This document shows positions 1 through 54,865 of a stretch of DNA of 54,865 nucleotides, in pieces. The translations under genes and the position numbers were made by a program. The stretch comes from Alphaproteobacteria bacterium. GTDB lineage: Bacteria > Pseudomonadota > Alphaproteobacteria > CAAHEQ01 > UBA3637. How positions within the stretch are numbered: position 1 is the stretch's first letter; the number at the start of each line of letters is the position of its first letter. The stretch spans positions 1 to 54,865 of the forward strand of contig JAZSGT010000025.1 of the NCBI GenBank assembly GCA_045532865.1, read 5' to 3'. Under the pieces are notes generated by a model. That model was not told where the DNA came from and did not search any database. It saw only the letters and a list, made by a program, of their open reading frames with translations.

Positions 1-178
1 TTATTTTTTTTGTTTTTTTTCTAATTTTTTATTGATAAAAACAGCTGATTTTATGCTTTTATAAAAAAAATAAATATGAAAAATTAAACACTTAAAAATT
101 TAATAAAAAAAAACAATAAAAAGGTATTGACAAGTAATCAATATGTAGGGTTTATTAATACAAAATGTAGTTTGTTAA

Positions 179-214
179 ACACTATATGTTGTTTTAAAAG
201 ACTACATCTAGTGT
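179..214. promoter_or_regulatory. Two NrdR-box-like palindromes upstream of nrdD
   Basis: ACACTATATGTTGT (179-192) matches the NrdR-box consensus acaCwAtATaTwGt at 13/14 positions by hand alignment. ACTACATCTAGTGT (201-214; reverse complement ACACTAGATGTAGT) matches at 12/14. The box centres are about 20 bp apart. They lie 30-65 bp upstream of the nrdD ATG and downstream of a TTGACA hexamer at 127-132. Confidence 0.5.
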
Positions 215-243
215 TTAAATAATTAAAGAGGGGTTATGAAAAA

Positions 244-2304
244 ATGTTGGAAGTTGTTCAAAAAGAAGAGCGTGAAGGATTAGATTTAGGACCATTAAAA
301 GAAGTTGTAAAAAGAGATGGTGAAAAACACGCTTTTGATGCGGCTAAAATTGCGCTCGCAATTGGTAAAGCAGGTGAAGCAACAAATGAATTTGGTATGG
401 ATGAAGCTTGGCTTTTAACAAGACAAGTTATCAAAGTATTAAAACATAAATTTGCTTTTGGTGTTATTCCTGCTATTGAACAAATTCAAGATGTTGTTGA
501 ACAAGTTCTTATTTCTTCTAACTATTACAAAACAGCTCGCTCATATATTATTTATCGTGAACAAAGAGATAAAATTCGTAGAGATAAAAGAGCTGTTGTT
601 GATGCTATTTCATCCATTAATGAATACTTGGATAGATCAGACTGGCGTGTAAATGCCAATGCAAACCAAGGTTATTCTTTAGGTGGATTAATTTTAAATG
701 TCTCTGGTAAGGTTGTGGCAAACTATTGGTTAAATCACGTTTATACACCAGAGATTGGAGAAGCGCACAGAAATGGTGATTATCATATTCATGATTTAGA
801 TATGTTGGCAGGTTATTGTGCAGGCTGGTCTCTTAGAGTTTTGCTTGAAGAAGGTTTTAATGGCGTTCCAAACAAAACAGAGTCTAAGCCCCCTCGTCAT
901 CTCGTTTCTGCTTTCTCGCAGATGATTAACTTTTTGGGGACATTACAAAACGAATGGGCGGGGGCTCAAGCGTTTTCATCTGCAGATACGTATCTAGCAC
1001 CATTCGTGCGCATCGAAAAATTAACGTATGATGAAGTTAAACAAGCAATGCAATCATTCATTTTTAATTTGAATGTGCCATCACGTTGGGGAACTCAAAC
1101 ACCATTTACAAACTTGACGTTTGATTGGACATGTCCAAACGACTTGAAGGAAAGACATCCAATTATTGGTGGTGAAGTTCAAGAATTTACATATGGTGAA
1201 TTGCAAGAAGAAATGGATATGATCAACAGAGCATTCTTGGAAGTTATGGCAGCAGGTGATGCAAAAGGACGTCCATTTACTTTCCCAATTCCAACATACA
1301 ATATTACAAATGAATTTCCTTGGGAATCTCCAAACACAGAATATTTGTTTGAAATGACAGCAAAATATGGGTTGCCTTATTTCTCAAACTACGTCAACTC
1401 AGACATGAAACCAAGTGATGTTCGTTCAATGTGTTGTCGCCTTCGTTTAGACTTAACTGAACTTAAAAAACGTGGTGGTGGATTGTTTGGGTCAGCGGAA
1501 CAAACAGGGTCAATTGGTGTTGTCACAATTAACTGTGCAAGGTTGGGCTATCTCCACAAAGGAAGTGAAGAAAACTTGTTTAATCGTTTAGATGAATTGC
1601 TTGAACTTGCAAAAACATCACTTGAAATTAAGAGAAAAGTTATTGCAATGCATATGGACAGAGGTTTGTATCCATATACAAAACGTTATTTAGGTACATT
1701 TAGAAGCCACTTCTCAACAATTGGTGTAAATGGTATTAATGAAATGATTCGCAACTTCACAAGTGATAAGGAAAATATCACAACACCATGGGGTCGTGAA
1801 TTTGCTCAAAAATTCTTAACACACATTCGTGAAAAAATGCTCGATTATCAAGCTGAAACAGGTAATATGTACAACTTGGAAGCAACACCAGCTGAAGGAA
1901 CGACATATCGTTTTGCAAGAGAAGACCAAAAACGTTTCCCAGAAATTATTCAAGCTGGTACAAAAGAAGCTCCATACTATACAAACAGCTCACAATTACC
2001 AGTTGGATTCACAGATGATCCATTTACAGCATTAGATTATCAAGATGATTTACAAACCCAATATACAGGTGGTACAGTTTTACACTTGTACATGAGTGAA
2101 AGAATTTCTTCATCAAGCGCATGTAAAGCATTGGTTCGTCGTGTGTTAGAAAATTATAGATTGCCATACGTTTCTGTTACACCTGTCTATTCAATTTGTC
2201 CAAAACACGGATATATTAGTGGAGAACATAAATTCTGCCCATTGTGTGATAAAGAACTTATTGATCGTAAACGCAAAGAATTAGAAGAAAGTGGTCAACT
2301 GTAA
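244..2304 (+). CDS. nrdD: Anaerobic (class III) ribonucleoside-triphosphate reductase, large catalytic chain lacking the glycyl-radical C-terminus
   Basis: 686-aa ORF. It has an N-terminal ATP-cone-like segment (VVKRDGEKHAFDAAKI), an NrdD-type core and a C-terminal Zn-ribbon-like CPKH...CPLC. It is followed by the nrdG activase. The RVxGY glycyl-radical motif is absent from this ORF. Confidence 0.9.
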   Translation: MLEVVQKEEREGLDLGPLKEVVKRDGEKHAFDAAKIALAIGKAGEATNEFGMDEAWLLTRQVIKVLKHKFAFGVIPAIEQIQDVVEQVLISSNYYKTARSYIIYREQRDKIRRDKRAVVDAISSINEYLDRSDWRVNANANQGYSLGGLILNVSGKVVANYWLNHVYTPEIGEAHRNGDYHIHDLDMLAGYCAGWSLRVLLEEGFNGVPNKTESKPPRHLVSAFSQMINFLGTLQNEWAGAQAFSSADTYLAPFVRIEKLTYDEVKQAMQSFIFNLNVPSRWGTQTPFTNLTFDWTCPNDLKERHPIIGGEVQEFTYGELQEEMDMINRAFLEVMAAGDAKGRPFTFPIPTYNITNEFPWESPNTEYLFEMTAKYGLPYFSNYVNSDMKPSDVRSMCCRLRLDLTELKKRGGGLFGSAEQTGSIGVVTINCARLGYLHKGSEENLFNRLDELLELAKTSLEIKRKVIAMHMDRGLYPYTKRYLGTFRSHFSTIGVNGINEMIRNFTSDKENITTPWGREFAQKFLTHIREKMLDYQAETGNMYNLEATPAEGTTYRFAREDQKRFPEIIQAGTKEAPYYTNSSQLPVGFTDDPFTALDYQDDLQTQYTGGTVLHLYMSERISSSSACKALVRRVLENYRLPYVSVTPVYSICPKHGYISGEHKFCPLCDKELIDRKRKELEESGQL

Positions 2305-2314
2305 GGAGGTAAAA

Positions 2315-2500
2315 ATGACTGATTCAGAAATTTTAAATAAATATCAAAACGAACGCCAATCAGTTGAATGTTGGACACGTGTAATGGGTTATTTTAGACC
2401 TTTCAGCCACTTCAACACAGGTAAAAAATCTGAGTTCAAGGAAAGAGTTTGGTTTGTTGAATCAAATTGTGTTTCTTGTGAATTGAAAAAAGCAAGCTAA
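2315..2500 (+). CDS. Stand-alone NrdD C-terminal glycyl-radical peptide (61 aa)
   Basis: MTDSEILNKYQNERQSVECWTRVMGYFRPFSHFNTGKKSEFKERVWF... carries the class III RNR glycyl-radical signature (RVxGY..P...N.GK..E...R). The ATG at 2315 is preceded by TAAGGAGGT (2302-2310), which overlaps the nrdD stop codon. The reading frame differs from that of the large ORF. Confidence 0.7.
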   Translation: MTDSEILNKYQNERQSVECWTRVMGYFRPFSHFNTGKKSEFKERVWFVESNCVSCELKKAS

Positions 2501-2504
2501 ATCT

Positions 2505-2535
2505 AAAACAACCACGAAAAGTGGTTGTTTTTTTC
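2505..2535 (+). terminator. Intrinsic terminator-like hairpin between the radical-peptide ORF and nrdG
   Basis: AACAACCAC (2507-2515), loop GAAAA, GTGGTTGTT (2521-2529): a perfect 9-bp stem followed by a T-run through 2534. Confidence 0.6.
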
Positions 2536-2547
2536 TAAAGGTGACAA

Positions 2548-3234
2548 ATGAACGTTGCAGGATTGGTTCCATTTACAACCATTGATTTTCCAGATAAGTT
2601 GGCAGCTGTTGTTTTTTTTCAAGGCTGCCCACTTAGATGCCCTTTTTGTCATAATCCTGATTTACAATCTTTTGATGCTTCTGCTAAGATGGAGTGGCAA
2701 GAAGTTTTGACATTCTTAAACGAGCGTAAAAAGCGTTTAGATGGCGTTGTTTTAAGTGGGGGTGAGCCATTGATGCAGCCAGATATAGTTGAAGCTGCTA
2801 AACAAATAAAAGGAATGGGTTTTTCTGTTGCTGTCCATACTTCTGGTGTTTATCCAAATAAGGTTAAAGAGTTGTTGCCTTTTATTGACTGGGTCGGATT
2901 GGATGTGAAAGCGCCTCGAAAAAAATATGAATTATTAGCAGGTCGTAAAAATATAGAAAATCAAGTTTTTGAAACGCTTGGTGTTTTATCTCAATCAAAT
3001 ATTAACTTTGAAGTAAGAACAACGCTGGACCCAAATTATTTGAATATTGAAGATATTTATGCTTTGGCTGAAGAATTAAAAGGTTTTAATGTCAAAACAT
3101 ATGCTCTTCAAAAATACAGAACTTTTCCTGGGGATAAAAATCCTCCTTCAGTTTCAGAAATTGAAAAGTTTTTTCAAGATGTGCAATTAATCGATTTTTT
3201 AAAACAAAATTTTACTAAGCTGATTATGCGATAA
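2548..3234 (+). CDS. nrdG: Anaerobic ribonucleotide reductase activating protein (radical SAM)
   Basis: 228 aa with the CxxxCxxC radical-SAM motif in FFQGCPLRCPFCHNP. It sits immediately downstream of nrdD. Confidence 0.9.
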   Translation: MNVAGLVPFTTIDFPDKLAAVVFFQGCPLRCPFCHNPDLQSFDASAKMEWQEVLTFLNERKKRLDGVVLSGGEPLMQPDIVEAAKQIKGMGFSVAVHTSGVYPNKVKELLPFIDWVGLDVKAPRKKYELLAGRKNIENQVFETLGVLSQSNINFEVRTTLDPNYLNIEDIYALAEELKGFNVKTYALQKYRTFPGDKNPPSVSEIEKFFQDVQLIDFLKQNFTKLIMR

Positions 3235-3244
3235 TTTTTAAAAA

Positions 3245-3273
3245 TTGCTATTTTCAAAAAAACAGGATATAAT
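3245..3273 (+). promoter_or_regulatory. Sigma70-like promoter for the 3295 gene
   Basis: TTGCTA (3245-3250), a 17-nt spacer, then TATAAT (3268-3273), about 22 nt upstream of the ATG at 3295. Confidence 0.4.
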
Positions 3274-3294
3274 AAAAAAAATAGGAGATTTTTT

Positions 3295-4716
3295 ATGACT
3301 GATGAATTTGATGTAAGTAGCAAAATTCAAAAATTAAAACATCGCATAAGTTGGATAAAAAAGGGTTTAAGTATTGCTGAACGATTTGTTCAAAACAAAA
3401 GCTCTGAGCTTGAAAAAATTGATGAAGAAATTGAGCTTAATGCCAATCCAGAAATTGAACATGATGCGCGTAAGCTTTCATTGGATTCAGAGCAATCAAA
3501 GGAATTGTTACAAACCATAGAAAAAGAATTAGATGGTTTGACAGATTCACTGTTAAATTCTGATGAAGATGATGATGAAGACGGTGAAAATGATAAGATT
3601 AAGAACTTAAGGAGATATAGACGTTGGTTGAAACGAGGACTGAATTTTGTTGGCGTTTTTATTCAAGAAAAAAATTTGGAATTGAAAGATATTGAAAAAC
3701 AATTAGAACAGTTAGAAATTTCATTTTTAGATCCTAGTGAGCGTAAGTCAAAAGCAGTTATTCCTACTGAAATGTTAGTGCAAAATGGTTCACAAGAAAT
3801 GACCATTGGTATTGGTTATAGAGGTGCTGCAAGACGGGGTGCTTTAACAAAGAAAGAAAAAGATGAATTGGTTGAGGTTGCTGAAAAGAAAAAGAAAGAA
3901 GAAAGAGATGGTTCATCGGCACAGCCAGGACAATTGCAACCAGGAAAACCTCGTCCAGGAGACAAAATCCAACAACCTTGGAAACTGATGACTCCTGCAG
4001 AGAAAAAAGATTTTATTACAAAGAAATTAAAACAAAAAGATCCACGCCAACAAAAAGAAGCCATTGACTTATTGAAAAAACCAGAAAACAAACCTTTCCT
4101 CGAAGAGTTTATGAAGGATAAAGAATTTGAAAAAACATACAAAAATGCAGAAACAATGGTCGGTAAATATGATAAAATTCGAAACAGCATTCGTAAGAAT
4201 TTAAAAACACTGATGCGTTCATCTTCTGATGTGGTAAAGGCTCAAGTTGCGTTACTGCGTTCAGGAAAGGTTGGTTCAGCTGTTGCAGGATTAAAAGAAA
4301 TATCATCTTCTGTTAAATTTGATAATGAAGTTGGAATGGCTGCAAAAGGCGTTGTTAAAGGTGTTGAAGATCTTTACAAAATGTTTAATATTAAACCAGA
4401 TGAAGCTTTGAATAAAGAAATGTTAGAAGAGGCTCGTCCCGTCTTTACGCATCAGATGGCTGAAAAAGGAAGAAATGACCGTGAAATAGATTTAAAATCA
4501 CGTCAAAATAAGGTTTGGGGCGAATCAAGAGAATTAACGGATGAAGAACGGGCAGCCTTAAAACGAATCTCTCAATCAACAGGATCAGATAAGTTGCCAT
4601 CCGAATCAAAGAAAGAAGATATGAAACTGGTTAAAGACTTGTTGGTTGATACAGTTAAAAGTGCCAAAGCAAAATCTATTGTTCCTCCAATTGTGGTAAA
4701 AGGAATGGAAAAATAA
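3295..4716 (+). CDS. Hypothetical Lys/Glu-rich coiled-coil protein with an internal N-terminal duplication
   Basis: 473-aa ORF with SD-like AGGAG upstream. It is highly charged with low-complexity stretches. I recognise no family motif. Confidence 0.6.
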   Translation: MTDEFDVSSKIQKLKHRISWIKKGLSIAERFVQNKSSELEKIDEEIELNANPEIEHDARKLSLDSEQSKELLQTIEKELDGLTDSLLNSDEDDDEDGENDKIKNLRRYRRWLKRGLNFVGVFIQEKNLELKDIEKQLEQLEISFLDPSERKSKAVIPTEMLVQNGSQEMTIGIGYRGAARRGALTKKEKDELVEVAEKKKKEERDGSSAQPGQLQPGKPRPGDKIQQPWKLMTPAEKKDFITKKLKQKDPRQQKEAIDLLKKPENKPFLEEFMKDKEFEKTYKNAETMVGKYDKIRNSIRKNLKTLMRSSSDVVKAQVALLRSGKVGSAVAGLKEISSSVKFDNEVGMAAKGVVKGVEDLYKMFNIKPDEALNKEMLEEARPVFTHQMAEKGRNDREIDLKSRQNKVWGESRELTDEERAALKRISQSTGSDKLPSESKKEDMKLVKDLLVDTVKSAKAKSIVPPIVVKGMEK

Positions 4717-4723
4717 TTTTATT

Positions 4724-5377
4724 TTAAGCTTTTTTGTCTAAAATAGGTTTGTTTTCTAAATAACGTTTAATAGGGGCATAAGAACGTCTATGTAAAGAAG
4801 TTATACCATGTTTCTCAATTGCATTAATGTGTTCCTTTGTACCATATCCTGCGTTTTTATCCCATCCATATTGAGGGTAAGACTTTGCCATTTCTTTCAT
4901 TAACTTATCTCTGGTTACTTTTGCTATAATGGAGGCAGATGCAATCGATAGAGATAAGTGATCGCCTTTTACAACAGCCTTGGCAGGAATGGTTATATTT
5001 TTTGGTAATCTATTTCCGTCAATTAAAAGTGCTGAAGCTGTTATGTTGTAATTTTTTTGAGCCTGGTCAATAGCTCTTTGCATTGCTAAAAATGTAGCCT
5101 GTAAAATGTTTTTTTCATCAATTTCTGTTGAAGAAGAAAGCCCAATCCCAATAATGGCGTTTGATTGCATGATAAGGTCAAATAATTGCTCTCTTTTGGA
5201 TGCTGAAAGTTTTTTAGAATCATCAATTTGTTCTGCAAGTTCATTTGGAATTTCAAAATTTGGCCAGCAAACACAAGCAGCAACAACAGGACCGCACCAA
5301 GGACCTCGTCCAGCCTCGTCTATACCAAAAACAAGACCTTTTGAATTAAACTCTTTTTCCAGATTAAAATTTGGCAT
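4724..5377 (-). CDS. rnhB: Ribonuclease HII
   Basis: 217 aa with GIDEAGRGPWCGPVVAA and other RNase HII signatures. Confidence 0.9.
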   Translation of the reverse strand: MPNFNLEKEFNSKGLVFGIDEAGRGPWCGPVVAACVCWPNFEIPNELAEQIDDSKKLSASKREQLFDLIMQSNAIIGIGLSSSTEIDEKNILQATFLAMQRAIDQAQKNYNITASALLIDGNRLPKNITIPAKAVVKGDHLSLSIASASIIAKVTRDKLMKEMAKSYPQYGWDKNAGYGTKEHINAIEKHGITSLHRRSYAPIKRYLENKPILDKKA

Positions 5378-5459
5378 TTTTTCTCCTGTTAATAATTAAT
5401 CAATCTATTTTGTTGTTTATCAAAATAGTTTTTCTTTTTCAAGTTGGAATAAGGTATAC

Positions 5460-6713
5460 CTACTTCAATCTATCAATAATTTTTTCAAAAGAAATAACCT
5501 CTTTAATTGGACCTAATGCAGAAAGAGTTGGTTGTTTAGAAATAATCTCTTGAGCAACTCTTTCAAGATCTGTTTTTTGAACAGCATCAATTTGAGCAAT
5601 AACTTCTTCTTTTGGTATAATTCTGCCAAATAAAATTGTATCGATGGCATTCATTTCAGCATGAGATGAAATGTTTTCTAATCTCATTAAAATATTTGCA
5701 CGCAGTCTTGCTTTTGAACGCTCAATTTCTTCTTCTGTTATGGAGTGCGGCAGTTTAACAAGTTCATCACACAAAACAGGCATTAACTCTTTAACTTCTT
5801 TTTCTCCAGTTCCGGCATATACACCAAAAATACCGGTATCTGTTTCTGCTGCATTAAATGCATAAATGGAGTAAACAAGACCTCTTTTTTCTCTGATTTC
5901 TTGGAAGAGACGAGAGGACATTCCTCCACCTAAAATACTGGCAAGAATTTTTGTTGTGTAATAATCATCGCTTGTGTATGGAGCACTTTCAAAACCTAAA
6001 ACCAGATTAACTTGTTCGTGTGATTTTATGACGCGTTTTTCACCACCTTTGTATGTGGCTTTTTTTGCTTTTGGCATTTTATGGTCATTAAAGGAGGTGA
6101 ATTTTTGAATGCAGGCGTTTACAAAATCATCATGATTAACAGCTCCAGATGCACTGATAATAATTCGGCTTGTTGTATATTGGGAATGCATATATTCTAA
6201 GAGTTGTTCACTTGAAATTTGTTTAACAGTTTCAACTGTTCCTAAAATAGCTCTGCCTAAAGGTTGATTTGGATAAGCAACTTCATTGAAGTAATCAAAA
6301 ACAAGATCATCAGGTGTATCATTTTGCATATTAATTTCTTGAATGATGACCCCTTTTTCTTTTGCTAATTCTTCTTTATCCATTACAGAATTTTGTAAAA
6401 TGTCTGCAATGATGTCTAATCCTTTTTCTTGATGTTCTTTTAAAACGCGAACATAATAAGCCGTCATGTTTTTGCCAGTATAGGCATTGATAAATCCACC
6501 AACATCTTCGATTTCTTTTGAAATTTGATATGAAGAACGTGAGGTTGTTCCTTTAAATGCCATATGCTCTAACATATGAGAAATACCATTTATTTCTTTT
6601 GTTTCATATCGTGCACCTACGCTTACCCATACGCCAAGTGAAACGCTATCTGCATGGTCAAATGAATCGGTGATAATTCTGATTTTATTTGGTAATGTTG
6701 TTGTTTTAATCAT
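5460..6713 (-). CDS. M16-family zinc metallopeptidase (insulinase / processing-peptidase-like)
   Basis: 417 aa with the inverted zinc motif HxxEH in HMLEHMAFKGT near the N-terminus. Confidence 0.85.
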   Translation of the reverse strand: MIKTTTLPNKIRIITDSFDHADSVSLGVWVSVGARYETKEINGISHMLEHMAFKGTTSRSSYQISKEIEDVGGFINAYTGKNMTAYYVRVLKEHQEKGLDIIADILQNSVMDKEELAKEKGVIIQEINMQNDTPDDLVFDYFNEVAYPNQPLGRAILGTVETVKQISSEQLLEYMHSQYTTSRIIISASGAVNHDDFVNACIQKFTSFNDHKMPKAKKATYKGGEKRVIKSHEQVNLVLGFESAPYTSDDYYTTKILASILGGGMSSRLFQEIREKRGLVYSIYAFNAAETDTGIFGVYAGTGEKEVKELMPVLCDELVKLPHSITEEEIERSKARLRANILMRLENISSHAEMNAIDTILFGRIIPKEEVIAQIDAVQKTDLERVAQEIISKQPTLSALGPIKEVISFEKIIDRLK

Positions 6714-6725
6714 TGTTATCCTATA

Positions 6726-8081
6726 TTAAAAATAAAAATATTTTGACAAGTTATCTAAAAGAGATGATGGTTCTTCTTTTGTAATAGATTTATCCTGTAT
6801 AATAACGGGAGGTTCTGAATGTAATGCTGGAATATTGTTTTGTTGTTCAATAGCTTGTTTCTCAATAGATGGTGTGATTTTATTAATAGCTTCAATTTCG
6901 GCATTTGATAAAATAATGTCTTGAGGAACAATATACTCTGGTAAAGGTTGCTGTTCAATTAAAACAATAGGATGAACCATTTTTGGCATTTGTGGCGAAG
7001 CAATTTCTTGAGGTTGTACGATCTCTTCTTGCTTAATTGGTTCAATTGTTTTTAAAGGTGCAGAAGGTGATTCCTGTATGTAGTGTACAACCTCTTCTTC
7101 AATAGCAACCGGTTCTCCCTCTTTAATGATTTGTTTGCGTGTTGTAATGGTTTTTCTAATCCCTTGAGTAGGAGGTAAAATAACTTTATCTTGCTCAATA
7201 AGTCCCGTTGTTGATGCAACATTTTGAGTCGATACTGCGTGTTGAACATGAGGTGTGTGCCCTTGCATGTTAAGAGTTAAATTTTGGCAACCTTCTGATG
7301 TGTTCATACAATCTTGACTAGCAATTGTTGGCTTTTCAAGATTCAAAAAAGGTGTTGGTTTCATCCATACTGGATCAACTTTTGTATGAGCTGGTGTCTC
7401 TATTTTGCTTTGAACAAGTTTTGCAACCTCGGGCATTGGAAAAGATGGATGTGATGGAATATGAGGTTTTTTTTCAAAGGTTAACAACATATATCCGGTT
7501 TTGTTTTGGTTGACCGCATTGTTTGATGCATAATGAACACCGATATTGCCTGTGTCAAAATTAATGTAATCAACATATTGCGCCAAGCTTAATGAAGATG
7601 GAGTGGTATGTGTTAAATTGCACGAAAATTCAGGGGCAATGACTTGAACGGCATTTTGATTTAAAATGCCCAATCTTGAAAATGCTGTTTGACAAGTTGG
7701 GAAAATATTACCTGCTTTTATTTTATAATCAATGATTAAATCGACTCCAGCTGAATCGGTTAATTTTTTTGTATCAATTAAACGGGCAGAAAGAATATCT
7801 AAATTAACTTGAGCATTGTTTGTTATGGCAGGAATAGATATCCCTTTGCCAATACATGTTTTTGATGTTGGATCAGCTTCGCAAATTGTAATAGGAGTGT
7901 TTATATTATTTTCTAACAAATAATTGATATGTTCGAATAAATGTTCTTTTGTTACTGCTTGAAACGCTGGAAGACAAGCTTTGTTTTGACATATGATTGG
8001 AGATACATCCATAGCTAAACTTTGGCTAGATAAGCATGTTATACTGATAAGAGAAAAGCTTTTAATTAATAGTTTTTTCAT
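6726..8081 (-). CDS. Hypothetical secreted protein
   Basis: 451-aa ORF with an N-terminal signal-peptide-like segment (MKKLLIKSFSLISITCLSSQSLA) and a Pro/Gln/Ile/Glu-rich C-terminal half. It is adjacent to, and co-oriented with, the M16 peptidase gene. Confidence 0.6.
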   Translation of the reverse strand: MKKLLIKSFSLISITCLSSQSLAMDVSPIICQNKACLPAFQAVTKEHLFEHINYLLENNINTPITICEADPTSKTCIGKGISIPAITNNAQVNLDILSARLIDTKKLTDSAGVDLIIDYKIKAGNIFPTCQTAFSRLGILNQNAVQVIAPEFSCNLTHTTPSSLSLAQYVDYINFDTGNIGVHYASNNAVNQNKTGYMLLTFEKKPHIPSHPSFPMPEVAKLVQSKIETPAHTKVDPVWMKPTPFLNLEKPTIASQDCMNTSEGCQNLTLNMQGHTPHVQHAVSTQNVASTTGLIEQDKVILPPTQGIRKTITTRKQIIKEGEPVAIEEEVVHYIQESPSAPLKTIEPIKQEEIVQPQEIASPQMPKMVHPIVLIEQQPLPEYIVPQDIILSNAEIEAINKITPSIEKQAIEQQNNIPALHSEPPVIIQDKSITKEEPSSLLDNLSKYFYF

Positions 8082-8232
8082 AATATCTCCTTTCGTCCTC
8101 TCGTTTTTTTCATCTTATCTAAAAGAGAATTAAATTGCAAATGAAAAAGTGTTATGAAACAATGATTATCATTTGATATAAATTGACATTATTAAAAAAA
8201 ATATATATAGTGATAAAAAACTAGGGAACATA

Positions 8233-9642
8233 ATGAAATATATTTTATTACTTATTTTATATGGGGTTGTGTTTTTTTATCCCTTTTCTTTGTATGAAAA
8301 AGGGGTTTCTTTTTTTTCTCAAGAACCGGAATATTTCTTTTTTTCGCGGCAAGAATCAATTTTCAACAATAAGGATAAAAAAAATAATTTCTTATCATTG
8401 TTTTTTTCTGAGAATGAGAGAAAAAAATTTAAAGAATTACATGTCTGTTTATTTCAGAAGGAAATTTTGCAACGAAATAAAAAAATTTTATTTGCAGAAC
8501 CTAATCGGTTAAAAAGATTTTTTGATACAGCGTGTATAAAAAGAAGTGATGCTATTCGATTTGCAACGCATAAAATGTGGAAAAATTATCTTTATAAATC
8601 ATTTGATGGCAAAAAAATTTGTAAAGAATGGAATAATTGTGCTACTCTGATAGAAGATGACTCTGACCATATGGTTTTGGGTTGGGATCGGCACGGAGTT
8701 GAGGTTTTTGCTAAAACAGATGATGAATATAAAAGTATGCCAGTGACTTTTGATTTGGCTCAAAAAGATGAAAACTTAAAAGAAGATAAATTAAAAGGTT
8801 TTGTTGAAATACAAATTCCATCAGGTGGGCTGGGGAATCAACTTTTTGGATATTGGAGTGGGGTAATTTATGCGCTTAAAAACAATAAAAAACCTTTATT
8901 CTATCAGAAATCCCATATTGAAGAGTATTTAATACTGCCTTACAAAACAAGCGAAAAAGTGAAATTTAACTATGGGGCTCAACCGGAATATATTAAAAAA
9001 CATGTGGAAAATTTTGTTTCAAATGGAAGTTCTCATCACACTATTAATGAAAAAGGAAATTTTATCTATTTAAATGGGTATTCTCAGTCATGGCGTAATT
9101 TTACTGGATATGAAGATTATATTCGAGAACACACTGTTTTCAAGTACCCAATGCTTGCAAAAAGCAAAGAAATTGCTCAAAAAATGCAACAGGAAAATTC
9201 TGTTTCTATTCATGTTCGAAGAGGCGATTATGTTTGGCAGGGATATGTTTTGTTAACACAAAAATATTATACACAAGCCATTGAATATATGAACGCAAAT
9301 CTAGATAACCCTCATTTTTATATTTTTTCAAACGATATGAAGTGGGTGAGAGAAAATTTAAAAATAGATGCTCCTCATACATTTGTTGATTGGAATAAGA
9401 AAGATTATCAGGATTTAGAATTAATGTCGTTTTGTAAAAATCACATTATTGCAAATTCAACATTTTCTTGGTGGGGTGCTTTTTTAAGCAAGAATAAAAA
9501 TAAGATAATTATTGCTCCTGATAAACATGCAAGTTGGACGGGAGATTGGTTTAACTCTCTTCTTGCTCCAGATTTTGTTACTTTAGATGTTGATTTTTAT
9601 TATTGGGATAAAAAGAAAAATGATTTTATAATAAAAAAATAA
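8233..9642 (+). CDS. GT11-family alpha-1,2-fucosyltransferase-like protein with a ~190-aa N-terminal extension
   Basis: The C-terminal half carries the GT11 motifs HVRRGDY and ELMSFCKNHIIANSTFSWWGAFLS. The N-terminus has a hydrophobic anchor (ILLLILYGVVFFYPF). Confidence 0.8.
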   Translation: MKYILLLILYGVVFFYPFSLYEKGVSFFSQEPEYFFFSRQESIFNNKDKKNNFLSLFFSENERKKFKELHVCLFQKEILQRNKKILFAEPNRLKRFFDTACIKRSDAIRFATHKMWKNYLYKSFDGKKICKEWNNCATLIEDDSDHMVLGWDRHGVEVFAKTDDEYKSMPVTFDLAQKDENLKEDKLKGFVEIQIPSGGLGNQLFGYWSGVIYALKNNKKPLFYQKSHIEEYLILPYKTSEKVKFNYGAQPEYIKKHVENFVSNGSSHHTINEKGNFIYLNGYSQSWRNFTGYEDYIREHTVFKYPMLAKSKEIAQKMQQENSVSIHVRRGDYVWQGYVLLTQKYYTQAIEYMNANLDNPHFYIFSNDMKWVRENLKIDAPHTFVDWNKKDYQDLELMSFCKNHIIANSTFSWWGAFLSKNKNKIIIAPDKHASWTGDWFNSLLAPDFVTLDVDFYYWDKKKNDFIIKK

Positions 9643-9668
9643 AAATTTTTATAAATCATTTTTGATAT

Positions 9669-9700
9669 AAAAAAACCACCAATTTAATTGGTGGTTTTTT
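9669..9700. terminator. Bidirectional intrinsic terminator between convergent genes
   Basis: AAAAAACCACCAATT / AATTGGTGGTTTTTT palindromic hairpin flanked by an A-run and a T-run. Confidence 0.7.
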
Positions 9701-9715
9701 CTTCCTCTTCAGAAT

Positions 9716-11299
9716 TTATTGACCTTGTAAAAGGGCATCAATTAATTCTTGTACGCTTGGAATGTTTCCATTCTTATACATTGGATCTTCCCCAAAACGA
9801 TATCCACTATGACCACAGAACATTAAATTATTGTCAATACTTTCGCCATGAGCAATGGCTGTTAATGTCTTGTTGATGCAGAATGAACGAGAATCGGGAA
9901 GTCTATCTAAATGCCCATCTGCTTGTGACCAGCCGGAAAAAGCACAAGCTGACAAACATCCAACACAGTTTGCCCTGTCTTGTTTAATTTGTTCATTTTC
10001 TTCATTTGTTAAGAAAATAATAGAATTATCAGGTGTGCGAGTAACAACAGGTCGTGAGCCTGCTAAAAATTTATTTGCACGCTTAAAGTCATGTTCTGTT
10101 AAATAAACGGTTAACGCTTGAGAAATTGCAAAAGGTTTTACAAAAATACCTTCTGCTTTTTCCATATAAGGCATTTCAGTATCTTTTCGATCCATTAATG
10201 TTCTTAAAAATTTATTATTAACAGCAGAAGAATAAAAACCTGTTGGTGAAAAACGTTGTAAAATAATATCACCTTTTTTTAGACCTCTTAGGCAACCTTG
10301 CCATGCTTTGGCGACTGGGCTTTCTTTTGTTAATAAAGGTCTTGTTCCTAATTGAAAAGCAATAGGGCCAATTTCAGGATTATCGATTAAATCTTCAAAT
10401 TCTGAAAGATTCCAAACACCACCAGCCATAATCAATGGTACATGATTTAAATTATATTCATTTAATTGTTTGCGTAAAGCAACTAAACGTTCATAAGGAC
10501 GTTCAGGTTGTTCAGGATTTTCTGAATTTGATAATCCGTTATGGCCCCCAGCTCTCCAAGGGTCTTCATAAACAACACCTCCTAAATATTCCATACAATT
10601 TTTGTAACTTCTTAACCAAAGCGCTCTAAATGCTCTAGCTGATGAAACAATAGGGTAGTAATATAAACCATATTTTGAGGCGATTTCTGCTAGTTTGTAT
10701 GGCATACCAGCACCACAGGTAATCCCATGAACAAGGCTATGAACTTTATCAAGCATACCATCAACAACAGGTACAGCTTCCCCCATTCTTTTTTGGTATT
10801 GAAAACGCAACGAGCCAAGAGTTTCTTGAACTTTTTCACCCATGGCAACGATTTTTTCTTGATATTTTTCTGGTGCTTTTTCTCGGATGTTTTTCATCAC
10901 CTGTTCACAAGCGTTCATAACTCCTTCTAAAATTGGGATACTGCCACCCATTTCCCACAAAACGTTCATATGAATACGTCCATTACCACCAGAAATTTCA
11001 TGAGCGATTTTTGCTTGGGAAATACCACCACGAATTGACATTTCAATTAATTCTTTGTGGCGTTCTGGTCTTGTTTTTTGTGTATAAACTTTAGGAATAA
11101 CCTTTCCTTTCTCATCATATTCATCAGCAAATACACCAGAAATTGTGCCGACTGCTCCAGCCTTTGCCCAAGCTCCTGAAGATTGTCCATCTGAAACAGC
11201 AATACCTTTTCCCCCTTCAATCAGAGGAATAACTTCTTTGCCTGAAATCATAACTGGATTAACTTTTTTCATACTATATCCTTTCAGTAGGTGGTCCAT
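9716..11299 (-). CDS. FMN-dependent TIM-barrel oxidoreductase, nitronate monooxygenase / FabK-like family, with a Cys-rich C-terminal extension
   Basis: 527 aa. IPLIEGGKGIAVS and IMAGGVWN resemble the NMO-family FMN-binding segments. The assignment rests on motif resemblance only. Confidence 0.55.
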   Translation of the reverse strand: MDHLLKGYSMKKVNPVMISGKEVIPLIEGGKGIAVSDGQSSGAWAKAGAVGTISGVFADEYDEKGKVIPKVYTQKTRPERHKELIEMSIRGGISQAKIAHEISGGNGRIHMNVLWEMGGSIPILEGVMNACEQVMKNIREKAPEKYQEKIVAMGEKVQETLGSLRFQYQKRMGEAVPVVDGMLDKVHSLVHGITCGAGMPYKLAEIASKYGLYYYPIVSSARAFRALWLRSYKNCMEYLGGVVYEDPWRAGGHNGLSNSENPEQPERPYERLVALRKQLNEYNLNHVPLIMAGGVWNLSEFEDLIDNPEIGPIAFQLGTRPLLTKESPVAKAWQGCLRGLKKGDIILQRFSPTGFYSSAVNNKFLRTLMDRKDTEMPYMEKAEGIFVKPFAISQALTVYLTEHDFKRANKFLAGSRPVVTRTPDNSIIFLTNEENEQIKQDRANCVGCLSACAFSGWSQADGHLDRLPDSRSFCINKTLTAIAHGESIDNNLMFCGHSGYRFGEDPMYKNGNIPSVQELIDALLQGQ

Positions 11300-11429
11300 T
11301 TGAGTATGGATCTATTAAGATTTTTTGAGTATAACAAAAAATGAAATAAAGAGCAAAGTTTTTTTAACTTTTTTGAATTTAAAAATAAAAATGCTTGTTT
11401 TTTTATATACTTTTATTATACTAAAATTT

Positions 11430-13421
11430 ATGAATGAGAGAGCTCTTTATTTAACAGGCGAAGGTATGAGTTTAGAGAAGATGCAAAAATTCTCTAAAAT
11501 GTTACATTTGTCACTTTGGCCAACAAAGGAAAAACCATTTTTATCAGAAGGAACAAAAAAGCAAATTCCTCCTTTGTGTGTTGTTATTGGGGATGTTTCA
11601 GAAGATCGTTTTAAAGAAATATTAAAATGTCCAATTGAAGGTATTATTGATGCAAATGCAACAAAAAAAAGTATGTCTGATTTTATTGAATCGTTGCAAA
11701 TACGCAAATTTCCAAACGCACTAGGTTTGTTGTTAACTGGTCCTTTGGTTTATAAGTATGATGTTGCATACATTTTTACCGGAGCACTACAGTTGCGTCG
11801 CAAATTTTCTGATGCAAGGCGAAAAGCTATTCACCTTGCAGTGCATGAATCTTTGGTAAATGGATTATTTCATGGCAATTTAGAATTATCAAGTTCTATG
11901 CGACAAGATATTGTCGGATTTGTGTCATATCTTGATTTAATTAGCAATCGGTTAAATACCCCAAAGTATGCTAAAAAAGCGATTTCAATTTTTTCCACGT
12001 GGAATAAGTTAAAGCTTGAAATTAAAATTAAAGATGAAGGAATGGGGTACTCTTTAGCACAAATTTTAAAAAGGGATTCGGGTGACACCTCATCAAAAAG
12101 TGGGCGTGGATTACAAATTATTGCGCATGCAGTGGATTCATGTACAATTGACAACTATGGTAAGGAAATTACACTTTCCTTTTTGCGTGAAAGCAAAAAA
12201 AGTAGTGTGATCCAAAATCTTGCATCAACACCTGAAGTTGTTATGCAAACAGATATATCTTCAAGTAAAGTGTTAATTATTGAAGATAATAAAAGTAATC
12301 AAGCACTTTTAGCAGGGTTATTAGCTCAAATTGGTGTGGGCAGAATTGAGGTTGCATCAACAGGGGAGGAAGGACTTAAAAAAGTTGTAGAGTTTAAGCC
12401 TGATTTGATTATTTTGGATATTGTGTTACCACAAATGGATGGGTATGAAGTTCTTTTACAGTTAAAACAAATTGATAAAGATCATAAAATTCCAATTTTA
12501 ATTCAAACATCGACAGACACGCGTGAAGCAAGGGACAGAACTTTTAAGGCTGGGGCATCTGACTTTATTACAAAGCCGATAAATCCATTAGAGTTTTTTA
12601 CACGTGTTCGTGTTCATTTGGAAAATAAAAAATTAGTTGAATATCTTTCAGCTCAGTTGAATCAAATTAATGAAGAACTGCGTTTGTCTCAAAAAATGCA
12701 ACGTAGTTTGTTACCACAAAGCAGTCAGTTAGAGCAAATAAAAGAAAAATGTAATGTGGATATTGCATCTTTCTTTTCACCGTCAGATAGGTTAGGTGGA
12801 GATTTTTGGCAAATTATTGAGTTGTCAGAAAAGAAGTTTGGTCTTTTTTTGTGTGATTTTTCAGGTCATGGATTATCAGCCTCGTTAAACACATTTAGAT
12901 TGCACACATTAATATTCCAGTTAAAAGATAAAGTTAAAAACCCATCTGACTTTTTAAGGTTGTTGAATTTGCAGTTGTGCCAATTGTTGCCAAGAGGCCA
13001 ATTTGCAACATTCTTCTTTTGTATTTTTGATACAAATGCGCAAACGCTTTCTTATGCTGGAGCAGGTTCTCCACCACCATTTTTAAAAACAAGGAATGGG
13101 ATTTTACTTTTATCGACCCAAGGGTTGCCACTTGGCATTTCTCCAAATGCGAAATATGATGATTACAAAATTGATTTTTGCCCAGGAGATAAATTAATTT
13201 TGTATAGTGATGCATTGGTGGAAGAAAAAGCAGCTGATGGGTTAAGATTAGGTGAAGAAGGTTTAATCAGTTTGTTGCAAACGGTGTTTAGATATAAAGA
13301 TAATAGAGAAGCTGTTTCTCAATTAATGCAGTTATTCTTTAAAATGTTACCTCCACCACCACAAGATGATGTAACATTGGTTTGGGTTGATGCATTACCT
13401 CCAAAAAGAAAGAAAAAATAA
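11430..13421 (+). CDS. Multidomain signalling protein: RsbW/SpoIIAB-like HATPase domain + response-regulator receiver + PP2C (SpoIIE) phosphatase
   Basis: HATPase-like boxes are present: HESLVNGLFHGN, IKDEGMGY, GRGLQIIAHAVD. REC motifs are present: VLIIEDNKSN, DLIILDIVLPQMDGYEV, ITKPINPLEF. PP2C motifs are present: GGDFWQ, LCDFSGHGLSAS, LILYSDALVE. The ORF is open from a TTG at 11325, but that lies only 25 nt from the divergent gene start; the ATG at 11430 (or 11391) is more plausible, and the start remains uncertain. Confidence 0.8.
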   Translation: MNERALYLTGEGMSLEKMQKFSKMLHLSLWPTKEKPFLSEGTKKQIPPLCVVIGDVSEDRFKEILKCPIEGIIDANATKKSMSDFIESLQIRKFPNALGLLLTGPLVYKYDVAYIFTGALQLRRKFSDARRKAIHLAVHESLVNGLFHGNLELSSSMRQDIVGFVSYLDLISNRLNTPKYAKKAISIFSTWNKLKLEIKIKDEGMGYSLAQILKRDSGDTSSKSGRGLQIIAHAVDSCTIDNYGKEITLSFLRESKKSSVIQNLASTPEVVMQTDISSSKVLIIEDNKSNQALLAGLLAQIGVGRIEVASTGEEGLKKVVEFKPDLIILDIVLPQMDGYEVLLQLKQIDKDHKIPILIQTSTDTREARDRTFKAGASDFITKPINPLEFFTRVRVHLENKKLVEYLSAQLNQINEELRLSQKMQRSLLPQSSQLEQIKEKCNVDIASFFSPSDRLGGDFWQIIELSEKKFGLFLCDFSGHGLSASLNTFRLHTLIFQLKDKVKNPSDFLRLLNLQLCQLLPRGQFATFFFCIFDTNAQTLSYAGAGSPPPFLKTRNGILLLSTQGLPLGISPNAKYDDYKIDFCPGDKLILYSDALVEEKAADGLRLGEEGLISLLQTVFRYKDNREAVSQLMQLFFKMLPPPPQDDVTLVWVDALPPKRKKK

Positions 13422-14116
13422 TGATTAGATTGTTTGTTGATGAAAAATTAGAAAAGGGAAGAAATATTTCTCTTGATGAAAAAAAAGCACATTATTTAAT
13501 GCATGTTATGCGTTGTAATGTGGGTGATGAGGTGTATCTTTTTAATGGAAAAGAGGGTGAATTTAAATCTACAATTTTGCAAGAATCAAAGAAAAAATTT
13601 TTACTCAATATTGTTGAAAAAACAAAAGAATTTTCACCTGTCGAATCATGTATTTTGTGCCCAGCAATTATTAAAAAAGAAAATATGGATTTTGTTTTGC
13701 AAAAAGCAACAGAGTTGGGAGTGAGTGAAATTTTTCCCGTTATAACGGATAGAACAGTTGTTCGGAATTTTAATTTAGAACGGGCAAAATCAATAGTTGC
13801 AGAAGCTGCAGAACAATCGGAAAGATTGGATTGTCCACTTGTGCATGAACCAACAACGTTGCTTGATTTGTTTAAAAAGTTGCCTGATAATGCAAGTGTT
13901 TTTTTTCTGTCTGAACGAGGTAAAACAACATATCAAAAAACTGATATTAAAACGCCTGTTTTTTTAATTGGCCCAGAAGGTGGTTTTACTTCAAAAGAAA
14001 TACAGTATATTGAAAATATAGAAAATGTAAAAACCGTTCATTTAGGAGAGACGATTTTGCGTGCTGAAACGGCTTCAATTGCCATTTTGTCTTGTTGGCA
14101 GTATCAAGTGTTTTAA
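13421..14116 (+). CDS. rsmE: 16S rRNA (uracil1498-N3)-methyltransferase
   Basis: 231 aa with RsmE-like layout and the C-terminal LIGPEGGFTSKE motif. Its start overlaps the upstream stop codon (TAATG). Confidence 0.85.
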   Translation: MIRLFVDEKLEKGRNISLDEKKAHYLMHVMRCNVGDEVYLFNGKEGEFKSTILQESKKKFLLNIVEKTKEFSPVESCILCPAIIKKENMDFVLQKATELGVSEIFPVITDRTVVRNFNLERAKSIVAEAAEQSERLDCPLVHEPTTLLDLFKKLPDNASVFFLSERGKTTYQKTDIKTPVFLIGPEGGFTSKEIQYIENIENVKTVHLGETILRAETASIAILSCWQYQVF

Positions 14117-14134
14117 TTTTTTTTATTTTAAATA

Positions 14135-14171
14135 TAAAAAAATCCCCACTATAAAGTAGGGATTTTTTTTC
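14135..14171. terminator. Bidirectional terminator between rsmE and groEL
   Basis: AAAAAAATCCCCACT-ATAA-AGTAGGGATTTTTTTT hairpin with one mismatch, flanked by an A-run and a T-run. Confidence 0.7.
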
Positions 14172-14186
14172 TTTTGTTTAAGAGGG

Positions 14187-15851
<1,665 letters not shown>

Positions 15852-16139
15852 TTAAGCTAAAATTCCGAGTACATCGGATTCTTTCATGATTAATAAGTCT
15901 TCACCATTAATTTTGATTTCAGTTCCAGACCATTTACTAAATAAGACTTTGTCGCCTTCTTTTAAAGTCATTGGAATCATATTTCCTTTTTCATCACGGC
16001 CACCAGGACCAACAGCAGTTACAACACCTTGAGATGGTTTTTCTTTTGCTGTGTCTGGAATGATGATGCCACCAGCTGTTCTGTTTTCTTCTTGTGTGCG
16101 TTTGATGACAACACGATCAAGTAATGGTTTAAAATTCAT
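15852..16139 (-). CDS. groS: Co-chaperonin GroES (Cpn10)
   Basis: 95 aa ([14 protein letters not shown]...[13 protein letters not shown]...), directly upstream of groEL. Confidence 0.95.
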
Positions 16140-16190
16140 TGTTTCTATATCCTTTCAAGTTTTAAGTTTCGATGTATATTAAATAGTATG

Positions 16191-16223
16191 TAAGCACGCA
16201 AAAGTCAAGGGTTTGCGTGCTTA
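16191..16223. promoter_or_regulatory. 12-bp-arm inverted repeat (CIRCE-like arms) upstream of groES
   Basis: TAAGCACGCAAA-N9-TTTGCGTGCTTA, 52-84 nt upstream of the groES ATG. On the minus strand it overlaps a TTGACT -35-like hexamer. The outer 9 nt of each arm match the CIRCE half-site TTAGCACTC at 7/9. Confidence 0.4.
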
Positions 16224-16277
16224 TTTTAATAGTTTTCAACAATAATTTTTAAACAAGAGAAGTTTTTATATAAAAAA

Positions 16278-18080
16278 TTATTCATCACCAATTTTAAGGG
16301 CATTGATAAATGCTGTTTGAGGGATTTCAACATTCCCAAATTGACGCATTCTCTTTTTACCTTCTTTTTGTTTTTCAAGCAGTTTTCTTTTGCGAGTGAT
16401 ATCCCCACCATAACATTTTGCTGTAACGTCTTTTCTAAAGGCAGAAATATCTTCTCTTGCAATGATTTTACCACCAATACTTGCTTGGATTGGAATTTTA
16501 AATTGATGACGAGGGATGAGGGTTTTTAATCTTTCGCAAATTTGGCGACCTCTACGTTCAGCTTGTGACCTGTGTGCCAAAAATGCTAAGGCATCAACTT
16601 GCTCACCGTGAACCATAATGTTCACACGTACAAGGTCACTGCGTTCATAATCTGAAACTTCATAGTCAAAGCTTGCATATCCTCTTGAAATGGACTTTAA
16701 TCTATCGTAAAAATCAAAAACAATTTCATTGAGTGGCAAATGATAAACAACCATTGCTCTGTTGCCAACATATGTTAAGTCTTTTTGGACACCACGCCTT
16801 TCTGTGCAAAGTTGTAAAATGCCACCTAAGTATTCATCAGGTGTTAAAATACTTGCTTTCACCCAGGGTTCTTCAATAAATTGAATAGATGAAGGGTCGG
16901 GCATGTCAGCAGGGTTATGCATAGTTAAAACAGTACCGTTTGTTAAATGCACATTATAAGCTACAGAAGGGGCTGTTGTGATAAGGTCTAAATTAAACTC
17001 ACGACTTAAACGCTCCTGGATAATTTCCATATGCAAAAGACCTAAGAACCCACATCTAAATCCTTGACCGAGTGCTTGAGATTTGTCAGGTGTGAATTGG
17101 AAACTTGCGTCATTTAATTGAAGTTTTCCAAGTGATTCTTTTAAGTTTTCATAATCACTCATATCCACAGGGAACAAAGAGCAAAAAACAACGCTTAAAC
17201 TTGGTTTAAACCCTGGGAGTGCCTCATTTGTTGGATTTTTTTCATCAGTAATTGTATCTCCAACACGTGTTTCACCAATGGATTTGATACCACAAATAAT
17301 AAAGCCAAGTTCACCTGTTTTAAGTTCAGTGGTATCTTGCATTTTTGGCATAAAGTGTCCCAATCTTTCCACTTTATAAACAGCATTTGTTGCCATCATT
17401 TTGATAGATGTACCTTTTTTGAGGGTGCCGTCAATAACACGAACTAAAACGATAATGCCTAAATATGAATCATACCAAGAATCAACAAGCATAGCTTTTA
17501 AAGGAGCATTTGAATCCCCTTCGGGAGCCGGTAATTTAGTAACGATTGTTTCTAAAACTTCATCAATACCAATTCCTGTTTTGGCAGAAATAAGAGGGGC
17601 TTCTGATGCGTCAATTCCAATCACATCTTCAATTTGAGCTTTGACTCTGTCAGGTTCGGCAGCCGGTAAGTCAATTTTGTTGATAATAGGCACAATTTCA
17701 TGATTTGCATCCAATGCTTTATAAACATTTGCAAGCGTCTGAGCTTCAACACCTTGTGATGCGTCAACAACCAAAAGAGAACCTTCACAAGCTGCAAGAG
17801 AACGGCTGACTTCATACCCAAAGTCAACGTGGCCTGGGGTGTCAATAAGATTGAGAATATAATCTTTCCCATCTTGTGCTTTGTAATTTAAACGAACAGT
17901 TTGTGCTTTAATGGTAATGCCTCGTTCGCGTTCAATATCCATGTTATCGAGAAGTTGTTCTTTCATTTCTCTATCAGTAACAGCCCCACATTTTTGAATG
18001 AGTCTGTCTGCAAGAGTTGATTTGCCATGGTCAATATGTGCAACAATTGAAAAATTTCTGATATGTGATAAGTCTGTCAT
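16278..18080 (-). CDS. lepA: Translation elongation factor 4 (LepA)
   Basis: 600 aa with the GTPase G1 motif AHIDHGKST and full-length LepA-type sequence. Confidence 0.97.
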
Positions 18081-18129
18081 TTGTAATCCTTTTGATTTTT
18101 GCGTATCTTATCAAAAAAAAATCAAAAAA

Positions 18130-18246
18130 TCAAGAAATAAAGAAAGCTCAAGACACCGAAGTGCTTGAGCTTAATATCGAAATGAATTTCTTATTAGCAA
18201 CTTGACAATCAAAACCAATATGATTTAGCTAAAAATCTTTTCGACA
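18130..18246 (-). ncRNA. Predicted tracrRNA of the type II-C CRISPR-Cas9 system
   Basis: The minus strand of 18197-18222 (CATATTGGTTTTGATTGTCAAGTTGC) is perfectly complementary to 26 nt of the minus-strand crRNA repeat. Upstream on the minus strand there is TTGACA (18280-18275), 17 nt, then AATAAT (18257-18252). Downstream come TAATAAG (nexus-like) and the hairpin GCTCAAGCAC-TTCG-GTGTCTTGAGC (18170-18146) followed by TTTCTTTATTTC. The ends are approximate. Confidence 0.8.
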
Positions 18247-18347
18247 CCTTTATTATTATCTTTAATTTTTTTTATGTCAACTTGTTTTTTGTAAAAAATA
18301 ATGATAATTCTTTAGTATTATTTGAAATTATCATTTGTGAGGGAAAA

Positions 18348-21300
18348 ATGAAATACAGATTAGGTCTAGATATGGGGGCAACATCTATTGGATGGGCTGT
18401 TTTTGATATTGAAAACAAAACACTTGTGAAAACAGGGGTTCGTATTTTTGATGATGGGCGTGAGGATAAAAGTAAAGCATCATTGTGTGTAAAAAGACGT
18501 GATGCAAGAGGGGCAAGACGTCGCCAAAATAGAAAAGTGATACAAAAAAAGGTACTTTTGAAAAAACTGGTTGACTTTGGTTTATTCCCTGTTGATAAAA
18601 ATGAACAGCAAAATTTGAAAAATCTTAATCCATATGAATTAAGAGCAAAAGCTTTGGATGAAAAAATTTCATTATTTGAGTTGGGACGTATTTGTTTTAA
18701 CCTTGTTCAAAGAAAGGGATTTTTATCAAATCGTAAAGATGATAAATCTGAAGGGGGTAAATTAAAAGAGGGTTATCAAAAATTAAAAGATGAAATGAGT
18801 GAAAATAATTGTCGCACATATGGTGAATATTTATATAAAAAATATCCAAATGTTCGACTAAAAAATACATTTGATGAAACAGGAAAATTTATAGGTGGAT
18901 TATTTCCTTTTAGAGAAATATACAAACAAGAATTTGATTGTATATTTGAAAAGCAACGTACTTTTTATCCTTCTATTTTAACAGATAGTGTTATACAACA
19001 TATTCAAGAAGTTTTGTTTTTTCAGCGACCATTGAAAGAGACAGAAGAAGGTGTTTGTACCTTTGAGGAAAATGAAAAATGTATTGCAAAAGCTCATCCC
19101 TTGTTTCAGTCATTTAGAATTTGGCAACAAATTGTTTCTTTGACATTTTCGGGGGAAATAGATTCTGAATACAATCAGTTAACAAAGGAGCGATTAGAAA
19201 AACTTGCTTATATTGCCGAACATCCGGCTAATTTTATTTCGACCAAAAAACGAGTAATAGCATATTCAAATATTAAATCTTGGCTAGAATTGGATAAAAA
19301 GGGTTACTTTAATTATGAAAAGCAAAAAAGTAATACAGAATTAGCAGAAGGTGTTTTGGTGAATACAACGGAATATGCAATTTCTCAATCACAATATTTT
19401 AAGGATTTTTGGAATGCTTTTGATGAAGATACAAAGGGTGAAATTATTAATATATTATCTCGTCCTCAAAGGTATATTGATTTTTCAAAAACAAAATTAT
19501 CAATAGAAAAACAAGATGAATTAATTAAAAATTATTTAAAAAAGCGTTTCCATCTTTCTGAAGATGCAGCAAATGAATTATTATATGAAATTAATTTAGA
19601 AGATGGTTTTTCATCTTTGTCACAAAAGGCAATCTCAAAAATTTTACCATTTATGATGCATGGGCAATTATATTCTGATGCATGTGAGTCTGCTGGATAT
19701 CATCATTCTGTTAAAGAGTATACAAAAAGAGATTTTCTGCCATATTATGGTGAAATATTGGCTCAAAGTTGTTTAGGGAAGAAGCCTAATCCTAAAACAG
19801 AGGAAGAAAGATATGGCAAGATTAATAATGCAACAGTTCATGTTGCCCTTAATCAGATGAGGCATTTGGTTAACGAATTGATATCATTGTATGGTAAGCC
19901 ATTTGACATTTCTATTGAATATGCAAGAGATTTACCAGCTTCAACTGCAGAACGTAAAAAATTGATTCAAACACGCGATAGTAATGAGGCTGAAAATCAA
20001 AAGATTATTGATGAATTGAATAAAAAAATTGAACCAAGGAATTGGTCAAAAAAAGATATTGAAAAGTATAAAATCTGGAAAAATCTTGGTACACCAAAGG
20101 GGGCGAATCCATTAGAGTGTCGGGAATGTCCTTTTACAGGTGAGAAAATATCAGTTTCGGCTTTAATGAATGGTGATTTGTTCCAAGTAGAGCATTTAAT
20201 CCCATTTTCAAGATGTTTTGATGACAGCATTCATAATAAAGTGATAGCTTCAGCAATGGCGAACAAATATAAAGGAGCAAAAACGCCTTACGAAGCTTTT
20301 CACGAAAGTAAAGACGGATTTGATTGGAGAGAAATTCAAAAACGTGCCAAAAAATTAAATTTGGAACAACAATGGCGATTTTCTAAAAATGCAATGATAA
20401 AGTTTGAGGAAAAAGAGGGTCCAATTGCGAGATCTCTTAATGATACAAGATATATGACAAGATTGTTGCAACAATATTTGTTGCCGATTGTGCATGAAGA
20501 TGGTAGCAAAACCGTACAAGCAGTTGTGGGGCAATTAACATCAATGGTTAGAAAATCATGGGGTTTAAATCAATATAAAAATAAAGAAGAAGCAGAAGCT
20601 TATCGTGCCTTACATAATCATCATGCTATGGATGCAGTTGTTGTTTCAGCAATTGATAGAGGGCAAATTGAAAAGGTATCTAGAGATTTAAAAAAGATGT
20701 CAGATTTTGTTATTGATCGTTTTAAAGATGACTTATTTAAATTCAAAGATACAAGTGTTTCAAAAGAAGAAAAAGCTGAGTTGAAGAAAAAAATTAAGGA
20801 TTTTATCAGGGATAAAAAAGAAGGTATCGTGAATGAATATATTCAAATGCCAGAGGGAATGGTTGTATCGGCATTGCGAACGCTTGTTGAAAATATTAAT
20901 ATTTCACATAAACCTAAACTTAAAAAATTAACTGATTCTCATTCAACGATAGGTAAATTGCATGAAGACACAGCCTATGGTTTTAAAGAGTTTATTGATG
21001 ATGTATCTTTAAAAGCAAAATTTAAGTGTGGAGAAAAGATTGTTGATAAAGAGATTGTTGAATATATTCCAATGTTTTATAATAAAGATGATAAGAAGGC
21101 ATATTATGATGCTTATAAAGCATGGTTTATATTAGATGGAAAAGCCAAAACATTAGATGCAAAAACAAAAGAAGAAAAACAAATCAAAAAAGAATTGGAA
21201 AGACAAGAAAAAGAGGCTATCCAATTATTACGGGAATCTTCTTTGAAAGCGTTTAAATGGTTTGTTGGTGGAGGTAATTTTTGTGCTGAGATTTATGAAA

Positions 21301-21764
21301 TTAATCCTCAAAACAAAATCAGAGGCGTTGTAACAAAAGATGGGGGTGTTTGGAAGGGTGAAATTGTTTCAAATTATAATGCCACTATTCGAAATGAAAG
21401 AGGTGAAAAAATCTCTTATTGGCAATATAAATACCCAAATGCAAAACGGATTATGTCATTAAAACGGAATGACATGGTGCTGGGAACTTTTACACGTGAA
21501 GAGGCGTATCAAGATGATTTTCCTTTGGGTATTCAAAATTATGTAAGAAGCATTTTTGAAAAAGATGATACACTTATTGAAACTAATGTTTTGTTTAGAG
21601 TGAAGAAAATTGGGGGAAATGGGCAAATTGCATTAACGCCCCATGATATTGCTAAAGAAGAAAAAAACACAAAATCGTGGGTTGGGACAGCAATATCATT
21701 ACAAAAATATAGAGCAAAAAAAGTTTTTGTTTCACCAACAGGGAGAATTTTAAATGCCAAATAG
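18348..21764 (+). CDS. cas9: Cas9 endonuclease, type II-C-like (1138 aa)
   Basis: The expected Cas9 motifs are present: RuvC-I MKYRLGLDMGATSIGWAV; Arg-rich bridge helix RRDARGARRRQNRK; RuvC-II ISIEYARDL; HNH QVEHLIPFSRCFDDSIHNKVIASAMANKYKGAKTPYEAF; RuvC-III HNHHAMDAVVV. The ATG at 18348 has GAGGG upstream. The ORF-track TTG at 18282 is rejected as the start. Confidence 0.95.
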   Translation: MKYRLGLDMGATSIGWAVFDIENKTLVKTGVRIFDDGREDKSKASLCVKRRDARGARRRQNRKVIQKKVLLKKLVDFGLFPVDKNEQQNLKNLNPYELRAKALDEKISLFELGRICFNLVQRKGFLSNRKDDKSEGGKLKEGYQKLKDEMSENNCRTYGEYLYKKYPNVRLKNTFDETGKFIGGLFPFREIYKQEFDCIFEKQRTFYPSILTDSVIQHIQEVLFFQRPLKETEEGVCTFEENEKCIAKAHPLFQSFRIWQQIVSLTFSGEIDSEYNQLTKERLEKLAYIAEHPANFISTKKRVIAYSNIKSWLELDKKGYFNYEKQKSNTELAEGVLVNTTEYAISQSQYFKDFWNAFDEDTKGEIINILSRPQRYIDFSKTKLSIEKQDELIKNYLKKRFHLSEDAANELLYEINLEDGFSSLSQKAISKILPFMMHGQLYSDACESAGYHHSVKEYTKRDFLPYYGEILAQSCLGKKPNPKTEEERYGKINNATVHVALNQMRHLVNELISLYGKPFDISIEYARDLPASTAERKKLIQTRDSNEAENQKIIDELNKKIEPRNWSKKDIEKYKIWKNLGTPKGANPLECRECPFTGEKISVSALMNGDLFQVEHLIPFSRCFDDSIHNKVIASAMANKYKGAKTPYEAFHESKDGFDWREIQKRAKKLNLEQQWRFSKNAMIKFEEKEGPIARSLNDTRYMTRLLQQYLLPIVHEDGSKTVQAVVGQLTSMVRKSWGLNQYKNKEEAEAYRALHNHHAMDAVVVSAIDRGQIEKVSRDLKKMSDFVIDRFKDDLFKFKDTSVSKEEKAELKKKIKDFIRDKKEGIVNEYIQMPEGMVVSALRTLVENINISHKPKLKKLTDSHSTIGKLHEDTAYGFKEFIDDVSLKAKFKCGEKIVDKEIVEYIPMFYNKDDKKAYYDAYKAWFILDGKAKTLDAKTKEEKQIKKELERQEKEAIQLLRESSLKAFKWFVGGGNFCAEIYEINPQNKIRGVVTKDGGVWKGEIVSNYNATIRNERGEKISYWQYKYPNAKRIMSLKRNDMVLGTFTREEAYQDDFPLGIQNYVRSIFEKDDTLIETNVLFRVKKIGGNGQIALTPHDIAKEEKNTKSWVGTAISLQKYRAKKVFVSPTGRILNAK

Positions 21765-22653
21765 GATTATAGAACTTATGAGTGATGGACTGAAAGTGTC
21801 AGTTAATAGAGGCTTTTTGCACGTTGAAAAAGAAGGGAATGTTCTAGCGAACATTCCCTTTAATTCTATCTTATCTTTGGTTGTAACGGGGCATCAAATT
21901 ATTTATACCGACAATCTACTTAGACGTTTATGTGAAGAAAATATCCCACTCATTATTTTGGGGAAAAATTATCTTCCCACTGGGATGCTATATTCTTTTG
22001 AGGGACACCATAAGCAGATGGAAATACAGCATCTGCAAATTGAACAAAAAAAGCCATTATACAAAAAACTTTGGCAATCTATTATTCAAGAAAAGATTAA
22101 AAATCAGTCAAAAGTTTTGGATTATTTTGGACTAGAAAATCCAATTAAAGAAATTTCAAAACATGTATTGTCAGGAGATACGGATAACAAAGAAGGTTAT
22201 GCTGCGAAACTCTATTTTAAAAGTTTGTTTGGGAATAATTTTGTGCGTAATCGCGAATTAGATGGTGTGAATGCTTATTTAAATTATGGATACGCTGTTT
22301 TACGTTCAGCTCTGGCTAGATATGTTGTTGCGAGTGGATTAAATCCCTCTTATGGTATTAATCATCACAATAAGCTTAACCCTTTTTGTTTGGTGGATGA
22401 TTTAATTGAGCCATTTAGACCTGTTGTTGATAAAATTGTTTTTGGGTTTTTTATTCAAAAAAAGATTTTATCCGAATTAACAAGGGATGATAAGGCTGTG
22501 TTTTCAGCTTTGCTTATGGAAGAATTTAAAACAAAAGAGGGATATTCTCCGTTTTATGTTATTTTGCAAGAATGTGTATGGGATTTGGTTAAAAGTTATA
22601 AAAAAGAAAAGTCTTGTTTTGATTTTGACCCATATTTGATTAGTGATGATTAA
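21754..22653 (+). CDS. cas1: CRISPR-associated endonuclease Cas1 (type II)
   Basis: 299 aa with NYGYAVLRSALARYVVASGLNPSYGINHHNKLNPFCLVDDLIEPFRP. It overlaps the cas9 3' end by 11 nt. Confidence 0.95.
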   Translation: MPNRIIELMSDGLKVSVNRGFLHVEKEGNVLANIPFNSILSLVVTGHQIIYTDNLLRRLCEENIPLIILGKNYLPTGMLYSFEGHHKQMEIQHLQIEQKKPLYKKLWQSIIQEKIKNQSKVLDYFGLENPIKEISKHVLSGDTDNKEGYAAKLYFKSLFGNNFVRNRELDGVNAYLNYGYAVLRSALARYVVASGLNPSYGINHHNKLNPFCLVDDLIEPFRPVVDKIVFGFFIQKKILSELTRDDKAVFSALLMEEFKTKEGYSPFYVILQECVWDLVKSYKKEKSCFDFDPYLISDD

Positions 22654-22990
22654 AATGAAAGAAAAATTAAATGGAAGAAAACTCATGTGGATGATGGTTA
22701 TGTTTGATTTGCCAACAGAGACAAAAGCACAAAGAAAATCAGCAACAAAATTTCGTAAATTTTTGATGGATGAAGGTTTTGAAATGGTACAATTTTCAGT
22801 TTATGTTCAATTCACAGGGACATGGGAAAGCTCACAAAAATTTGTGAGAGCTATTCAACAAAATAATCCCACATATGGAGATGTGAATATTTTGTTTTTC
22901 ACCGATAAACAATTTGAAAGTATTATCCACATTAAAAATAGTGAGAAAAAAAAGTTAAAAAAACAGCCTGATCAATTTGAATTATTCTAA
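22643..22990 (+). CDS. cas2: CRISPR-associated endoribonuclease Cas2
   Basis: About 110 aa (MWMMVMFDLPTETKAQRKSATKFRKFLMDEGFEMVQFSVYVQF). It overlaps the cas1 stop. Alternative ATG starts at 22646 and 22655 are possible. Confidence 0.9.
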   Translation: MMIKMKEKLNGRKLMWMMVMFDLPTETKAQRKSATKFRKFLMDEGFEMVQFSVYVQFTGTWESSQKFVRAIQQNNPTYGDVNILFFTDKQFESIIHIKNSEKKKLKKQPDQFELF

Positions 22991-23115
22991 AATTGATGAA
23001 ATTTGATTGCGAATCGGAGTGAGAAAACGAATTAATTTGATGAAAAATGATAAGAAAATATATTTAAAAAAATGAATTTTTTAAGTGAAAACTGAGGGTG
23101 AAAATAGTGTTTTTT

Positions 23116-23161
23116 AAAATAAAAATGCTTAATTTTGATTTAAAAATCAATATATTAAGCA
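23116..23161 (-). terminator. Minus-strand intrinsic terminator between CRISPR array and cas2
   Basis: Hairpin TGCTTAAT..TTGAT...ATCAA..ATTAAGCA (23126-23161). On the minus strand it is followed by TTTTTATTTT (23125-23116). There is no T-run on the plus-strand side. Confidence 0.55.
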
Positions 23162-23166
23162 CTTAT

Positions 23167-24915
23167 ATTGTAGCATATTGGTTTTGATTGTCAAGTTGCA
23201 ACGAAAAAGGTTATGAGGTTTTAAACGAGATTATTGTAGCATATTGGTTTTGATTGTCAAGTTGCAACTATGAAACGATAAAAGAGTCTCCCTTTTTGAT
23301 TGTAGCATATTGGTTTTGATTGTCAAGTTGCAACGAAGTTTCATAGAATATTTTATATCTTTTTATTGTAGCATATTGGTTTTGATTGTCAAGTTGCAAC
23401 TCTTTTGTTAAAGGAAATTGAAGAATATTTATTGTAGCATATTGGTTTTGATTGTCAAGTTGCAACAAAGGGGTGGTCGGCGAATATGGCGAATAAATTG
23501 TAGCATATTGGTTTTGATTGTCAAGTTGCCACGCCTGCCTCTTGTGCTTCAAGTTCGGCTATATTGTAGCATATTGGTTTTGATTGTCAAGTTGCAACGG
23601 GTGGTATTCTAATTCCCCTTCTTGAATTATTGTAGCATATTGGTTTTGATTGTCAAGTTGCAACCCAAAAATACACCATGGCAGATGTAATTAAATTGTA
23701 GCATATTGGTTTTGATTGTCAAGTTGCAACCATCCCGCATTTGCAACCGAACCTTTCTGCATTGTAGCATATTGGTTTTGATTGTCAAGTTGCAACTTAT
23801 TGCTTGATTCTTTTAATGAAGCCGCAATTGTAGCATATTGGTTTTGATTGTCAAGTTGCAACAAATATCTAGATACATGCCTACGCCTAAACATTGTAGC
23901 ATATTGGTTTTGATTGTCAAGTTGCAACCCAAAGTCGTTGAGCCTCAATTTGTTGCATATTGTAGCATATTGGTTTTGATTGTCAAGTTGCAACTAATGT
24001 TCTGACTCATATGGCTGTCATCAAATTGTAGCATATTGGTTTTGATTGTCAAGTTGCAACTTTTTCCCTTCCGTAAATGTCGAATCGTGATTGTAGCATA
24101 TTGGTTTTGATTGTCAAGTTGCAACGATTGACCTTATTAAGCGTGAGTTAAGAAAATTGTAGCATATTGGTTTTGATTGTCAAGTTGCAACTGATGATGG
24201 CTGATGGTGATGAGGCTGCGAATTGTAGCATATTGGTTTTGATTGTCAAGTTGCAACGTACCACGCTAAGTTGAGGTGTTTCATTGGATTGTAGCATATT
24301 GGTTTTGATTGTCAAGTTGCAACGTCCCCTCTTTCAAGTTTTTCAATATAGCATTGTAGCATATTGGTTTTGATTGTCAAGTTGCAACTCAACAATGTCC
24401 TTCTCGTTCGTAAATTCATTGTAGCATATTGGTTTTGATTGTCAAGTTGCAACTAACATTAGCAATCATTGCCTTAATGTTGGATTGTAGCATATTGGTT
24501 TTGATTGTCAAGTTGCAACCGAGTCAGCGTTAAATAAACCGGATTCATAATTGTAGCATATTGGTTTTGATTGTCAAGTTGCAACCGTTAATGTGTCGCA
24601 GTCTATTTTTTACATATTGTAGCATATTGGTTTTGATTGTCAAGTTGCAACGATTGGTTGTGCGGCTTCATTAAAAGAATCATTGTAGCATATTGGTTTT
24701 GATTGTCAAGTTGCAACCGCCTTTATTGCTTTGAAGAATTGCCCTGTATTGTAGCATATTGGTTTTGATTGTCAAGTTGCAACGTACGCACCCGTGAAGT
24801 TACGAGTCGCATTATTGTAGCATATTGGTTTTGATTGTCAAGTTGCAACTTAAACTGGAAAAGACTCCTTGTCTTTTCAATTGTAGCATATTGGTTTTGA
24901 TTGTCAATTTGAGTA
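23167..24915 (-). CRISPR. CRISPR array: 27 x 36-nt repeats, 26 spacers
   Basis: The plus-strand repeat is ATTGTAGCATATTGGTTTTGATTGTCAAGTTGCAAC. Repeat starts: 23167, 23233, 23299, 23365, 23431, 23497, 23563, 23629, 23695, 23761, 23827, 23893, 23959, 24025, 24090, 24156, 24222, 24288, 24353, 24418, 24484, 24550, 24616, 24682, 24748, 24814, 24880. Spacers are 30 nt, except spacers 14, 18 and 19 at 29 nt. Repeat 6 has one SNP (23530 A>C), and the last repeat is degenerate in its final 8 nt. The minus strand is inferred from the repeat polarity (GTTG...CTACAAT), the tracrRNA orientation, the embedded promoters and the terminator position. Confidence 0.97.
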
Positions 24916-25113
24916 GATTGTTTTCACTGCGATAATGAAAAAGAGTGTTTGTAAATTTTAATGGTTTAATGTGTTGCTTCTTTTTTGTGAGTAAACGAGT
25001 CTTTTTTCTTAAATCTTTTTGTTAAAAATGAAAGATAATAATTTACTTTTGAAAGTTTTTTTTCTATAATAACACTAAATGTAAGTTTTTTTATAATTTT
25101 TAAGGAGAAAGAT

Positions 25114-25437
25114 ATGCGCAATATTGGCGATTTAATGAAAAAAGCTCAAATGGTTCAATCTCAAATGACAATCCTTCAAACAAAGATGGAAAAACAAGAA
25201 TTTGCAGGTGAAGCTGCAAATGGTGCTGTTAAAGTTGTTGTAACAGGGAAACATTTGCCAATTTCTGTTTCAATTAATCCAGCTATTGTTGATCCTCAGG
25301 ATACGGAAACATTGGAAGATTTGGTTTTAATCGCTATGCGTTCTGCATACGAAAATGTTGAAAAAACAATGGCTGCAGAAATGGAACGTATTCAATCTTC
25401 ATTAGGCTTGCCTTCAGGCTTTAAAATGCCATTTTAA
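25114..25437 (+). CDS. ybaB: Nucleoid-associated protein YbaB/EbfC family
   Basis: 107 aa (NIGDLMKKAQMVQSQM...GAVKVVVTGKH...). SD AAGGAG lies upstream, and recR follows. Confidence 0.9.
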   Translation: MRNIGDLMKKAQMVQSQMTILQTKMEKQEFAGEAANGAVKVVVTGKHLPISVSINPAIVDPQDTETLEDLVLIAMRSAYENVEKTMAAEMERIQSSLGLPSGFKMPF

Positions 25438-25446
25438 AGGTTTGAG

Positions 25447-26040
25447 ATGGCTGCTCCAGAATTAGAACAACTCATTAGTTTGCTTTCAAAATTGCCTGCG
25501 TTGGGACCTCGGTCTGCAAGGCGGGCAGTTTTGTCATTGTTGAAACAAAAAGAAAGTAAATTTGCCCCACTAGTGGCTTCAATGCAAACGGTTTTGGAAC
25601 GGGTTCAACCTTGTCCACAATGTGGAAATATGGATACGAGTGTTCCTTGCTCTGTTTGTTCTGATCTGAAAAGAGATTCTTCAATTGTCTGTGTTGTTCA
25701 AGATGTTGCAGATTTGTGGGCTCTTGAACGGGCCGGTGTATTTAAGGGTGTATATCATGTGTTGGGCGGTGTTCTTTCTGCTTTGGATGGTATAGGACCT
25801 GATGAACTTAAGATTGAAGAATTAATTGAACGTATCACAACAAAAAATGTTAAAGAAATAATTTTAGCCCTTCCAGCTTCTGTTGAAGGGCAAACAACTG
25901 TTCATTATCTTTCGGATAAATTGAAAGATTATGATGTGAATATTTCAACGCTTTCTAGAGGTGTTCCTGTTGGAGGAGAGTTGGATTATTTAGATGATGG
26001 AACGCTACAGCTGGCATTTAAGGCAAGGCGAAATGTATAG
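25447..26040 (+). CDS. recR: Recombination protein RecR
   Basis: 197 aa with an N-terminal HhH, the Cys4 zinc finger CPQCGNMDTSVPCSVCSD and a Toprim-like region. Confidence 0.95.
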   Translation: MAAPELEQLISLLSKLPALGPRSARRAVLSLLKQKESKFAPLVASMQTVLERVQPCPQCGNMDTSVPCSVCSDLKRDSSIVCVVQDVADLWALERAGVFKGVYHVLGGVLSALDGIGPDELKIEELIERITTKNVKEIILALPASVEGQTTVHYLSDKLKDYDVNISTLSRGVPVGGELDYLDDGTLQLAFKARRNV

Positions 26041-26048
26041 GTGAAACA

Positions 26049-26243
26049 ATGGAAGATATAAAAAAAGCAGTCGCAAATTTAGAGCAAGCAGTTGTAAAGT
26101 TAGAAACGGCTTTATATCAAACAAAAAAAGATAAAGAGCAGGCTATTGATAAGGTGACTGAACTTAAAAATGTTATCCGTAAAACATATATGAGAATAGA
26201 TAATGCATTGGGGACATTTCACCAAAATCAGGGAGGTGAATAA
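26049..26243 (+). CDS. Small coiled-coil protein upstream of zapA (function unknown)
   Basis: 64-aa heptad-rich ORF whose stop overlaps the zapA start (ATAATG). Its position resembles the small coiled-coil genes that precede zapA in alphaproteobacteria. Confidence 0.5.
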   Translation: MEDIKKAVANLEQAVVKLETALYQTKKDKEQAIDKVTELKNVIRKTYMRIDNALGTFHQNQGGE

Positions 26244-26575
26244 TGGCTGTTGTATCATTAAAAATTGGAGGACGTTATTATAAATTTTCTTGTGCAGATG
26301 GGCAAGAAGGATACATGGCTACTTTGGCTGAAAATTTGGATGCAAGAGCTGAAAAATTGTTAAAATCAATTGGGTTTATGCAAGAGGGTCAATTGCTTGC
26401 AATGCTTTGCTTATTATTGGCTGAAGAAAAAAATCAACTTGAGAAAAATGTACAAGTCGAAGCGTTTATGGAAAATCAACGTCAAATTACAGAGTCGTTG
26501 AATAATTTATCGGTGAAAGTTTTGGCTCTGGCTGATGGATTAATGGAAGAAAAGACTAAAGAAGAATCAGTATGA
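26243..26575 (+). CDS. zapA: Cell division protein ZapA-like
   Basis: 110 aa. VSLKIGGRYYKFSCADGQEGYMATLAENLDARAEKL resembles the ZapA N-terminal domain. Confidence 0.7.
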   Translation: MAVVSLKIGGRYYKFSCADGQEGYMATLAENLDARAEKLLKSIGFMQEGQLLAMLCLLLAEEKNQLEKNVQVEAFMENQRQITESLNNLSVKVLALADGLMEEKTKEESV

Positions 26576-27384
26576 AAATATTATTTTGTGGAGATGTTGT
26601 TGGCAGGGCTGGTCGCAAGCTTGTATTATCCTGTTTGCCAAAATTAAAAGAGCAATTAGGTTTAGATTTTATTATTGTGAATGGTGAAAATGCGGCACAT
26701 GGGTTTGGGATTAATCCTAAAATGTATAATGCTTTTTTAGAACATGGAGCAGATGTAATCACGCTTGGGAATCATTCTTTTGATAAACCGGATATTTTCC
26801 CAATTTTGGAGGAGGCTGATAATATTGTAAGACCGATGAATTATCCTGAAAATACAGTGGGAAAAGGTTTTTGTATTGTTAAAAGTGCTTCAGGTGTTCG
26901 AGTTGCTGTTGTGCAATTATTGGGAAGTGTTTTTATGCGTTCAGTTGAAAGTCCATTTCAATCAATTCAAAATTGGCTGCAAAAATATAAAAAAGGGCAG
27001 GATTATGATGTGTTGGTTGTTGATTTTCATGCAGAGGCAACAGCCGAAAAGGTTGCTCTTGGGCACTATTTAGATGGGCATGCATCTTTGGTTGTGGGAA
27101 CGCATACACATATTCCAACTGCAGATGCGCATGTTTTATCTTCTGGAACAGCTTATATTTCCGATATTGGGATGTGTGGAGATTATGATTCTGTTATTGG
27201 AATGAAAAAGGAACTTGCTTTTCCAAGATTTCTGGGTGGGGACAAAAAAGGTCGTTTAGAACCAGCTGAGAAAAATGCAACATTTTGTGCTGTTTGCGCA
27301 GATATTGATGAAAAAACAGGTCGTGCGAGAGAAATTTTTCCAGTTCGAATTGGGCAAACGCTTGAAAATACGCACGAAGTGTGA
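26572..27384 (+). CDS. YmdB-like metallophosphoesterase (2',3'-cyclic-nucleotide phosphodiesterase family)
   Basis: 270 aa (MKILFCGDVVGRAGR...VNGENAAHGFGI...DFHAEATAEK...GTHTHIPTAD). Confidence 0.85.
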   Translation: MKILFCGDVVGRAGRKLVLSCLPKLKEQLGLDFIIVNGENAAHGFGINPKMYNAFLEHGADVITLGNHSFDKPDIFPILEEADNIVRPMNYPENTVGKGFCIVKSASGVRVAVVQLLGSVFMRSVESPFQSIQNWLQKYKKGQDYDVLVVDFHAEATAEKVALGHYLDGHASLVVGTHTHIPTADAHVLSSGTAYISDIGMCGDYDSVIGMKKELAFPRFLGGDKKGRLEPAEKNATFCAVCADIDEKTGRAREIFPVRIGQTLENTHEV

Positions 27385-27425
27385 TATAAGTATAGATATT
27401 TTAAATATTAATTAAGGAAGAAATT

Positions 27426-28178
27426 ATGGCAGGACATTCACAGTTTAAAAATATTATGTATCGTAAGGGCGCTCAAGACAAAATGCGCGCAAAAATTTTT
27501 TCAAAACTTGCTCGTGAAATTACAGTAGCAGCTAAGCAAGGTGGTGGCGATCCAGCATCTAACCCAAGATTGCGTTTGGCTATTCAAACAGCTCGTTCTG
27601 AAAATATGCCAAAAGACAATATTGAACGTGCTATTTTAAAGGGAACTCAAGGAACAGATACTTCAAACTATGAAGAAGTTCGCTATGAAGGAATGGGGCC
27701 TGGAAAAGTTTCTGTTATTGTTGAAGCCTTAACAGATAATCGTGCTAGAACAGCTCCTGTATTACGTTCACTATTTTCAAAAAATGGTGGTGCATTGGGT
27801 GAAACAGGATCTGTAACATTCAATTTTGAACGTATTGGTTATATTGAATATCCAGTAGCAGTTGGAACTCCAGATGCTATTTTTGAAGCGGCATTAGATG
27901 CAGGTGCTGATGATGTTGTTTCAACAGATGAAACGCATGAAATTACATGCCAACCTGATGATTTGGCTGCTGTTCGTGATGTTTTAGAAGGCAAACTTGG
28001 TACACCAAATGTTGCAAGACGTGATTGGAAACCAATGGTTCAAAAAGAAATTACTGATTTAGAAACAGCACAAAAATTAATGAAGTTTATTGATCTTTTA
28101 AATGAAGATGATGATGTTCAACGTGTGATTACAAACGCTGATATTTCAGAAGAAATAATGGCTCAGTTAGGAGAATAA
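27426..28178 (+). CDS. yebC: YebC/PmpR-family transcriptional regulator
   Basis: 250 aa with an [19 protein letters not shown]-terminus. It is upstream of ruvC, as in many bacteria. Confidence 0.92.
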
Positions 28179-28180
28179 AC

Positions 28181-28681
28181 ATGGTTCGAATCTTAGGGCT
28201 TGACCCAGGATTGAGACATACCGGATGGGGAGTCATTGAAAAAGATGGCTCCCGTTTGCGTTTTATAGCAGCAGGTGTGATTAACCCAGATGATAAAAAC
28301 GAGTTAAGTACAAGATTAAGTGAGCTTCATGTAGATTTAAAAAAAGTGATTGAAGCTTATGAACCAGATGAAGCTGCTGTTGAAGAAACGTTTGTGAATA
28401 AAAATCCAAATTCAACGTTAAAATTGGGCCAAGCAAGAGGTGTTGTTTTGTTAACTCCAGCTTTATATGAAATTCCCGTTGCTGAGTATACACCAAATCA
28501 AATAAAAAAAATGGTTGTTGGTGTGGGTCATGCTGATAAAAAGCAAGTAGATATGATGGTTCGAACACTTTTAAAATCTGTGCCAGAAAAAATTCCACCA
28601 GATGCAGCTGATGCCCTTGCAATTTCTTTGTGTCATAGTTTTTTAAGACCCGTAACATTGAAAAAAATGATGGAGAAATAG
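28181..28681 (+). CDS. ruvC: Holliday junction resolvase RuvC
   Basis: 166 aa (ILGLDPGLRHTGWGVI...EAAVEETFVNKNPNSTLKLGQARG...DAADALAI). Confidence 0.92.
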   Translation: MVRILGLDPGLRHTGWGVIEKDGSRLRFIAAGVINPDDKNELSTRLSELHVDLKKVIEAYEPDEAAVEETFVNKNPNSTLKLGQARGVVLLTPALYEIPVAEYTPNQIKKMVVGVGHADKKQVDMMVRTLLKSVPEKIPPDAADALAISLCHSFLRPVTLKKMMEK

Positions 28682-28683
28682 TA

Positions 28684-29211
28684 ATGAAAATTATTAAAAA
28701 ACCTTCTACTCATTTTGATGAAAGAAAATCAGAAATTGATATGATTGTTTTTCATGCAACAGCAACAAATTCAATTGATGAAACTCTTTCTATTTTTATT
28801 GAAAAAGAAGATGGTGGACGTGTTAGTTCCCATTATGTAATTGATAGAGATGGGACGATTTATCAAGTTATTCCCGAAGATAAAAGAGCATGGCATGCTG
28901 GGGTATCTTCTTGGGGAGATATTAAAGAAGATATCAATTCTCATTCCATTGGAATTGAGTTTCAGTGTCCGGCTTTGGGAGAAAGAAGTTTTCAAGATTT
29001 TTCTTTTGAACAAATTCAATCTGGCACAAAATTGTGTGCAGACATTATGAAACGATATAAAATTAAGCCTGAAAATGTTGTTGCACATTCAGATATTGCG
29101 CCAGATAGGAAGTTTGACCCAGGTGAAACGTTCCCTTGGGAAGAATTTTGCAAATTAGGATTAGCAACAAATCCAGCTCGTAGGCCAATGTTAACAAAAA
29201 CAAAATTATAG
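28684..29211 (+). CDS. ampD: N-acetylmuramoyl-L-alanine amidase, AmpD-like (Amidase_2)
   Basis: 175 aa (HYVIDRDGTIYQVIPEDKRAWHAG...NSHSIGIEF...VVAHSDIAPDRKFDPG). Confidence 0.85.
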   Translation: MKIIKKPSTHFDERKSEIDMIVFHATATNSIDETLSIFIEKEDGGRVSSHYVIDRDGTIYQVIPEDKRAWHAGVSSWGDIKEDINSHSIGIEFQCPALGERSFQDFSFEQIQSGTKLCADIMKRYKIKPENVVAHSDIAPDRKFDPGETFPWEEFCKLGLATNPARRPMLTKTKL

Positions 29212-29227
29212 TAAAGGATCACAAAAA

Positions 29228-30208
29228 ATGTTAGACGCGCTATCACACTTATCAACAGGAGCAATGTGGTTTGTTTTTGCTCTGATTGTTTTTACAATTT
29301 TATTTTTAGATTTGTTTGTTTTTCATAAAAAATCTGATACACCTTCAATGAAGGGCACGTTAAAAATTTGCTTGTCATATATGGCTGTTTCATTGCTTTT
29401 TGGTTTGTTTGTTTTGTATGAAAAAGGTTTAGATATTGGTATGCTTTTTTATACAGGTTATCTTGTAGAATTTAGTTTGTCTATGGATAATATTTTTGTG
29501 ATTTCATTGGTGTTTACCTCATTAAGCATTCCAGCAATTTATCAACATAGAGTTTTGTTTTGGGGTGTTTTAGGTGCGATAGTTATGCGTGCTATTATGA
29601 TTTTGGTAGGTGCGCAGTTAGTTAGTCAATTCCATTGGGTGTTGTATCTTTTCTCTGCATTTTTAATTTATACTGGAGCAAAAATGTTAAAAGAAACGAT
29701 GAAAGATGATGATGAAGAAACAAAGGATACAGAAGCTTCAGAAGGAAAAATGCTTTCATTTATGAAGAAATGGATTCCAATGACAAATAAATTGCATGAA
29801 GAACATTTCTTTATCAAAGAAGCAGGAAAATGGGTGGCTACACCTTTGTTTTTAGCATTGGTTATTATTGAAACAATGGATGTTATTTTTGCAATAGATA
29901 GTATTCCTGCAATTTTCTTAATTACACAAGATGTTTTTGTTGTTTATACAAGTAATATTTTTGCAATTTTGGGTTTACGTTCACTTTATTTCTTATTAGC
30001 ACAAGCAGTGACAAAATTTGTTTATTTAAAACATGCATTGTCATTTGTTTTAATTTTTATTGGTTCAAAGATTTTCTTACCTTATATTGGATTAAAAGTT
30101 ACAACAAGTATTTCTTTAATTGTAACATTTGGTATTTTAGCATTAGGGATTGCACTTTCTCTTTATAAAACGAGAAATCTTGATAATAATGCTGTTGAGA
30201 AATTATAA
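29228..30208 (+). CDS. TerC-family integral membrane protein
   Basis: 326 aa and polytopic, with TerC-like DNIFVI and MDVIFAIDSIPA repeat motifs. Confidence 0.85.
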   Translation: MLDALSHLSTGAMWFVFALIVFTILFLDLFVFHKKSDTPSMKGTLKICLSYMAVSLLFGLFVLYEKGLDIGMLFYTGYLVEFSLSMDNIFVISLVFTSLSIPAIYQHRVLFWGVLGAIVMRAIMILVGAQLVSQFHWVLYLFSAFLIYTGAKMLKETMKDDDEETKDTEASEGKMLSFMKKWIPMTNKLHEEHFFIKEAGKWVATPLFLALVIIETMDVIFAIDSIPAIFLITQDVFVVYTSNIFAILGLRSLYFLLAQAVTKFVYLKHALSFVLIFIGSKIFLPYIGLKVTTSISLIVTFGILALGIALSLYKTRNLDNNAVEKL

Positions 30209-31450
30209 AAATGATTCTGTTAAAGATAAAAACGAATCGATAATTTCATTTTCAAATGGGTGGTTTTTGTTTTTTAGTACAAATCGCCCATTTATACATA
30301 CATCTGAAACACAAGATGAGTCGAGACTATATACACAGTGTGATTTTAAAAATTTAATAGGTTGTGTGAGGGTGTTTCTTGTATCAATGAAAATAAAATC
30401 AGCTAATGCACCTTCTTTAATAACTCCAGAATTTAATCCTAAAAATTCAGCAGGTGTTTGTTGAGCCATTTTTAAAATATTTGAAACTGGCGCAGCAGTT
30501 ATATCATGGGATTCCCCTTTGGCAGAAAGAGCGGCAACCTTCATTTCTGAAAACATACTTAATGCATTGTTTGAAGAAGCGCCATCTGTTCCAAGAGCAA
30601 CTTTTAATCCTTTTTTAAGATATGTATTTAAAGGCATTTGACCAGAATTTAGCTTTAAATTCGAAATCGGGCAATGTGCAATTAAACAGCCTCTTTCTTT
30701 AATAATGTTTTGATCTTCATCATTAAGCCATACGCAATGAGCGAGAATGGTTTTGGGTGTTAACAATCCAAGTTTATCTAAATATTTTGTTGGTGTTAGA
30801 CCTGTTTTTTCAATACAGTCAAAAACCTCTTTTTCAGTTTCTGATAAATGGATGTGTAAATAAGTATTATGTTTTTTTGCTAAATCTCGGCTAAATTGTA
30901 ATAGTTCTTTTGAAACAGTATAAACAGCATGGCAGGCAATGGTTTTGATAACTTGTTTGCAGGAACAGGGGGTTTGAATAAATTTAGTCATATCCTTTTT
31001 CTTTTGTGTTGTTTTTTGAGGATCAAACAAATCCATGGCAACACATGAAACAAGACCTCTAACGCCCATTTCATCAATGGCACGAATGGTTTCATCCATA
31101 AAGAAATACATATCATTGAAGAGAACTGTTCCACTTTTTATCATCTCCAAAATCGCCATACGTGAAGCAATATAAACATGTTCACTTGTTAATTTTTCTT
31201 CTCGTGGCCAAATGTCATTTTGTAACCAATTAAATAAATCTTTATCTTCACCAATTCCTCTTAAAAGAACCATAGGTGAGTGGGTGTGCATATTATAAAA
31301 AGCAGGAAGAATGGCTTTACCTTCTGCTTGAATAATTTCATCTGAAAGTGCTGTTGGAATGTGATCTGCAATTTTTTCAATTTTATTTTTATGAATTAAA
31401 ATATCCACAGGTTTGTTGTCTAATAATATATGTCTAATTAAGATTGACAT
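30203..31450 (-). CDS. Amidohydrolase-superfamily deaminase (MtaD / chlorohydrolase-like)
   Basis: 415 aa (NMHTHSPMVLLRGIGEDKDLFNWLQNDIWPRE, HLSETEKE, LGTDGASSNN). Confidence 0.7.
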   Translation of the reverse strand: MSILIRHILLDNKPVDILIHKNKIEKIADHIPTALSDEIIQAEGKAILPAFYNMHTHSPMVLLRGIGEDKDLFNWLQNDIWPREEKLTSEHVYIASRMAILEMIKSGTVLFNDMYFFMDETIRAIDEMGVRGLVSCVAMDLFDPQKTTQKKKDMTKFIQTPCSCKQVIKTIACHAVYTVSKELLQFSRDLAKKHNTYLHIHLSETEKEVFDCIEKTGLTPTKYLDKLGLLTPKTILAHCVWLNDEDQNIIKERGCLIAHCPISNLKLNSGQMPLNTYLKKGLKVALGTDGASSNNALSMFSEMKVAALSAKGESHDITAAPVSNILKMAQQTPAEFLGLNSGVIKEGALADFIFIDTRNTLTQPIKFLKSHCVYSLDSSCVSDVCINGRFVLKNKNHPFENEIIDSFLSLTESFL

Positions 31451-31474
31451 TTTTAAGCCCTTTCAGTAAAATAC

Positions 31475-33103
31475 ATGCAAGTTTTTATTATACAGGATAT
31501 TGGAATAATGTCAAATTTGTTTTCAGCCGTTGGATATATCTTTTTAATTGGTTTTTTGCCTCTTTTTTATACTTTTTTTAGGTCATTAAAACAGGCAAAT
31601 TTAAAAAACAAACAATTTTATCAATTGTTCTTAAAAGATGTTGCTCGGACATTTCCAGTTTGTTTTTTGGTTTTGCTTCCTGTTTTTGTTATACCTCAGT
31701 ATTTGAAGGTATATTTATATATAATTCATTTTATTTTTATGCCTTTGATGTTTTTAGAATTAGGGCATATCTTTTTATTTAAAACACGGATTGGATTGAA
31801 TACTTTTTTCACATTGTTTGTTTCAAATATGAAAGAAACAAAAGAGTTTTTAACACAAAACATTCCACCGGTTCTTTTTTTGTTGGGTGTTTTGTTTTTG
31901 TGTTTGCCAGTATTCTTTTTGTGCAAAATAGAGGCTTTTTCTTTTTCTTTAAGCACACAGATTATGGGAAGTTTAATCTGTGTGCTTTTAAGTATTCCTT
32001 TTATTAGAAACTTGTTTAAAACAGGGTTTAAATTTAAAGATGGTTATGTTTTGAATCCATATAGTAACGTTATATATCATTTTTTTGAATATAAAAAAAC
32101 ATATGGAGAATTAAAAAAGATATTGGCAAAAAACACATCAAAACCTTTTGAAAAAATTCAAACAGATTTGATGGAAACAGAACCTGAAACGTATATTGTT
32201 ATTATTGGAGAATCTGCTAATAGAAGCCATTTATCATTATATGGGTATGAACGAGAAACGACGCCTTTTTCAAATAAAAGAAAAGAAGAGTTATTTGTTT
32301 TTGACAATGTTGTTTCGCCTTTTGCACAAACAATGCCTGTTCTTGAAAAAGTTTTAACATTTGCAGACAAAGAGCATCCTGAATTTTTAACACAGAAAGG
32401 GACAATTGTTGACTTTTTTAAGCAAGCAGGATTTAAAACATATTGGTTATCAAATCAATATGCTTTATCAGATACTTTGGTAACAGCTATATCTTCTCAT
32501 GCAGATTGGGAAAAGTCATATAATTTTAGTGGGATGAAACGTTTTGAAAAAACAGGTTTTGATGGGGATATGATTCCCGATATTGAAAAAATAATTCAAG
32601 ATAAATCTGTTCTTAAAAAAGTTATTTTTGTTCATTTAATTGGATCACATTCTGCTTATACAAATAGATATCCTGCAGAGTGGGCTTTTTTTAAAGAGAA
32701 TTTGCCACATAAAAATTTATCTACACAAGGTCATATATTGCTCAATGCATATGATGATAGTATTCGCTATACGGATTATGTTGTAAACAAAATTATAGAT
32801 GTTTTAAAAGAGGAAAATATCGTTTCATATTGTCTTTATTTTAGCGATCATGGAGAAGATGTTTTTGATACGACAACACGAAAAATTTTAGGCCATTCAG
32901 AACTTGCAAATATGCCGATGACAAGTGTTCCATTTTTTGTATGGACATCATCGAAATATGCAGAAAAAAGAGCTCTTATTCAATCAAATTTGATAAAAAA
33001 TAAAGATGTTCCTTATAACACAGAAAACGTTATTCATACAATTACACGATTAGCAGGTTTGATGAATGAAGATGTATCTAAAGAAAAAAGTTTGGCAGAT
33101 TAA
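31475..33103 (+). CDS. Phosphoethanolamine transferase, EptA/CptA-like (sulfatase family)
   Basis: 542 aa with N-terminal TM helices followed by IVIIGESANRSHLSLYGYERETTPF and HLIGSHSAYTNRYP. An alternative start is the ATG at 31508. Confidence 0.8.
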   Translation: MQVFIIQDIGIMSNLFSAVGYIFLIGFLPLFYTFFRSLKQANLKNKQFYQLFLKDVARTFPVCFLVLLPVFVIPQYLKVYLYIIHFIFMPLMFLELGHIFLFKTRIGLNTFFTLFVSNMKETKEFLTQNIPPVLFLLGVLFLCLPVFFLCKIEAFSFSLSTQIMGSLICVLLSIPFIRNLFKTGFKFKDGYVLNPYSNVIYHFFEYKKTYGELKKILAKNTSKPFEKIQTDLMETEPETYIVIIGESANRSHLSLYGYERETTPFSNKRKEELFVFDNVVSPFAQTMPVLEKVLTFADKEHPEFLTQKGTIVDFFKQAGFKTYWLSNQYALSDTLVTAISSHADWEKSYNFSGMKRFEKTGFDGDMIPDIEKIIQDKSVLKKVIFVHLIGSHSAYTNRYPAEWAFFKENLPHKNLSTQGHILLNAYDDSIRYTDYVVNKIIDVLKEENIVSYCLYFSDHGEDVFDTTTRKILGHSELANMPMTSVPFFVWTSSKYAEKRALIQSNLIKNKDVPYNTENVIHTITRLAGLMNEDVSKEKSLAD

Positions 33104-34110
33104 TGTGTTTTTTCTTTTAATAGCTTAGTAATAAAGTGGTATTTTCTCATAAAAATAATGAGTTGAAAGAGTTTTCTTGTTAAGTCAAAAGATATAGACC
33201 TTTGTTTTGAAAATACTTTTTTCATTTTTTGAAGCGCAAAAGAATTAAGACCTACTATCCATTTTTCATAAGGATATGAAAATTCGGTGGTGAGTATATC
33301 AATGCATTTAATTAATGAGTTTTTAGAAGGATAGAAAAAGTGCTGTCTGGCTGTTAGGCATAGTGCAAAACGAAGCAAGTCTTCTGTTGCGTATCCATAA
33401 CCAACATCTTCAAAGTCTAAGAAAGATAGGAGTTTATTTTCTTTAAAAAGGATATTGTTATGATGAAAATCACCGTGAATAATATCTTTTTGTTTTTCAT
33501 CAATTTTTAAAAATGATTCTCCTATTTTTTGAAGTTCTTTTTGGCACATTTTTAACAAAAAATTGGATAATGAAAAAGGATTTGTTTTTGCAAGCATAAT
33601 AGTGCAATTTTTTAAATAAGATTCTTGAAGTGTTTTAAAGTTATATGCAGGAATGAGAAGTTCTTTATCATTAAAAGAAATTTTTTGAAAATTTTTATAT
33701 GTATTCAAAATTTCAAACAAGTGTTTTTTTTGTACTTTATAAGAAGGTAAGGATCTTCCTTCAACAAACTCTAAAACAAAACCATAATTGTTTTTGTAAT
33801 TAAAAATAAGTTGCCCTTGCAGCGGAATTACTTTGGCAGTTGGAATATTTTGATCTGAAAGGATGTTGATAATTTTAACAAGTCGTTCGACGCCTGATTT
33901 TTGATGTTTCCATGCCAATTTGACAAGATATTTTTTGTTTTTTAGTGTTACCAAATAATTAAACGACGATGCACCACGTTTAAATTGATAAATGGATTCA
34001 ACGGGAGTTTTAAAAATATTATTAGATAAAAATTGAACAAGATCATTTAATTGGGGTATATCTTTTTTTCTCATGAAATATAAACCTCTGTTTTTCTTTC
34101 TATTTAGCAT
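33100..34110 (-). CDS. Phosphotransferase-family kinase (APH / choline-ethanolamine kinase-like)
   Basis: 336 aa with IIHGDFHHNNILF and DFEDVGYGYATEDL catalytic-loop motifs. Confidence 0.75.
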   Translation of the reverse strand: MLNRKKNRGLYFMRKKDIPQLNDLVQFLSNNIFKTPVESIYQFKRGASSFNYLVTLKNKKYLVKLAWKHQKSGVERLVKIINILSDQNIPTAKVIPLQGQLIFNYKNNYGFVLEFVEGRSLPSYKVQKKHLFEILNTYKNFQKISFNDKELLIPAYNFKTLQESYLKNCTIMLAKTNPFSLSNFLLKMCQKELQKIGESFLKIDEKQKDIIHGDFHHNNILFKENKLLSFLDFEDVGYGYATEDLLRFALCLTARQHFFYPSKNSLIKCIDILTTEFSYPYEKWIVGLNSFALQKMKKVFSKQRSISFDLTRKLFQLIIFMRKYHFITKLLKEKTH

Positions 34111-34203
34111 AGATTTTATAAAAAAATCAAGGAAGACTTTTACATATTGTTTTTTTATAAAATATTATGTAAAGTGAAAGAAGATTTTTAATGGAGGTTT
34201 TTT

Positions 34204-34797
34204 ATGTTTGAAGAGTTAGAAAGCATTCGTCAACAATGTTTAAATTGTCAAAAATGTCCATTGGGAAAAACAAGAACAAACATTGTTTTTTCAGATGGGA
34301 TTCCGAACTCAAATATTGTGTTGATTGGTGAAGCTCCTGGAGCAAATGAAGATTTGCAAGGAAAACCCTTTGTTGGACGAGCAGGTCAGTTGCTTGATAA
34401 AATATTCGAATCGGTTGGATTGTCTCGTGAAAAAGATGTTTATATTTGTAATACATTAAAGTGTCGCCCTCCTGAAAACAGAGATCCTCTACCAGAAGAA
34501 AAAAAGGCTTGTCGTTTTTATTTAGACGAACAACTTCGCATTTTAAAACCAAAAATTATATTGCTTTGTGGTCGTGTGGCATTGACCTCTTTTTTACCAG
34601 AAGCTGGCGCAATTTCAAAGATAAGAGGAAAGTGGTTTGATGGTCCTTATGGTTCAAAAATGATGCCGATATTTCATCCATCATACTTGTTGAGAAACCC
34701 TATTGCAAGACCGGGATCTCCTAAAGCACTTATGTGGGAAGATATACAAGAAATTAAAAAAAGATACGATGAAATTAAATTAGACGCATCAAAATAA
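34204..34797 (+). CDS. Uracil-DNA glycosylase, family 4
   Basis: 197 aa with a CxxC...C N-terminus, GEAPGANED, GKPFVGRAGQLL and HPSYLLRN. Confidence 0.9.
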   Translation: MFEELESIRQQCLNCQKCPLGKTRTNIVFSDGIPNSNIVLIGEAPGANEDLQGKPFVGRAGQLLDKIFESVGLSREKDVYICNTLKCRPPENRDPLPEEKKACRFYLDEQLRILKPKIILLCGRVALTSFLPEAGAISKIRGKWFDGPYGSKMMPIFHPSYLLRNPIARPGSPKALMWEDIQEIKKRYDEIKLDASK

Positions 34798-35784
34798 AAA
34801 TTTCAAAACTTTTTTTGCAAGAGAAAGTTTGTTCTTAACCAGTGCAAGAATGATTAATTTTTGGAGTAAGGATAAACTTAATCCTTGTAACATATCATAT
34901 TGTTTAATTTCCAAAATCAGATTAATCAATTGTTGATTGATACAAATCAATGTGCTTTCTGGTGTATGTAAAACAACGTGTTTTAAAGCATTGAAAAAAT
35001 CTTGAGAACACTTTCTTTTTAAAACAATGGCATTGTATCCATTAATACGACCTGATTCAAGAAAGTATGCATATTCAAAAATAATTCTTTCTTTTAAATT
35101 ATTAAGTGTTTCAAAAGAGGATATAGATGGAATGTGAGCTTCTTTTCTGCAAAGATAAAGAGGGTATTTAATGTAAACATTATCTTTGATTAAGGAATAG
35201 AATTGTTCCATAAAAAAGTATGGAGCAAATTCTTTTAAATTTGTGTGAAATTTAAGATATGAAATTGTTTCAGCATCAAAGACCTTTCCTTCTAATTTTC
35301 CATTAATTTGAAAAGGGTTTTCTTGCCAAAGATCTGCTAACAAATTTTGATTTTTCTTCTTCAATACACTCTTGTCAAAAGGGATTGGTTGTTTTTGTTT
35401 TTTTGATACCTTTGAGGTTGAAAAATAAAAAGGATTTGATGTTGCAATTTTGGAATGTGTATATCTTAATGCATCAATAAAAATATCTAAGGCTTGAACA
35501 TGAAGTATGTCTGTATCATTCAAAAATAGAACATATTTACCTTTAACGTGATAAAGCGCTTCATTATAACAATCATATTTTGTTAAGGGTGTATTTTGTG
35601 TTTTAATTAATTTAAAACGAGAATCTTTTTTTGTAAGAGTAGAAAGAAAAGAATATTCTTCTTGATCTTGTTTAACACATAAGCACTCAAAATCACTAAA
35701 AGATTGCAAAGTTAAACTTTCTAAACATAAATTTGCAATATTTTCAGTACTATTTAGAGCGATGATAACGGTTATTTTAGGCAC
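34789..35784 (-). CDS. Glycosyltransferase family 2-like protein (divergent)
   Basis: 331 aa. N-terminal ITVIIALNSTENIANLCLESLTLQSFSDFECLCV resembles the GT2 fold. The match is weak. Confidence 0.55.
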   Translation of the reverse strand: MPKITVIIALNSTENIANLCLESLTLQSFSDFECLCVKQDQEEYSFLSTLTKKDSRFKLIKTQNTPLTKYDCYNEALYHVKGKYVLFLNDTDILHVQALDIFIDALRYTHSKIATSNPFYFSTSKVSKKQKQPIPFDKSVLKKKNQNLLADLWQENPFQINGKLEGKVFDAETISYLKFHTNLKEFAPYFFMEQFYSLIKDNVYIKYPLYLCRKEAHIPSISSFETLNNLKERIIFEYAYFLESGRINGYNAIVLKRKCSQDFFNALKHVVLHTPESTLICINQQLINLILEIKQYDMLQGLSLSLLQKLIILALVKNKLSLAKKVLKFLF

Positions 35785-35793
35785 GAATATCTC

Positions 35794-36750
35794 CTATTTA
35801 AATAAATTCTTTATATGTTGAACAATTTCAGAAGAAGGATTGAATCCTCCTTTTACAGATTTGATTGGGCTTCCAGAAGGGAGTGCATATCCTTTTTCAA
35901 AAAGAGTCTTGTGGAATCGTTTATGCTTTTCACTCATCATGTCATTTGGTGCAAAAATAAAAACAGGAACATCTGTTGCACAACATTCAGAACACATAGA
36001 CATTGAATCTCCAGTCACCATAATCATATCTGCACATGCAATTAATCCAAAATATGGATTTTCAGTTTTGTCACCAAATTGATAGAAAAAGGTTGTTTCT
36101 TCTGGTAAATTTTGTTTTAAAAATTGAGTTACTTCAGCTGGTGTTCTTCTTGAAGTTGTAACCATAACACTTTTAGGGGAGAGCTTTAAAACATCATTTA
36201 ATAATGTTTTTGCCATATCAAGAGTGAATGGTTTATTTTTTGTTGCGCCACCTACAATTAAAGAAAGGCGAGGGGTTGGATATTTTTTAAAAATAGGTTC
36301 CCATTTTTGCTTTTCTTCAACAAGTCGCTCAGGAGTGATTCTGTGAGGCGTTCCAATGGTTAAAAGAACGTTTTTTTGTGTTCCCTTGTATTGATCATGA
36401 ACGGGCAAAATCACTAAATCTGCTTCATTAAAATAAGCTTTTCCAGGTCCCATCAATTGAATGATTTTTGTTTTGTTTTGGGACATTTTTTTTACCCACA
36501 AAGCGACAGGGAAAGAACGTCTTCCAGCACTCAAGATCAAATCTGGATAATTGTTTGTTTTTAATGTTTCTTGAGATTCTTTTGTAAGACCAATAAGAGA
36601 CTTTCCTCGAACAAAATTAGGTAATTTAACCCATTTTGTATATCTGATATCTTTTCTTTCAAAAGGGAATTTTAAACATTCAACAATTCCAAGGAGTTGG
36701 TTAACATTTCCCATTCTGTCGTCTGCAAGAATCCAAACTGTTTTATTCAT
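35794..36750 (-). CDS. ELM1/DUF1022-family protein (putative glycosyltransferase-like)
   Basis: 318 aa. VWILADDRMGNVNQLLGI and the overall length resemble the bacterial Mito_fiss_Elm1 family. Confidence 0.65.
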   Translation of the reverse strand: MNKTVWILADDRMGNVNQLLGIVECLKFPFERKDIRYTKWVKLPNFVRGKSLIGLTKESQETLKTNNYPDLILSAGRRSFPVALWVKKMSQNKTKIIQLMGPGKAYFNEADLVILPVHDQYKGTQKNVLLTIGTPHRITPERLVEEKQKWEPIFKKYPTPRLSLIVGGATKNKPFTLDMAKTLLNDVLKLSPKSVMVTTSRRTPAEVTQFLKQNLPEETTFFYQFGDKTENPYFGLIACADMIMVTGDSMSMCSECCATDVPVFIFAPNDMMSEKHKRFHKTLFEKGYALPSGSPIKSVKGGFNPSSEIVQHIKNLFK

Positions 36751-36758
36751 GTCAACTC

Positions 36759-37532
36759 CTAGTTGCTTTGATAAATGTCATTTAAAATTTTATTAAATCC
36801 ATCTTGATGATTTGCTTTTGGAACAATAACAATCTTGGTATCATCTTGAACAAATTCTTTTGTTAATGAGAGAGGAACAACCTTGTCTTTTTCTCCCACA
36901 AAATGAATTTGTGGAATGTCTTTTAATATCTCTTTATAGTTATTAAGATTCAAAGAGCCTGTTAAAGGTGTGTCATTGTGATATGTTGTCCAAGCCTCTT
37001 GATCCAATACCCCTGCAATGGTGATTAGTTTTTGTATCTTTTGAGGTTGTTTTATAGCAATTAATCCTGCAACTTGGGCTCCACCAGAATATCCAATTAA
37101 AACAATTTTTTGCGTTCGTGCTTTTTTTGAAAACAAATTCACAGTTTGTTCCATGCTGTTGATAATTTGTGATGAAAAGCGTGCGCAAGTCCAATCATTT
37201 TGTGAGCAGGTGCTTGTTTGCAAATATTGACAAGGTCTTGCTAGATAAACCACATTGGAATGGGGATCTTTTGCTGCGATATCCCTTAAAAAGGTTGAGT
37301 GAGGTGTTGGATTATTTGTGGGTCTGTTATAAGCATCAAAAGAATGGCCATCTCCTTCAATATATATGCGAACAGGCTCCCCTGGAGCCTCAATGCGATA
37401 CCATGACGCTAAAACATAGGGTGGTGCTGTAACGGTTTGAAACTGAAATTCCGTTAAAGGATTTTTATGTGCACATCCAAACAGAAATGAACATAGAAAA
37501 AAAAGAGAAAATATTTTAATGTTTTGTGTCAT
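36759..37532 (-). CDS. Lipoprotein, alpha/beta-hydrolase fold
   Basis: Lipobox LFGC in MTQNIKIFSLFFLCSFLFGCAHK, and the nucleophile elbow GYSGGA. The ORF-track N-terminal extension to 37604 is rejected. Confidence 0.7.
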   Translation of the reverse strand: MTQNIKIFSLFFLCSFLFGCAHKNPLTEFQFQTVTAPPYVLASWYRIEAPGEPVRIYIEGDGHSFDAYNRPTNNPTPHSTFLRDIAAKDPHSNVVYLARPCQYLQTSTCSQNDWTCARFSSQIINSMEQTVNLFSKKARTQKIVLIGYSGGAQVAGLIAIKQPQKIQKLITIAGVLDQEAWTTYHNDTPLTGSLNLNNYKEILKDIPQIHFVGEKDKVVPLSLTKEFVQDDTKIVIVPKANHQDGFNKILNDIYQSN

Positions 37533-37661
37533 GATTCTAATTTTTAAAGATAAATTTTTGTTAAGGCTATCAAAAATATTCTCTATTGACAAGTATAAAA
37601 GCATTTCTTACTTTATTTAAGTAAATAATTTTTATTTTAAAGAGGAAAGGAGGGGATTTAG

Positions 37662-37697
37662 ATGCCAGGATGTGGATGTGGAACAAAGAAAAAATAA
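37662..37697 (+). CDS. Candidate 11-codon micro-ORF MPGCGCGTKKK
   Basis: The SD AAGGAGG (37647-37653) lies 8 nt before the ATG. There is an upstream TTGACA-17-TACTTT (37586-37614) and a terminator hairpin 14 nt after the stop. It could still be fortuitous. Confidence 0.3.
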   Translation: MPGCGCGTKKK

Positions 37698-37710
37698 CAA
37701 GATAATATAA

Positions 37711-37744
37711 AAAAGAGGCGCTATAAAAGTAGCGCTTCTTTTTT
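37711..37744. terminator. Bidirectional intrinsic terminator (merR-like gene and micro-ORF)
   Basis: AAAAGAGGCGCTA-TAAAAG-TAGCGCTTCTTTTTT: an ~11-bp stem including a G-U pair, flanked by an A-run and a T-run. Confidence 0.7.
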
Positions 37745-38087
37745 ATGATATATAATCTTCAAGGGAGGATTTAATCTCATTTAGTTCTTGAAGGAGATTG
37801 TCTGTTGCTTTTTGTGTGGCGTCTTTCTCCAATGTTTGAGCTGTTGATGATTTATTTGCTCTTAAACGTTTTTGAACCCCTTTAATAGTAAAGCCTTCTT
37901 TATAAAGATAATCTCGAATACGTGCTAATAAAACAACATCTTCAGCTTGATAATACCTTCTTCCCATCCGTTTCATAGGTTTAATTTGGTAAAATTGTGT
38001 TTCCCAAAATCTTAAAACAGACGCTGGAACTTGTAGCAAGTCTGCAACCTCAGTAATGGTTCGGTAGGCATTTTCTGCTTTGAGCAT
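37743..38087 (-). CDS. MerR-family transcriptional regulator
   Basis: 114 aa ([25 protein letters not shown]...[19 protein letters not shown]). It lies downstream of ihfA, a conserved alphaproteobacterial arrangement. Confidence 0.85.
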
Positions 38088-38098
38088 TAAAACTCCTA

Positions 38099-38392
38099 TT
38101 AGCTATTTTTTAACATGTTTTTTAATGTGTTAGATGCTTTAAAAGAAACAACTGTACGAGGGGAAATGGCGTGTTTTACACCAGTTTTTGGATTGCGACC
38201 CACACGTTCTTTCTTTTTGTGTGGAATAAAAGATGCAAATTTGGAAATTTTTACAGTTTCACCATTTGATAATGCTGTGATAATGTCTTGTAACATTTGT
38301 TCGATTAATTTGAATGATTCTGCATGAGAAAAACCAAGTTCGCGATAAATAGCATCAGCAATATCTGCTCGTGTAATTGTTTTTTGTGTCAT
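38099..38392 (-). CDS. ihfA: Integration host factor subunit alpha
   Basis: 97 aa ([16 protein letters not shown]...GRNPKTG...). Confidence 0.9.
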
Positions 38393-38483
38393 TTTTCTTT
38401 CCTTTATAAATTTAAATTTTCTAATGTTAGAATGTCATAAAACATAAATACTTTCAAGTATTTTTTATTATGAATAAAAAAAA

Positions 38484-39458
38484 TTATAATCTAATTAATG
38501 CACCTGCCCAAGTAAATCCTGCGCCCATTGCATCTAATAAGACAAGATGTCCTTTTTTTAGCTTTTGTGATTTGACGCCTTCATATAATGCCAAAGGAAT
38601 TGATGCTGCAGAAGTATTTCCTTGTTCAGGAAGAGTGATAATAACTTTATCTAAATCTATGTCTAATTTTTTAGCTGTTCCTTCAATGATACGGATATTT
38701 GCTTGATGTGGAACCAAATAGTCAATATCTGAAAGTGTTACACCAACTCTATCAATAACTTCTTGAGCAACATTGGATAAATTGGTTACTGCATGACGGA
38801 AAACTTCACGACCTTCCATGTGGACATATCCTGCTGTTTGTGTTCTTGAAACACCACCTGTTGTTGTGAGTAAATCTCTTAATCGGCCATCAGAGTGCAA
38901 AACAATATCGAGAATGCCTTCACTTTGAGTTGAGTCATCGCTTATTTCTTTTGCTTGAAGTACAACAGCGCCTGCTCCATCACCGAATAGAACACAGGTA
39001 TTTCTATCTTTCCAATCAACAATACGAGAAAGAGTTTCTGCTCCAATAACAAGAGCGTTTTTAACGCTACCTGATTTAATAAATTTATCAGCGACGCTTA
39101 AAGCATACATAAAGCCAGAACAAGCTGCTTGAACGTCAAATGCGAAAGCATTTGTAGCTCCCAATCCTGCTTGAACACGCATAGCTGTTGCAGGTGTTGT
39201 GTCATCTGGAGTTGTTGTTGCTAGAATAATAAGATCTAAATCTTGGCCTGAAATGCCAGCATTTTTTAATGCTGTCTCACCAGCTTTTGTTGCTAAAGAT
39301 GAGGTTGTTTGATCATCATCAGCAATGTGTCGAGAACAAATTCCCGTTCTTTCTTTTATCCATGCATCACTGGTTTCTACCATTTTTTCTAAATCAAAAT
39401 TTGTTAAAACTTTATTTGGCAGATAACCACCAACACCAGCAATGATAGATCTAATCAT
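38484..39458 (-). CDS. fabH: 3-oxoacyl-ACP synthase III
   Basis: 324 aa with the active-site context AACSGF, HQANIRI and GNTSAASIP. Confidence 0.95.
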   Translation of the reverse strand: MIRSIIAGVGGYLPNKVLTNFDLEKMVETSDAWIKERTGICSRHIADDDQTTSSLATKAGETALKNAGISGQDLDLIILATTTPDDTTPATAMRVQAGLGATNAFAFDVQAACSGFMYALSVADKFIKSGSVKNALVIGAETLSRIVDWKDRNTCVLFGDGAGAVVLQAKEISDDSTQSEGILDIVLHSDGRLRDLLTTTGGVSRTQTAGYVHMEGREVFRHAVTNLSNVAQEVIDRVGVTLSDIDYLVPHQANIRIIEGTAKKLDIDLDKVIITLPEQGNTSAASIPLALYEGVKSQKLKKGHLVLLDAMGAGFTWAGALIRL

Positions 39459-39472
39459 TTTATAACCCTTTT

Positions 39473-40516
39473 TTATTCTACAATAACATCAGGAACATCA
39501 ACGTCAATTGTATGTCTAAGTTCCTCTTTAATTTTGTTGCATAGGTCGTTTTTTGCCATATGAATAGCTGATTCAACAGCGCAAGCAAAAGAATAACCAT
39601 CAGCTCCCCCATGGCTTTTAACAGATATTCCCTTTAACCCCAAGAACATGGCTCCGTTATAATTTCTGGGGTCCACTTCTTTTTTCATTTTTAATAAAGC
39701 AGGGGTTGCCAAAAGGAAACCAAGTTTTGAAACAAAAGATTGTCTGATTGTTTTTTTTAGAATAGACGAAATAAATTTGGCTGTTCCTTCAATGGTTTTT
39801 AATGCAATATTGCCAGAAAAACCATCAGAAACAATAACATGAGCCTTGCCGGCACAAATGTCATTTCCTTCAACAAAACCAATGAAATTAATTTTATCTT
39901 CAAGAGCTTTAAGTGTTGAAGCAGCTTCGCGAATTTCATCACGACCTTTTGTTTCTTCAGAACCAATATTTAATAACCCAACAGTTGGGTGTTCTGTTTT
40001 GTATAAAACCCGGTGCAAAACGTGACCCATAATTGCAAATTCAACTAAATTTTGAGAATCACATTCTGCATTTGCACCTAAATCAAGTGCAACGAGTGGT
40101 GTTTTACTTGTTGGTAAAACAGCTGCAATAGCCGGACGATCAATCCCTGGAAGTGTGCCAAGGCAAATTTTACTCATAGCCATTAAAGCACCAGTATTTC
40201 CCGCTGAAATAACAGCTTTTGAATACCCGTTACGTACAGACATAATGGCTTTCCACATGCTGCTTTCTCTCCCACTGCGAATAGCAATGGAAGGCTTTGC
40301 ATCGCCACTGATAACATCAGTTGTATGATGAATTTTATAACGTGTATCTGGGAGTTTGTATTCATCTGCCAATTTTTTTATTTGTGTTTCGTCACCGTAT
40401 AAAAAAAAGAAAACAGATGGATCTTTTTTAGCGACTCGGCTAATGCCTTCAATCACTGATCGGGGAGCATTATCGCCCCCCATTGCATCAATTGATATGA
40501 CTAATGTTTCACTCAA
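39473..40516 (-). CDS. plsX: Phosphate acyltransferase PlsX
   Basis: 347 aa (ISIDAMGGDNAP...NIGSEE.KG...). It sits between rpmF and fabH. Confidence 0.95.
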   Translation of the reverse strand: MSETLVISIDAMGGDNAPRSVIEGISRVAKKDPSVFFFLYGDETQIKKLADEYKLPDTRYKIHHTTDVISGDAKPSIAIRSGRESSMWKAIMSVRNGYSKAVISAGNTGALMAMSKICLGTLPGIDRPAIAAVLPTSKTPLVALDLGANAECDSQNLVEFAIMGHVLHRVLYKTEHPTVGLLNIGSEETKGRDEIREAASTLKALEDKINFIGFVEGNDICAGKAHVIVSDGFSGNIALKTIEGTAKFISSILKKTIRQSFVSKLGFLLATPALLKMKKEVDPRNYNGAMFLGLKGISVKSHGGADGYSFACAVESAIHMAKNDLCNKIKEELRHTIDVDVPDVIVE

Positions 40517-40528
40517 CAGTCAAATTCC

Positions 40529-40720
40529 TTATTTTGCTTCAGATGTTTCGCTTACAATAATATCTTTTTTATTGTAATGACCGCATGATTCACAAACATG
40601 ATGTGGGCGTGTTAATTCGCCACATTTTGGACATTCAATACAAGCATTTGTGCCCAAAGCCAAATGTGAACGACGCATGTTCTTTTTTGATTTGGATGTT
40701 TTTTTCTTAGGTACTGCCAT
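40529..40720 (-). CDS. rpmF: 50S ribosomal protein L32
   Basis: 63 aa (MAVPKKKTSKSKKNMRRSH...CPKCGELTRPHHVCESCG). Confidence 0.95.
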   Translation of the reverse strand: MAVPKKKTSKSKKNMRRSHLALGTNACIECPKCGELTRPHHVCESCGHYNKKDIIVSETSEAK

Positions 40721-40892
40721 TTTAATCTCTCTTTTTCTAATTTGTTAAACATCAACTATTGATGTCTTTTTACTTACAATAGGGTTTAACTTATACACAA
40801 AAAATATAATTTTTGCAAGTGTTTTTTTAAGTTGAATAAAAAAATTATATTATTTTGAGTATGTTGTTCTATTTTTTTTGTAAAAAACTCCT

Positions 40893-43541
40893 TTAGTTGA
40901 GTGATAATTGGTTTTGTAGATTAATAATATGAACTGGAATCGGATTATTTTCTTCTGGTTTTAATAATTCATTAAAGTTAAATGATTTGTCCGTTCTATA
41001 GAAATGGTATTCTGTTGCATTTTTTTCTCTACCTTCAATATTAATATAAGCATCTAAGATATTGTTTGCTTGAGAAGAGATATTCAATGTACCACTTCTT
41101 ATAAAGTATTCATCTCCATTTTTAAATAAACTTGTTTTTAATTCAGGATTGTTTCCGTTATATTTTAATGTTGTATTAAGCAATTTGAGCTCAGCATTTT
41201 TAATTTGCATAGATTGAGGTGTTGCCTCAACAGGAATATAAATACTTCCAGTTCCTTTTAAAGAAAGACCTTCTGGTTTTAGATAAGGATTAATATCATC
41301 CCAATTAACCGAGCCATTTCTAAAATACAATAAAGAGCTATTAGCTTTATATGGGATAGTAATATTATCCGCAGCAAGCTGAATTCCAGCAAATGAACCA
41401 TTTAATGAAAAGATGCGAAGTTGTTGGTTTTCAAAGCGAACAGATGAGCGAATATTTTGCAATGGAATTCCGGCTTCTATCTCGTCAATCGCAATATTTT
41501 GAGCTGCTTGTGAAATAAATGGTTGTAAAGATTGTAATGTCAATACAGTGTTCAGGTTTTTAATTCTGGAAGTTCCTTTTGTAAAATAAAGATTTTTTAA
41601 AGAAAGATAAAGTGGTCCTGAAATTTGTTTATCACTTTTCCAATCAATATTACCATATAAAGAAACTTGTCCTGATAAGTTTTGGATATCACTTGGAAAA
41701 AGAGTTGAAATTTGAGGTAAGTCTTTAATTTGTTCAAGATGTAATGGAGGAATAAAAATTGTACCAGAAAAATGACCTGAGTTTAAATTGACACTTCCAT
41801 TGAAATTAGCTTGGATTTTTTCATCAGCAAATAAAGCTTTTGCTTGTGTTTTTCCATTTTCAGAATGAATACTTAAAGAAAATGGTTTTTTAATAATATC
41901 ATTATTTTCAAGACTGATGTATGATGAGCTCAGAGCATATTGATTTTCAACATGGTAAATGTCGTTAATGTATACAGATGCATCTCTAATCTCTTGATAA
42001 GGATTTTTAAAGTTTAGATGTTGTGCAGAAAAAGCAGCTGATCTTTCTGGATTTGAATCATCTGTTTTTATTAAGAATGTTTCGGTATTTAATTTTAATT
42101 TTGTATTGGCTGGTTCTTTTATTCCCTCAAAAACAAGATCGTGTCCTTTTATATTTACAGATGAAAAATTGTTGGATATTTTTAAAGTGTTATTTTGTTG
42201 GACGACACTGAATGTAATTGGTTGAGTGTTTTTATATGTGTTAACACCATCTTTATAGGTTACTTTTCCAACAGTAATAGGTGTTGTATCTGTGACATCA
42301 TATGAGCATTCAAGGTTTGTACAAGATAAATTACCGTAGAGTGTTCCAAAAAGATTTTGAATTTCAAATGAAGGATTTCCTATTTTTGTAATGTTAACAT
42401 CAATTGGATTTAATGATGTTATATTTGAAAAAGAATTTAACTGAAGTCCATCAAAATCCAAGGTGAATTCAGAAATAAGTTGTTCTTTATTTTCTTGTTT
42501 AAGTTTTTTTGAAAAACGCAAATTTCCTTCAAATGATTTTTTCTTACTAGAAAGTTCAATGGCAACGTTTTTTGATGTTTGGCCAAGAGAAAAGACAGTG
42601 TCAATTTTAATGTATATTGGTGATAATTCCTTTGTTTTTAAAGTAACAGAACCGGATAGATTTTCTGTTTTTTTATCTAATAAATTGGTTGTTCCTCTTA
42701 GATTTCTAAGTGTCCAAATAAAGTCAGTTCCTGTTTTTTCAAGTGTTAAATTTCCCATTAAATTTGTGTTGTCTGTTCTGATGCGCAAAGGCACATTCAT
42801 TGTGCTTTTGGAGCCAAATTGTGCATCTAAAGAAAAGTTAACTGGGATTTTGTAATTTTTACCTTCGATTTCAAGTAAGGCATTTTTAATAACAACGGAA
42901 TAAATATCAATGTCTTGTTGCTTATCTAGATTTAACAAAAGTGAAAATAAGGGACTCAAATCAACAGATTGTTCATTGTCTTTGATTTTTACTGTTAAAT
43001 AGTCAAACTCAATACGGTGAACTTTTTTGCGTAAAAAATCACCAAAAGATGAATAAAGATTCATATTTCGAATACGATATGTTCTACTAGCATCTTGAAC
43101 ATTAGAAAGTTTTATTCGAGAGAGTGTATTATCTGAAACTTCCAATGATTCTACTTCAATATTGTGGTGTTTAAGATATGTTTCTACAATAATGGGAAAA
43201 TGGGTTCGTGCATAGTTAATTGTTAAAATCATAGTGATTCCACCTGCATAAACAAGTGAAATAATAAACCCCCAGATATATGAAAGAATTTGGAAGAGTT
43301 TTTTATATTTACGTTTGATAGCATCAAGGAATAGCGTTGTGCGCATTAACACGATAAAAGAAATAGAATAAATTTGCTTTTGGTGTGTTTTTTTGCGTTT
43401 TTTTCTTTCTTTTTCACGCTCTTCTTTTCTGTCAGGAGCTGCAATTTGATTTAATAATTCACCTTCAGCACCCAAGCCATAAGCAGGTCTGGTCAATACC
43501 TCTGTTTTTTCTTTTACTTCTACTTCGTTTTCGTCCGCCAT
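40893..43541 (-). CDS. Large membrane-anchored beta-rich protein (AsmA/YdbH-like, tentative)
   Basis: 882 aa with a charged N-terminus, a TM segment (IWGFIISLVYAGGITMILTI), then a long Asn/Ser/Thr-rich region. Its size and layout recall YdbH/AsmA-like proteins. The family call is weak. Confidence 0.5.
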   Translation of the reverse strand: MADENEVEVKEKTEVLTRPAYGLGAEGELLNQIAAPDRKEEREKERKKRKKTHQKQIYSISFIVLMRTTLFLDAIKRKYKKLFQILSYIWGFIISLVYAGGITMILTINYARTHFPIIVETYLKHHNIEVESLEVSDNTLSRIKLSNVQDASRTYRIRNMNLYSSFGDFLRKKVHRIEFDYLTVKIKDNEQSVDLSPLFSLLLNLDKQQDIDIYSVVIKNALLEIEGKNYKIPVNFSLDAQFGSKSTMNVPLRIRTDNTNLMGNLTLEKTGTDFIWTLRNLRGTTNLLDKKTENLSGSVTLKTKELSPIYIKIDTVFSLGQTSKNVAIELSSKKKSFEGNLRFSKKLKQENKEQLISEFTLDFDGLQLNSFSNITSLNPIDVNITKIGNPSFEIQNLFGTLYGNLSCTNLECSYDVTDTTPITVGKVTYKDGVNTYKNTQPITFSVVQQNNTLKISNNFSSVNIKGHDLVFEGIKEPANTKLKLNTETFLIKTDDSNPERSAAFSAQHLNFKNPYQEIRDASVYINDIYHVENQYALSSSYISLENNDIIKKPFSLSIHSENGKTQAKALFADEKIQANFNGSVNLNSGHFSGTIFIPPLHLEQIKDLPQISTLFPSDIQNLSGQVSLYGNIDWKSDKQISGPLYLSLKNLYFTKGTSRIKNLNTVLTLQSLQPFISQAAQNIAIDEIEAGIPLQNIRSSVRFENQQLRIFSLNGSFAGIQLAADNITIPYKANSSLLYFRNGSVNWDDINPYLKPEGLSLKGTGSIYIPVEATPQSMQIKNAELKLLNTTLKYNGNNPELKTSLFKNGDEYFIRSGTLNISSQANNILDAYINIEGREKNATEYHFYRTDKSFNFNELLKPEENNPIPVHIINLQNQLSLN

Positions 43542-43600
43542 TCTTACCTCATATGAGATATAATATATTCCCCTATACTTATATCATATCTTCTTTTTTT

Positions 43601-45700
<2,100 letters not shown>

Positions 45701-47368
45701 TTAAAGTAAGAGTTGTTTTTCAAGCAATTCTTTTGCCATGCTTTCTGCTGTTTGTGTGATTTTTGAACCAGAAAGCATGCGTGCAATTTCAGTTAAACGC
45801 GACTTTTCATCTAGTTTTTTAACAGACGTGATGATTTTCCCTTCTTTTTCAGATTTTGAAACCGTAAAATGCTGTTCTCCATATGATGCAACTTGTGGTG
45901 CATGGGTAACAGATAAAACCTGACATTCTTTAGAAAGGCGATACAATCTTGATCCAATAGCATCTGCTGTTGCCCCCCCGACACCACTATCAATTTCATC
46001 AAAAATTAATGTTGGCAAAGCAGATTCTTTTGCTAAGTTAACTTTCAGAGCTAACATAAATCTTGAAAGTTCTCCACCAGATGCAACTTTGTTTAACGAA
46101 GAAAAAGGTGTGCCACTGTTTGTTGAAACAAGGAACTCAACATTGTCAATACCTGTTTCAGAATAAGTTTCTTTTTTTGAAATATGTGTTTTAAAATCGG
46201 CTTTTTCAAGTTTGAGGGCTGGTAATTCTTTTTTGACACTTTTGTCAAGAAGTTGAGCTGCTTTTTGTCTTTTTTGAGATAGAATTTCAGCTTGATTAAG
46301 GTAATTAGTTAAAGCGAGTTCTTCATCTTTGGATAACTTATCTAAAAGAAAATCAGCTTTTTCAATATCATTTAATTCTTGGCGTAATTTTTCAATTAGA
46401 GCTGGTAATTCATCAATGCTTGTTTGGTGTTTTCTGGCTAGTGCCCTTAAAGAAAAAAGTCGATCATCAATAATTGGTAATTCAGATGTGTCTCCCCAAT
46501 TGCTTGTGATCTGTTCTAATTTTTCAAGCGTTTCAGAAATTAAATCTTGCGCTTGATAAACACATTCGGCTACTTCTTTAAATGTTGCTTCTTCGTATTT
46601 TGATGCTTTTTCTATTTGTCTAATAGCGAGGTTAAGTTGGTGTGAAATGCCTTTAGTATCATCGCCTAATAATTGAAAAGCCGTATTTGTGCATTCAAGA
46701 ATTTTTTCACTATTCATTAAAGTTGTTCTTTTTTGAATAAGAGTGGTTTCTTCATTTTTTTGAGGGTTAATATTTTCCAAATCAATTAAGCTTTGTTCTA
46801 TATATTCTTTTTGCTGAGTTAATTGTTCTATTTTTTTGTAAGCATTTTGTTTCGCATTGTGTGCTTCTTTATAGATGGACCAGAGTTCTTTTGTTTTTTG
46901 AGTTTCCGTGTTTAATTTGCCAAAAAGATCTAATAAAGAAAGATGAGTCGCAGGATTTAATAACCCGTGTGTTGAAAATTGTCCATGAATTTCTACTAAA
47001 TTTTCACCAATTGATTTTAAAAGAGCAACGCTGACACTTTGATCGTTTATAAAGGATTTATTTTTCCCTTCTTTTGTAACAATTCGTCGGATGATTAAAG
47101 TGTCATCTTCCATTTCAATCCCTTGTTCGTTTAAAATATCTAAAACAGAAGTAGGAATATTTGAAAATTCAGCAGTGACAGAAAGTTGATTTTCTTCATG
47201 TCTTACAAGGCAAGTATCTGCTCTTGCACCCAAAATCAAAGAAAGGGAGTCAAGCAAAATTGACTTTCCAGCACCGGTTTCTCCAGTAAAAACGCCCAGG
47301 CCTTTTTCAAAAGTTAAATCAAGCTTGTCAATTAAAACAACATTACGAATTGACAGGGATGTAAGCAT
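45701..47368 (-). CDS. recN: DNA repair protein RecN
   Basis: 555 aa with Walker A GETGAGKS, a long coiled-coil, and C-terminal SGGELSR and LIFDEIDSG. Confidence 0.95.
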   Translation of the reverse strand: MLTSLSIRNVVLIDKLDLTFEKGLGVFTGETGAGKSILLDSLSLILGARADTCLVRHEENQLSVTAEFSNIPTSVLDILNEQGIEMEDDTLIIRRIVTKEGKNKSFINDQSVSVALLKSIGENLVEIHGQFSTHGLLNPATHLSLLDLFGKLNTETQKTKELWSIYKEAHNAKQNAYKKIEQLTQQKEYIEQSLIDLENINPQKNEETTLIQKRTTLMNSEKILECTNTAFQLLGDDTKGISHQLNLAIRQIEKASKYEEATFKEVAECVYQAQDLISETLEKLEQITSNWGDTSELPIIDDRLFSLRALARKHQTSIDELPALIEKLRQELNDIEKADFLLDKLSKDEELALTNYLNQAEILSQKRQKAAQLLDKSVKKELPALKLEKADFKTHISKKETYSETGIDNVEFLVSTNSGTPFSSLNKVASGGELSRFMLALKVNLAKESALPTLIFDEIDSGVGGATADAIGSRLYRLSKECQVLSVTHAPQVASYGEQHFTVSKSEKEGKIITSVKKLDEKSRLTEIARMLSGSKITQTAESMAKELLEKQLLL

Positions 47369-48124
47369 TTATTTCTCTTTAGTATATTTTTGAATCATTT
47401 GATTTGTTTTTGCTGTCCATGGACTTTTAGGATAATAGTGAACCAACAATGCTTGCATTTGAATAGCTTGAGGTATCATACCAAGAGCCGTGTAGCAAGT
47501 CGCTAACCTGTATAACGCTTCTGATGATTGATTTGCGTGAGGGTGCTCAATTAAAACAGATTGAAAACGGTTAAGAGCTGGCAAGTATTCTTTATTTTTC
47601 AAATAATATCTACCAACAGACATTTCTTTTCCTGCAAGGTGAGATGCAATTTCTTTTAGTTTTACATTGACATCTGGAACATAAACAGAATTTGGAAAAC
47701 GATAGATTAATTCCTTAAATGTATCTAACGCATCTTCAGTCATTTTTTGTTCACGGCTTACATCTGATATTTGTTCAAAATAACAAAGGCCTTTGAGATA
47801 ATACGCATATGCTATATTTTTGTTGCCTGGGTGAAGTTGAATAAATCTGTCAAGAGCTAAAATGGCATCATCATATTTATCAGCTTGATAGAATGAATAA
47901 GCTGTCATGATTTGAGCTCTTGGGGCCCAAATAGAATATGGATGCTGTCTTTCAACTTCATCAAAATAACGAGCAGCTTCTTCATAATCTTTTTGGGTAA
48001 AATAATCATGCCCTTGATTGTAAAGATGTTCAACAGGAGTGTCAGGGATAGATACATCACCAGCAGCACAAGCTGCTAAAAAAGAGCTCAAGAAAAGACA
48101 TGTAAGAGTTTTAATTTTTTTCAT
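47369..48124 (-). CDS. bamD: Outer membrane protein assembly factor BamD (TPR lipoprotein)
   Basis: Lipobox LAAC in MKKIKTLTCLFLSSFLAACAAG, with TPR-like repeats. It lies upstream of recN and ligA. The ORF-track extension to 48334 is rejected. Confidence 0.85.
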   Translation of the reverse strand: MKKIKTLTCLFLSSFLAACAAGDVSIPDTPVEHLYNQGHDYFTQKDYEEAARYFDEVERQHPYSIWAPRAQIMTAYSFYQADKYDDAILALDRFIQLHPGNKNIAYAYYLKGLCYFEQISDVSREQKMTEDALDTFKELIYRFPNSVYVPDVNVKLKEIASHLAGKEMSVGRYYLKNKEYLPALNRFQSVLIEHPHANQSSEALYRLATCYTALGMIPQAIQMQALLVHYYPKSPWTAKTNQMIQKYTKEK

Positions 48125-48307
48125 AATTAGTCCTTTTGTTTTTTTTATTATGCTAGCAATAAATAATACAAATTTCAACTTTTTTCTTTGCTGAAAAACA
48201 AAAACATCTAAATATATGTGATGCTTTTTTTTGAAAAAATGGTTTGACTTTTTAGGGTTAATTGATATCATGAATTTATGATTCACTTTTTTAGGAGAGG
48301 GACAAAG

Positions 48308-50119
48308 ATGGAAAAATATCCAACAAAAAATCAAAAAGTTATAGATTGGGTAAACTCAGTTGCAAAGATAACGGAGCCAGATGAAATTTATTGGTGTGAC
48401 GGAACAGAAAAGGAAAATAAAAAGATTTGTTCACTTTTGGTGGAAAATGGAACTTTTATTCCTTTGAATCCTAAAAAACGTCCCAATAGTTTTTTGGCTC
48501 GTTCAAACCCAAAAGATGTAGCTCGTGTTGAAAGCAGAACATTTATTTGCTCTGAAAAAGAAATTGATGCTGGACCGACAAACAATTGGGCACCTCCTAA
48601 AAAGATGAAGAAAACACTTTCAAAATTAATGAAAGGTTGCATGCGTGGTAGAACTATGTATGTTATTCCATTTTCTATGGGTCCATTGGGTTCAAATATT
48701 GCACAAATAGGGGTTGAGATTACAGACTCCCCTTATGTTGTTGCAAATATGCGTATTATGACACGCATGGGTAAAAAAGTGTGGACTGTTTTAAAAGATA
48801 AAGATTTTGTCCGTTGCTTTCATTCTGTTGGGGCACCTCTTAAAAAAGGCGAAAAAGATGTTGCATGGCCATGTAATCCTGAAAAAACATATATTACGCA
48901 TTTTCCAGAAACAAAAGAAATTATCTCTTTTGGGAGTGGATACGGTGGAAATGCTCTTTTGGGTAAAAAATGTTTGGCATTGCGTATTGCAACGACTATG
49001 GCAAGAGAAGATGGTTGGCTTGCAGAACATATGCTCATTGTAGGACTTAAAAATAAAAAATTGGGATTAACTTCATACGTTGCAGCTGCATTCCCAAGTG
49101 CATGTGGTAAAACAAATATGGCAATGCTTATTCCCCCAAAAGCAATGGCTGATTGGGAAGTTTCAACTGTTGGAGATGATATTGCATGGATTAAACCGGA
49201 TGAAACAGGTCAATTAAGAGCAATTAATCCAGAAGCTGGATTCTTTGGTGTTGCGCCGGGTACTTCAATAAAAACAAATAAAAATGCTGTTGAATCATGT
49301 AGAGCAAATACCATTTTTACAAATGTTGCTTTAACAGATGATGGTGATGTTTGGTGGGAAGGCTTAACTGAAAAGGCTCCAAAACATTTGATTGATTGGC
49401 AAGGGAATGATTGGACACCAGATTGTGGAAGACCAGCAGCACATCCAAATTCACGTTTTACAGCTCCTGCAAGTCAATGTCCATCTATTGATGAAGAATG
49501 GGAAAATCCTGTGGGCGTTCCAATTGATGCATTTATTTTTGGGGGGCGTTTAGCAAGTAACACACCTCTTGTTTATCAATCATATAATTGGCAACATGGT
49601 GTGTTTTTAGCCAGTACAATGGGTTCCGAAAAAACAGCGGCAGCTGAAGGCAAAACAGGAGAAATTAGAAGAGATCCAATGGCCATGTTGCCATTTTGTG
49701 GATACAATATGGGTGATTATTGGTCACATTGGCTTTCAATGGGCGCAAAGCTTGATAAAAAACCACTCATTTTCCGTGTCAACTGGTTCAGAAAAGATAA
49801 GGAAGGACACTTTATGTGGCCTGGGTTTGGTGAAAACATGCGTGTTTTGGAATGGATTGTAAAACGCGTTAATGGGCAAGCAAACGCAACTGAAAGTGTT
49901 TTTGGATATTCTCCACGATATGAAGACTTGAGATGGAAAGGTTTGAGTATGACGGAAGAATGCTTTAATGAATTGATGAGTGTTGATGTTGATATGGCAT
50001 TGTCAGATGTTAAAGCGCAAAGTGATTATTTTAAAACACTTAGAAAACAAAAGCGTCTTCCTCAAGATTTTGAAGCTGAACTTTTGTTGCTTCAAAAACG
50101 ATTGGAAAGAAGAAAATAA
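48308..50119 (+). CDS. pckG: Phosphoenolpyruvate carboxykinase (GTP)
   Basis: About 603 aa with the GTP-PEPCK P-loop FPSACGKTN plus GDDIAWI and NPNSRFTAP. The ATG at 48308 has AGGAGAGGG upstream. Confidence 0.95.
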
Positions 50120-50149
50120 AAAAGGGGGAGCTAAAAGCTCCCTTTTTTA
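50117..50149. terminator. Bidirectional intrinsic terminator after pckG
   Basis: AAAAAAGGGGGAGC-TAAAA-GCTCCCTTTTTT. Confidence 0.75.
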
Positions 50150-50184
50150 TTGAAAAAAAATTTATTTAAAATGAGTTTTTAAAT

Positions 50185-51531
50185 TTATTTTTGTTGAACA
50201 TAAGCTTTTTGTTGGGGGTCATAAATAAATGTTTCAATGGGGTATGAAGTTTGCTCCCATTTAATTTTTAACATATTTTTATTTTGAACGAGTAGAGTTC
50301 CACAATCTGAAACTTGGCTTCTGCAAAAAATATTTTTATCTTCTTGTTGAATTAAAGTATCTGACCAAGCGTTGTGGATAACTTTATAATGTGTGTTTGA
50401 TAAATATGTGTATACATTTTTTTGAGGATGTTTTTTATATGTGAAAGATTGATTATCTTTTGTTTGAATTGTAATAGAATTATTTTCTTTTTTTAATGTT
50501 ATTTCTTCACCTGTGGATAATTTTATATATTTATTTTCTTTTTTATAAATATAGTCTTCTGTATTCGAGTCAGTGATGTAATATTTTTCGTTTGTTTTAG
50601 GTGGACAAAAAGAATTCTTATAGAAGCTAATATCTTCTTGAGGAACAATTTGTTTTTGCTTGTTGACTGTTTCAATTTTTTCAAGTAAAGCACATTTTTC
50701 ATCTAATGGATAAATAACTTGAATCTCTTTATCCTCAGGTATAAAAAATCTTGAAATAAGTTCTTGATGAATTTTTTTTGAGTTTTTTAACATGTCCTCA
50801 TAATAAGCATTTGAATTTGAAAAATGATATCGAACAAAAGTAAATGGCTCATAGATTGTTAACAACTCTCCACCATTAAATATAAATTGTTTCCAAAAAT
50901 CATAATCTTCAGCTGAAATATAAGATTCATTGTATCGAATATTATGTTTTTGAACAAAACTTTTTTTAAAAATAGCCGCAGCATTAGGAAAAGTATTGTT
51001 GAAGATAAAAGAAATTGCAAAATTATTTTTAACAGGTGTGTATTTGTTCCACTTAAGAATCTCTTGTGCTGAAAGTTTATCTTTTATATCGATTACAGTA
51101 CCACTTAAAGCTACATATTTGGGATTTTCTTCTAATATTTTGATGGATTTTTCAAGTCGGAAAGGAAGAGATTGATCATCTGAATCCATGATTGCAATAT
51201 ATTTTCCTTTTGCTTTATCCATACCTTTATTTCTTGAAAAAGAGATACCTTTATTTTCATCATTGATAAATAATTTTATACGATTATCTTTTTGAGCATA
51301 TTGTTGTGCTATGATAGCAGAAGTGTCTGTTGATGCATCATCAACAATGATTAATTCAAAATCTTTGTAAGTTTGATTTAAAATGGAATCGATTGCTCTT
51401 GGTAGTAAGTCAGCACGGTTGTAAACAGGCATAACAACAGATATAGTAGGTGTTGTGATTTTTTGATATCCATATATACATAATAAAGAAATAAGAGTTG
51501 TTGATGTGATGAGTTTAAATTTATTTTTCAT
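50185..51531 (-). CDS. Glycosyltransferase family 2 with N-terminal anchor and long C-terminal extension
   Basis: VVMPVYNRADLLPRAIDSILNQTYKDFELIIVDDASTD is a canonical GT2 N-terminus. The ATG at 51531 is preferred over the TTG at 51543. Confidence 0.8.
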   Translation of the reverse strand: MKNKFKLITSTTLISLLCIYGYQKITTPTISVVMPVYNRADLLPRAIDSILNQTYKDFELIIVDDASTDTSAIIAQQYAQKDNRIKLFINDENKGISFSRNKGMDKAKGKYIAIMDSDDQSLPFRLEKSIKILEENPKYVALSGTVIDIKDKLSAQEILKWNKYTPVKNNFAISFIFNNTFPNAAAIFKKSFVQKHNIRYNESYISAEDYDFWKQFIFNGGELLTIYEPFTFVRYHFSNSNAYYEDMLKNSKKIHQELISRFFIPEDKEIQVIYPLDEKCALLEKIETVNKQKQIVPQEDISFYKNSFCPPKTNEKYYITDSNTEDYIYKKENKYIKLSTGEEITLKKENNSITIQTKDNQSFTYKKHPQKNVYTYLSNTHYKVIHNAWSDTLIQQEDKNIFCRSQVSDCGTLLVQNKNMLKIKWEQTSYPIETFIYDPQQKAYVQQK

Positions 51532-51792
51532 GTACGATAACAATGGGTTGATATTAAATTTTTTTTATTATCGCAACTTGATTAAAAATGTCAAGATTGT
51601 TTTTGAAACTCCAGATTATGAAGGGAGGAACATAATCTGGAGTAACGGGTTTATTTTTTTGTTAATAACATTTAAAATATGGGGATAAATATAAGCTATT
51701 CAATTGAACTTTGAGTTGTATTCAAAAGGCTTTTTATTTGACTTTTTATGATTTTTTGCTACAATCAAATCAAAAATTTAAGAGAGGAAAAA

Positions 51793-53001
51793 ATGCCAGA
51801 AATTAAATGCCCAAAATGCCAAAATGTTTTTACGGTTGATGAAACAGATTATGCTTTGATTGCATCCCAAATTCGAAATGTTGAATTTGAAAAAGAAATA
51901 AATGAGAAAACAGCTCAAGTTGTGAAAGAAAAAAATCAAGAGTTGCAATTACTTCAAATGAAAATGAATGCTGAAAAAGAAAAAGCTGTTTTTGATATTT
52001 TAAAAGAGGTGGAACGGTTGAAAGCGCAAGTTTCAACTTTTGATAAAGATAAAGCCTTGGCACTAAGTGAGGCATTGGCAATTCAAAAAGAAGAAATCGC
52101 ATTCAAAGAACAAGAAATTTTAAAATTAAAGGGGCAGTTAAATGATTCTCAAAAAGATTCTTTGTTGAGAGAAAAATCTTTGAAAGAAAATTTTGAAGTT
52201 CAGTTAAAAGCAAAGGATGAAACAATTTCTTTTTATAAAGATTTAAAAACAAAAATGTCGACCAAAATGGTTGGGGAAACTTTGGAACAGCATTGTGAAA
52301 TTGAATTTAATAAATTGCGTTCAACAGCGTTTCCAAATGCTTATTTTGAAAAAGATAATGATTCAAAAACGGGGAGTAAAGGGGATTACATTTTTAAAGA
52401 ATCAACAGAAGATGGGATTGAGTTTATCTCCATTATGTTTGAGATGAAAAACGAAATGTCAACAACGGCTACAAAGCACAAAAATGAAGATTTCTTTAAG
52501 GAATTGGATAAGGATAGGAATGAAAAAGGATGTGAATATGCTGTGTTGGTTTCTTTGTTGGAAGCTGATAATGAACTTTATAACACGGGAATTGTTGATG
52601 TTTCGCACAAATACCCAAAAATGTATGTAATTAGGCCACAGTTTTTTATTTCTATGATTTCTTTGCTTAGAAATGCAGCGCTTAATTCTGTTCAATATCG
52701 TAAACAAGTGGCAGAATTTAAAAATCAAAATATCGATATTTCAAAATTTGAAGATGATATGAATGATTTTAAAGATAAGTTTTCACGTAATTTTCAATTA
52801 GCCAGTGATAAATTTAGAAAAGCGATTGACGAAATTGATAAGACCATTGATCATCTTCAAAAAACAAAAGATGCGTTATTATCGTCTGAAAATAACTTGA
52901 GATTGGCGAATAATAGGGCGCAAGATTTAACAGTTAAACGCTTAACAAGGAACAATCCAACCATGAAACAAATGTTTGATGCGTTGAAAAATGAAAATTA
53001 A
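51793..53001 (+). CDS. DUF2130-family protein (zinc-ribbon N-terminus, coiled-coil)
   Basis: MPEIKCPKCQNVFTVDETDY..., a long coiled coil and a C-terminal conserved block (GDYIF...MFEMKNE). SD AGAGAGGAAA lies upstream of the ATG at 51793. Confidence 0.75.
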   Translation: MPEIKCPKCQNVFTVDETDYALIASQIRNVEFEKEINEKTAQVVKEKNQELQLLQMKMNAEKEKAVFDILKEVERLKAQVSTFDKDKALALSEALAIQKEEIAFKEQEILKLKGQLNDSQKDSLLREKSLKENFEVQLKAKDETISFYKDLKTKMSTKMVGETLEQHCEIEFNKLRSTAFPNAYFEKDNDSKTGSKGDYIFKESTEDGIEFISIMFEMKNEMSTTATKHKNEDFFKELDKDRNEKGCEYAVLVSLLEADNELYNTGIVDVSHKYPKMYVIRPQFFISMISLLRNAALNSVQYRKQVAEFKNQNIDISKFEDDMNDFKDKFSRNFQLASDKFRKAIDEIDKTIDHLQKTKDALLSSENNLRLANNRAQDLTVKRLTRNNPTMKQMFDALKNEN

Positions 53002-53085
53002 CATAAAGAAATTTTGTAAAAACAAGGCGTTATTTTAATTTTTTAAGTCTTTTTTACTATTTATTAACTTTTATCTGCTAATCCT

Positions 53086-53120
53086 AAAGTGTAGCTACAC
53101 TTTTGCATAGGTTTATGCAG
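53086..53120. promoter_or_regulatory. Adjacent palindromes upstream of the surface-protein gene
   Basis: A perfect 18-bp palindrome AAAGTGTAGCTACACTTT (53086-53103) and an inverted repeat TGCATA-N4-TATGCA (53105-53120), 30-65 nt upstream of the ATG at 53151. Confidence 0.3.
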
Positions 53121-53150
53121 TATTTTAACGCGTAAAAAAAGAGGTATACC

Positions 53151-54865
53151 ATGAAATTGTCCCGCACTGCCATCAAAGAACTCAAAGCCAGATATTTAGA
53201 TATCTTAAAAAAATGCGCATATCTAAATGCAATTGTTGTTGCAGGCTCGTTGTTTGCTTATTCAGCATCTGCCACAACATTGGGGGACGTTATTCGTTCA
53301 GATGGTGAGGCTGTTTTTGACATTTCACAAAATGGAACGGGGACAGATCCAATTATCTATACAGTAACAGACGCTGACACAGAAACTATTGGTGCAGGGA
53401 ATAAAATAATTCAAGGGACAGCCAATACAGGGCCCACAATTGATCCATCAGATTATGTGTTAAATGGATCTGATTATACAAACTTATTTGATGTAGCCTC
53501 AACAAGTGGAAAGTTAACAGTTCAGGATTTGACAATTAAGGCAGCTTTTGAAATTATTCATGTTGAAGCAGGGGCAGAAGCTAGTTTTAACAATGTTGAT
53601 ATGGTATTTCTTGAAGGGATTCCGGAGTCTGATGCTACAACTATTGGTAATAATGGGACACTTTATTTTACTAACACCTCAACGGATGGAAGAGTTGTAA
53701 ATACTGGAACATTCGTATCCAATGGTGGTACAATATTTAATATTGAGAATGATGGGGTTGCCGAGTTAACAAATACATCTATTGTAGATACGTTGGCTAT
53801 TGGGGGTGGTATTGTCACGTTGACAGGAACAACAGATGAAACAGGACTAACAAATCTTGTCCTAGTTGGTGGGCTGACGGGTGTCGGTCCAGATGCAACT
53901 TTGAATGCAAAAAATACTCTCTTTCAGAGTGTTGAAAATATGGGGATTCTTACCACTGAAAATGGTTCAATTGCAAGTTTAAGTAACACAAGTGGGACAG
54001 CAAGTTTAACAGATACAGCCATTCAAAATACATTAGATGTGACAGGTGGAACAGTTACATTAATAGGTACGACAAATCCACTCGCTGTTGGAGGGGATAC
54101 AACCATTTCATCTGGTGCGACATTAAATGCCACAAATGCGTCATTACAAGCAGTCGAAAACGCTGGTGTATTAGATACAAATTTATCAACAATCGCTTCT
54201 GTTACAAATAATAATAGTTTTGATTCTGATGGTGATACAATTGGTATATTAACCAACACATTAAATGCAAAATTATCAAGTACGAATGTTACAGACATAC
54301 TCACAAATAGTGGCACATTAACGGCATCTGGTGGCACAATTGAAAGTTTAACAAACACAGGTGGAACAGCAACTTTAACATCGGCTCAAATTAGTGGGAC
54401 ATTAGATGTAACAGCTGGAACGGTTGATTTAAGTGGTATAACAGTTGATGGAAAAACAACAGTTGGAGCTAATGCCTCTTTGACGACTCAAAACAATGCG
54501 ATTTTATCCACAGTTGAAAATGCAGGGACATTGTTAGCAACTAATAGTTCAATGACAGAGTTGACCAACACAGGTGGGACAGCAAGTTTAACAGATACAG
54601 CTATTCAAAATGCATTAGATGTGACAGGTGGAACGGTTACATTAGAAGGAATAATAGATGGGGCTTCTTCTGTTGGAGGAGATACAACCATTTCATCTGG
54701 GGCGACATTAAATGCCACAAAAGCGTCATTACAAGCTGTTGAAAGTGCTGGTGTATTAGATACAAATTTATCAACAATCGCTTCTGTTACAAATAATAAT
54801 AGTTTTGATTCTGATGGTGATACAATTGGTATATTAACCAACACATTAAATGCAAAATTATCAAG
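53151..54865 (+). CDS. Large repeat-rich secreted/surface protein (autotransporter- or adhesin-like passenger), 5' partial; runs off window end
   Basis: I translated by hand from the ATG at 53151 (SD AAGAGG) and found no stop codon through 54865. The N-terminus has a long signal-like region (MKLSRTAIKELKARYLDILKKCAYLNAIVVAGSLFAYSASA). The remainder is Thr/Asn/Gly-rich with degenerate repeats (..TNTGGTASLTDTAIQN.LDVTGGTVTL..). It is absent from the ORF track because it has no stop. Confidence 0.75.
   Translation, partial: MKLSRTAIKELKARYLDILKKCAYLNAIVVAGSLFAYSASATTLGDVIRSDGEAVFDISQNGTGTDPIIYTVTDADTETIGAGNKIIQGTANTGPTIDPSDYVLNGSDYTNLFDVASTSGKLTVQDLTIKAAFEIIHVEAGAEASFNNVDMVFLEGIPESDATTIGNNGTLYFTNTSTDGRVVNTGTFVSNGGTIFNIENDGVAELTNTSIVDTLAIGGGIVTLTGTTDETGLTNLVLVGGLTGVGPDATLNAKNTLFQSVENMGILTTENGSIASLSNTSGTASLTDTAIQNTLDVTGGTVTLIGTTNPLAVGGDTTISSGATLNATNASLQAVENAGVLDTNLSTIASVTNNNSFDSDGDTIGILTNTLNAKLSSTNVTDILTNSGTLTASGGTIESLTNTGGTATLTSAQISGTLDVTAGTVDLSGITVDGKTTVGANASLTTQNNAILSTVENAGTLLATNSSMTELTNTGGTASLTDTAIQNALDVTGGTVTLEGIIDGASSVGGDTTISSGATLNATKASLQAVESAGVLDTNLSTIASVTNNNSFDSDGDTIGILTNTLNAKLS
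53985..54865 (+). repeat. Near-identical ~300-bp direct repeat modules within the surface-protein gene
   Basis: 53985-54280 and 54567-54865 align at an in-frame offset of 582/585 bp. I count about 12 substitutions plus one divergent 24/27-nt block. The last ~125 nt of each copy are identical. Confidence 0.85.

Follow-up and report, generated by a model that had tools for sequence, protein, structure and literature searches.

The class III ribonucleotide reductase (RNR) encoded at the start of a 54,865-nt stretch of alphaproteobacterial DNA (the window) is very probably a working enzyme made of two polypeptides. A 686-aa NrdD body would supply the ATP-cone, the catalytic barrel and the Zn ribbon, while a 61-aa protein encoded by the next gene would supply the glycyl-radical loop in trans. 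Comparison across relatives indicates that this split arrangement is real and old, not an artefact. A literature search that had most subscription journals outside its coverage turned up no account of a split class III RNR, so that absence from the literature is unproven.

Results

Organization of the nrdD operon

Three genes lie in a row on the forward strand. The nrdD body, identified from its ORF translation and profile matches, occupies positions 244 to 2304 (686 aa) and is followed by the small glycyl-radical subunit gene at 2315 to 2500 (61 aa, identified in the same way) and by nrdG at 2548 to 3234 (228 aa), which encodes the radical-SAM activase. NrdG matched TIGR02495 (NrdG2) with 203.8 bits against a cut-off of 131, and also PF04055, and nrdG adjoins the small gene in relatives as well. 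The body contains an ATP-cone (PF03477), the catalytic barrel and a complete Zn ribbon, and covers positions 2-534 of 562 in PF13597 (E 8.5e-177) and positions 3-661 of 684 in NF006126 (1142 bits, cut-off 548). Its finger loop reads SMCCRL, with C397, C398 and R399 invariant in the body alignment. All four residues of the Zn ribbon, C652-x2-H655 and C665-x2-C668, are located in the large chain, where C652 and C665 show no variation and the conservation of C668 reaches at least 90%. This ribbon is of the Cys-His-Cys-Cys type, as in Thermotoga maritima NrdD, and is predicted to bind metal; the T. maritima enzyme binds Zn through a Cys-His-Cys-Cys motif (PMC4493059).

No RVxGY glycyl-radical motif was observed in the 686-aa ORF, which ends 18 residues past C668. 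The initial annotation of this DNA had also read the ORF as lacking the motif, in agreement with the translation and the PF13597 match, and had correctly placed the nrdD stop (TAA at 2302-2304), but its count of 17 residues after the last Zn-ligand Cys was one short. The RVxGY-bearing segment is encoded by the separate 61-aa product, placing the radical loop in trans to the body. As had been proposed, the small ORF is a 61-codon frame starting at 2315 in a different reading frame (+1 relative to nrdD), and its Shine-Dalgarno site (TAAGGAGGT, read from the sequence at 2302-2310 on the forward strand) overlaps the nrdD stop, with GGAGG located 6 nt 5' of the ATG. The proposed separation of about 40 residues of tail plus head between the last Zn Cys and the radical Gly is also borne out, as we counted 42 from C668 to G25. 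The corresponding gap in fused relatives of the clade is about 12-16 residues, and the tail and head of the split form together amount to about 30 residues more than in those relatives.

The operon promoter region (127-215, forward strand) has TTGACA at 127-132 and, further on, three palindromes that resemble NrdR boxes (158-173, 179-194 and 199-214), found on the forward strand by a pattern search allowing 2-3 mismatches to ACACWATATWTWGTGT. The number of such matches in the whole window was not above chance, and the clustering of the three 5' of nrdD is suggestive at most. The genome also has an nrdR gene (TIGR00244, 164 bits). Between the small gene and nrdG, at 2505-2538 on the forward strand, an 11-bp hairpin (2505-2531; dG -14.3 kcal/mol, z -3.4) followed by a T-run looks like an intrinsic terminator or attenuator; it was visible by folding, although a consensus terminator scan did not list it. 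The hairpin is kept in the closest species with compensatory stem changes (AACCAC/GTGGTT, AACCGC/GCGGTT, CAGCCGC/GCGGCTG) and is absent in more distant relatives, where the gap is 0-24 nt.

The small glycyl-radical protein

The radical Gly of the small protein is G25, within WTRVMGYFRP. The ORF matched positions 530-561 of PF13597 with 32.9 bits (gathering score 26.2; E 3.8e-8), a match that falls at the glycyl-radical end of the family and is not chance; it was the sole Pfam match at E up to 0.1, with none to PF01228. A PDB sequence search with the 61-aa protein, too short and divergent a query to be informative, gave no match at E up to 1, and tblastn against 50,697 phage records gave none at E up to 1e-3. 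Fourteen columns are invariant in the alignment of 62 stand-alone homologues (W20, T21, V23, M24, G25, Y26, R28, P29, N34, G36, K37, E40, R44 and F47). The median dN/dS of the operon small genes (24 pairs) was 0.075, a value that indicates strong purifying selection. A pair of cysteines (C52, C55) is present in the C-terminal tail, and almost every stand-alone homologue has a further Cys either 1 or 3 residues before W20 (VEC, CEV, CEI). A small-chain Cys might complete the Zn site, an idea that we do not adopt; the equivalents of the T. maritima-type Cys-His-Cys-Cys residues are all in the large chain.

A second, free-standing small gene

The source genome, a 72-contig draft that is 95% complete, encodes a single NrdD body alongside two copies of the small gene. 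A search for RNRs of class I or II (PF02867) came up empty there and in all 41 genomes sampled from its family, while the same search gave a match in 12 of 14 named genomes used as a control. Because none was found in the 41 family genomes, the class III enzyme appears to be the sole RNR of this bacterium, which is not strict proof of essentiality, since salvage of deoxynucleosides is conceivable in genomes of 1-2 Mb.

The second small gene is monocistronic and lies elsewhere in the genome (C35, 11666-11848). Two to three small genes were observed in 25 of the 41 family genomes. In at least 10 genomes the orphan copy keeps its place upstream of a transglutaminase-like gene. Its promoter (TTGACA-N17-TATGAAT/TATCAAT with an A-tract upstream) and a terminator hairpin are conserved across the genus, and the orphan copy looks like an independent gene. 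No NrdR box was found within 3 mismatches 5' of the source-genome orphan, while the orphans of two other species have an NrdR-like ATCTATATATTGTGG.

The operon copy might be the only true subunit, with the orphan decaying after duplication or acting on NrdD or NrdG in another way, for example as a regulator or a competitive inhibitor. We consider this unlikely, although several observations lean its way. The regulatory signals of the orphan differ from those of the operon, and the source-genome orphan has an R22C change (CGT to TGT) at a nearly invariant Arg, which may reflect an impaired spare or a base error in the MAG consensus. In other species, on the other hand, orthologues of the orphan retain every invariant residue, R22 and G25 among them, and experience purifying selection equal to that on the operon copies (median dN/dS 0.076, 28 pairs), in addition to the genus-wide conservation of promoter and terminator. 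Within the segments that make contact in the docking model described below (13-28, 34-40 and 43-49), the operon and orphan copies of the source genome have just four differences, R22C among them, which also speaks against a separate role. The distribution of extra copies points back towards the alternative: in a class-level sample they were seen only beside split enzymes and never beside fused ones, and the 8 genomes with a fused NrdD gave one match each and no extra small copy. Because of this distribution, the extra small genes may be no more than subunit paralogues of the usual kind, without a role in rescue.

Age and spread of the split

The two-polypeptide reading was examined in the 41 family genomes, which represent 16 genera. 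The small gene was observed as a separate short ORF in 40 of these (62-138 aa, none fused), a survey that answers the suggestion of the initial annotation to look among relatives for the same split. Among 21 operon-type loci from relatives, the spacer from the nrdD stop to the small-gene ATG was 9-197 nt long, and each of the three possible relative reading frames was represented. An SD-like AGGAG, GGAGG or AAGGA was found 5' of the conserved ATG in 21 of the 21, and the start of the product was mostly a conserved Met-Thr-Asp. The same gene order was found in two isolates, Neorhizobium huautlense (597, 67 and 205 aa) and Thermotomaculum hydrothermale (688, 60 and 225 aa), the latter with a complete genome. 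Beyond the family, the radical domain was carried by 59 of the 150 nearest NrdD cluster representatives, while 68 end no more than 44 aa past the Zn ribbon without a radical domain. On the tree of the NrdD body the split or fused state changes at least 24 times, with at least 9 changes forced by well-supported branches.

These data bear on whether a single chain is made after all, through programmed frameshifting, stop readthrough or split-intein trans-splicing, which we regard as highly improbable. Three of the relatives' loci do have both ORFs in one frame with one stop between them, and NrdD of this clade is intein-rich, with many representatives of 900-1800 aa in 2-5 matched stretches and PF14890 in one. 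The geometry expected of recoding is nevertheless not conserved, given three frames and spacers of up to 197 nt, and TAA is the stop codon at every locus except one, which has TAG. Each copy is preceded by an SD of its own, nearly all begin with Met-Thr-Asp or a close variant, and the monocistronic orphan paralogues are clearly genes in their own right. The body tail of 18 aa and the small-protein head of about 16 aa are also far too short for intein halves, and neither ORF matched an intein family in Pfam.

Less probable still is that the split reflects an indel introduced by sequencing or assembly, or a frameshift that recently disabled a one-chain nrdD. The draft state of the genome and the two ORFs lying just 10 nt and one frame apart would be in keeping with such an event, but the split recurs in more than 40 genomes, 40 of the 41 in the family among them, with spacers and frames that vary, and an assembly indel is therefore untenable. 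The occurrence of the split in isolate and complete genomes, the dN/dS of 0.075, the roughly 30 residues of tail and head beyond fused relatives, and the finding of no other RNR in the 41 family genomes also oppose it. No fused close relative with an identical linker was found, and no conserved recoding geometry, two of the three cases that the initial annotation had named as refuting its view of an established two-gene arrangement rather than a fresh frameshift; that view stands.

It is likewise very improbable that the small proteins serve another glycyl-radical enzyme: the genome does encode a PFL-like enzyme (791-aa frame), its sole match to PF01228, but the radical domain of that enzyme is intact (positions 1-106 of 106), the small proteins match the NrdD family PF13597 and not PF01228, one small gene lies between nrdD and nrdG, and the NrdD body itself lacks a radical domain.

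Docking model of the two chains

Assembly of the body and the small protein in trans was modeled by docking, which gave an ipSAE of 0.81 (0.81, 0.76 and 0.82 in three runs) compared with 0.02 for the best of three controls, a pass that may be a memory of solved one-chain relatives and shows likeness, not binding. In calibration, the mark used was reached by 58 of 80 solved complexes and by 2 of 110 mismatched pairs. The runs had at least 83% of contacts in common, with a partner pLDDT of at least 77. Three anchors are predicted. Residues 17-20 of the small protein would pair as a strand with body residues 648-652 beside the Zn ribbon, with residue 17 touching C652 and C665 in the model. The glycine loop would insert into the barrel of the body; the finger-loop cysteines C397 and C398 were absent from the listed body contacts. 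Finally, the body tail (672-680) would lie against the small-protein head (1-14), replacing the lost covalent link.

Discussion

The arrangement described here closely resembles the one-chain T. maritima-type NrdD (PDB 4COI/4U3E; NF006126/PRK08270), with which it shares the barrel, the SMCCRL double-Cys finger loop, the Cys-His-Cys-Cys Zn ribbon, the sequence of the RVxGY loop, the ATP-cone, an adjacent nrdG and NrdR-type boxes. It differs in that the radical loop is on a separate polypeptide, for which there are extra paralogous genes. Fused forms lack the 18 residues at the end of the body, as well as the 16-residue head and the Cys-rich tail of the small protein. A split is also known in the class II RNR NrdJa/NrdJb of Pseudomonas aeruginosa, likewise encoded by two consecutive genes with a C-terminal module on the second (Crona et al. 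2015, as cited in PMC9669993). That enzyme belongs to another RNR class with another cofactor, and NrdJb is a large fragment with redox and Zn-finger modules and no radical site, in contrast to the 7-kDa peptide here.

GrcA rescues oxygen-cleaved pyruvate formate-lyase. The initial annotation had likened the small protein to GrcA/YfiD, and the likeness holds as an analogy while failing as homology, since the small protein is of the NrdD type (PF13597) and not the PFL type (PF01228). GrcA/YfiD and T4 Y06I are likewise small stand-alone proteins that are essentially just a glycyl-radical domain, presumed to be activated by the activase of the parent enzyme and to dock into its barrel, and grcA is monocistronic, as is the orphan copy here. 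The parent of GrcA has its own radical domain, whereas the NrdD body has none and one small copy is obligatory. Because it is the sole radical domain available to the body, the operon copy is not a spare, and by analogy with GrcA the free-standing second gene fits the spare-part idea better. All characterised glycyl-radical enzymes in the literature that we searched bear the radical on the catalytic chain, with GrcA as the sole known exception. A June 2026 review states that spare-part proteins are known only for formate-lyases and that their existence for other glycyl-radical enzymes is not yet known (PMC13450708).

We infer a mechanism in which NrdG places the radical on G25 of the small protein, and in which a 7-kDa subunit that had been cleaved by oxygen or quenched could be replaced without remaking the body. 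Such cheap replacement would be possible because the radical part is a separate 7-kDa subunit, and exchange or repair of the oxygen-damaged subunit is plausible. The orphan gene, which has a promoter-like sequence and a terminator-like hairpin to itself and lacks an NrdR-like box, could provide an independent supply.

More tentatively, the small protein may function as an exchangeable 7-kDa cartridge, in which NrdG activates the free protein before it docks and one spent through oxygen cleavage is swapped for another from at least two differently regulated genes. In class I and II RNRs, reducing equivalents are carried to the active site by the C-terminal tail, and the Cys pair in the tail of the small protein (in sister lineages, in the body tail) might do the same. 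If this proposal is true, spare-part proteins would for the first time be known from a glycyl-radical enzyme besides pyruvate formate-lyase.

A large part of the nearest NrdD clusters shows the split layout, and genomes with a split enzyme often carry paralogues of the small gene. In current annotation the small genes are mostly unnamed or labeled 'hypothetical', and the bodies resemble truncated NrdD. The cultured carriers N. huautlense and T. hydrothermale make the question directly testable. The split enzymes offer a natural system for the installation and transfer of a radical in trans, and may represent a strategy for repairing oxygen damage in anaerobes of the gut and of sediments.

Results

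The nrdD gene of the window encodes a body of 686 amino acids (244..2304, plus strand, stop TAA at 2302-2304) and is followed in the +1 frame by a 61-codon gene for a small glycyl-radical protein (2315..2500, plus strand). The small gene has its own SD, TAAGGAGGT (2302-2310, plus strand), overlapping the nrdD stop with a 6-nt spacer to the ATG; our reading of the sequence bore out both ORF coordinates and this overlap as given in the initial annotation. The activase gene nrdG (228-aa ORF, 2548..3234, plus strand, TIGR02495 match) comes next. In profile searches the large ORF matched the ATP-cone and NRDD (PF13597) at positions 2-534 of 562 and NF006126 at positions 3-661 of 684 (1142 bits), and the small ORF matched PF13597 at positions 530-561 with 32.9 bits, exceeding the gathering score of 26.2. 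The large chain holds a complete Zn ribbon (C652, H655, C665, C668), of the Cys-His-Cys-Cys type found in Thermotoga maritima NrdD (PMC4493059), and ends 18 residues past C668; the small protein provides the radical glycine, G25, within the motif WTRVMGYFRP.

A hairpin with a T-run was observed between the small gene and nrdG (window 2505-2538). Compensatory stem changes preserve its structure in the closest species, and it is absent in more distant relatives, where the gap between these genes is 0-24 nt; the activase may thereby be expressed less than the reductase. Directly downstream of nrdG lies a 473-aa ORF with much charged, low-complexity sequence (window 3295-4716).

The small gene was a separate ORF after nrdD in all 21 operon-type loci of relatives, with spacers of 9-197 nt, all three relative frames, a TAA or TAG stop, an SD on every small-gene copy and a conserved Met-Thr-Asp start in most. 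Spacers of 167-197 nt, versus 9-28 nt, were observed at four loci of one species group (L012, L017, L018, L019). Forty of 41 family genomes (16 genera, evenly sampled) carried the small gene, and all matches in the 41 genomes lay within open frames 62-138 aa long, none of them fused. Identical gene order was observed outside the family in Neorhizobium huautlense (597, 67 and 205 aa) and in Thermotomaculum hydrothermale, whose genome is complete (688, 60 and 225 aa). Among 5.8 billion proteins, a word-based search retrieved 116 clusters of stand-alone homologues (50-87 aa), all annotated with PF13597 and most lacking a name. The initial annotation had proposed an established two-gene arrangement rather than a fresh frameshift, and had suggested surveying relatives for the same split; its presence at 21 operon-type loci and in 40 of 41 family genomes, the variable spacers and frames, and the isolates uphold that proposal. 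Judged from these sequence comparisons, the split is old and no error.

Fourteen columns were invariant across 62 stand-alone homologues (W20, T21, V23, M24, G25, Y26, R28, P29, N34, G36, K37, E40, R44, F47), and operon copies had a median dN/dS of 0.075 (pairwise Nei-Gojobori, 24 pairs). The two-gene system is evidently functional. The source genome has a single nrdD body. A search for the large subunit of class I or II RNRs (PF02867), which gave a match in 12 of 14 control genomes, gave none there and none in the 41 genomes of the family. Because of these two observations, the two-gene enzyme appears to be the only deoxyribonucleotide route in the whole family.

A second small gene of the source genome, an orphan copy with 70% identity to the operon copy, was observed on another contig (C35:11666-11848; minus strand of locus L021, 7667-7849), and no nrdD was found around that locus. 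Upstream are a promoter-like TTGACA-N17-TATCAAT, an A-tract 5' of this promoter and an SD, and a terminator of GC-stem and T-run stands immediately past the stop. The gene, promoter and terminator are kept across the genus, and in at least 10 genomes the orphan stands upstream of a transglutaminase-like gene. Orphan copies had a median dN/dS of 0.076 (28 pairs), a purifying selection equal to that on operon copies. An nrdR gene is present in the source genome, with NrdR-like boxes upstream of nrdD. None was found upstream of its orphan, and an NrdR-box-like ATCTATATATTGTGG lies between orphan promoter and SD in two other species (L015, L020); regulation of the spare gene therefore differs between lineages. 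In the orphan of the source genome a nearly invariant arginine of WTRVMGY is replaced (R22C, CGT to TGT), a residue kept in all orphan orthologues of sister species. The change could be genuine, could mark an impaired copy or could stem from a consensus error of the MAG.

Twenty-five of the 41 genomes in the family sample had two or three small genes. At class level, 251 genomes were sampled and 30 had a match, 22 with short frames only and 8 with a fused gene. Eight of the 22 held 2-5 copies and none of the 8 fused genomes had an extra small copy beside the fused gene; within this sample, therefore, extra copies go with the split enzyme and are not a backup of a one-chain enzyme. Three genomes of the same class (G026, G073, G253) contained 4-5 separate small radical genes, all short open frames.

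We searched 1.84 billion cluster representatives exhaustively with HMMER and took the 150 nearest NrdD proteins. The radical domain was recognised in 59 of these by an HMM derived from the small proteins; another 68 ended at most 44 residues past the Zn ribbon without it. Of those left over ("other"), about 13 likewise lacked it; their fourth-ligand motif was a variant (CPY.H and similar) also present in some of the 68. On a body tree (FastTree, 530 body columns, 130 rows, inteins removed by retaining query-match columns alone), fused versus no-radical-domain state changed at least 24 times, at least 9 of them forced by well-supported branches; the tree is a quick one, its labels rest on proteins predicted from metagenome contigs, and clusters tend to be represented by their longest members. 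The window protein fell in a supported 26-row clade of 22 split and 4 fused proteins. These changes therefore point to repeated fission, or re-fusion.

Most of the representatives P0117-P0266 are 900-1800 aa long and match in 2-5 separate stretches, a sign of one to several body inteins; P0169 has an intein Pfam match on record. P0169 (L025 3001-6201), P0134, P0150, P0159 and P0171 have the fourth Zn ligand replaced (CPY.H...) and no radical domain. No small radical gene was found next to the P0169 nrdD at the one locus examined (L025), where neighbouring topoisomerase and AAA genes look phage-like. A glutaredoxin/NrdH-like domain (TCPNC) follows the radical domain in the fused P0126, P0132, P0144, P0161, P0175 and P0186, and is consistent with a thiol-based reductant for NrdD of this clade. 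The small protein has a Cys pair on its C-terminal tail (gene 2465-2497, residues 51-61) in 32 of 38 copies from the family and relatives, and such a pair stands on the large-chain tail instead in 10 of 52 split sister lineages (P0117, P0123, P0127, P0130, P0139, P0147, P0167 and P0227 among them); this is reminiscent of the tails that act as redox shuttles in class I and II RNRs.

We modelled body residues 115-686 with Zn and the small protein, each chain given an alignment of its homologues. The pair had an ipSAE of 0.81 (three runs 0.81, 0.76 and 0.82; best of three controls 0.02), passing a mark that in calibration was reached by 58 of 80 solved complexes versus 2 of 110 mismatched pairs, and the runs had at least 83% of contacts in common with a partner pLDDT of at least 77. 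This pass indicates likeness to the one-chain fold rather than binding, and it may stem from the predictor's memory, because the chains are halves of a protein with solved one-chain relatives. Small-chain residues 13-28 and 34-49 contacted barrel segments and strand 648-652 beside the Zn ribbon, and the extra body tail (672-680) lay against the extra small-chain head (1-14). Both of the latter segments are missing from fused relatives, and the model suggests that they form a non-covalent clasp.

Discussion

A split class III RNR is real and conserved at the level of the genes, where the facts are established. No description of one was found in the literature searched; a split class II RNR is known, NrdJa/NrdJb, as cited in PMC9669993. 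In the two-subunit enzyme that we propose, NrdG would activate the small subunit at G25, and in the modelled trans assembly this subunit fills the site of the C-terminal domain of one-chain enzymes. Glycyl-radical proteins are cleaved by oxygen at the radical glycine, an established family property restated in PMC13450708, so damage would be confined to a replaceable 7-kDa subunit. We infer activation by NrdG and exchange of this subunit, fresh copies of which would come from two genes under different regulation.

Among known enzymes, the one-chain NrdD of the T. maritima type is most closely related. The analogy to GrcA/YfiD drawn in the initial annotation holds for function, where these are the closest analogue, but not for homology, since the small proteins belong to PF13597 and GrcA/YfiD to PF01228, and GrcA/YfiD require a parent with its own radical domain, which the NrdD body lacks. 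A spare-part function is plausible; a June 2026 review (PMC13450708) names formate-lyases as the sole glycyl-radical enzymes with known spare-part proteins and leaves it open whether further ones exist. We consider it improbable that the orphan has a regulatory or decoy role instead of being a spare. The small proteins are unlikely to serve the PFL-like enzyme encoded on contig C33, which has its own PF01228 domain, whereas they are NrdD-type. One chain made by recoding or trans-splicing is very unlikely given the unconserved junction geometry, the intein signals looked for and not found, and orphan copies that are independent genes. An assembly error or fresh frameshift in the source draft genome (1.51 Mb, 72 contigs, 95% complete), in which the window is contig C23, is excluded by the comparative data. 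New here are the multiple origins of the split on the tree, the restriction of extra copies to genomes with split enzymes within the class-level sample, an orphan paralogue that is conserved, selected and separately promoted, and an enzyme that is apparently the sole RNR across the whole family.

Follow-up and report, generated by a model that had tools for sequence, protein, structure and literature searches.

What is the block that separates lepA from ybaB-recR at positions 18130-24915, is it a working CRISPR-Cas9 system, in which orientation is it read, and in what kind of host does it reside? The block lies in a window of 54,865 nt, by which we mean the whole stretch of DNA that was analysed, and consists of a tracrRNA gene, cas9, cas1, cas2 and a CRISPR array, all of which were found where the initial annotation had placed them. 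We conclude that the locus is very probably a genuine, complete and chromosomal type II-C adaptive immune system of an uncultured, AT-rich gut alphaproteobacterium, with a build like that of the Neisseria meningitidis system. Based on Pfam matches, groEL, groES and lepA (16278-18080) are on the minus strand upstream of the block, and ybaB (25114-25437) and recR (25447-26040), which together span 25114-26040, are on the plus strand downstream of it. Domains of Csn2, Cas4, integrases or transposases were not found by Pfam in ORFs of at least 100 aa in the 54.9-kb window, and the description of the flanks as housekeeping genes without mobility genes is correct. The window proteins scanned also contain no RNase III domain.

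The cas9 gene (18348-21764, plus strand) begins with ATG and encodes a protein of 1138 aa with matches to the Pfam families HNH_4, RuvC_III and Cas9_a. It matches the NCBIfam equivalog TIGR01865 with 548 bits, compared to a cut-off of 100, and over profile positions 1-1070 of 1070. As is typical of type II systems, the effector is one large protein in which the RuvC nuclease domain is split, HNH is inserted and the catalytic residues are intact. D8, E524, H616, N639, H759 and D762 are invariant in an alignment of 118 homologous sequences, bearing out the intact catalytic motifs recognised initially, and E615 is the norm of the clade (111 of the 118 sequences). No hidden frameshift is present in the locus. 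The best matches in a sequence search of the PDB are ThermoCas9, GeoCas9 and Nme1Cas9, and the top Foldseek matches to the AlphaFold model (mean pLDDT 86), i.e. Nme1Cas9, ThermoCas9, HpaCas9 and GeoCas9, are all II-C Cas9 proteins and extend over the full length. SaCas9 and St1Cas9 score below the II-C enzymes, and SpCas9 far below, among the sequence and structure matches. In other words, by its best sequence and structural matches, this Cas9 groups with II-C orthologues and not with those of type II-A or II-B.

Downstream of cas9 and on the same strand, cas1 (21754-22653; 299 aa) overlaps the cas9 stop by 11 nt and matches PF01867 (Cas_Cas1) as well as TIGR03639, the type II Cas1 model, with 249 bits. 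The cas2 gene (22655-22990, plus strand) encodes 111 aa from the ATG at 22655, with a GTG at 22643 and an ATG at 22646 as alternative in-frame starts; Cas2 is likewise 111 aa in the relatives, and the protein matches PF09827 and TIGR01573. The profile searches that the initial annotation had proposed thus identify all three Cas proteins. The minimal cas9-cas1-cas2 operon without csn2 or cas4, accompanied by a tracrRNA gene and an array, makes up the complete type II-C module that had been claimed.

The tracrRNA gene (18135-18245, minus strand, both ends approximate) was recognised by its fold, its duplex with the repeat and its conservation in six lineages. In order, it comprises an anti-repeat (18194-18229), the motif GCUAAUAAG, a small hairpin, a terminator hairpin (18146-18170) and a U-tract, and thus has the anti-repeat, the structured 3' hairpins and the terminator of a type II tracrRNA. 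The anti-repeat is predicted to pair with the repeat over 26 bp (-41.3 kcal/mol). All six lineages keep this architecture, and compensatory changes are seen both in the anti-repeat and in the terminator stem. No Rfam family covers the predicted tracrRNA. The gene is preceded by a predicted sigma-70 promoter (18252-18280, minus strand; TTGACA, 17 nt, AATAAT; 11 of 12 matches in the promoter scan), the TTGACA hexamer of which is also present in the relative L001.

The array (23167-24915), located next to cas1 and cas2, is made up of 27 repeats, each 36 nt long, with 26 unique spacers between them, of which 23 are 30 nt and three 29 nt long. In the crRNA sense, i.e. on the minus strand, the repeat reads GTTGCAACTTGACAATCAAAACCAATATGCTACAAT. 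Twenty-five of the 27 repeats are identical, repeat 6 has one mismatch, and the last repeat has five, located at its ybaB-proximal end. On the crRNA strand, the promoter scan detected TTGACA-16-TGcTACAAT in every one of the 27 repeats (11 of 12 positions match, and a TG extension is present), and the 3' end that is left unpaired still has the form TGnTAnAAT in the repeats of diverged relatives (TGTTACAAT, TGATATAAT). At the sequence level, there is thus a promoter in each repeat with a predicted start in the adjacent spacer, as in N. meningitidis, and these repeat-embedded promoters are predicted to drive the synthesis of minus-strand crRNAs. The terminal repeat (24880-24915), which is found in the same degenerate form in the relative L004, has retained the promoter half and lost the half that pairs with tracrRNA; the loss of exactly the pairing half is only sensible if crRNAs are made from the minus strand.

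An orientation resembling that of type II-A systems would instead have a single plus-strand pre-crRNA starting from the cas2-proximal leader and a tracrRNA transcribed from the plus strand toward cas9. The leader between cas2 and the array does occupy the position of the type II-A leader promoter, and two plus-strand promoter-like sites are present at 23037-23064 and 23140-23169, both of which are weak (9 of 12 matches). However, the plus-strand tracrRNA candidate has neither a terminator nor a stable structure (z = +0.4, compared to z = -3.2 for the fold of the minus strand), whereas the minus-strand form has a conserved, covarying terminator and GCUAAUAAG directly after the anti-repeat. Because the near-consensus minus-strand promoter in all repeats and the half-degenerate terminal repeat speak against it as well, we consider this orientation very unlikely. 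Instead, tracrRNA and crRNAs are, as predicted from these elements, both encoded on the minus strand and antisense to the cas operon, which refines the initial annotation.

The model that we infer from here on concerns where transcription starts, how the system interferes, at which end spacers are acquired and by which route the module recombines. In this model, cas9-cas1-cas2 would be transcribed from the plus strand and tracrRNA divergently from the minus strand, from the promoter at 18280-18252 to the terminator at 18146-18170. With a minus-strand promoter in every repeat, crRNAs are expected to be short and to start within spacers; each would begin ~6-7 nt into a spacer and continue into the next repeat, of which 26 nt would pair with tracrRNA, giving a guide of ~23-24 nt. 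Cas9 loaded with crRNA:tracrRNA would then cut PAM-flanked foreign DNA using E615/H616/N639 of HNH and D8/E524/H759/D762 of RuvC. Finally, Cas1-Cas2 would add spacers at the cas2-proximal leader, which is the downstream end in the sense of crRNA transcription. This AT-rich leader (22991-23166) extends from cas2 to the first repeat, carries the palindrome TTGATTTAAAAATCAA at 23135-23150 and is conserved in its repeat-proximal part in L001, L003 and L004, suggesting a role in spacer acquisition. The proposed polarity of acquisition is based on the conserved leader, the degenerate trailer and only 3-9 leader-proximal spacers per relative, as the contigs break inside the arrays. On the coding strand, the cas2-to-array and array-to-ybaB gaps contain no ORF of at least 50 aa.

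Purifying selection acts on each of the cas genes, with dN/dS of 0.02-0.18 overall and down to 0 for cas1 (0.10-0.18 for cas9, 0-0.14 for cas1 and 0.02-0.03 for cas2). Eight arrays with 78 unique spacers have no spacer in common, though leader and trailer are conserved, and the leader-adjacent spacers are different in every relative. Together with the near-perfect repeats, these observations make it plausible that the system is functional, as had been proposed. By contrast, the recent activity claimed initially is not backed by any protospacer: the search from which the initial annotation had hoped to obtain protospacers and a PAM, covering phage and plasmid records with the whole array, IMG/VR with 12 spacers taken as exact words and JGI metagenomes with two, returned none for the window spacers. 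The lone match, between a spacer from a 58%-identical relative and Microviridae VP4 (E = 0.05), has inconsistent flanks. The lack of protospacers would also fit an inactive relic, i.e. a locus that looks intact and has neither current interference nor acquisition, and decay occurs in the family, as shown by L008/L009, a clade member in which cas1 is truncated and cas2 absent. However, a relic is difficult to reconcile with the selection on all three cas genes, the invariant catalytic residues, the 25 identical repeats and spacers that are wholly different in each relative despite a common leader, trailer and repeat, and an absence of protospacers is expected for an uncultured host with poorly sampled phages. 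We therefore regard a relic as improbable and, judging from the sequence, the type II-C locus as apparently working.

As for the host, the initial annotation had hinted at a reduced or intracellular alphaproteobacterium in an endosymbiont-like context. On such a reading, the locus would be a defence island that was acquired recently and is kept by this kind of organism. The low GC content (33%), the dense housekeeping genes around the locus and the absence of tRNA and mobility genes near it are in line with this reading. However, the relatives are metagenome-assembled genomes from the gut (sheep rectum and other animal-gut or faecal assemblies), and the window also encodes the anaerobic ribonucleotide reductase NrdD/NrdG, a GTP-dependent PEPCK, a sulfatase, several glycosyltransferases, a TerC-family protein and signalling proteins, with a response-regulator/SpoIIE phosphatase. 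Thus, neither the source of the relatives nor the genes of the window indicate an intracellular origin or metabolic reduction. Moreover, the cas block and the host agree in GC content (31.2% compared to 33.1% for the window), arguing against a recent acquisition, and the locus is old because the same site is occupied in relatives with a synonymous divergence (dS) of lepA above 1. An endosymbiont with a newly acquired island is, therefore, extremely unlikely, and the findings rather point to an anaerobe that lives free in the gut and has an AT-rich genome.

Comparison of the lepA-to-ybaB interval across relatives provides clues to the history of the site. The order lepA, tracrRNA-cas9-cas1-cas2-array, ybaB is present in L001, L004, L014 and L015 and, in part, in L003 and L005. 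At least five relatives carry the locus at this site, and their Cas9 proteins are 80-96% identical. In L012 and L013, the ybaB-recR block is 153-157 bp from lepA, and this empty junction without a CRISPR locus is found in lineages in which LepA is about 88% identical. Relative to L014, nucleotide identity rises from 87.0% on the lepA side to 96.2% in the module at ~18036-18060 (Fisher p = 1e-47), i.e. in the first codons of lepA, with the qualification that this mosaic is read from pairwise identity profiles of metagenomic contigs and that L014 may be a chimeric assembly. At the other end, the trailer and ybaB upstream region (24916-25113) is 96% identical to that of L004, yet cas9 there is only 68-85% identical. 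This mosaic of module and flanks suggests that the module has been exchanged between congeners by homologous recombination. An ancestor of the genus-level clade would have received the module between the divergent genes lepA and ybaB, and later swaps between congeners would have occurred via the conserved flanks and repeats without an integrase or transposase. If so, a CRISPR-Cas module can move among congeners at a fixed chromosomal site without mobility genes.

The C-terminal ~270 aa of Cas9, comprising the WED and PAM-interacting region, have no detectable sequence match in the PDB. Within the presumed PAM-interacting region, a variable patch (window positions ~21572-21713, aa ~1076-1122) differs sharply even between alleles that are 96% identical, and at identities of at least 45% the Cas9 clade comprises about 80 clusters, all of ~1130-1210 aa. 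We tentatively raise the possibility, for which we would give somewhat less than even chances, that this is a populous, as yet uncharacterised gut-alphaproteobacterial II-C clade in which close strains have different, possibly new, PAM specificities shuffled by recombination, and in which crRNAs are strong autonomous units. The swaps of the PAM-interacting domain among Nme1, Nme2 and Nme3 offer a parallel. If true, each crRNA would be transcribed strongly and on its own, owing to the full -35 and extended -10 elements of the repeat. The Cas9 may prove useful in practice by offering a new PAM specificity.

Alphaproteobacteria commonly carry type II-C systems, and the locus is a textbook example of this common type rather than a surprise in an endosymbiont. 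It is conserved at the same site in close relatives and already annotated in its clade, a situation that the initial annotation itself had named as refuting, so the novelty suggested initially does not stand: the clade is public in metagenome-assembled genomes, and members of it are labelled 'type II CRISPR RNA-guided endonuclease Cas9 [Alphaproteobacteria bacterium]' at NCBI. Its value is mostly that of cataloguing one more intact II-C Cas9 from an uncultured gut lineage. It is also a clean natural example of the Neisseria-type layout in a distant host, with an antisense array, a promoter per repeat and a leader downstream of transcription.

Among characterised systems, EHCas9 is a metagenomic type II-C Cas9 of 1070 aa from lagoon water with an NGG PAM, and its nearest homologues are alphaproteobacterial (PMC10281378). 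By description, it resembles the window system in being metagenomic and II-C, with cas9-cas1-cas2, a tracrRNA, an array and Alphaproteobacteria homologues (PMC10281378). Homologues of ~1050-1070 aa are only ~33% identical to the window Cas9, and EHCas9, placed by description rather than by sequence, probably belongs with them. Of all solved structures, ThermoCas9 and GeoCas9, the II-C enzymes of Geobacillus, match best in sequence (E = 1.7e-65 and 1.2e-61, respectively). The alignment starts at residue 1 and covers RuvC-I, the bridge helix, REC, RuvC-II, HNH and RuvC-III, and the fold matches over the full length; however, sequence similarity ends at residue ~780-870, identity in the structural alignment is 22%, and the source organisms are thermophilic Firmicutes, unlike the window host.

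The closest parallel in design is the type II-C system of N. meningitidis, in which promoters are embedded in the repeats, crRNAs start at the 6th spacer nucleotide and the leader-adjacent repeat gives no crRNA (PMC5965381, PMC12477760). The Nme1Cas9 locus and the window have in common the same elements in the same order (tracrRNA, cas9, cas1, cas2 and array), 36-nt repeats, ~30-nt spacers, an array of ~1.7 kb and, as predicted here, a promoter per repeat, crRNA starts in the spacer and transcription toward the leader (PMC5965381, PMC12477760). Nme1Cas9 is also the top structural match, with only ~20% identity in the structural alignment. The repeats of both systems also start with GTTG and finish with TGCTACAAT. 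Unlike in N. meningitidis, the repeat of the window has a perfect -35 (TTGACA) plus an extended -10, the HNH motif of its Cas9 is E-H rather than D-H, the protein is longer (1138 aa, where the Nme1Cas9 chains have 1082-1092 aa), and it belongs to an uncultured alphaproteobacterium of the gut.

The locus at 18130-24915 is real and correctly typed but ordinary: it belongs, as yet uncharacterised, to a type II-C clade with many members. Every element that the initial annotation had listed between lepA and ybaB-recR, i.e. a tracrRNA gene, cas9, cas1, cas2 and an array of 27 repeats, is present. cas9 (18348-21764, plus strand) encodes a protein of 1138 aa that has the Pfam domains HNH_4, RuvC_III and Cas9_a and matches the NCBIfam equivalog TIGR01865 end to end with 548 bits (cut-off 100). 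For cas1 (21754-22653), the match is to TIGR03639, the model of type II Cas1; cas2, which matches TIGR01573, most likely starts at the ATG at 22655 to give a product of 111 aa as in the relatives. By Pfam, groEL, groES and lepA flank the module upstream on the minus strand and ybaB and recR downstream on the plus strand. A Pfam scan of all window ORFs of at least 100 aa identified neither Csn2 nor Cas4 and neither an integrase nor a transposase, in agreement with the type II-C typing and the lack of mobility genes proposed initially. In the 5' part of cas1, the codons for EGNVLANIPF form a palindrome (21832-21861), a perfect inverted repeat of 13 bp around a loop of 4 nt. Among the loci of relatives, L004 retains it, L001 has it with one mismatch and L006 lacks it. 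We rejected a role as a terminator or regulator because the palindrome is coding sequence, is only partially conserved among relatives and has no T-tract; its presence in the gene is probably incidental.

The catalytic motifs of Cas9 are intact, as had been proposed: D8, E524, H616, N639, H759 and D762 are invariant in an alignment of 118 homologues. H616 corresponds to the catalytic H582 of ThermoCas9. The HNH histidine is preceded by E615 instead of the usual D. This V-E-H variant could be read as a catalytic lesion; however, E is the norm at this position (111/118 homologues), and we therefore regard it as a trait of the clade. An AlphaFold model based on a 42-sequence alignment is confident (mean pLDDT 86, pTM 0.72), also in the C-terminal third, for which the PDB contains no match by sequence. 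The top structural matches of the model, Nme1Cas9, ThermoCas9, HpaCas9 and GeoCas9, cover it from end to end with 20-22% identity, and all four are type II-C, which supports the typing. Compared to four relatives with the module at the same site, dN/dS is 0.10-0.18 for cas9, 0-0.14 for cas1 and 0.02-0.03 for cas2.

Upstream of cas9 lies an anti-repeat (18194-18229), reverse-complementary to the CRISPR repeat except for 7 mismatches over 36 nt. On the minus strand it is followed 3' by GCUAAUAAG, a small hairpin, a GC-rich terminator hairpin (18146-18170) and a U-tract. Relative to shuffled sequence, the minus-strand tracrRNA folds with z = -3.2, as opposed to z = +0.4 for the plus-strand alternative, and a promoter scan placed a promoter-like site, TTGACA-17-AATAAT, just upstream of the tracrRNA on the minus strand (18280-18252). 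The tracrRNA and the crRNAs are thus predicted to be minus-strand transcripts, opposite in sense to the cas operon. A tracrRNA element lies upstream of cas9 in six lineages with Cas9 proteins 58-100% identical to that of the window. In all six, repeat and anti-repeat substitutions are paired and the crRNA:tracrRNA duplex has 25-28 bp (26 bp and -41.3 kcal/mol in the window); for these counts each sequence was folded separately because the MAFFT alignment of the tracrRNAs misplaced a one-base bulge. The terminator stem is retained with differing sequences (GCUCAAGCAC, GCUCAAGUAC, GCUCUUUCAC, GUCCGGCGAC and GUCUGGAAAC, each with its complement). Rfam gave no match across the whole window at gathering thresholds, and a relaxed search of the tracrRNA and array regions returned chance microRNA-like matches only.

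The order groEL-groES-lepA-cas9-cas1 recurs in three relatives, L001 (Cas9 85% identical), L014 (96%) and L015 (89%), and in L004 (80%) cas9-cas1-cas2-array is followed by ybaB-recR-zapA-ymdB-yebC-ruvC-amidase-terC. The LepA proteins of L001, L014 and L015 are 97.5-98.7% identical to that of the window at only 83-86% DNA identity, and the four organisms therefore probably represent different species of one genus. The chromosomal site is thus common to close relatives in public MAGs, and NCBI already labels members of the clade Cas9, which speaks against the novelty of the locus. By contrast to these occupied sites, lepA and ybaB-recR-zapA diverge across only 153-157 bp in L012 and L013 (LepA about 88% identical), where a CRISPR locus between lepA and ybaB is absent; these junctions are empty sites. 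The proposed comparison of the lepA-ybaB interval therefore yielded both occupied and empty sites but no breakpoints: the intergenic spacers of L012 and L013 have no significant similarity to the window junctions and are too diverged to define insertion breakpoints or a target-site duplication. Cas9 relatives with at most 65% identity are encoded elsewhere in the genome, one near rho and traX and another, in which cas1 is truncated, close to hipBA and a coupling protein of type IV secretion. In the latter group, L008 (11772-12334) and L009 (Cas9 58% identical), cas1 is cut to 121 aa, cas2 is missing, the array begins directly after the cas1 remnant, and hipBA and a TraG/TrwB-type coupling protein adjoin; this module is a decaying relative. 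Assembly ERZ28614196 contains both the empty-site contig L012 and contig L006, on which a module with a 63%-identical cas9 lies by rho and traX. Should these two contigs belong to a single genome, the lineage would carry its module at another site.

Identity to L014 is 87.0% on the groEL-groES-lepA side (15250-18049) and 96.2% across tracrRNA-cas9-cas1 (18050-22720; Fisher p = 1e-47), with the step located in the 5' end of lepA (about 18036-18060), and dS is 0.07-0.14 for the cas genes versus 1.09 for lepA. L004 has the opposite pattern, with cas9 68-85% identical and the trailer together with the ybaB side 82-96% identical. These patterns indicate that the module and its flanks have separate histories. 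On the evidence of these metagenomic contigs, the simplest reading is that homologous recombination at one fixed location has swapped the module among congeners, and such allelic exchange would account for the missing mobility genes.

Within Cas9, conservation over 40 residues is lowest at 1081-1120 in each of the four close comparisons (62-65% identity), including that with the 96%-identical allele, and even where the remaining protein is 95-100% identical. The differences are concentrated at nt 21572-21713 (aa about 1076-1122), where the window has KKIGGNGQIALTPHDIAKEEKNTKS versus KKMN(G/S)(S/A)GTLFLVPHDIAKE(D/E)GDTKS in L014, L015 and L004. In the predicted structure, this patch is located in the confidently modelled, beta-rich C-terminal region, which is presumed to be the PAM-interacting domain. 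The hypervariable patch may reflect PAM diversification between strains.

The endosymbiont-like host suggested initially, on which the noteworthiness of the locus had rested, is not supported. The closest Cas9 loci in a collection of species-representative genomes are all from MAGs labelled 'Alphaproteobacteria bacterium', one of them from sheep rectum, and further relatives are from animal-gut metagenome assemblies. The window, with a GC content of 33%, also encodes an anaerobic ribonucleotide reductase and its activase, a GTP-dependent PEPCK, a sulfatase, several glycosyltransferases, a response-regulator/SpoIIE phosphatase, fatty-acid synthesis genes, BamD, LigA and RecN. This gene content fits an AT-rich free-living gut anaerobe and carries no sign of an endosymbiont; as a guess, we take the host order to be RF32-like or Rs-D84-like. 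No tRNA genes were found within the window. Its lowest GC content, 27% at 50000-52000, coincides with a gene for a GT2 glycosyltransferase and the beginning of a DUF2130 gene. Two large ORFs, 3295-4716 (plus strand, 473 aa) and 6726-8081 (minus strand, 451 aa), have no Pfam or NCBIfam match; the latter directly adjoins an M16 peptidase gene and may encode a diverged partner subunit of that peptidase. Between recR and zapA, a 64-aa ORF (26049-26243, plus strand), also without a Pfam or NCBIfam match, has counterparts of 62-64 aa at the same position in L004, L012 and L013.

The array (23167-24915) comprises 27 repeats of 36 nt and 26 spacers. In line with the distinct spacers and near-perfect repeats described initially, all 26 spacers are unique (23 of 30 nt, three of 29 nt) and 25 of the 27 repeats are identical; repeat 6 has one mismatch and the last repeat five, all at its ybaB-proximal end. 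The leader beside cas2 and the degenerate terminal repeat with the trailer are conserved among relatives, while no spacer is common to different lineages among 78 unique spacers from eight arrays. These features would be compatible with new spacers entering at the cas2 end and with ongoing turnover, but are no proof of either, because the relatives' contigs break inside arrays. In the leader, a palindrome, TTGATTTAAAAATCAA (23135-23150), lies 16 nt ahead of the first repeat. L001 and L003 share this palindrome and L004 shares part of it; in spacer integration, it could act as a leader-anchoring site or as one for a host factor.

The proposed search for protospacers and a PAM gave no credible match for the window spacers. 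The whole array had only chance-level matches (all E >= 0.1) in 50,697 phage and 72,556 plasmid records; exact-word scans of IMG/VR with 12 spacers (including 1, 2, 5, 6, 8 and 9 singly, and 12+22 and 20+26 as pairs merged by IUPAC codes) and of JGI metagenomes with spacers 1 and 25 gave no matches; and no self-targets with up to 6 mismatches were present in the window or any fetched locus. Among 53 spacers of related arrays searched against phages, only spacer 1 of L008 matched, with up to 27/28 bases (E = 0.05) in 25 faecal virus records. It corresponds to the conserved Cys-rich PCGQCIGCR motif of VP4, the replication initiator of Microviridae, differs at 3-4 positions when all 30 nt are counted, and hints at a class of targets; the matches have inconsistent flanks, and therefore no PAM is derivable from them.

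In the crRNA sense, i.e. on the minus strand, the repeat reads GTTGCAACTTGACAATCAAAACCAATATGCTACAAT. A promoter scan identified TTGACA-16-TACAAT with a TG extension (11/12 matches) on this strand in 27/27 repeats. The last seven bases of the repeat are unpaired with the tracrRNA, yet TGnTAnAAT is retained in diverged relatives, which have TGTTACAAT (L001) or TGATATAAT (L002 and L006). The degenerate terminal repeat (24880-24915) has retained the promoter half and lost the tracrRNA-pairing half, and the retained half would be the part required for launching the first crRNA. In N. meningitidis and C. jejuni, whose systems are likewise type II-C, promoters are internal to the repeats and transcription starts within the spacers (PMC5965381); in N. 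meningitidis, crRNAs start at the 6th nucleotide of each spacer and the lone leader-adjacent repeat gives no crRNA (PMC12477760). The predicted promoter-in-repeat arrangement of the window array is the same as that already described for these two type II-C systems.

What the first reader, a model, noticed from the sequence alone, without database searches (positions are those of the whole stretch)
18130..18280. Minus-strand tracrRNA gene divergent from cas9, with its own consensus-like promoter and terminator
The minus strand at 18222-18197 reads CATATTGGTTTTGATTGTCAAGTTGC, a perfect 26-nt anti-repeat to the minus-strand crRNA repeat (its nt 4-29). It is preceded by TTGACA-17 nt-AATAAT (18280-18252), which predicts a start near 18246. 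It is followed by TAATAAG, similar to the AATAAGG nexus start of known II-C tracrRNAs. A 10-bp GC-rich hairpin with a TTCG loop (18170-18146) and a T-rich tail complete it. This gives a predicted RNA of about 105-115 nt, enough to design a single-guide RNA directly. The tracrRNA terminator sits only ~60 nt from the lepA start codon on the same strand.
Basis: partly seen in the sequence, partly recalled or inferred. Interest (0 to 1): 0.65.

Follow-up and report, generated by a model that had tools for sequence, protein, structure and literature searches.

The report
Ordinary type II-C tracrRNA gene, confirmed
The small gene next to cas9 is almost certainly the tracrRNA, the helper RNA that pairs with CRISPR RNAs to guide Cas9, in an uncultured gut alphaproteobacterium; it is a well-supported new example of a well-known kind of gene.

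Summary
Minus strand 18222-18197 is a perfect 26-nt complement of the minus-strand CRISPR repeat. It is the only such site outside the array in the 1.5-Mb genome.

Upstream lies TTGACA-17 nt-AATAAT. Downstream lie a conserved AAUAAG junction, a small GAAA/UUUC hairpin and a 12-bp hairpin with a UUCG loop and a U-rich tail.

Seven relatives (Cas9 58-85% identical) carry the same gene at the same place:
- The -35 box and the 17-nt spacing are kept although the spacer sequence differs.
- Each anti-repeat follows the changes of its own repeat.
- The terminator stem shows 6 of 12 pairs changed on both sides, with 99% of cells paired.
- Between the window and its closest relative, identity rises from about 0.6 to above 0.9 at the predicted start, G18245.

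The predicted RNA is about 105-113 nt. It should work as in Neisseria and Campylobacter type II-C systems: it pairs with repeat-promoted crRNAs and loads Cas9.

No RNA-seq data were available, so expression and activity remain inferred. I class it as a new member of a known kind, of low to moderate interest.

The parts
18275..18280 (-). tracrRNA promoter -35 box, TTGACA
   Evidence: 11/12 match together with the -10 box. TTGAC(A/T) is kept in all 8 loci, always 17 nt from the -10 box, while the spacer sequence differs. It is 6/6 identical to L001, whereas the flanking spacer is 10/17.
18252..18257 (-). tracrRNA promoter -10 box, AATAAT
   Evidence: Relatives have CATACT, TATATT, CATAGT, TATATA or AATAAT at the same spacing.
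18223..18245 (-). Predicted start (G18245) and 5' leader of the primary tracrRNA, GUGUCGAAAAGAUUUUUAGCUAAAU
   Evidence: A purine lies 7 nt after the -10 box in all 8 loci, followed by UC(G/A). Identity to L001 rises from 0.67 upstream to 0.91 from this point. The start is inferred, not mapped.
18197..18222 (-). Anti-repeat, a perfect 26-nt complement of crRNA repeat nt 4-29
   Evidence: Duplex energy with the repeat is -41.3 kcal/mol. It is the only such site outside the array in the genome.
18193..18196 (-). Bulged U18196 followed by AAU, which can pair with repeat nt 3-1 (GUU) to close the lower stem
   Evidence: Read from the sequence. GCUAAUAAG is invariant in all 11 aligned sequences. 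The junction ...CAAU|AAGG is the same in N. meningitidis tracrRNA (sequence printed in PMC8038530).
18179..18192 (-). AAG junction and nexus-like hairpin, GAAA-UUCA-UUUC (stem 18190-18187 with 18182-18179)
   Evidence: The stem is invariant and the loop varies (UUCA, UUUA, UACU) in 11 sequences. No covariation is possible, so the fold is inferred.
18173..18178 (-). Conserved linker GAUAUU between the nexus hairpin and the terminator
   Evidence: Invariant in all 11 aligned sequences.
18144..18172 (-). Terminator hairpin: 12 pairs, one bulged U, UUCG loop
   Evidence: Predicted by the fold. Of its 12 pairs, 6 have changes on both sides and 99.2% of cells are paired. For the whole modelled structure (16 pairs) the covariation score is 0.434, against 0.132 in shuffles (0 of 500 reach it) and at most 0.13 when partners are slid. 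Seven G.U cells fit only the minus strand.
18131..18143 (-). U-rich tail, UCUUUAUUUCUUG; expected 3' end near 18140-18133
   Evidence: A T-rich tail follows the hairpin in all relatives.
18105..18133 (-). Candidate lepA promoter, TTGATT-17-TGaTAAGAT, overlapping the tracrRNA U-tract
   Evidence: Read from the sequence. This stretch is 33/33 identical to L001 across 18143-18111. Inferred only; it falls below the threshold of the scan tool.
18351..21764 (+). cas9 (1137 aa), divergent from the tracrRNA gene
   Evidence: TIGR01865, 547.6 bits, profile positions 1-1070 of 1070. The nearest solved chains are Cas9s of 1082-1095 aa, E 8e-65 to 5e-59.
21754..22990 (+). cas1 (21754-22653) and cas2 (22643-22990)
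   Evidence: TIGR03639, 249 bits; TIGR01573, 74.8 bits.
23167..24915 (-). CRISPR array: 27 repeats of 36 nt and 26 spacers, read as crRNA on the minus strand
   Evidence: Each repeat carries TTGACA-16-TGCTACAAT on the minus strand (sequence). A hairpin with a T-run follows repeat 1 on the minus strand at 23161-23116.

Best explanation
This is the tracrRNA gene of a type II-C CRISPR-Cas9 locus.

How it most likely works:
1. A strong sigma-70-type promoter (TTGACA-17-AATAAT) starts transcription at about G18245 on the minus strand. An intrinsic terminator stops it near 18140-18133, giving a primary RNA of about 105-113 nt.
2. Its anti-repeat (18222-18197, plus AAU after a one-base bulge) pairs with the first 29 nt of the repeat in crRNAs. 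Those crRNAs are made on the same strand from a promoter inside every repeat.
3. Cas9 binds the duplex together with the conserved AAUAAG junction, the small GAAA/UUUC nexus-like hairpin, the GAUAUU linker and the terminator hairpin. The dual RNA then guides Cas9 to DNA.
4. RNase III, which the genome encodes, may trim the duplex. As in Neisseria, it may not be required.

Shown here: the sequence features, their uniqueness in the genome, their conservation, and the co-variation.
Inferred: transcription, the exact RNA ends, Cas9 binding and cleavage.
For: Locus and site:
- The locus is a full cas9-cas1-cas2-array module.
- The 26-nt perfect anti-repeat has 0 matches expected by chance. It is the only significant non-array match in the 1.51-Mb genome. 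The next best matches are 19 nt with 1 mismatch and 15 nt, and both lie inside ORFs.
- The promoter scores 11/12.
- The repeat:anti-repeat duplex is -41.3 kcal/mol. The type II-C median reported in PMC6546382 is -39.4.

Relatives:
- Seven relatives (Cas9 58-85% identical) have the same divergent gene upstream of cas9.
- In the six with an array in hand, the anti-repeat follows its own repeat: GUUGC to GUCGC, UUUUGAUUG to UAUUAGAUG, GAUUG to GAAUG, and CAUAUU to CAUGUU opposite repeat CACGUU. Each pairs with its own repeat at -37 to -49 kcal/mol. Cross-pairing is weaker between the two repeat groups, win/L001/L002/L031 and L032-L034.
- For the modelled structure in 11 sequences, 99.4% of cells are paired, 6 pairs have changes on both sides, and the covariation score is 0.434 against 0.132 in shuffles (0 of 500) and at most 0.13 in slid controls.
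- The G.U pairs and the U-tract fit only the minus strand.
- Identity to the closest relative steps from about 0.6-0.67 to 0.91-0.96 exactly at the predicted start.

Other support:
The only other hits there are two weak ones inside the array.
- RNase III is present.
- Published surveys place the tracrRNA mostly upstream of cas9 in types II-A and II-C, and report arrays transcribed opposite to the cas operon in N. meningitidis and C. jejuni (PMC3737331; PMC6546382).
Against: - There is no expression evidence. No RNA runs hold this organism. The four runs of unknown kind hold only contigs of relatives, without strand information.
- No Rfam family matches, even at E up to 10.
- The nexus-like stem is invariant, so its pairing cannot be tested by covariation.
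- Co-variation of repeat and anti-repeat could come from gene conversion (the 'reset' proposed in PMC6546382) rather than selection on pairing. Either origin still implies a coupled pair.
- A perfect, bulge-free 26-bp upper duplex is less typical than the imperfect hybrids usually described.
- The tail persists in two relatives in which no Cas9 was found. So sequence retention alone does not prove present-day function.
Confidence: 0.92

Rival explanations
1. It is an inert relic: a solitary, inverted CRISPR repeat fragment left by rearrangement. It is not transcribed as a functional RNA, and the true tracrRNA lies elsewhere or the system is defective.
For: Degraded copies of the tail do exist in relatives in which no Cas9 was found (G002 and G017). 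This shows that such sequences can persist as fossils. No expression data are available.
Against: - No other anti-repeat exists in the window or the genome.
- The promoter spacing, the junction, the nexus and the terminator are conserved wherever an intact cas9 is present.
- The fossils have lost exactly the anti-repeat and the promoter, whereas the window's copy is perfect.
- Cas9 matches its family profile over its whole length, and the array has 26 distinct spacers.
Confidence: 0.04
2. The functional transcript comes from the plus strand. It would be a crRNA-like, repeat-sense element in the cas9 5' region, for example a scaRNA-like or regulatory RNA, and not a minus-strand tracrRNA.
For: The plus strand at 18197-18222 carries the repeat-sense sequence, including TTGACA. 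scaRNAs with degenerate repeats are described in type II systems (PMC6199352 and PMC13431127, listed).
Against: - On the plus strand there is no -10 box at a workable spacing after TTGACA, and no U-tract; an A-tract is there instead.
- The 7 G.U cells of the hairpin would become A.C mismatches on the plus strand.
- The conserved promoter faces the minus strand.
- A plus-strand RNA would have the same sense as the crRNAs and could not pair with them.
- The repeat-internal promoter, the hairpin with a T-run after repeat 1, and the resemblance to the Neisseria repeat (GUUG... start in PMC8038530; the ...ACAAU end recalled from memory) all place crRNAs on the minus strand.
Confidence: 0.02
3. The hairpin and T-tract serve mainly as an insulator or terminator, and as part of the promoter region of lepA. 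On this view their conservation reflects lepA expression rather than tracrRNA function.
For: - A candidate lepA promoter overlaps the U-tract, and this stretch is 33/33 identical to L001.
- The tail is kept next to lepA in G002, where no Cas9 was found.
Against: The same tail follows the anti-repeat in relatives where the downstream gene is not lepA (L002, L031-L034, L037). It therefore travels with cas9, not with lepA. This role would also not exclude the tracrRNA role.
Confidence: 0.02

Closest known systems
Neisseria meningitidis type II-C tracrRNA and crRNA system (NmeCas9)
   Same: - Minimal cas9-cas1-cas2 operon.
- A 36-nt repeat that starts GUUG.
- Array transcribed opposite to the cas operon (PMC3737331).
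- The lower stem ends in ...AAU paired to GUU and is followed by AAG (the Nme tracrRNA reads ...GCUACAAUAAGGCCG..., PMC8038530).
- A tail that ends in a GC-rich terminator hairpin.
- The closest solved structures are Cas9 chains of 1082-1095 aa. From memory, some of these are NmeCas9 entries.
- From memory: the Nme repeat also ends ...UGCUACAAU, and that ending acts as an extended -10 promoter in each repeat.
   Different: - Cas9 is only distantly related (E about 1e-59 to 1e-65, aligned over the N-terminal 780-870 residues).
- From memory, the Nme tracrRNA gene lies between cas9 and cas1. Here it is upstream of cas9 and divergent.
- The tail is shorter here, with an AU-rich 4-bp nexus-like hairpin and one terminator hairpin.
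- The upper duplex is perfect over 26 bp.
- The repeats here also carry a full -35 box.
Campylobacter jejuni type II-C tracrRNA
   Same: A compact type II-C locus, an AT-rich genome, an array transcribed opposite to the cas genes (PMC3737331), and an A-rich junction after the anti-repeat (the last point from memory).
   Different: From memory, the C. jejuni tracrRNA lies between cas2 and the array, and its guide RNA forms a triple-helix tail. No such fold is conserved here. The long-range pairing predicted is specific to the window and absent from the relatives.
General tracrRNA architecture (Chylinski et al. 2013, PMC3737331; Faure et al. 2018, PMC6546382)
   Same: - Anti-repeat, nexus stem-loop and Rho-independent terminator.
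- Position upstream of cas9, transcribed in either direction.
- Hybrid stability close to the type II-C median.
- Junction and lower stem are the most conserved parts.
   Different: No Rfam family matches this RNA. I believe, from memory, that Rfam's tracrRNA family covers the Streptococcus type only. The hybrid has no internal bulge apart from one U next to the lower stem.

Membership tests
tracrRNA of type II CRISPR-Cas | An anti-repeat complementary to the CRISPR repeat of the same locus | tested here: met
   26/26 perfect match, 0 expected by chance. Duplex energy -41.3 kcal/mol. Unique in the genome.
tracrRNA of type II CRISPR-Cas | Encoded within or next to a cas9-cas1-cas2 locus with an array | tested here: met
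   The predicted start is 105 nt from the cas9 ATG, in divergent orientation. The position is the same in 7 relatives.
tracrRNA of type II CRISPR-Cas | Its own promoter on the strand that makes the anti-repeat complementary to the crRNA | tested here: met
   TTGACA-17-AATAAT scores 11/12. The -35 box and the 17-nt spacing are kept in 8 loci despite diverged spacer sequence. This is a sequence prediction only.
tracrRNA of type II CRISPR-Cas | A Rho-independent terminator at the 3' end | tested here: met
   A 12-bp hairpin with a U-rich tail. Six pairs show compensatory change, and covariation is well above the controls. The consensus scan missed it because of the bulge.
tracrRNA of type II CRISPR-Cas | A nexus stem-loop directly after the lower stem | tested here: inconclusive
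   GAAA-N4-UUCC-type hairpin, here GAAA-N4-UUUC, follows the AAUAAG junction. Its 4 pairs never vary in 11 sequences, so there is no covariation to test.
tracrRNA of type II CRISPR-Cas | The first repeat nucleotide next to the spacer is paired (96% of dual guides, PMC6546382) | tested here: met
   With U18196 bulged, AAU 18195-18193 pairs with repeat nt 3-1, G1 forming a G.U pair (sequence; rule cited). This is my own manual pairing. RNAduplexfold stopped at the 26-bp core plus flanking bases.
tracrRNA of type II CRISPR-Cas | Expressed as a small RNA that binds Cas9 and is needed for interference | not testable with these tools
   No RNA runs were found for this organism. Biochemistry is needed.
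Rfam tracrRNA family | A match to the curated covariance model | tested here: not met
   No tracrRNA hit, even at E up to 10. From memory, that family covers Streptococcus-type type II-A tracrRNAs, so this does not argue against the function.
Type II-C CRISPR-Cas | cas9, cas1 and cas2 only, with no csn2 or cas4 | tested here: met
   The array starts 177 nt after cas2.

The most novel reading that the evidence does not exclude
The primary tracrRNA may carry a built-in switch. Its conserved 5' leader (U18246/G18245-UCGAAA, down to 18239) is complementary to UUUCGAUA (18182-18175). That target is the 3' strand of the nexus hairpin plus the linker. In the free RNA this 8-bp helix is part of the minimum-free-energy fold. 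It would close the anti-repeat into a loop and hide the nexus. Pairing with crRNA, or RNase III removal of the leader, would release the nexus for Cas9. The evidence does not exclude this: pairing is kept in 85% of cells. Nor does it support it, because the 3' partner never varies.
Probability: 0.08. Interest if true: 0.5.

Novelty: new member of a known kind. Interest (0 to 1): 0.25.

Why it matters
It completes the parts list of a previously uncharacterised 1137-aa type II-C Cas9 from an uncultured gut alphaproteobacterium. The crRNA direction, the tracrRNA ends and the conserved tail modules are now defined well enough to design a dual or single guide RNA and test the enzyme. The set of 8 homologous tracrRNAs is a clean example of a repeat and its anti-repeat evolving together. 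It could also seed a covariance model for a tracrRNA group that Rfam does not match. Beyond that, the biology is what is already known from Neisseria and Campylobacter.

Tried and rejected
- Rfam scan of 17000-25500 at E up to 10 gave only chance miRNA and sRNA hits and no tracrRNA family.
- The simple terminator scan found none, because the stem has a bulge.
- Searches for RNA runs found none for 14000-18300. Four runs of unknown kind were listed for 18100-18300. They contain only contigs of relatives (85-95% identical), with no strand or end information. One of those contigs shows a further compensatory variant of the terminator stem.
- The metagenome scan with the Cas9 alignment added only one locus, L037.
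- I tried to find protospacers, to fix crRNA orientation and the PAM independently. The array against the phage collection gave no match. Three spacer cores against IMG/VR gave no match.
- The only protospacer found is in the organism's own recA gene. It cannot define a PAM.
- The long-range pairing AAGAAAUU/UUAUUUCUU around the terminator, predicted for the window, is rejected. The relatives have unrelated sequence after the terminator.
- The 5' leader:nexus helix was counted. It is 85% paired with no covariation, so it is inconclusive.
- The next-best repeat-like sites in the genome (C21:14568-14586 and C4:16677-16691) lie inside ORFs and are chance matches.
- A full-text search for the tail sequence found no paper.

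Full report
**Observation**

The minus strand of 18222-18197 reads CATATTGGTTTTGATTGTCAAGTTGC. This 26-mer occurs 28 times in the window at up to 3 mismatches. Twenty-seven of those are on the plus strand in the array at 23167-24915. One is here, on the minus strand. None were expected in 100 shuffles. It is therefore complementary to nt 4-29 of the repeat read on the minus strand, GTTGCAACTTGACAATCAAAACCAATATGCTACAAT.

The promoter-like site TTGACA-17-AATAAT at 18280-18252 on the minus strand scores 11/12.

It extends to 18172-18144 and has 12 pairs, one bulged U and a UUCG loop, followed by UCUUUAUUUCUUG. The consensus terminator scan missed it because of the bulge.

**Context**

- cas9 lies at 18351-21764 on the plus strand. 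The protein is 1137 aa and matches TIGR01865 at 547.6 bits over the whole profile.
- cas1 (type II NMENI class) and cas2 follow. There is no csn2 or cas4, so this is a type II-C layout.
- lepA lies at 16278-18080 on the minus strand.
- Relatives identify the organism as an uncultured gut alphaproteobacterium, with MAGs from sheep rectum and similar sources.
- The nearest solved structures are Cas9 chains of 1082-1095 aa, with E 8e-65 to 5e-59.

**Which strand makes the crRNA**

Three features place the crRNAs on the minus strand.
- Each repeat carries TTGACA-16 nt-TGCTACAAT on the minus strand.
- Just after the cas-proximal repeat there is a hairpin followed by a T-run, on the minus strand only.
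- The minus-strand repeat starts GUUG, like the N. meningitidis repeat printed in PMC8038530. It ends ACAAU, which from memory the full-length Nme repeat also does.

Chylinski et al. report that the arrays of N. meningitidis and C. jejuni are transcribed opposite to the cas operon (PMC3737331). A minus-strand crRNA needs a minus-strand tracrRNA at 18197-18222. That is the strand carrying the promoter and the U-tract.

**Uniqueness**

A blastn-short search of the repeat against the 1.51-Mb genome (95% complete) gives this site as the only significant match outside the array (26/26, E 7.6e-9). The next best are 19 nt with one mismatch and 15 nt. Both lie inside ORFs.

The only other hits are two weak ones inside the array.

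The genome has a second type II-C locus on another contig, with an unrelated repeat. Its duplex with this tracrRNA is only -10.4 kcal/mol.

**Comparative evidence**

Homologous Cas9 genes were found in seven other loci.

| Locus | Genome | Cas9 identity |
|---|---|---|
| L001 | G014 | 85% |
| L031 | G001 | 65% |
| L002 | G104 | 62% |
| L032 | G013 | 59% |
| L033 | G005 | 59% |
| L034 | G039 | 58% |
| L037 | metagenome contig | 58% |

Every one has the same gene just upstream of cas9, in divergent orientation.

1. Promoter. TTGAC(A/T) is followed by exactly 17 nt of unrelated sequence and then a -10 box: AATAAT, CATACT, TATATT, CATAGT or TATATA. A purine lies 7 nt after the -10 box, followed by UC(G/A). 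This predicts the start at G18245.

2. Anti-repeat follows repeat. For the six relatives with an array in hand:
   - L001: repeat ...CCAACGUG, anti-repeat CAUGUUGG. One position is fully compensated and one is a wobble.
   - L002 and L031: GAUUG becomes GAAUG in both partners.
   - L032-L034: GUUGC becomes GUCGC and UUUUGAUUG becomes UAUUAGAUG in both partners. The complementarity also lengthens towards the 3' end of the repeat.
   - Each tracrRNA pairs with its own repeat at -37 to -49 kcal/mol. Pairing is weaker across the two repeat groups, win/L001/L002/L031 and L032-L034.
   - The window's value, -41.3, is close to the type II-C median of -39.4 kcal/mol in Faure et al. (PMC6546382).

3. 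Invariant core. GCUAAUAAG, the GAAA...UUUC hairpin and GAUAUUAA never change.

4. Terminator stem. The sequences differ strongly but the shape is kept: AAGCUCAAGCAC, AAGCUCUUUCAC, AAACGCCUUUAC, AAGCCCGACUAC and AAACCCGACUAC.
   - On an alignment fitted by the covariance model (11 sequences), 99.4% of cells pair and 6 of the 12 terminator pairs have changes on both sides.
   - The covariation score is 0.434, against 0.132 in shuffles (0 of 500 reach it) and at most 0.13 with slid partners.
   - The alignment was fitted to this structure, which favours it. The compensatory changes are nevertheless plain in the raw sequences.
   - Seven cells are G.U pairs. They would be mismatches on the other strand.

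5. Conservation step. Against L001, identity is 0.59-0.67 in the non-transcribed intergenic DNA, apart from the -35 box at 6/6. It is 0.91-0.96 from the predicted start to the terminator. The two differences in the stem compensate each other.

**Anatomy of the predicted RNA (minus strand)**

| Part | Coordinates |
|---|---|
| Start | G18245 |
| 5' leader | 18245-18223 |
| Anti-repeat | 18222-18197 |
| Bulged U | 18196 |
| AAU pairing with repeat GUU | 18195-18193 |
| AAG junction | 18192-18190 (G18190 is also the first base of the nexus stem) |
| Nexus-like GAAA-UUCA-UUUC | 18190-18179 |
| Linker GAUAUU | 18178-18173 |
| Terminator hairpin | 18172-18144 |
| U-rich tail | to about 18133 |

The junction mirrors the N. 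meningitidis tracrRNA...GCUACAAU|AAGGCCG (PMC8038530). A fused repeat-GAAA-tracrRNA folds as expected, at -60.8 kcal/mol with z -12.95. The outer pairing around the terminator in that fold is not conserved in the relatives, so I reject it.

**Mechanism**

By analogy with the type II-C systems of Neisseria and Campylobacter, crRNAs start inside each spacer from the promoter within the repeat. They pair with the tracrRNA and the pair is bound by Cas9. RNase III is encoded in the genome and may trim the duplex. These steps are inferred.

No RNA data could be obtained. There are no RNA runs for the organism. The four runs of unknown kind hold only contigs of relatives.

**Comparison with what is known**

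This is the standard tracrRNA architecture (PMC3737331; PMC6546382). A position upstream of cas9 is the common one for type II-C, and either orientation is known. It matches no Rfam family, and its tail sequence was found in no paper in the full-text library. It is therefore a new member of a known kind, not a new kind.

**Side observations**

- Two relatives in which no Cas9 was found keep degraded copies of the tail.
- The second type II-C locus has the same layout, but its cas9 is interrupted by one TAG.
- Spacer 16 matches the genome's own recA at 29/30 nt.
- Spacers 10 and 23 overlap on one target.
- A candidate lepA promoter overlaps the tracrRNA U-tract.
- The 5' leader is complementary to the 3' half of the nexus plus the linker, without covariation.

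**Verdict**

Confidence that this is the functional tracrRNA gene is about 0.92. Interest is low to moderate.

Noticed in passing
window 24192-24221 (spacer 16); own genome C72:36944-36972: Spacer 16 matches the organism's own genome at 29/30 nt, in the 3' end of recA (349-aa ORF, C72 36938-37984, minus strand). The single mismatch is at crRNA-sense position 1, the PAM-distal end. The 3' flank in crRNA sense is TTTGACGG. It is either a self-targeting spacer or one acquired from a very close relative's DNA.
   Followed up: partly
window 23797-23826 (spacer 10) and 24652-24681 (spacer 23): The two spacers share 21 nt on opposite strands. They were therefore taken from overlapping protospacers of one target. 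No match to that core was found in IMG/VR.
   Followed up: partly
own genome C64:18000-27817 (L036): anti-repeat at L036 4835-4811, cas9 at 4886-7945, array from 9242: A second type II-C locus sits in the same genome with the same layout: a divergent tracrRNA with TTGACT-17-TATCAT, a 25-nt anti-repeat and a hairpin. Its repeat is unrelated (ATTATAGCACATTTAAATTGGAAAGGAAACTATAAC). Its cas9 is split by one in-frame TAG into ORFs of 363 and 656 aa.
   Followed up: partly
L047 1501-1598 (G002) and L045 1440-1616 (G017): These are tracrRNA fossils in relatives in which no Cas9 was found. G002 keeps the tail, identical to the window's, next to lepA, but has lost the anti-repeat and the promoter. G017 has a two-repeat array remnant that directly abuts a degraded tracrRNA leader and tail, as if cas2-cas1-cas9 and the tracrRNA promoter had been deleted.
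   Followed up: partly
window 18105-18133, minus strand: A candidate lepA promoter, TTGATT-17-TGaTAAGAT, overlaps the tracrRNA U-tract. The stretch is 100% identical to L001. Read-through from the tracrRNA promoter into lepA is possible.
   Followed up: no
window 18246-18239 with 18182-18175, minus strand: The tracrRNA 5' leader, UGUCGAAA, is complementary to UUUCGAUA, the 3' strand of the nexus hairpin plus the linker. The helix is part of the minimum-free-energy fold of the free RNA and is kept in 85% of cells across 11 sequences. The 3' partner never varies, so there is no covariation.
   Followed up: partly
window 18281-18296, minus strand: The sequence AAAAACAAG directly upstream of the tracrRNA -35 box is conserved in all relatives. 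It could be an UP-like element or part of the divergent cas9 promoter.
   Followed up: no
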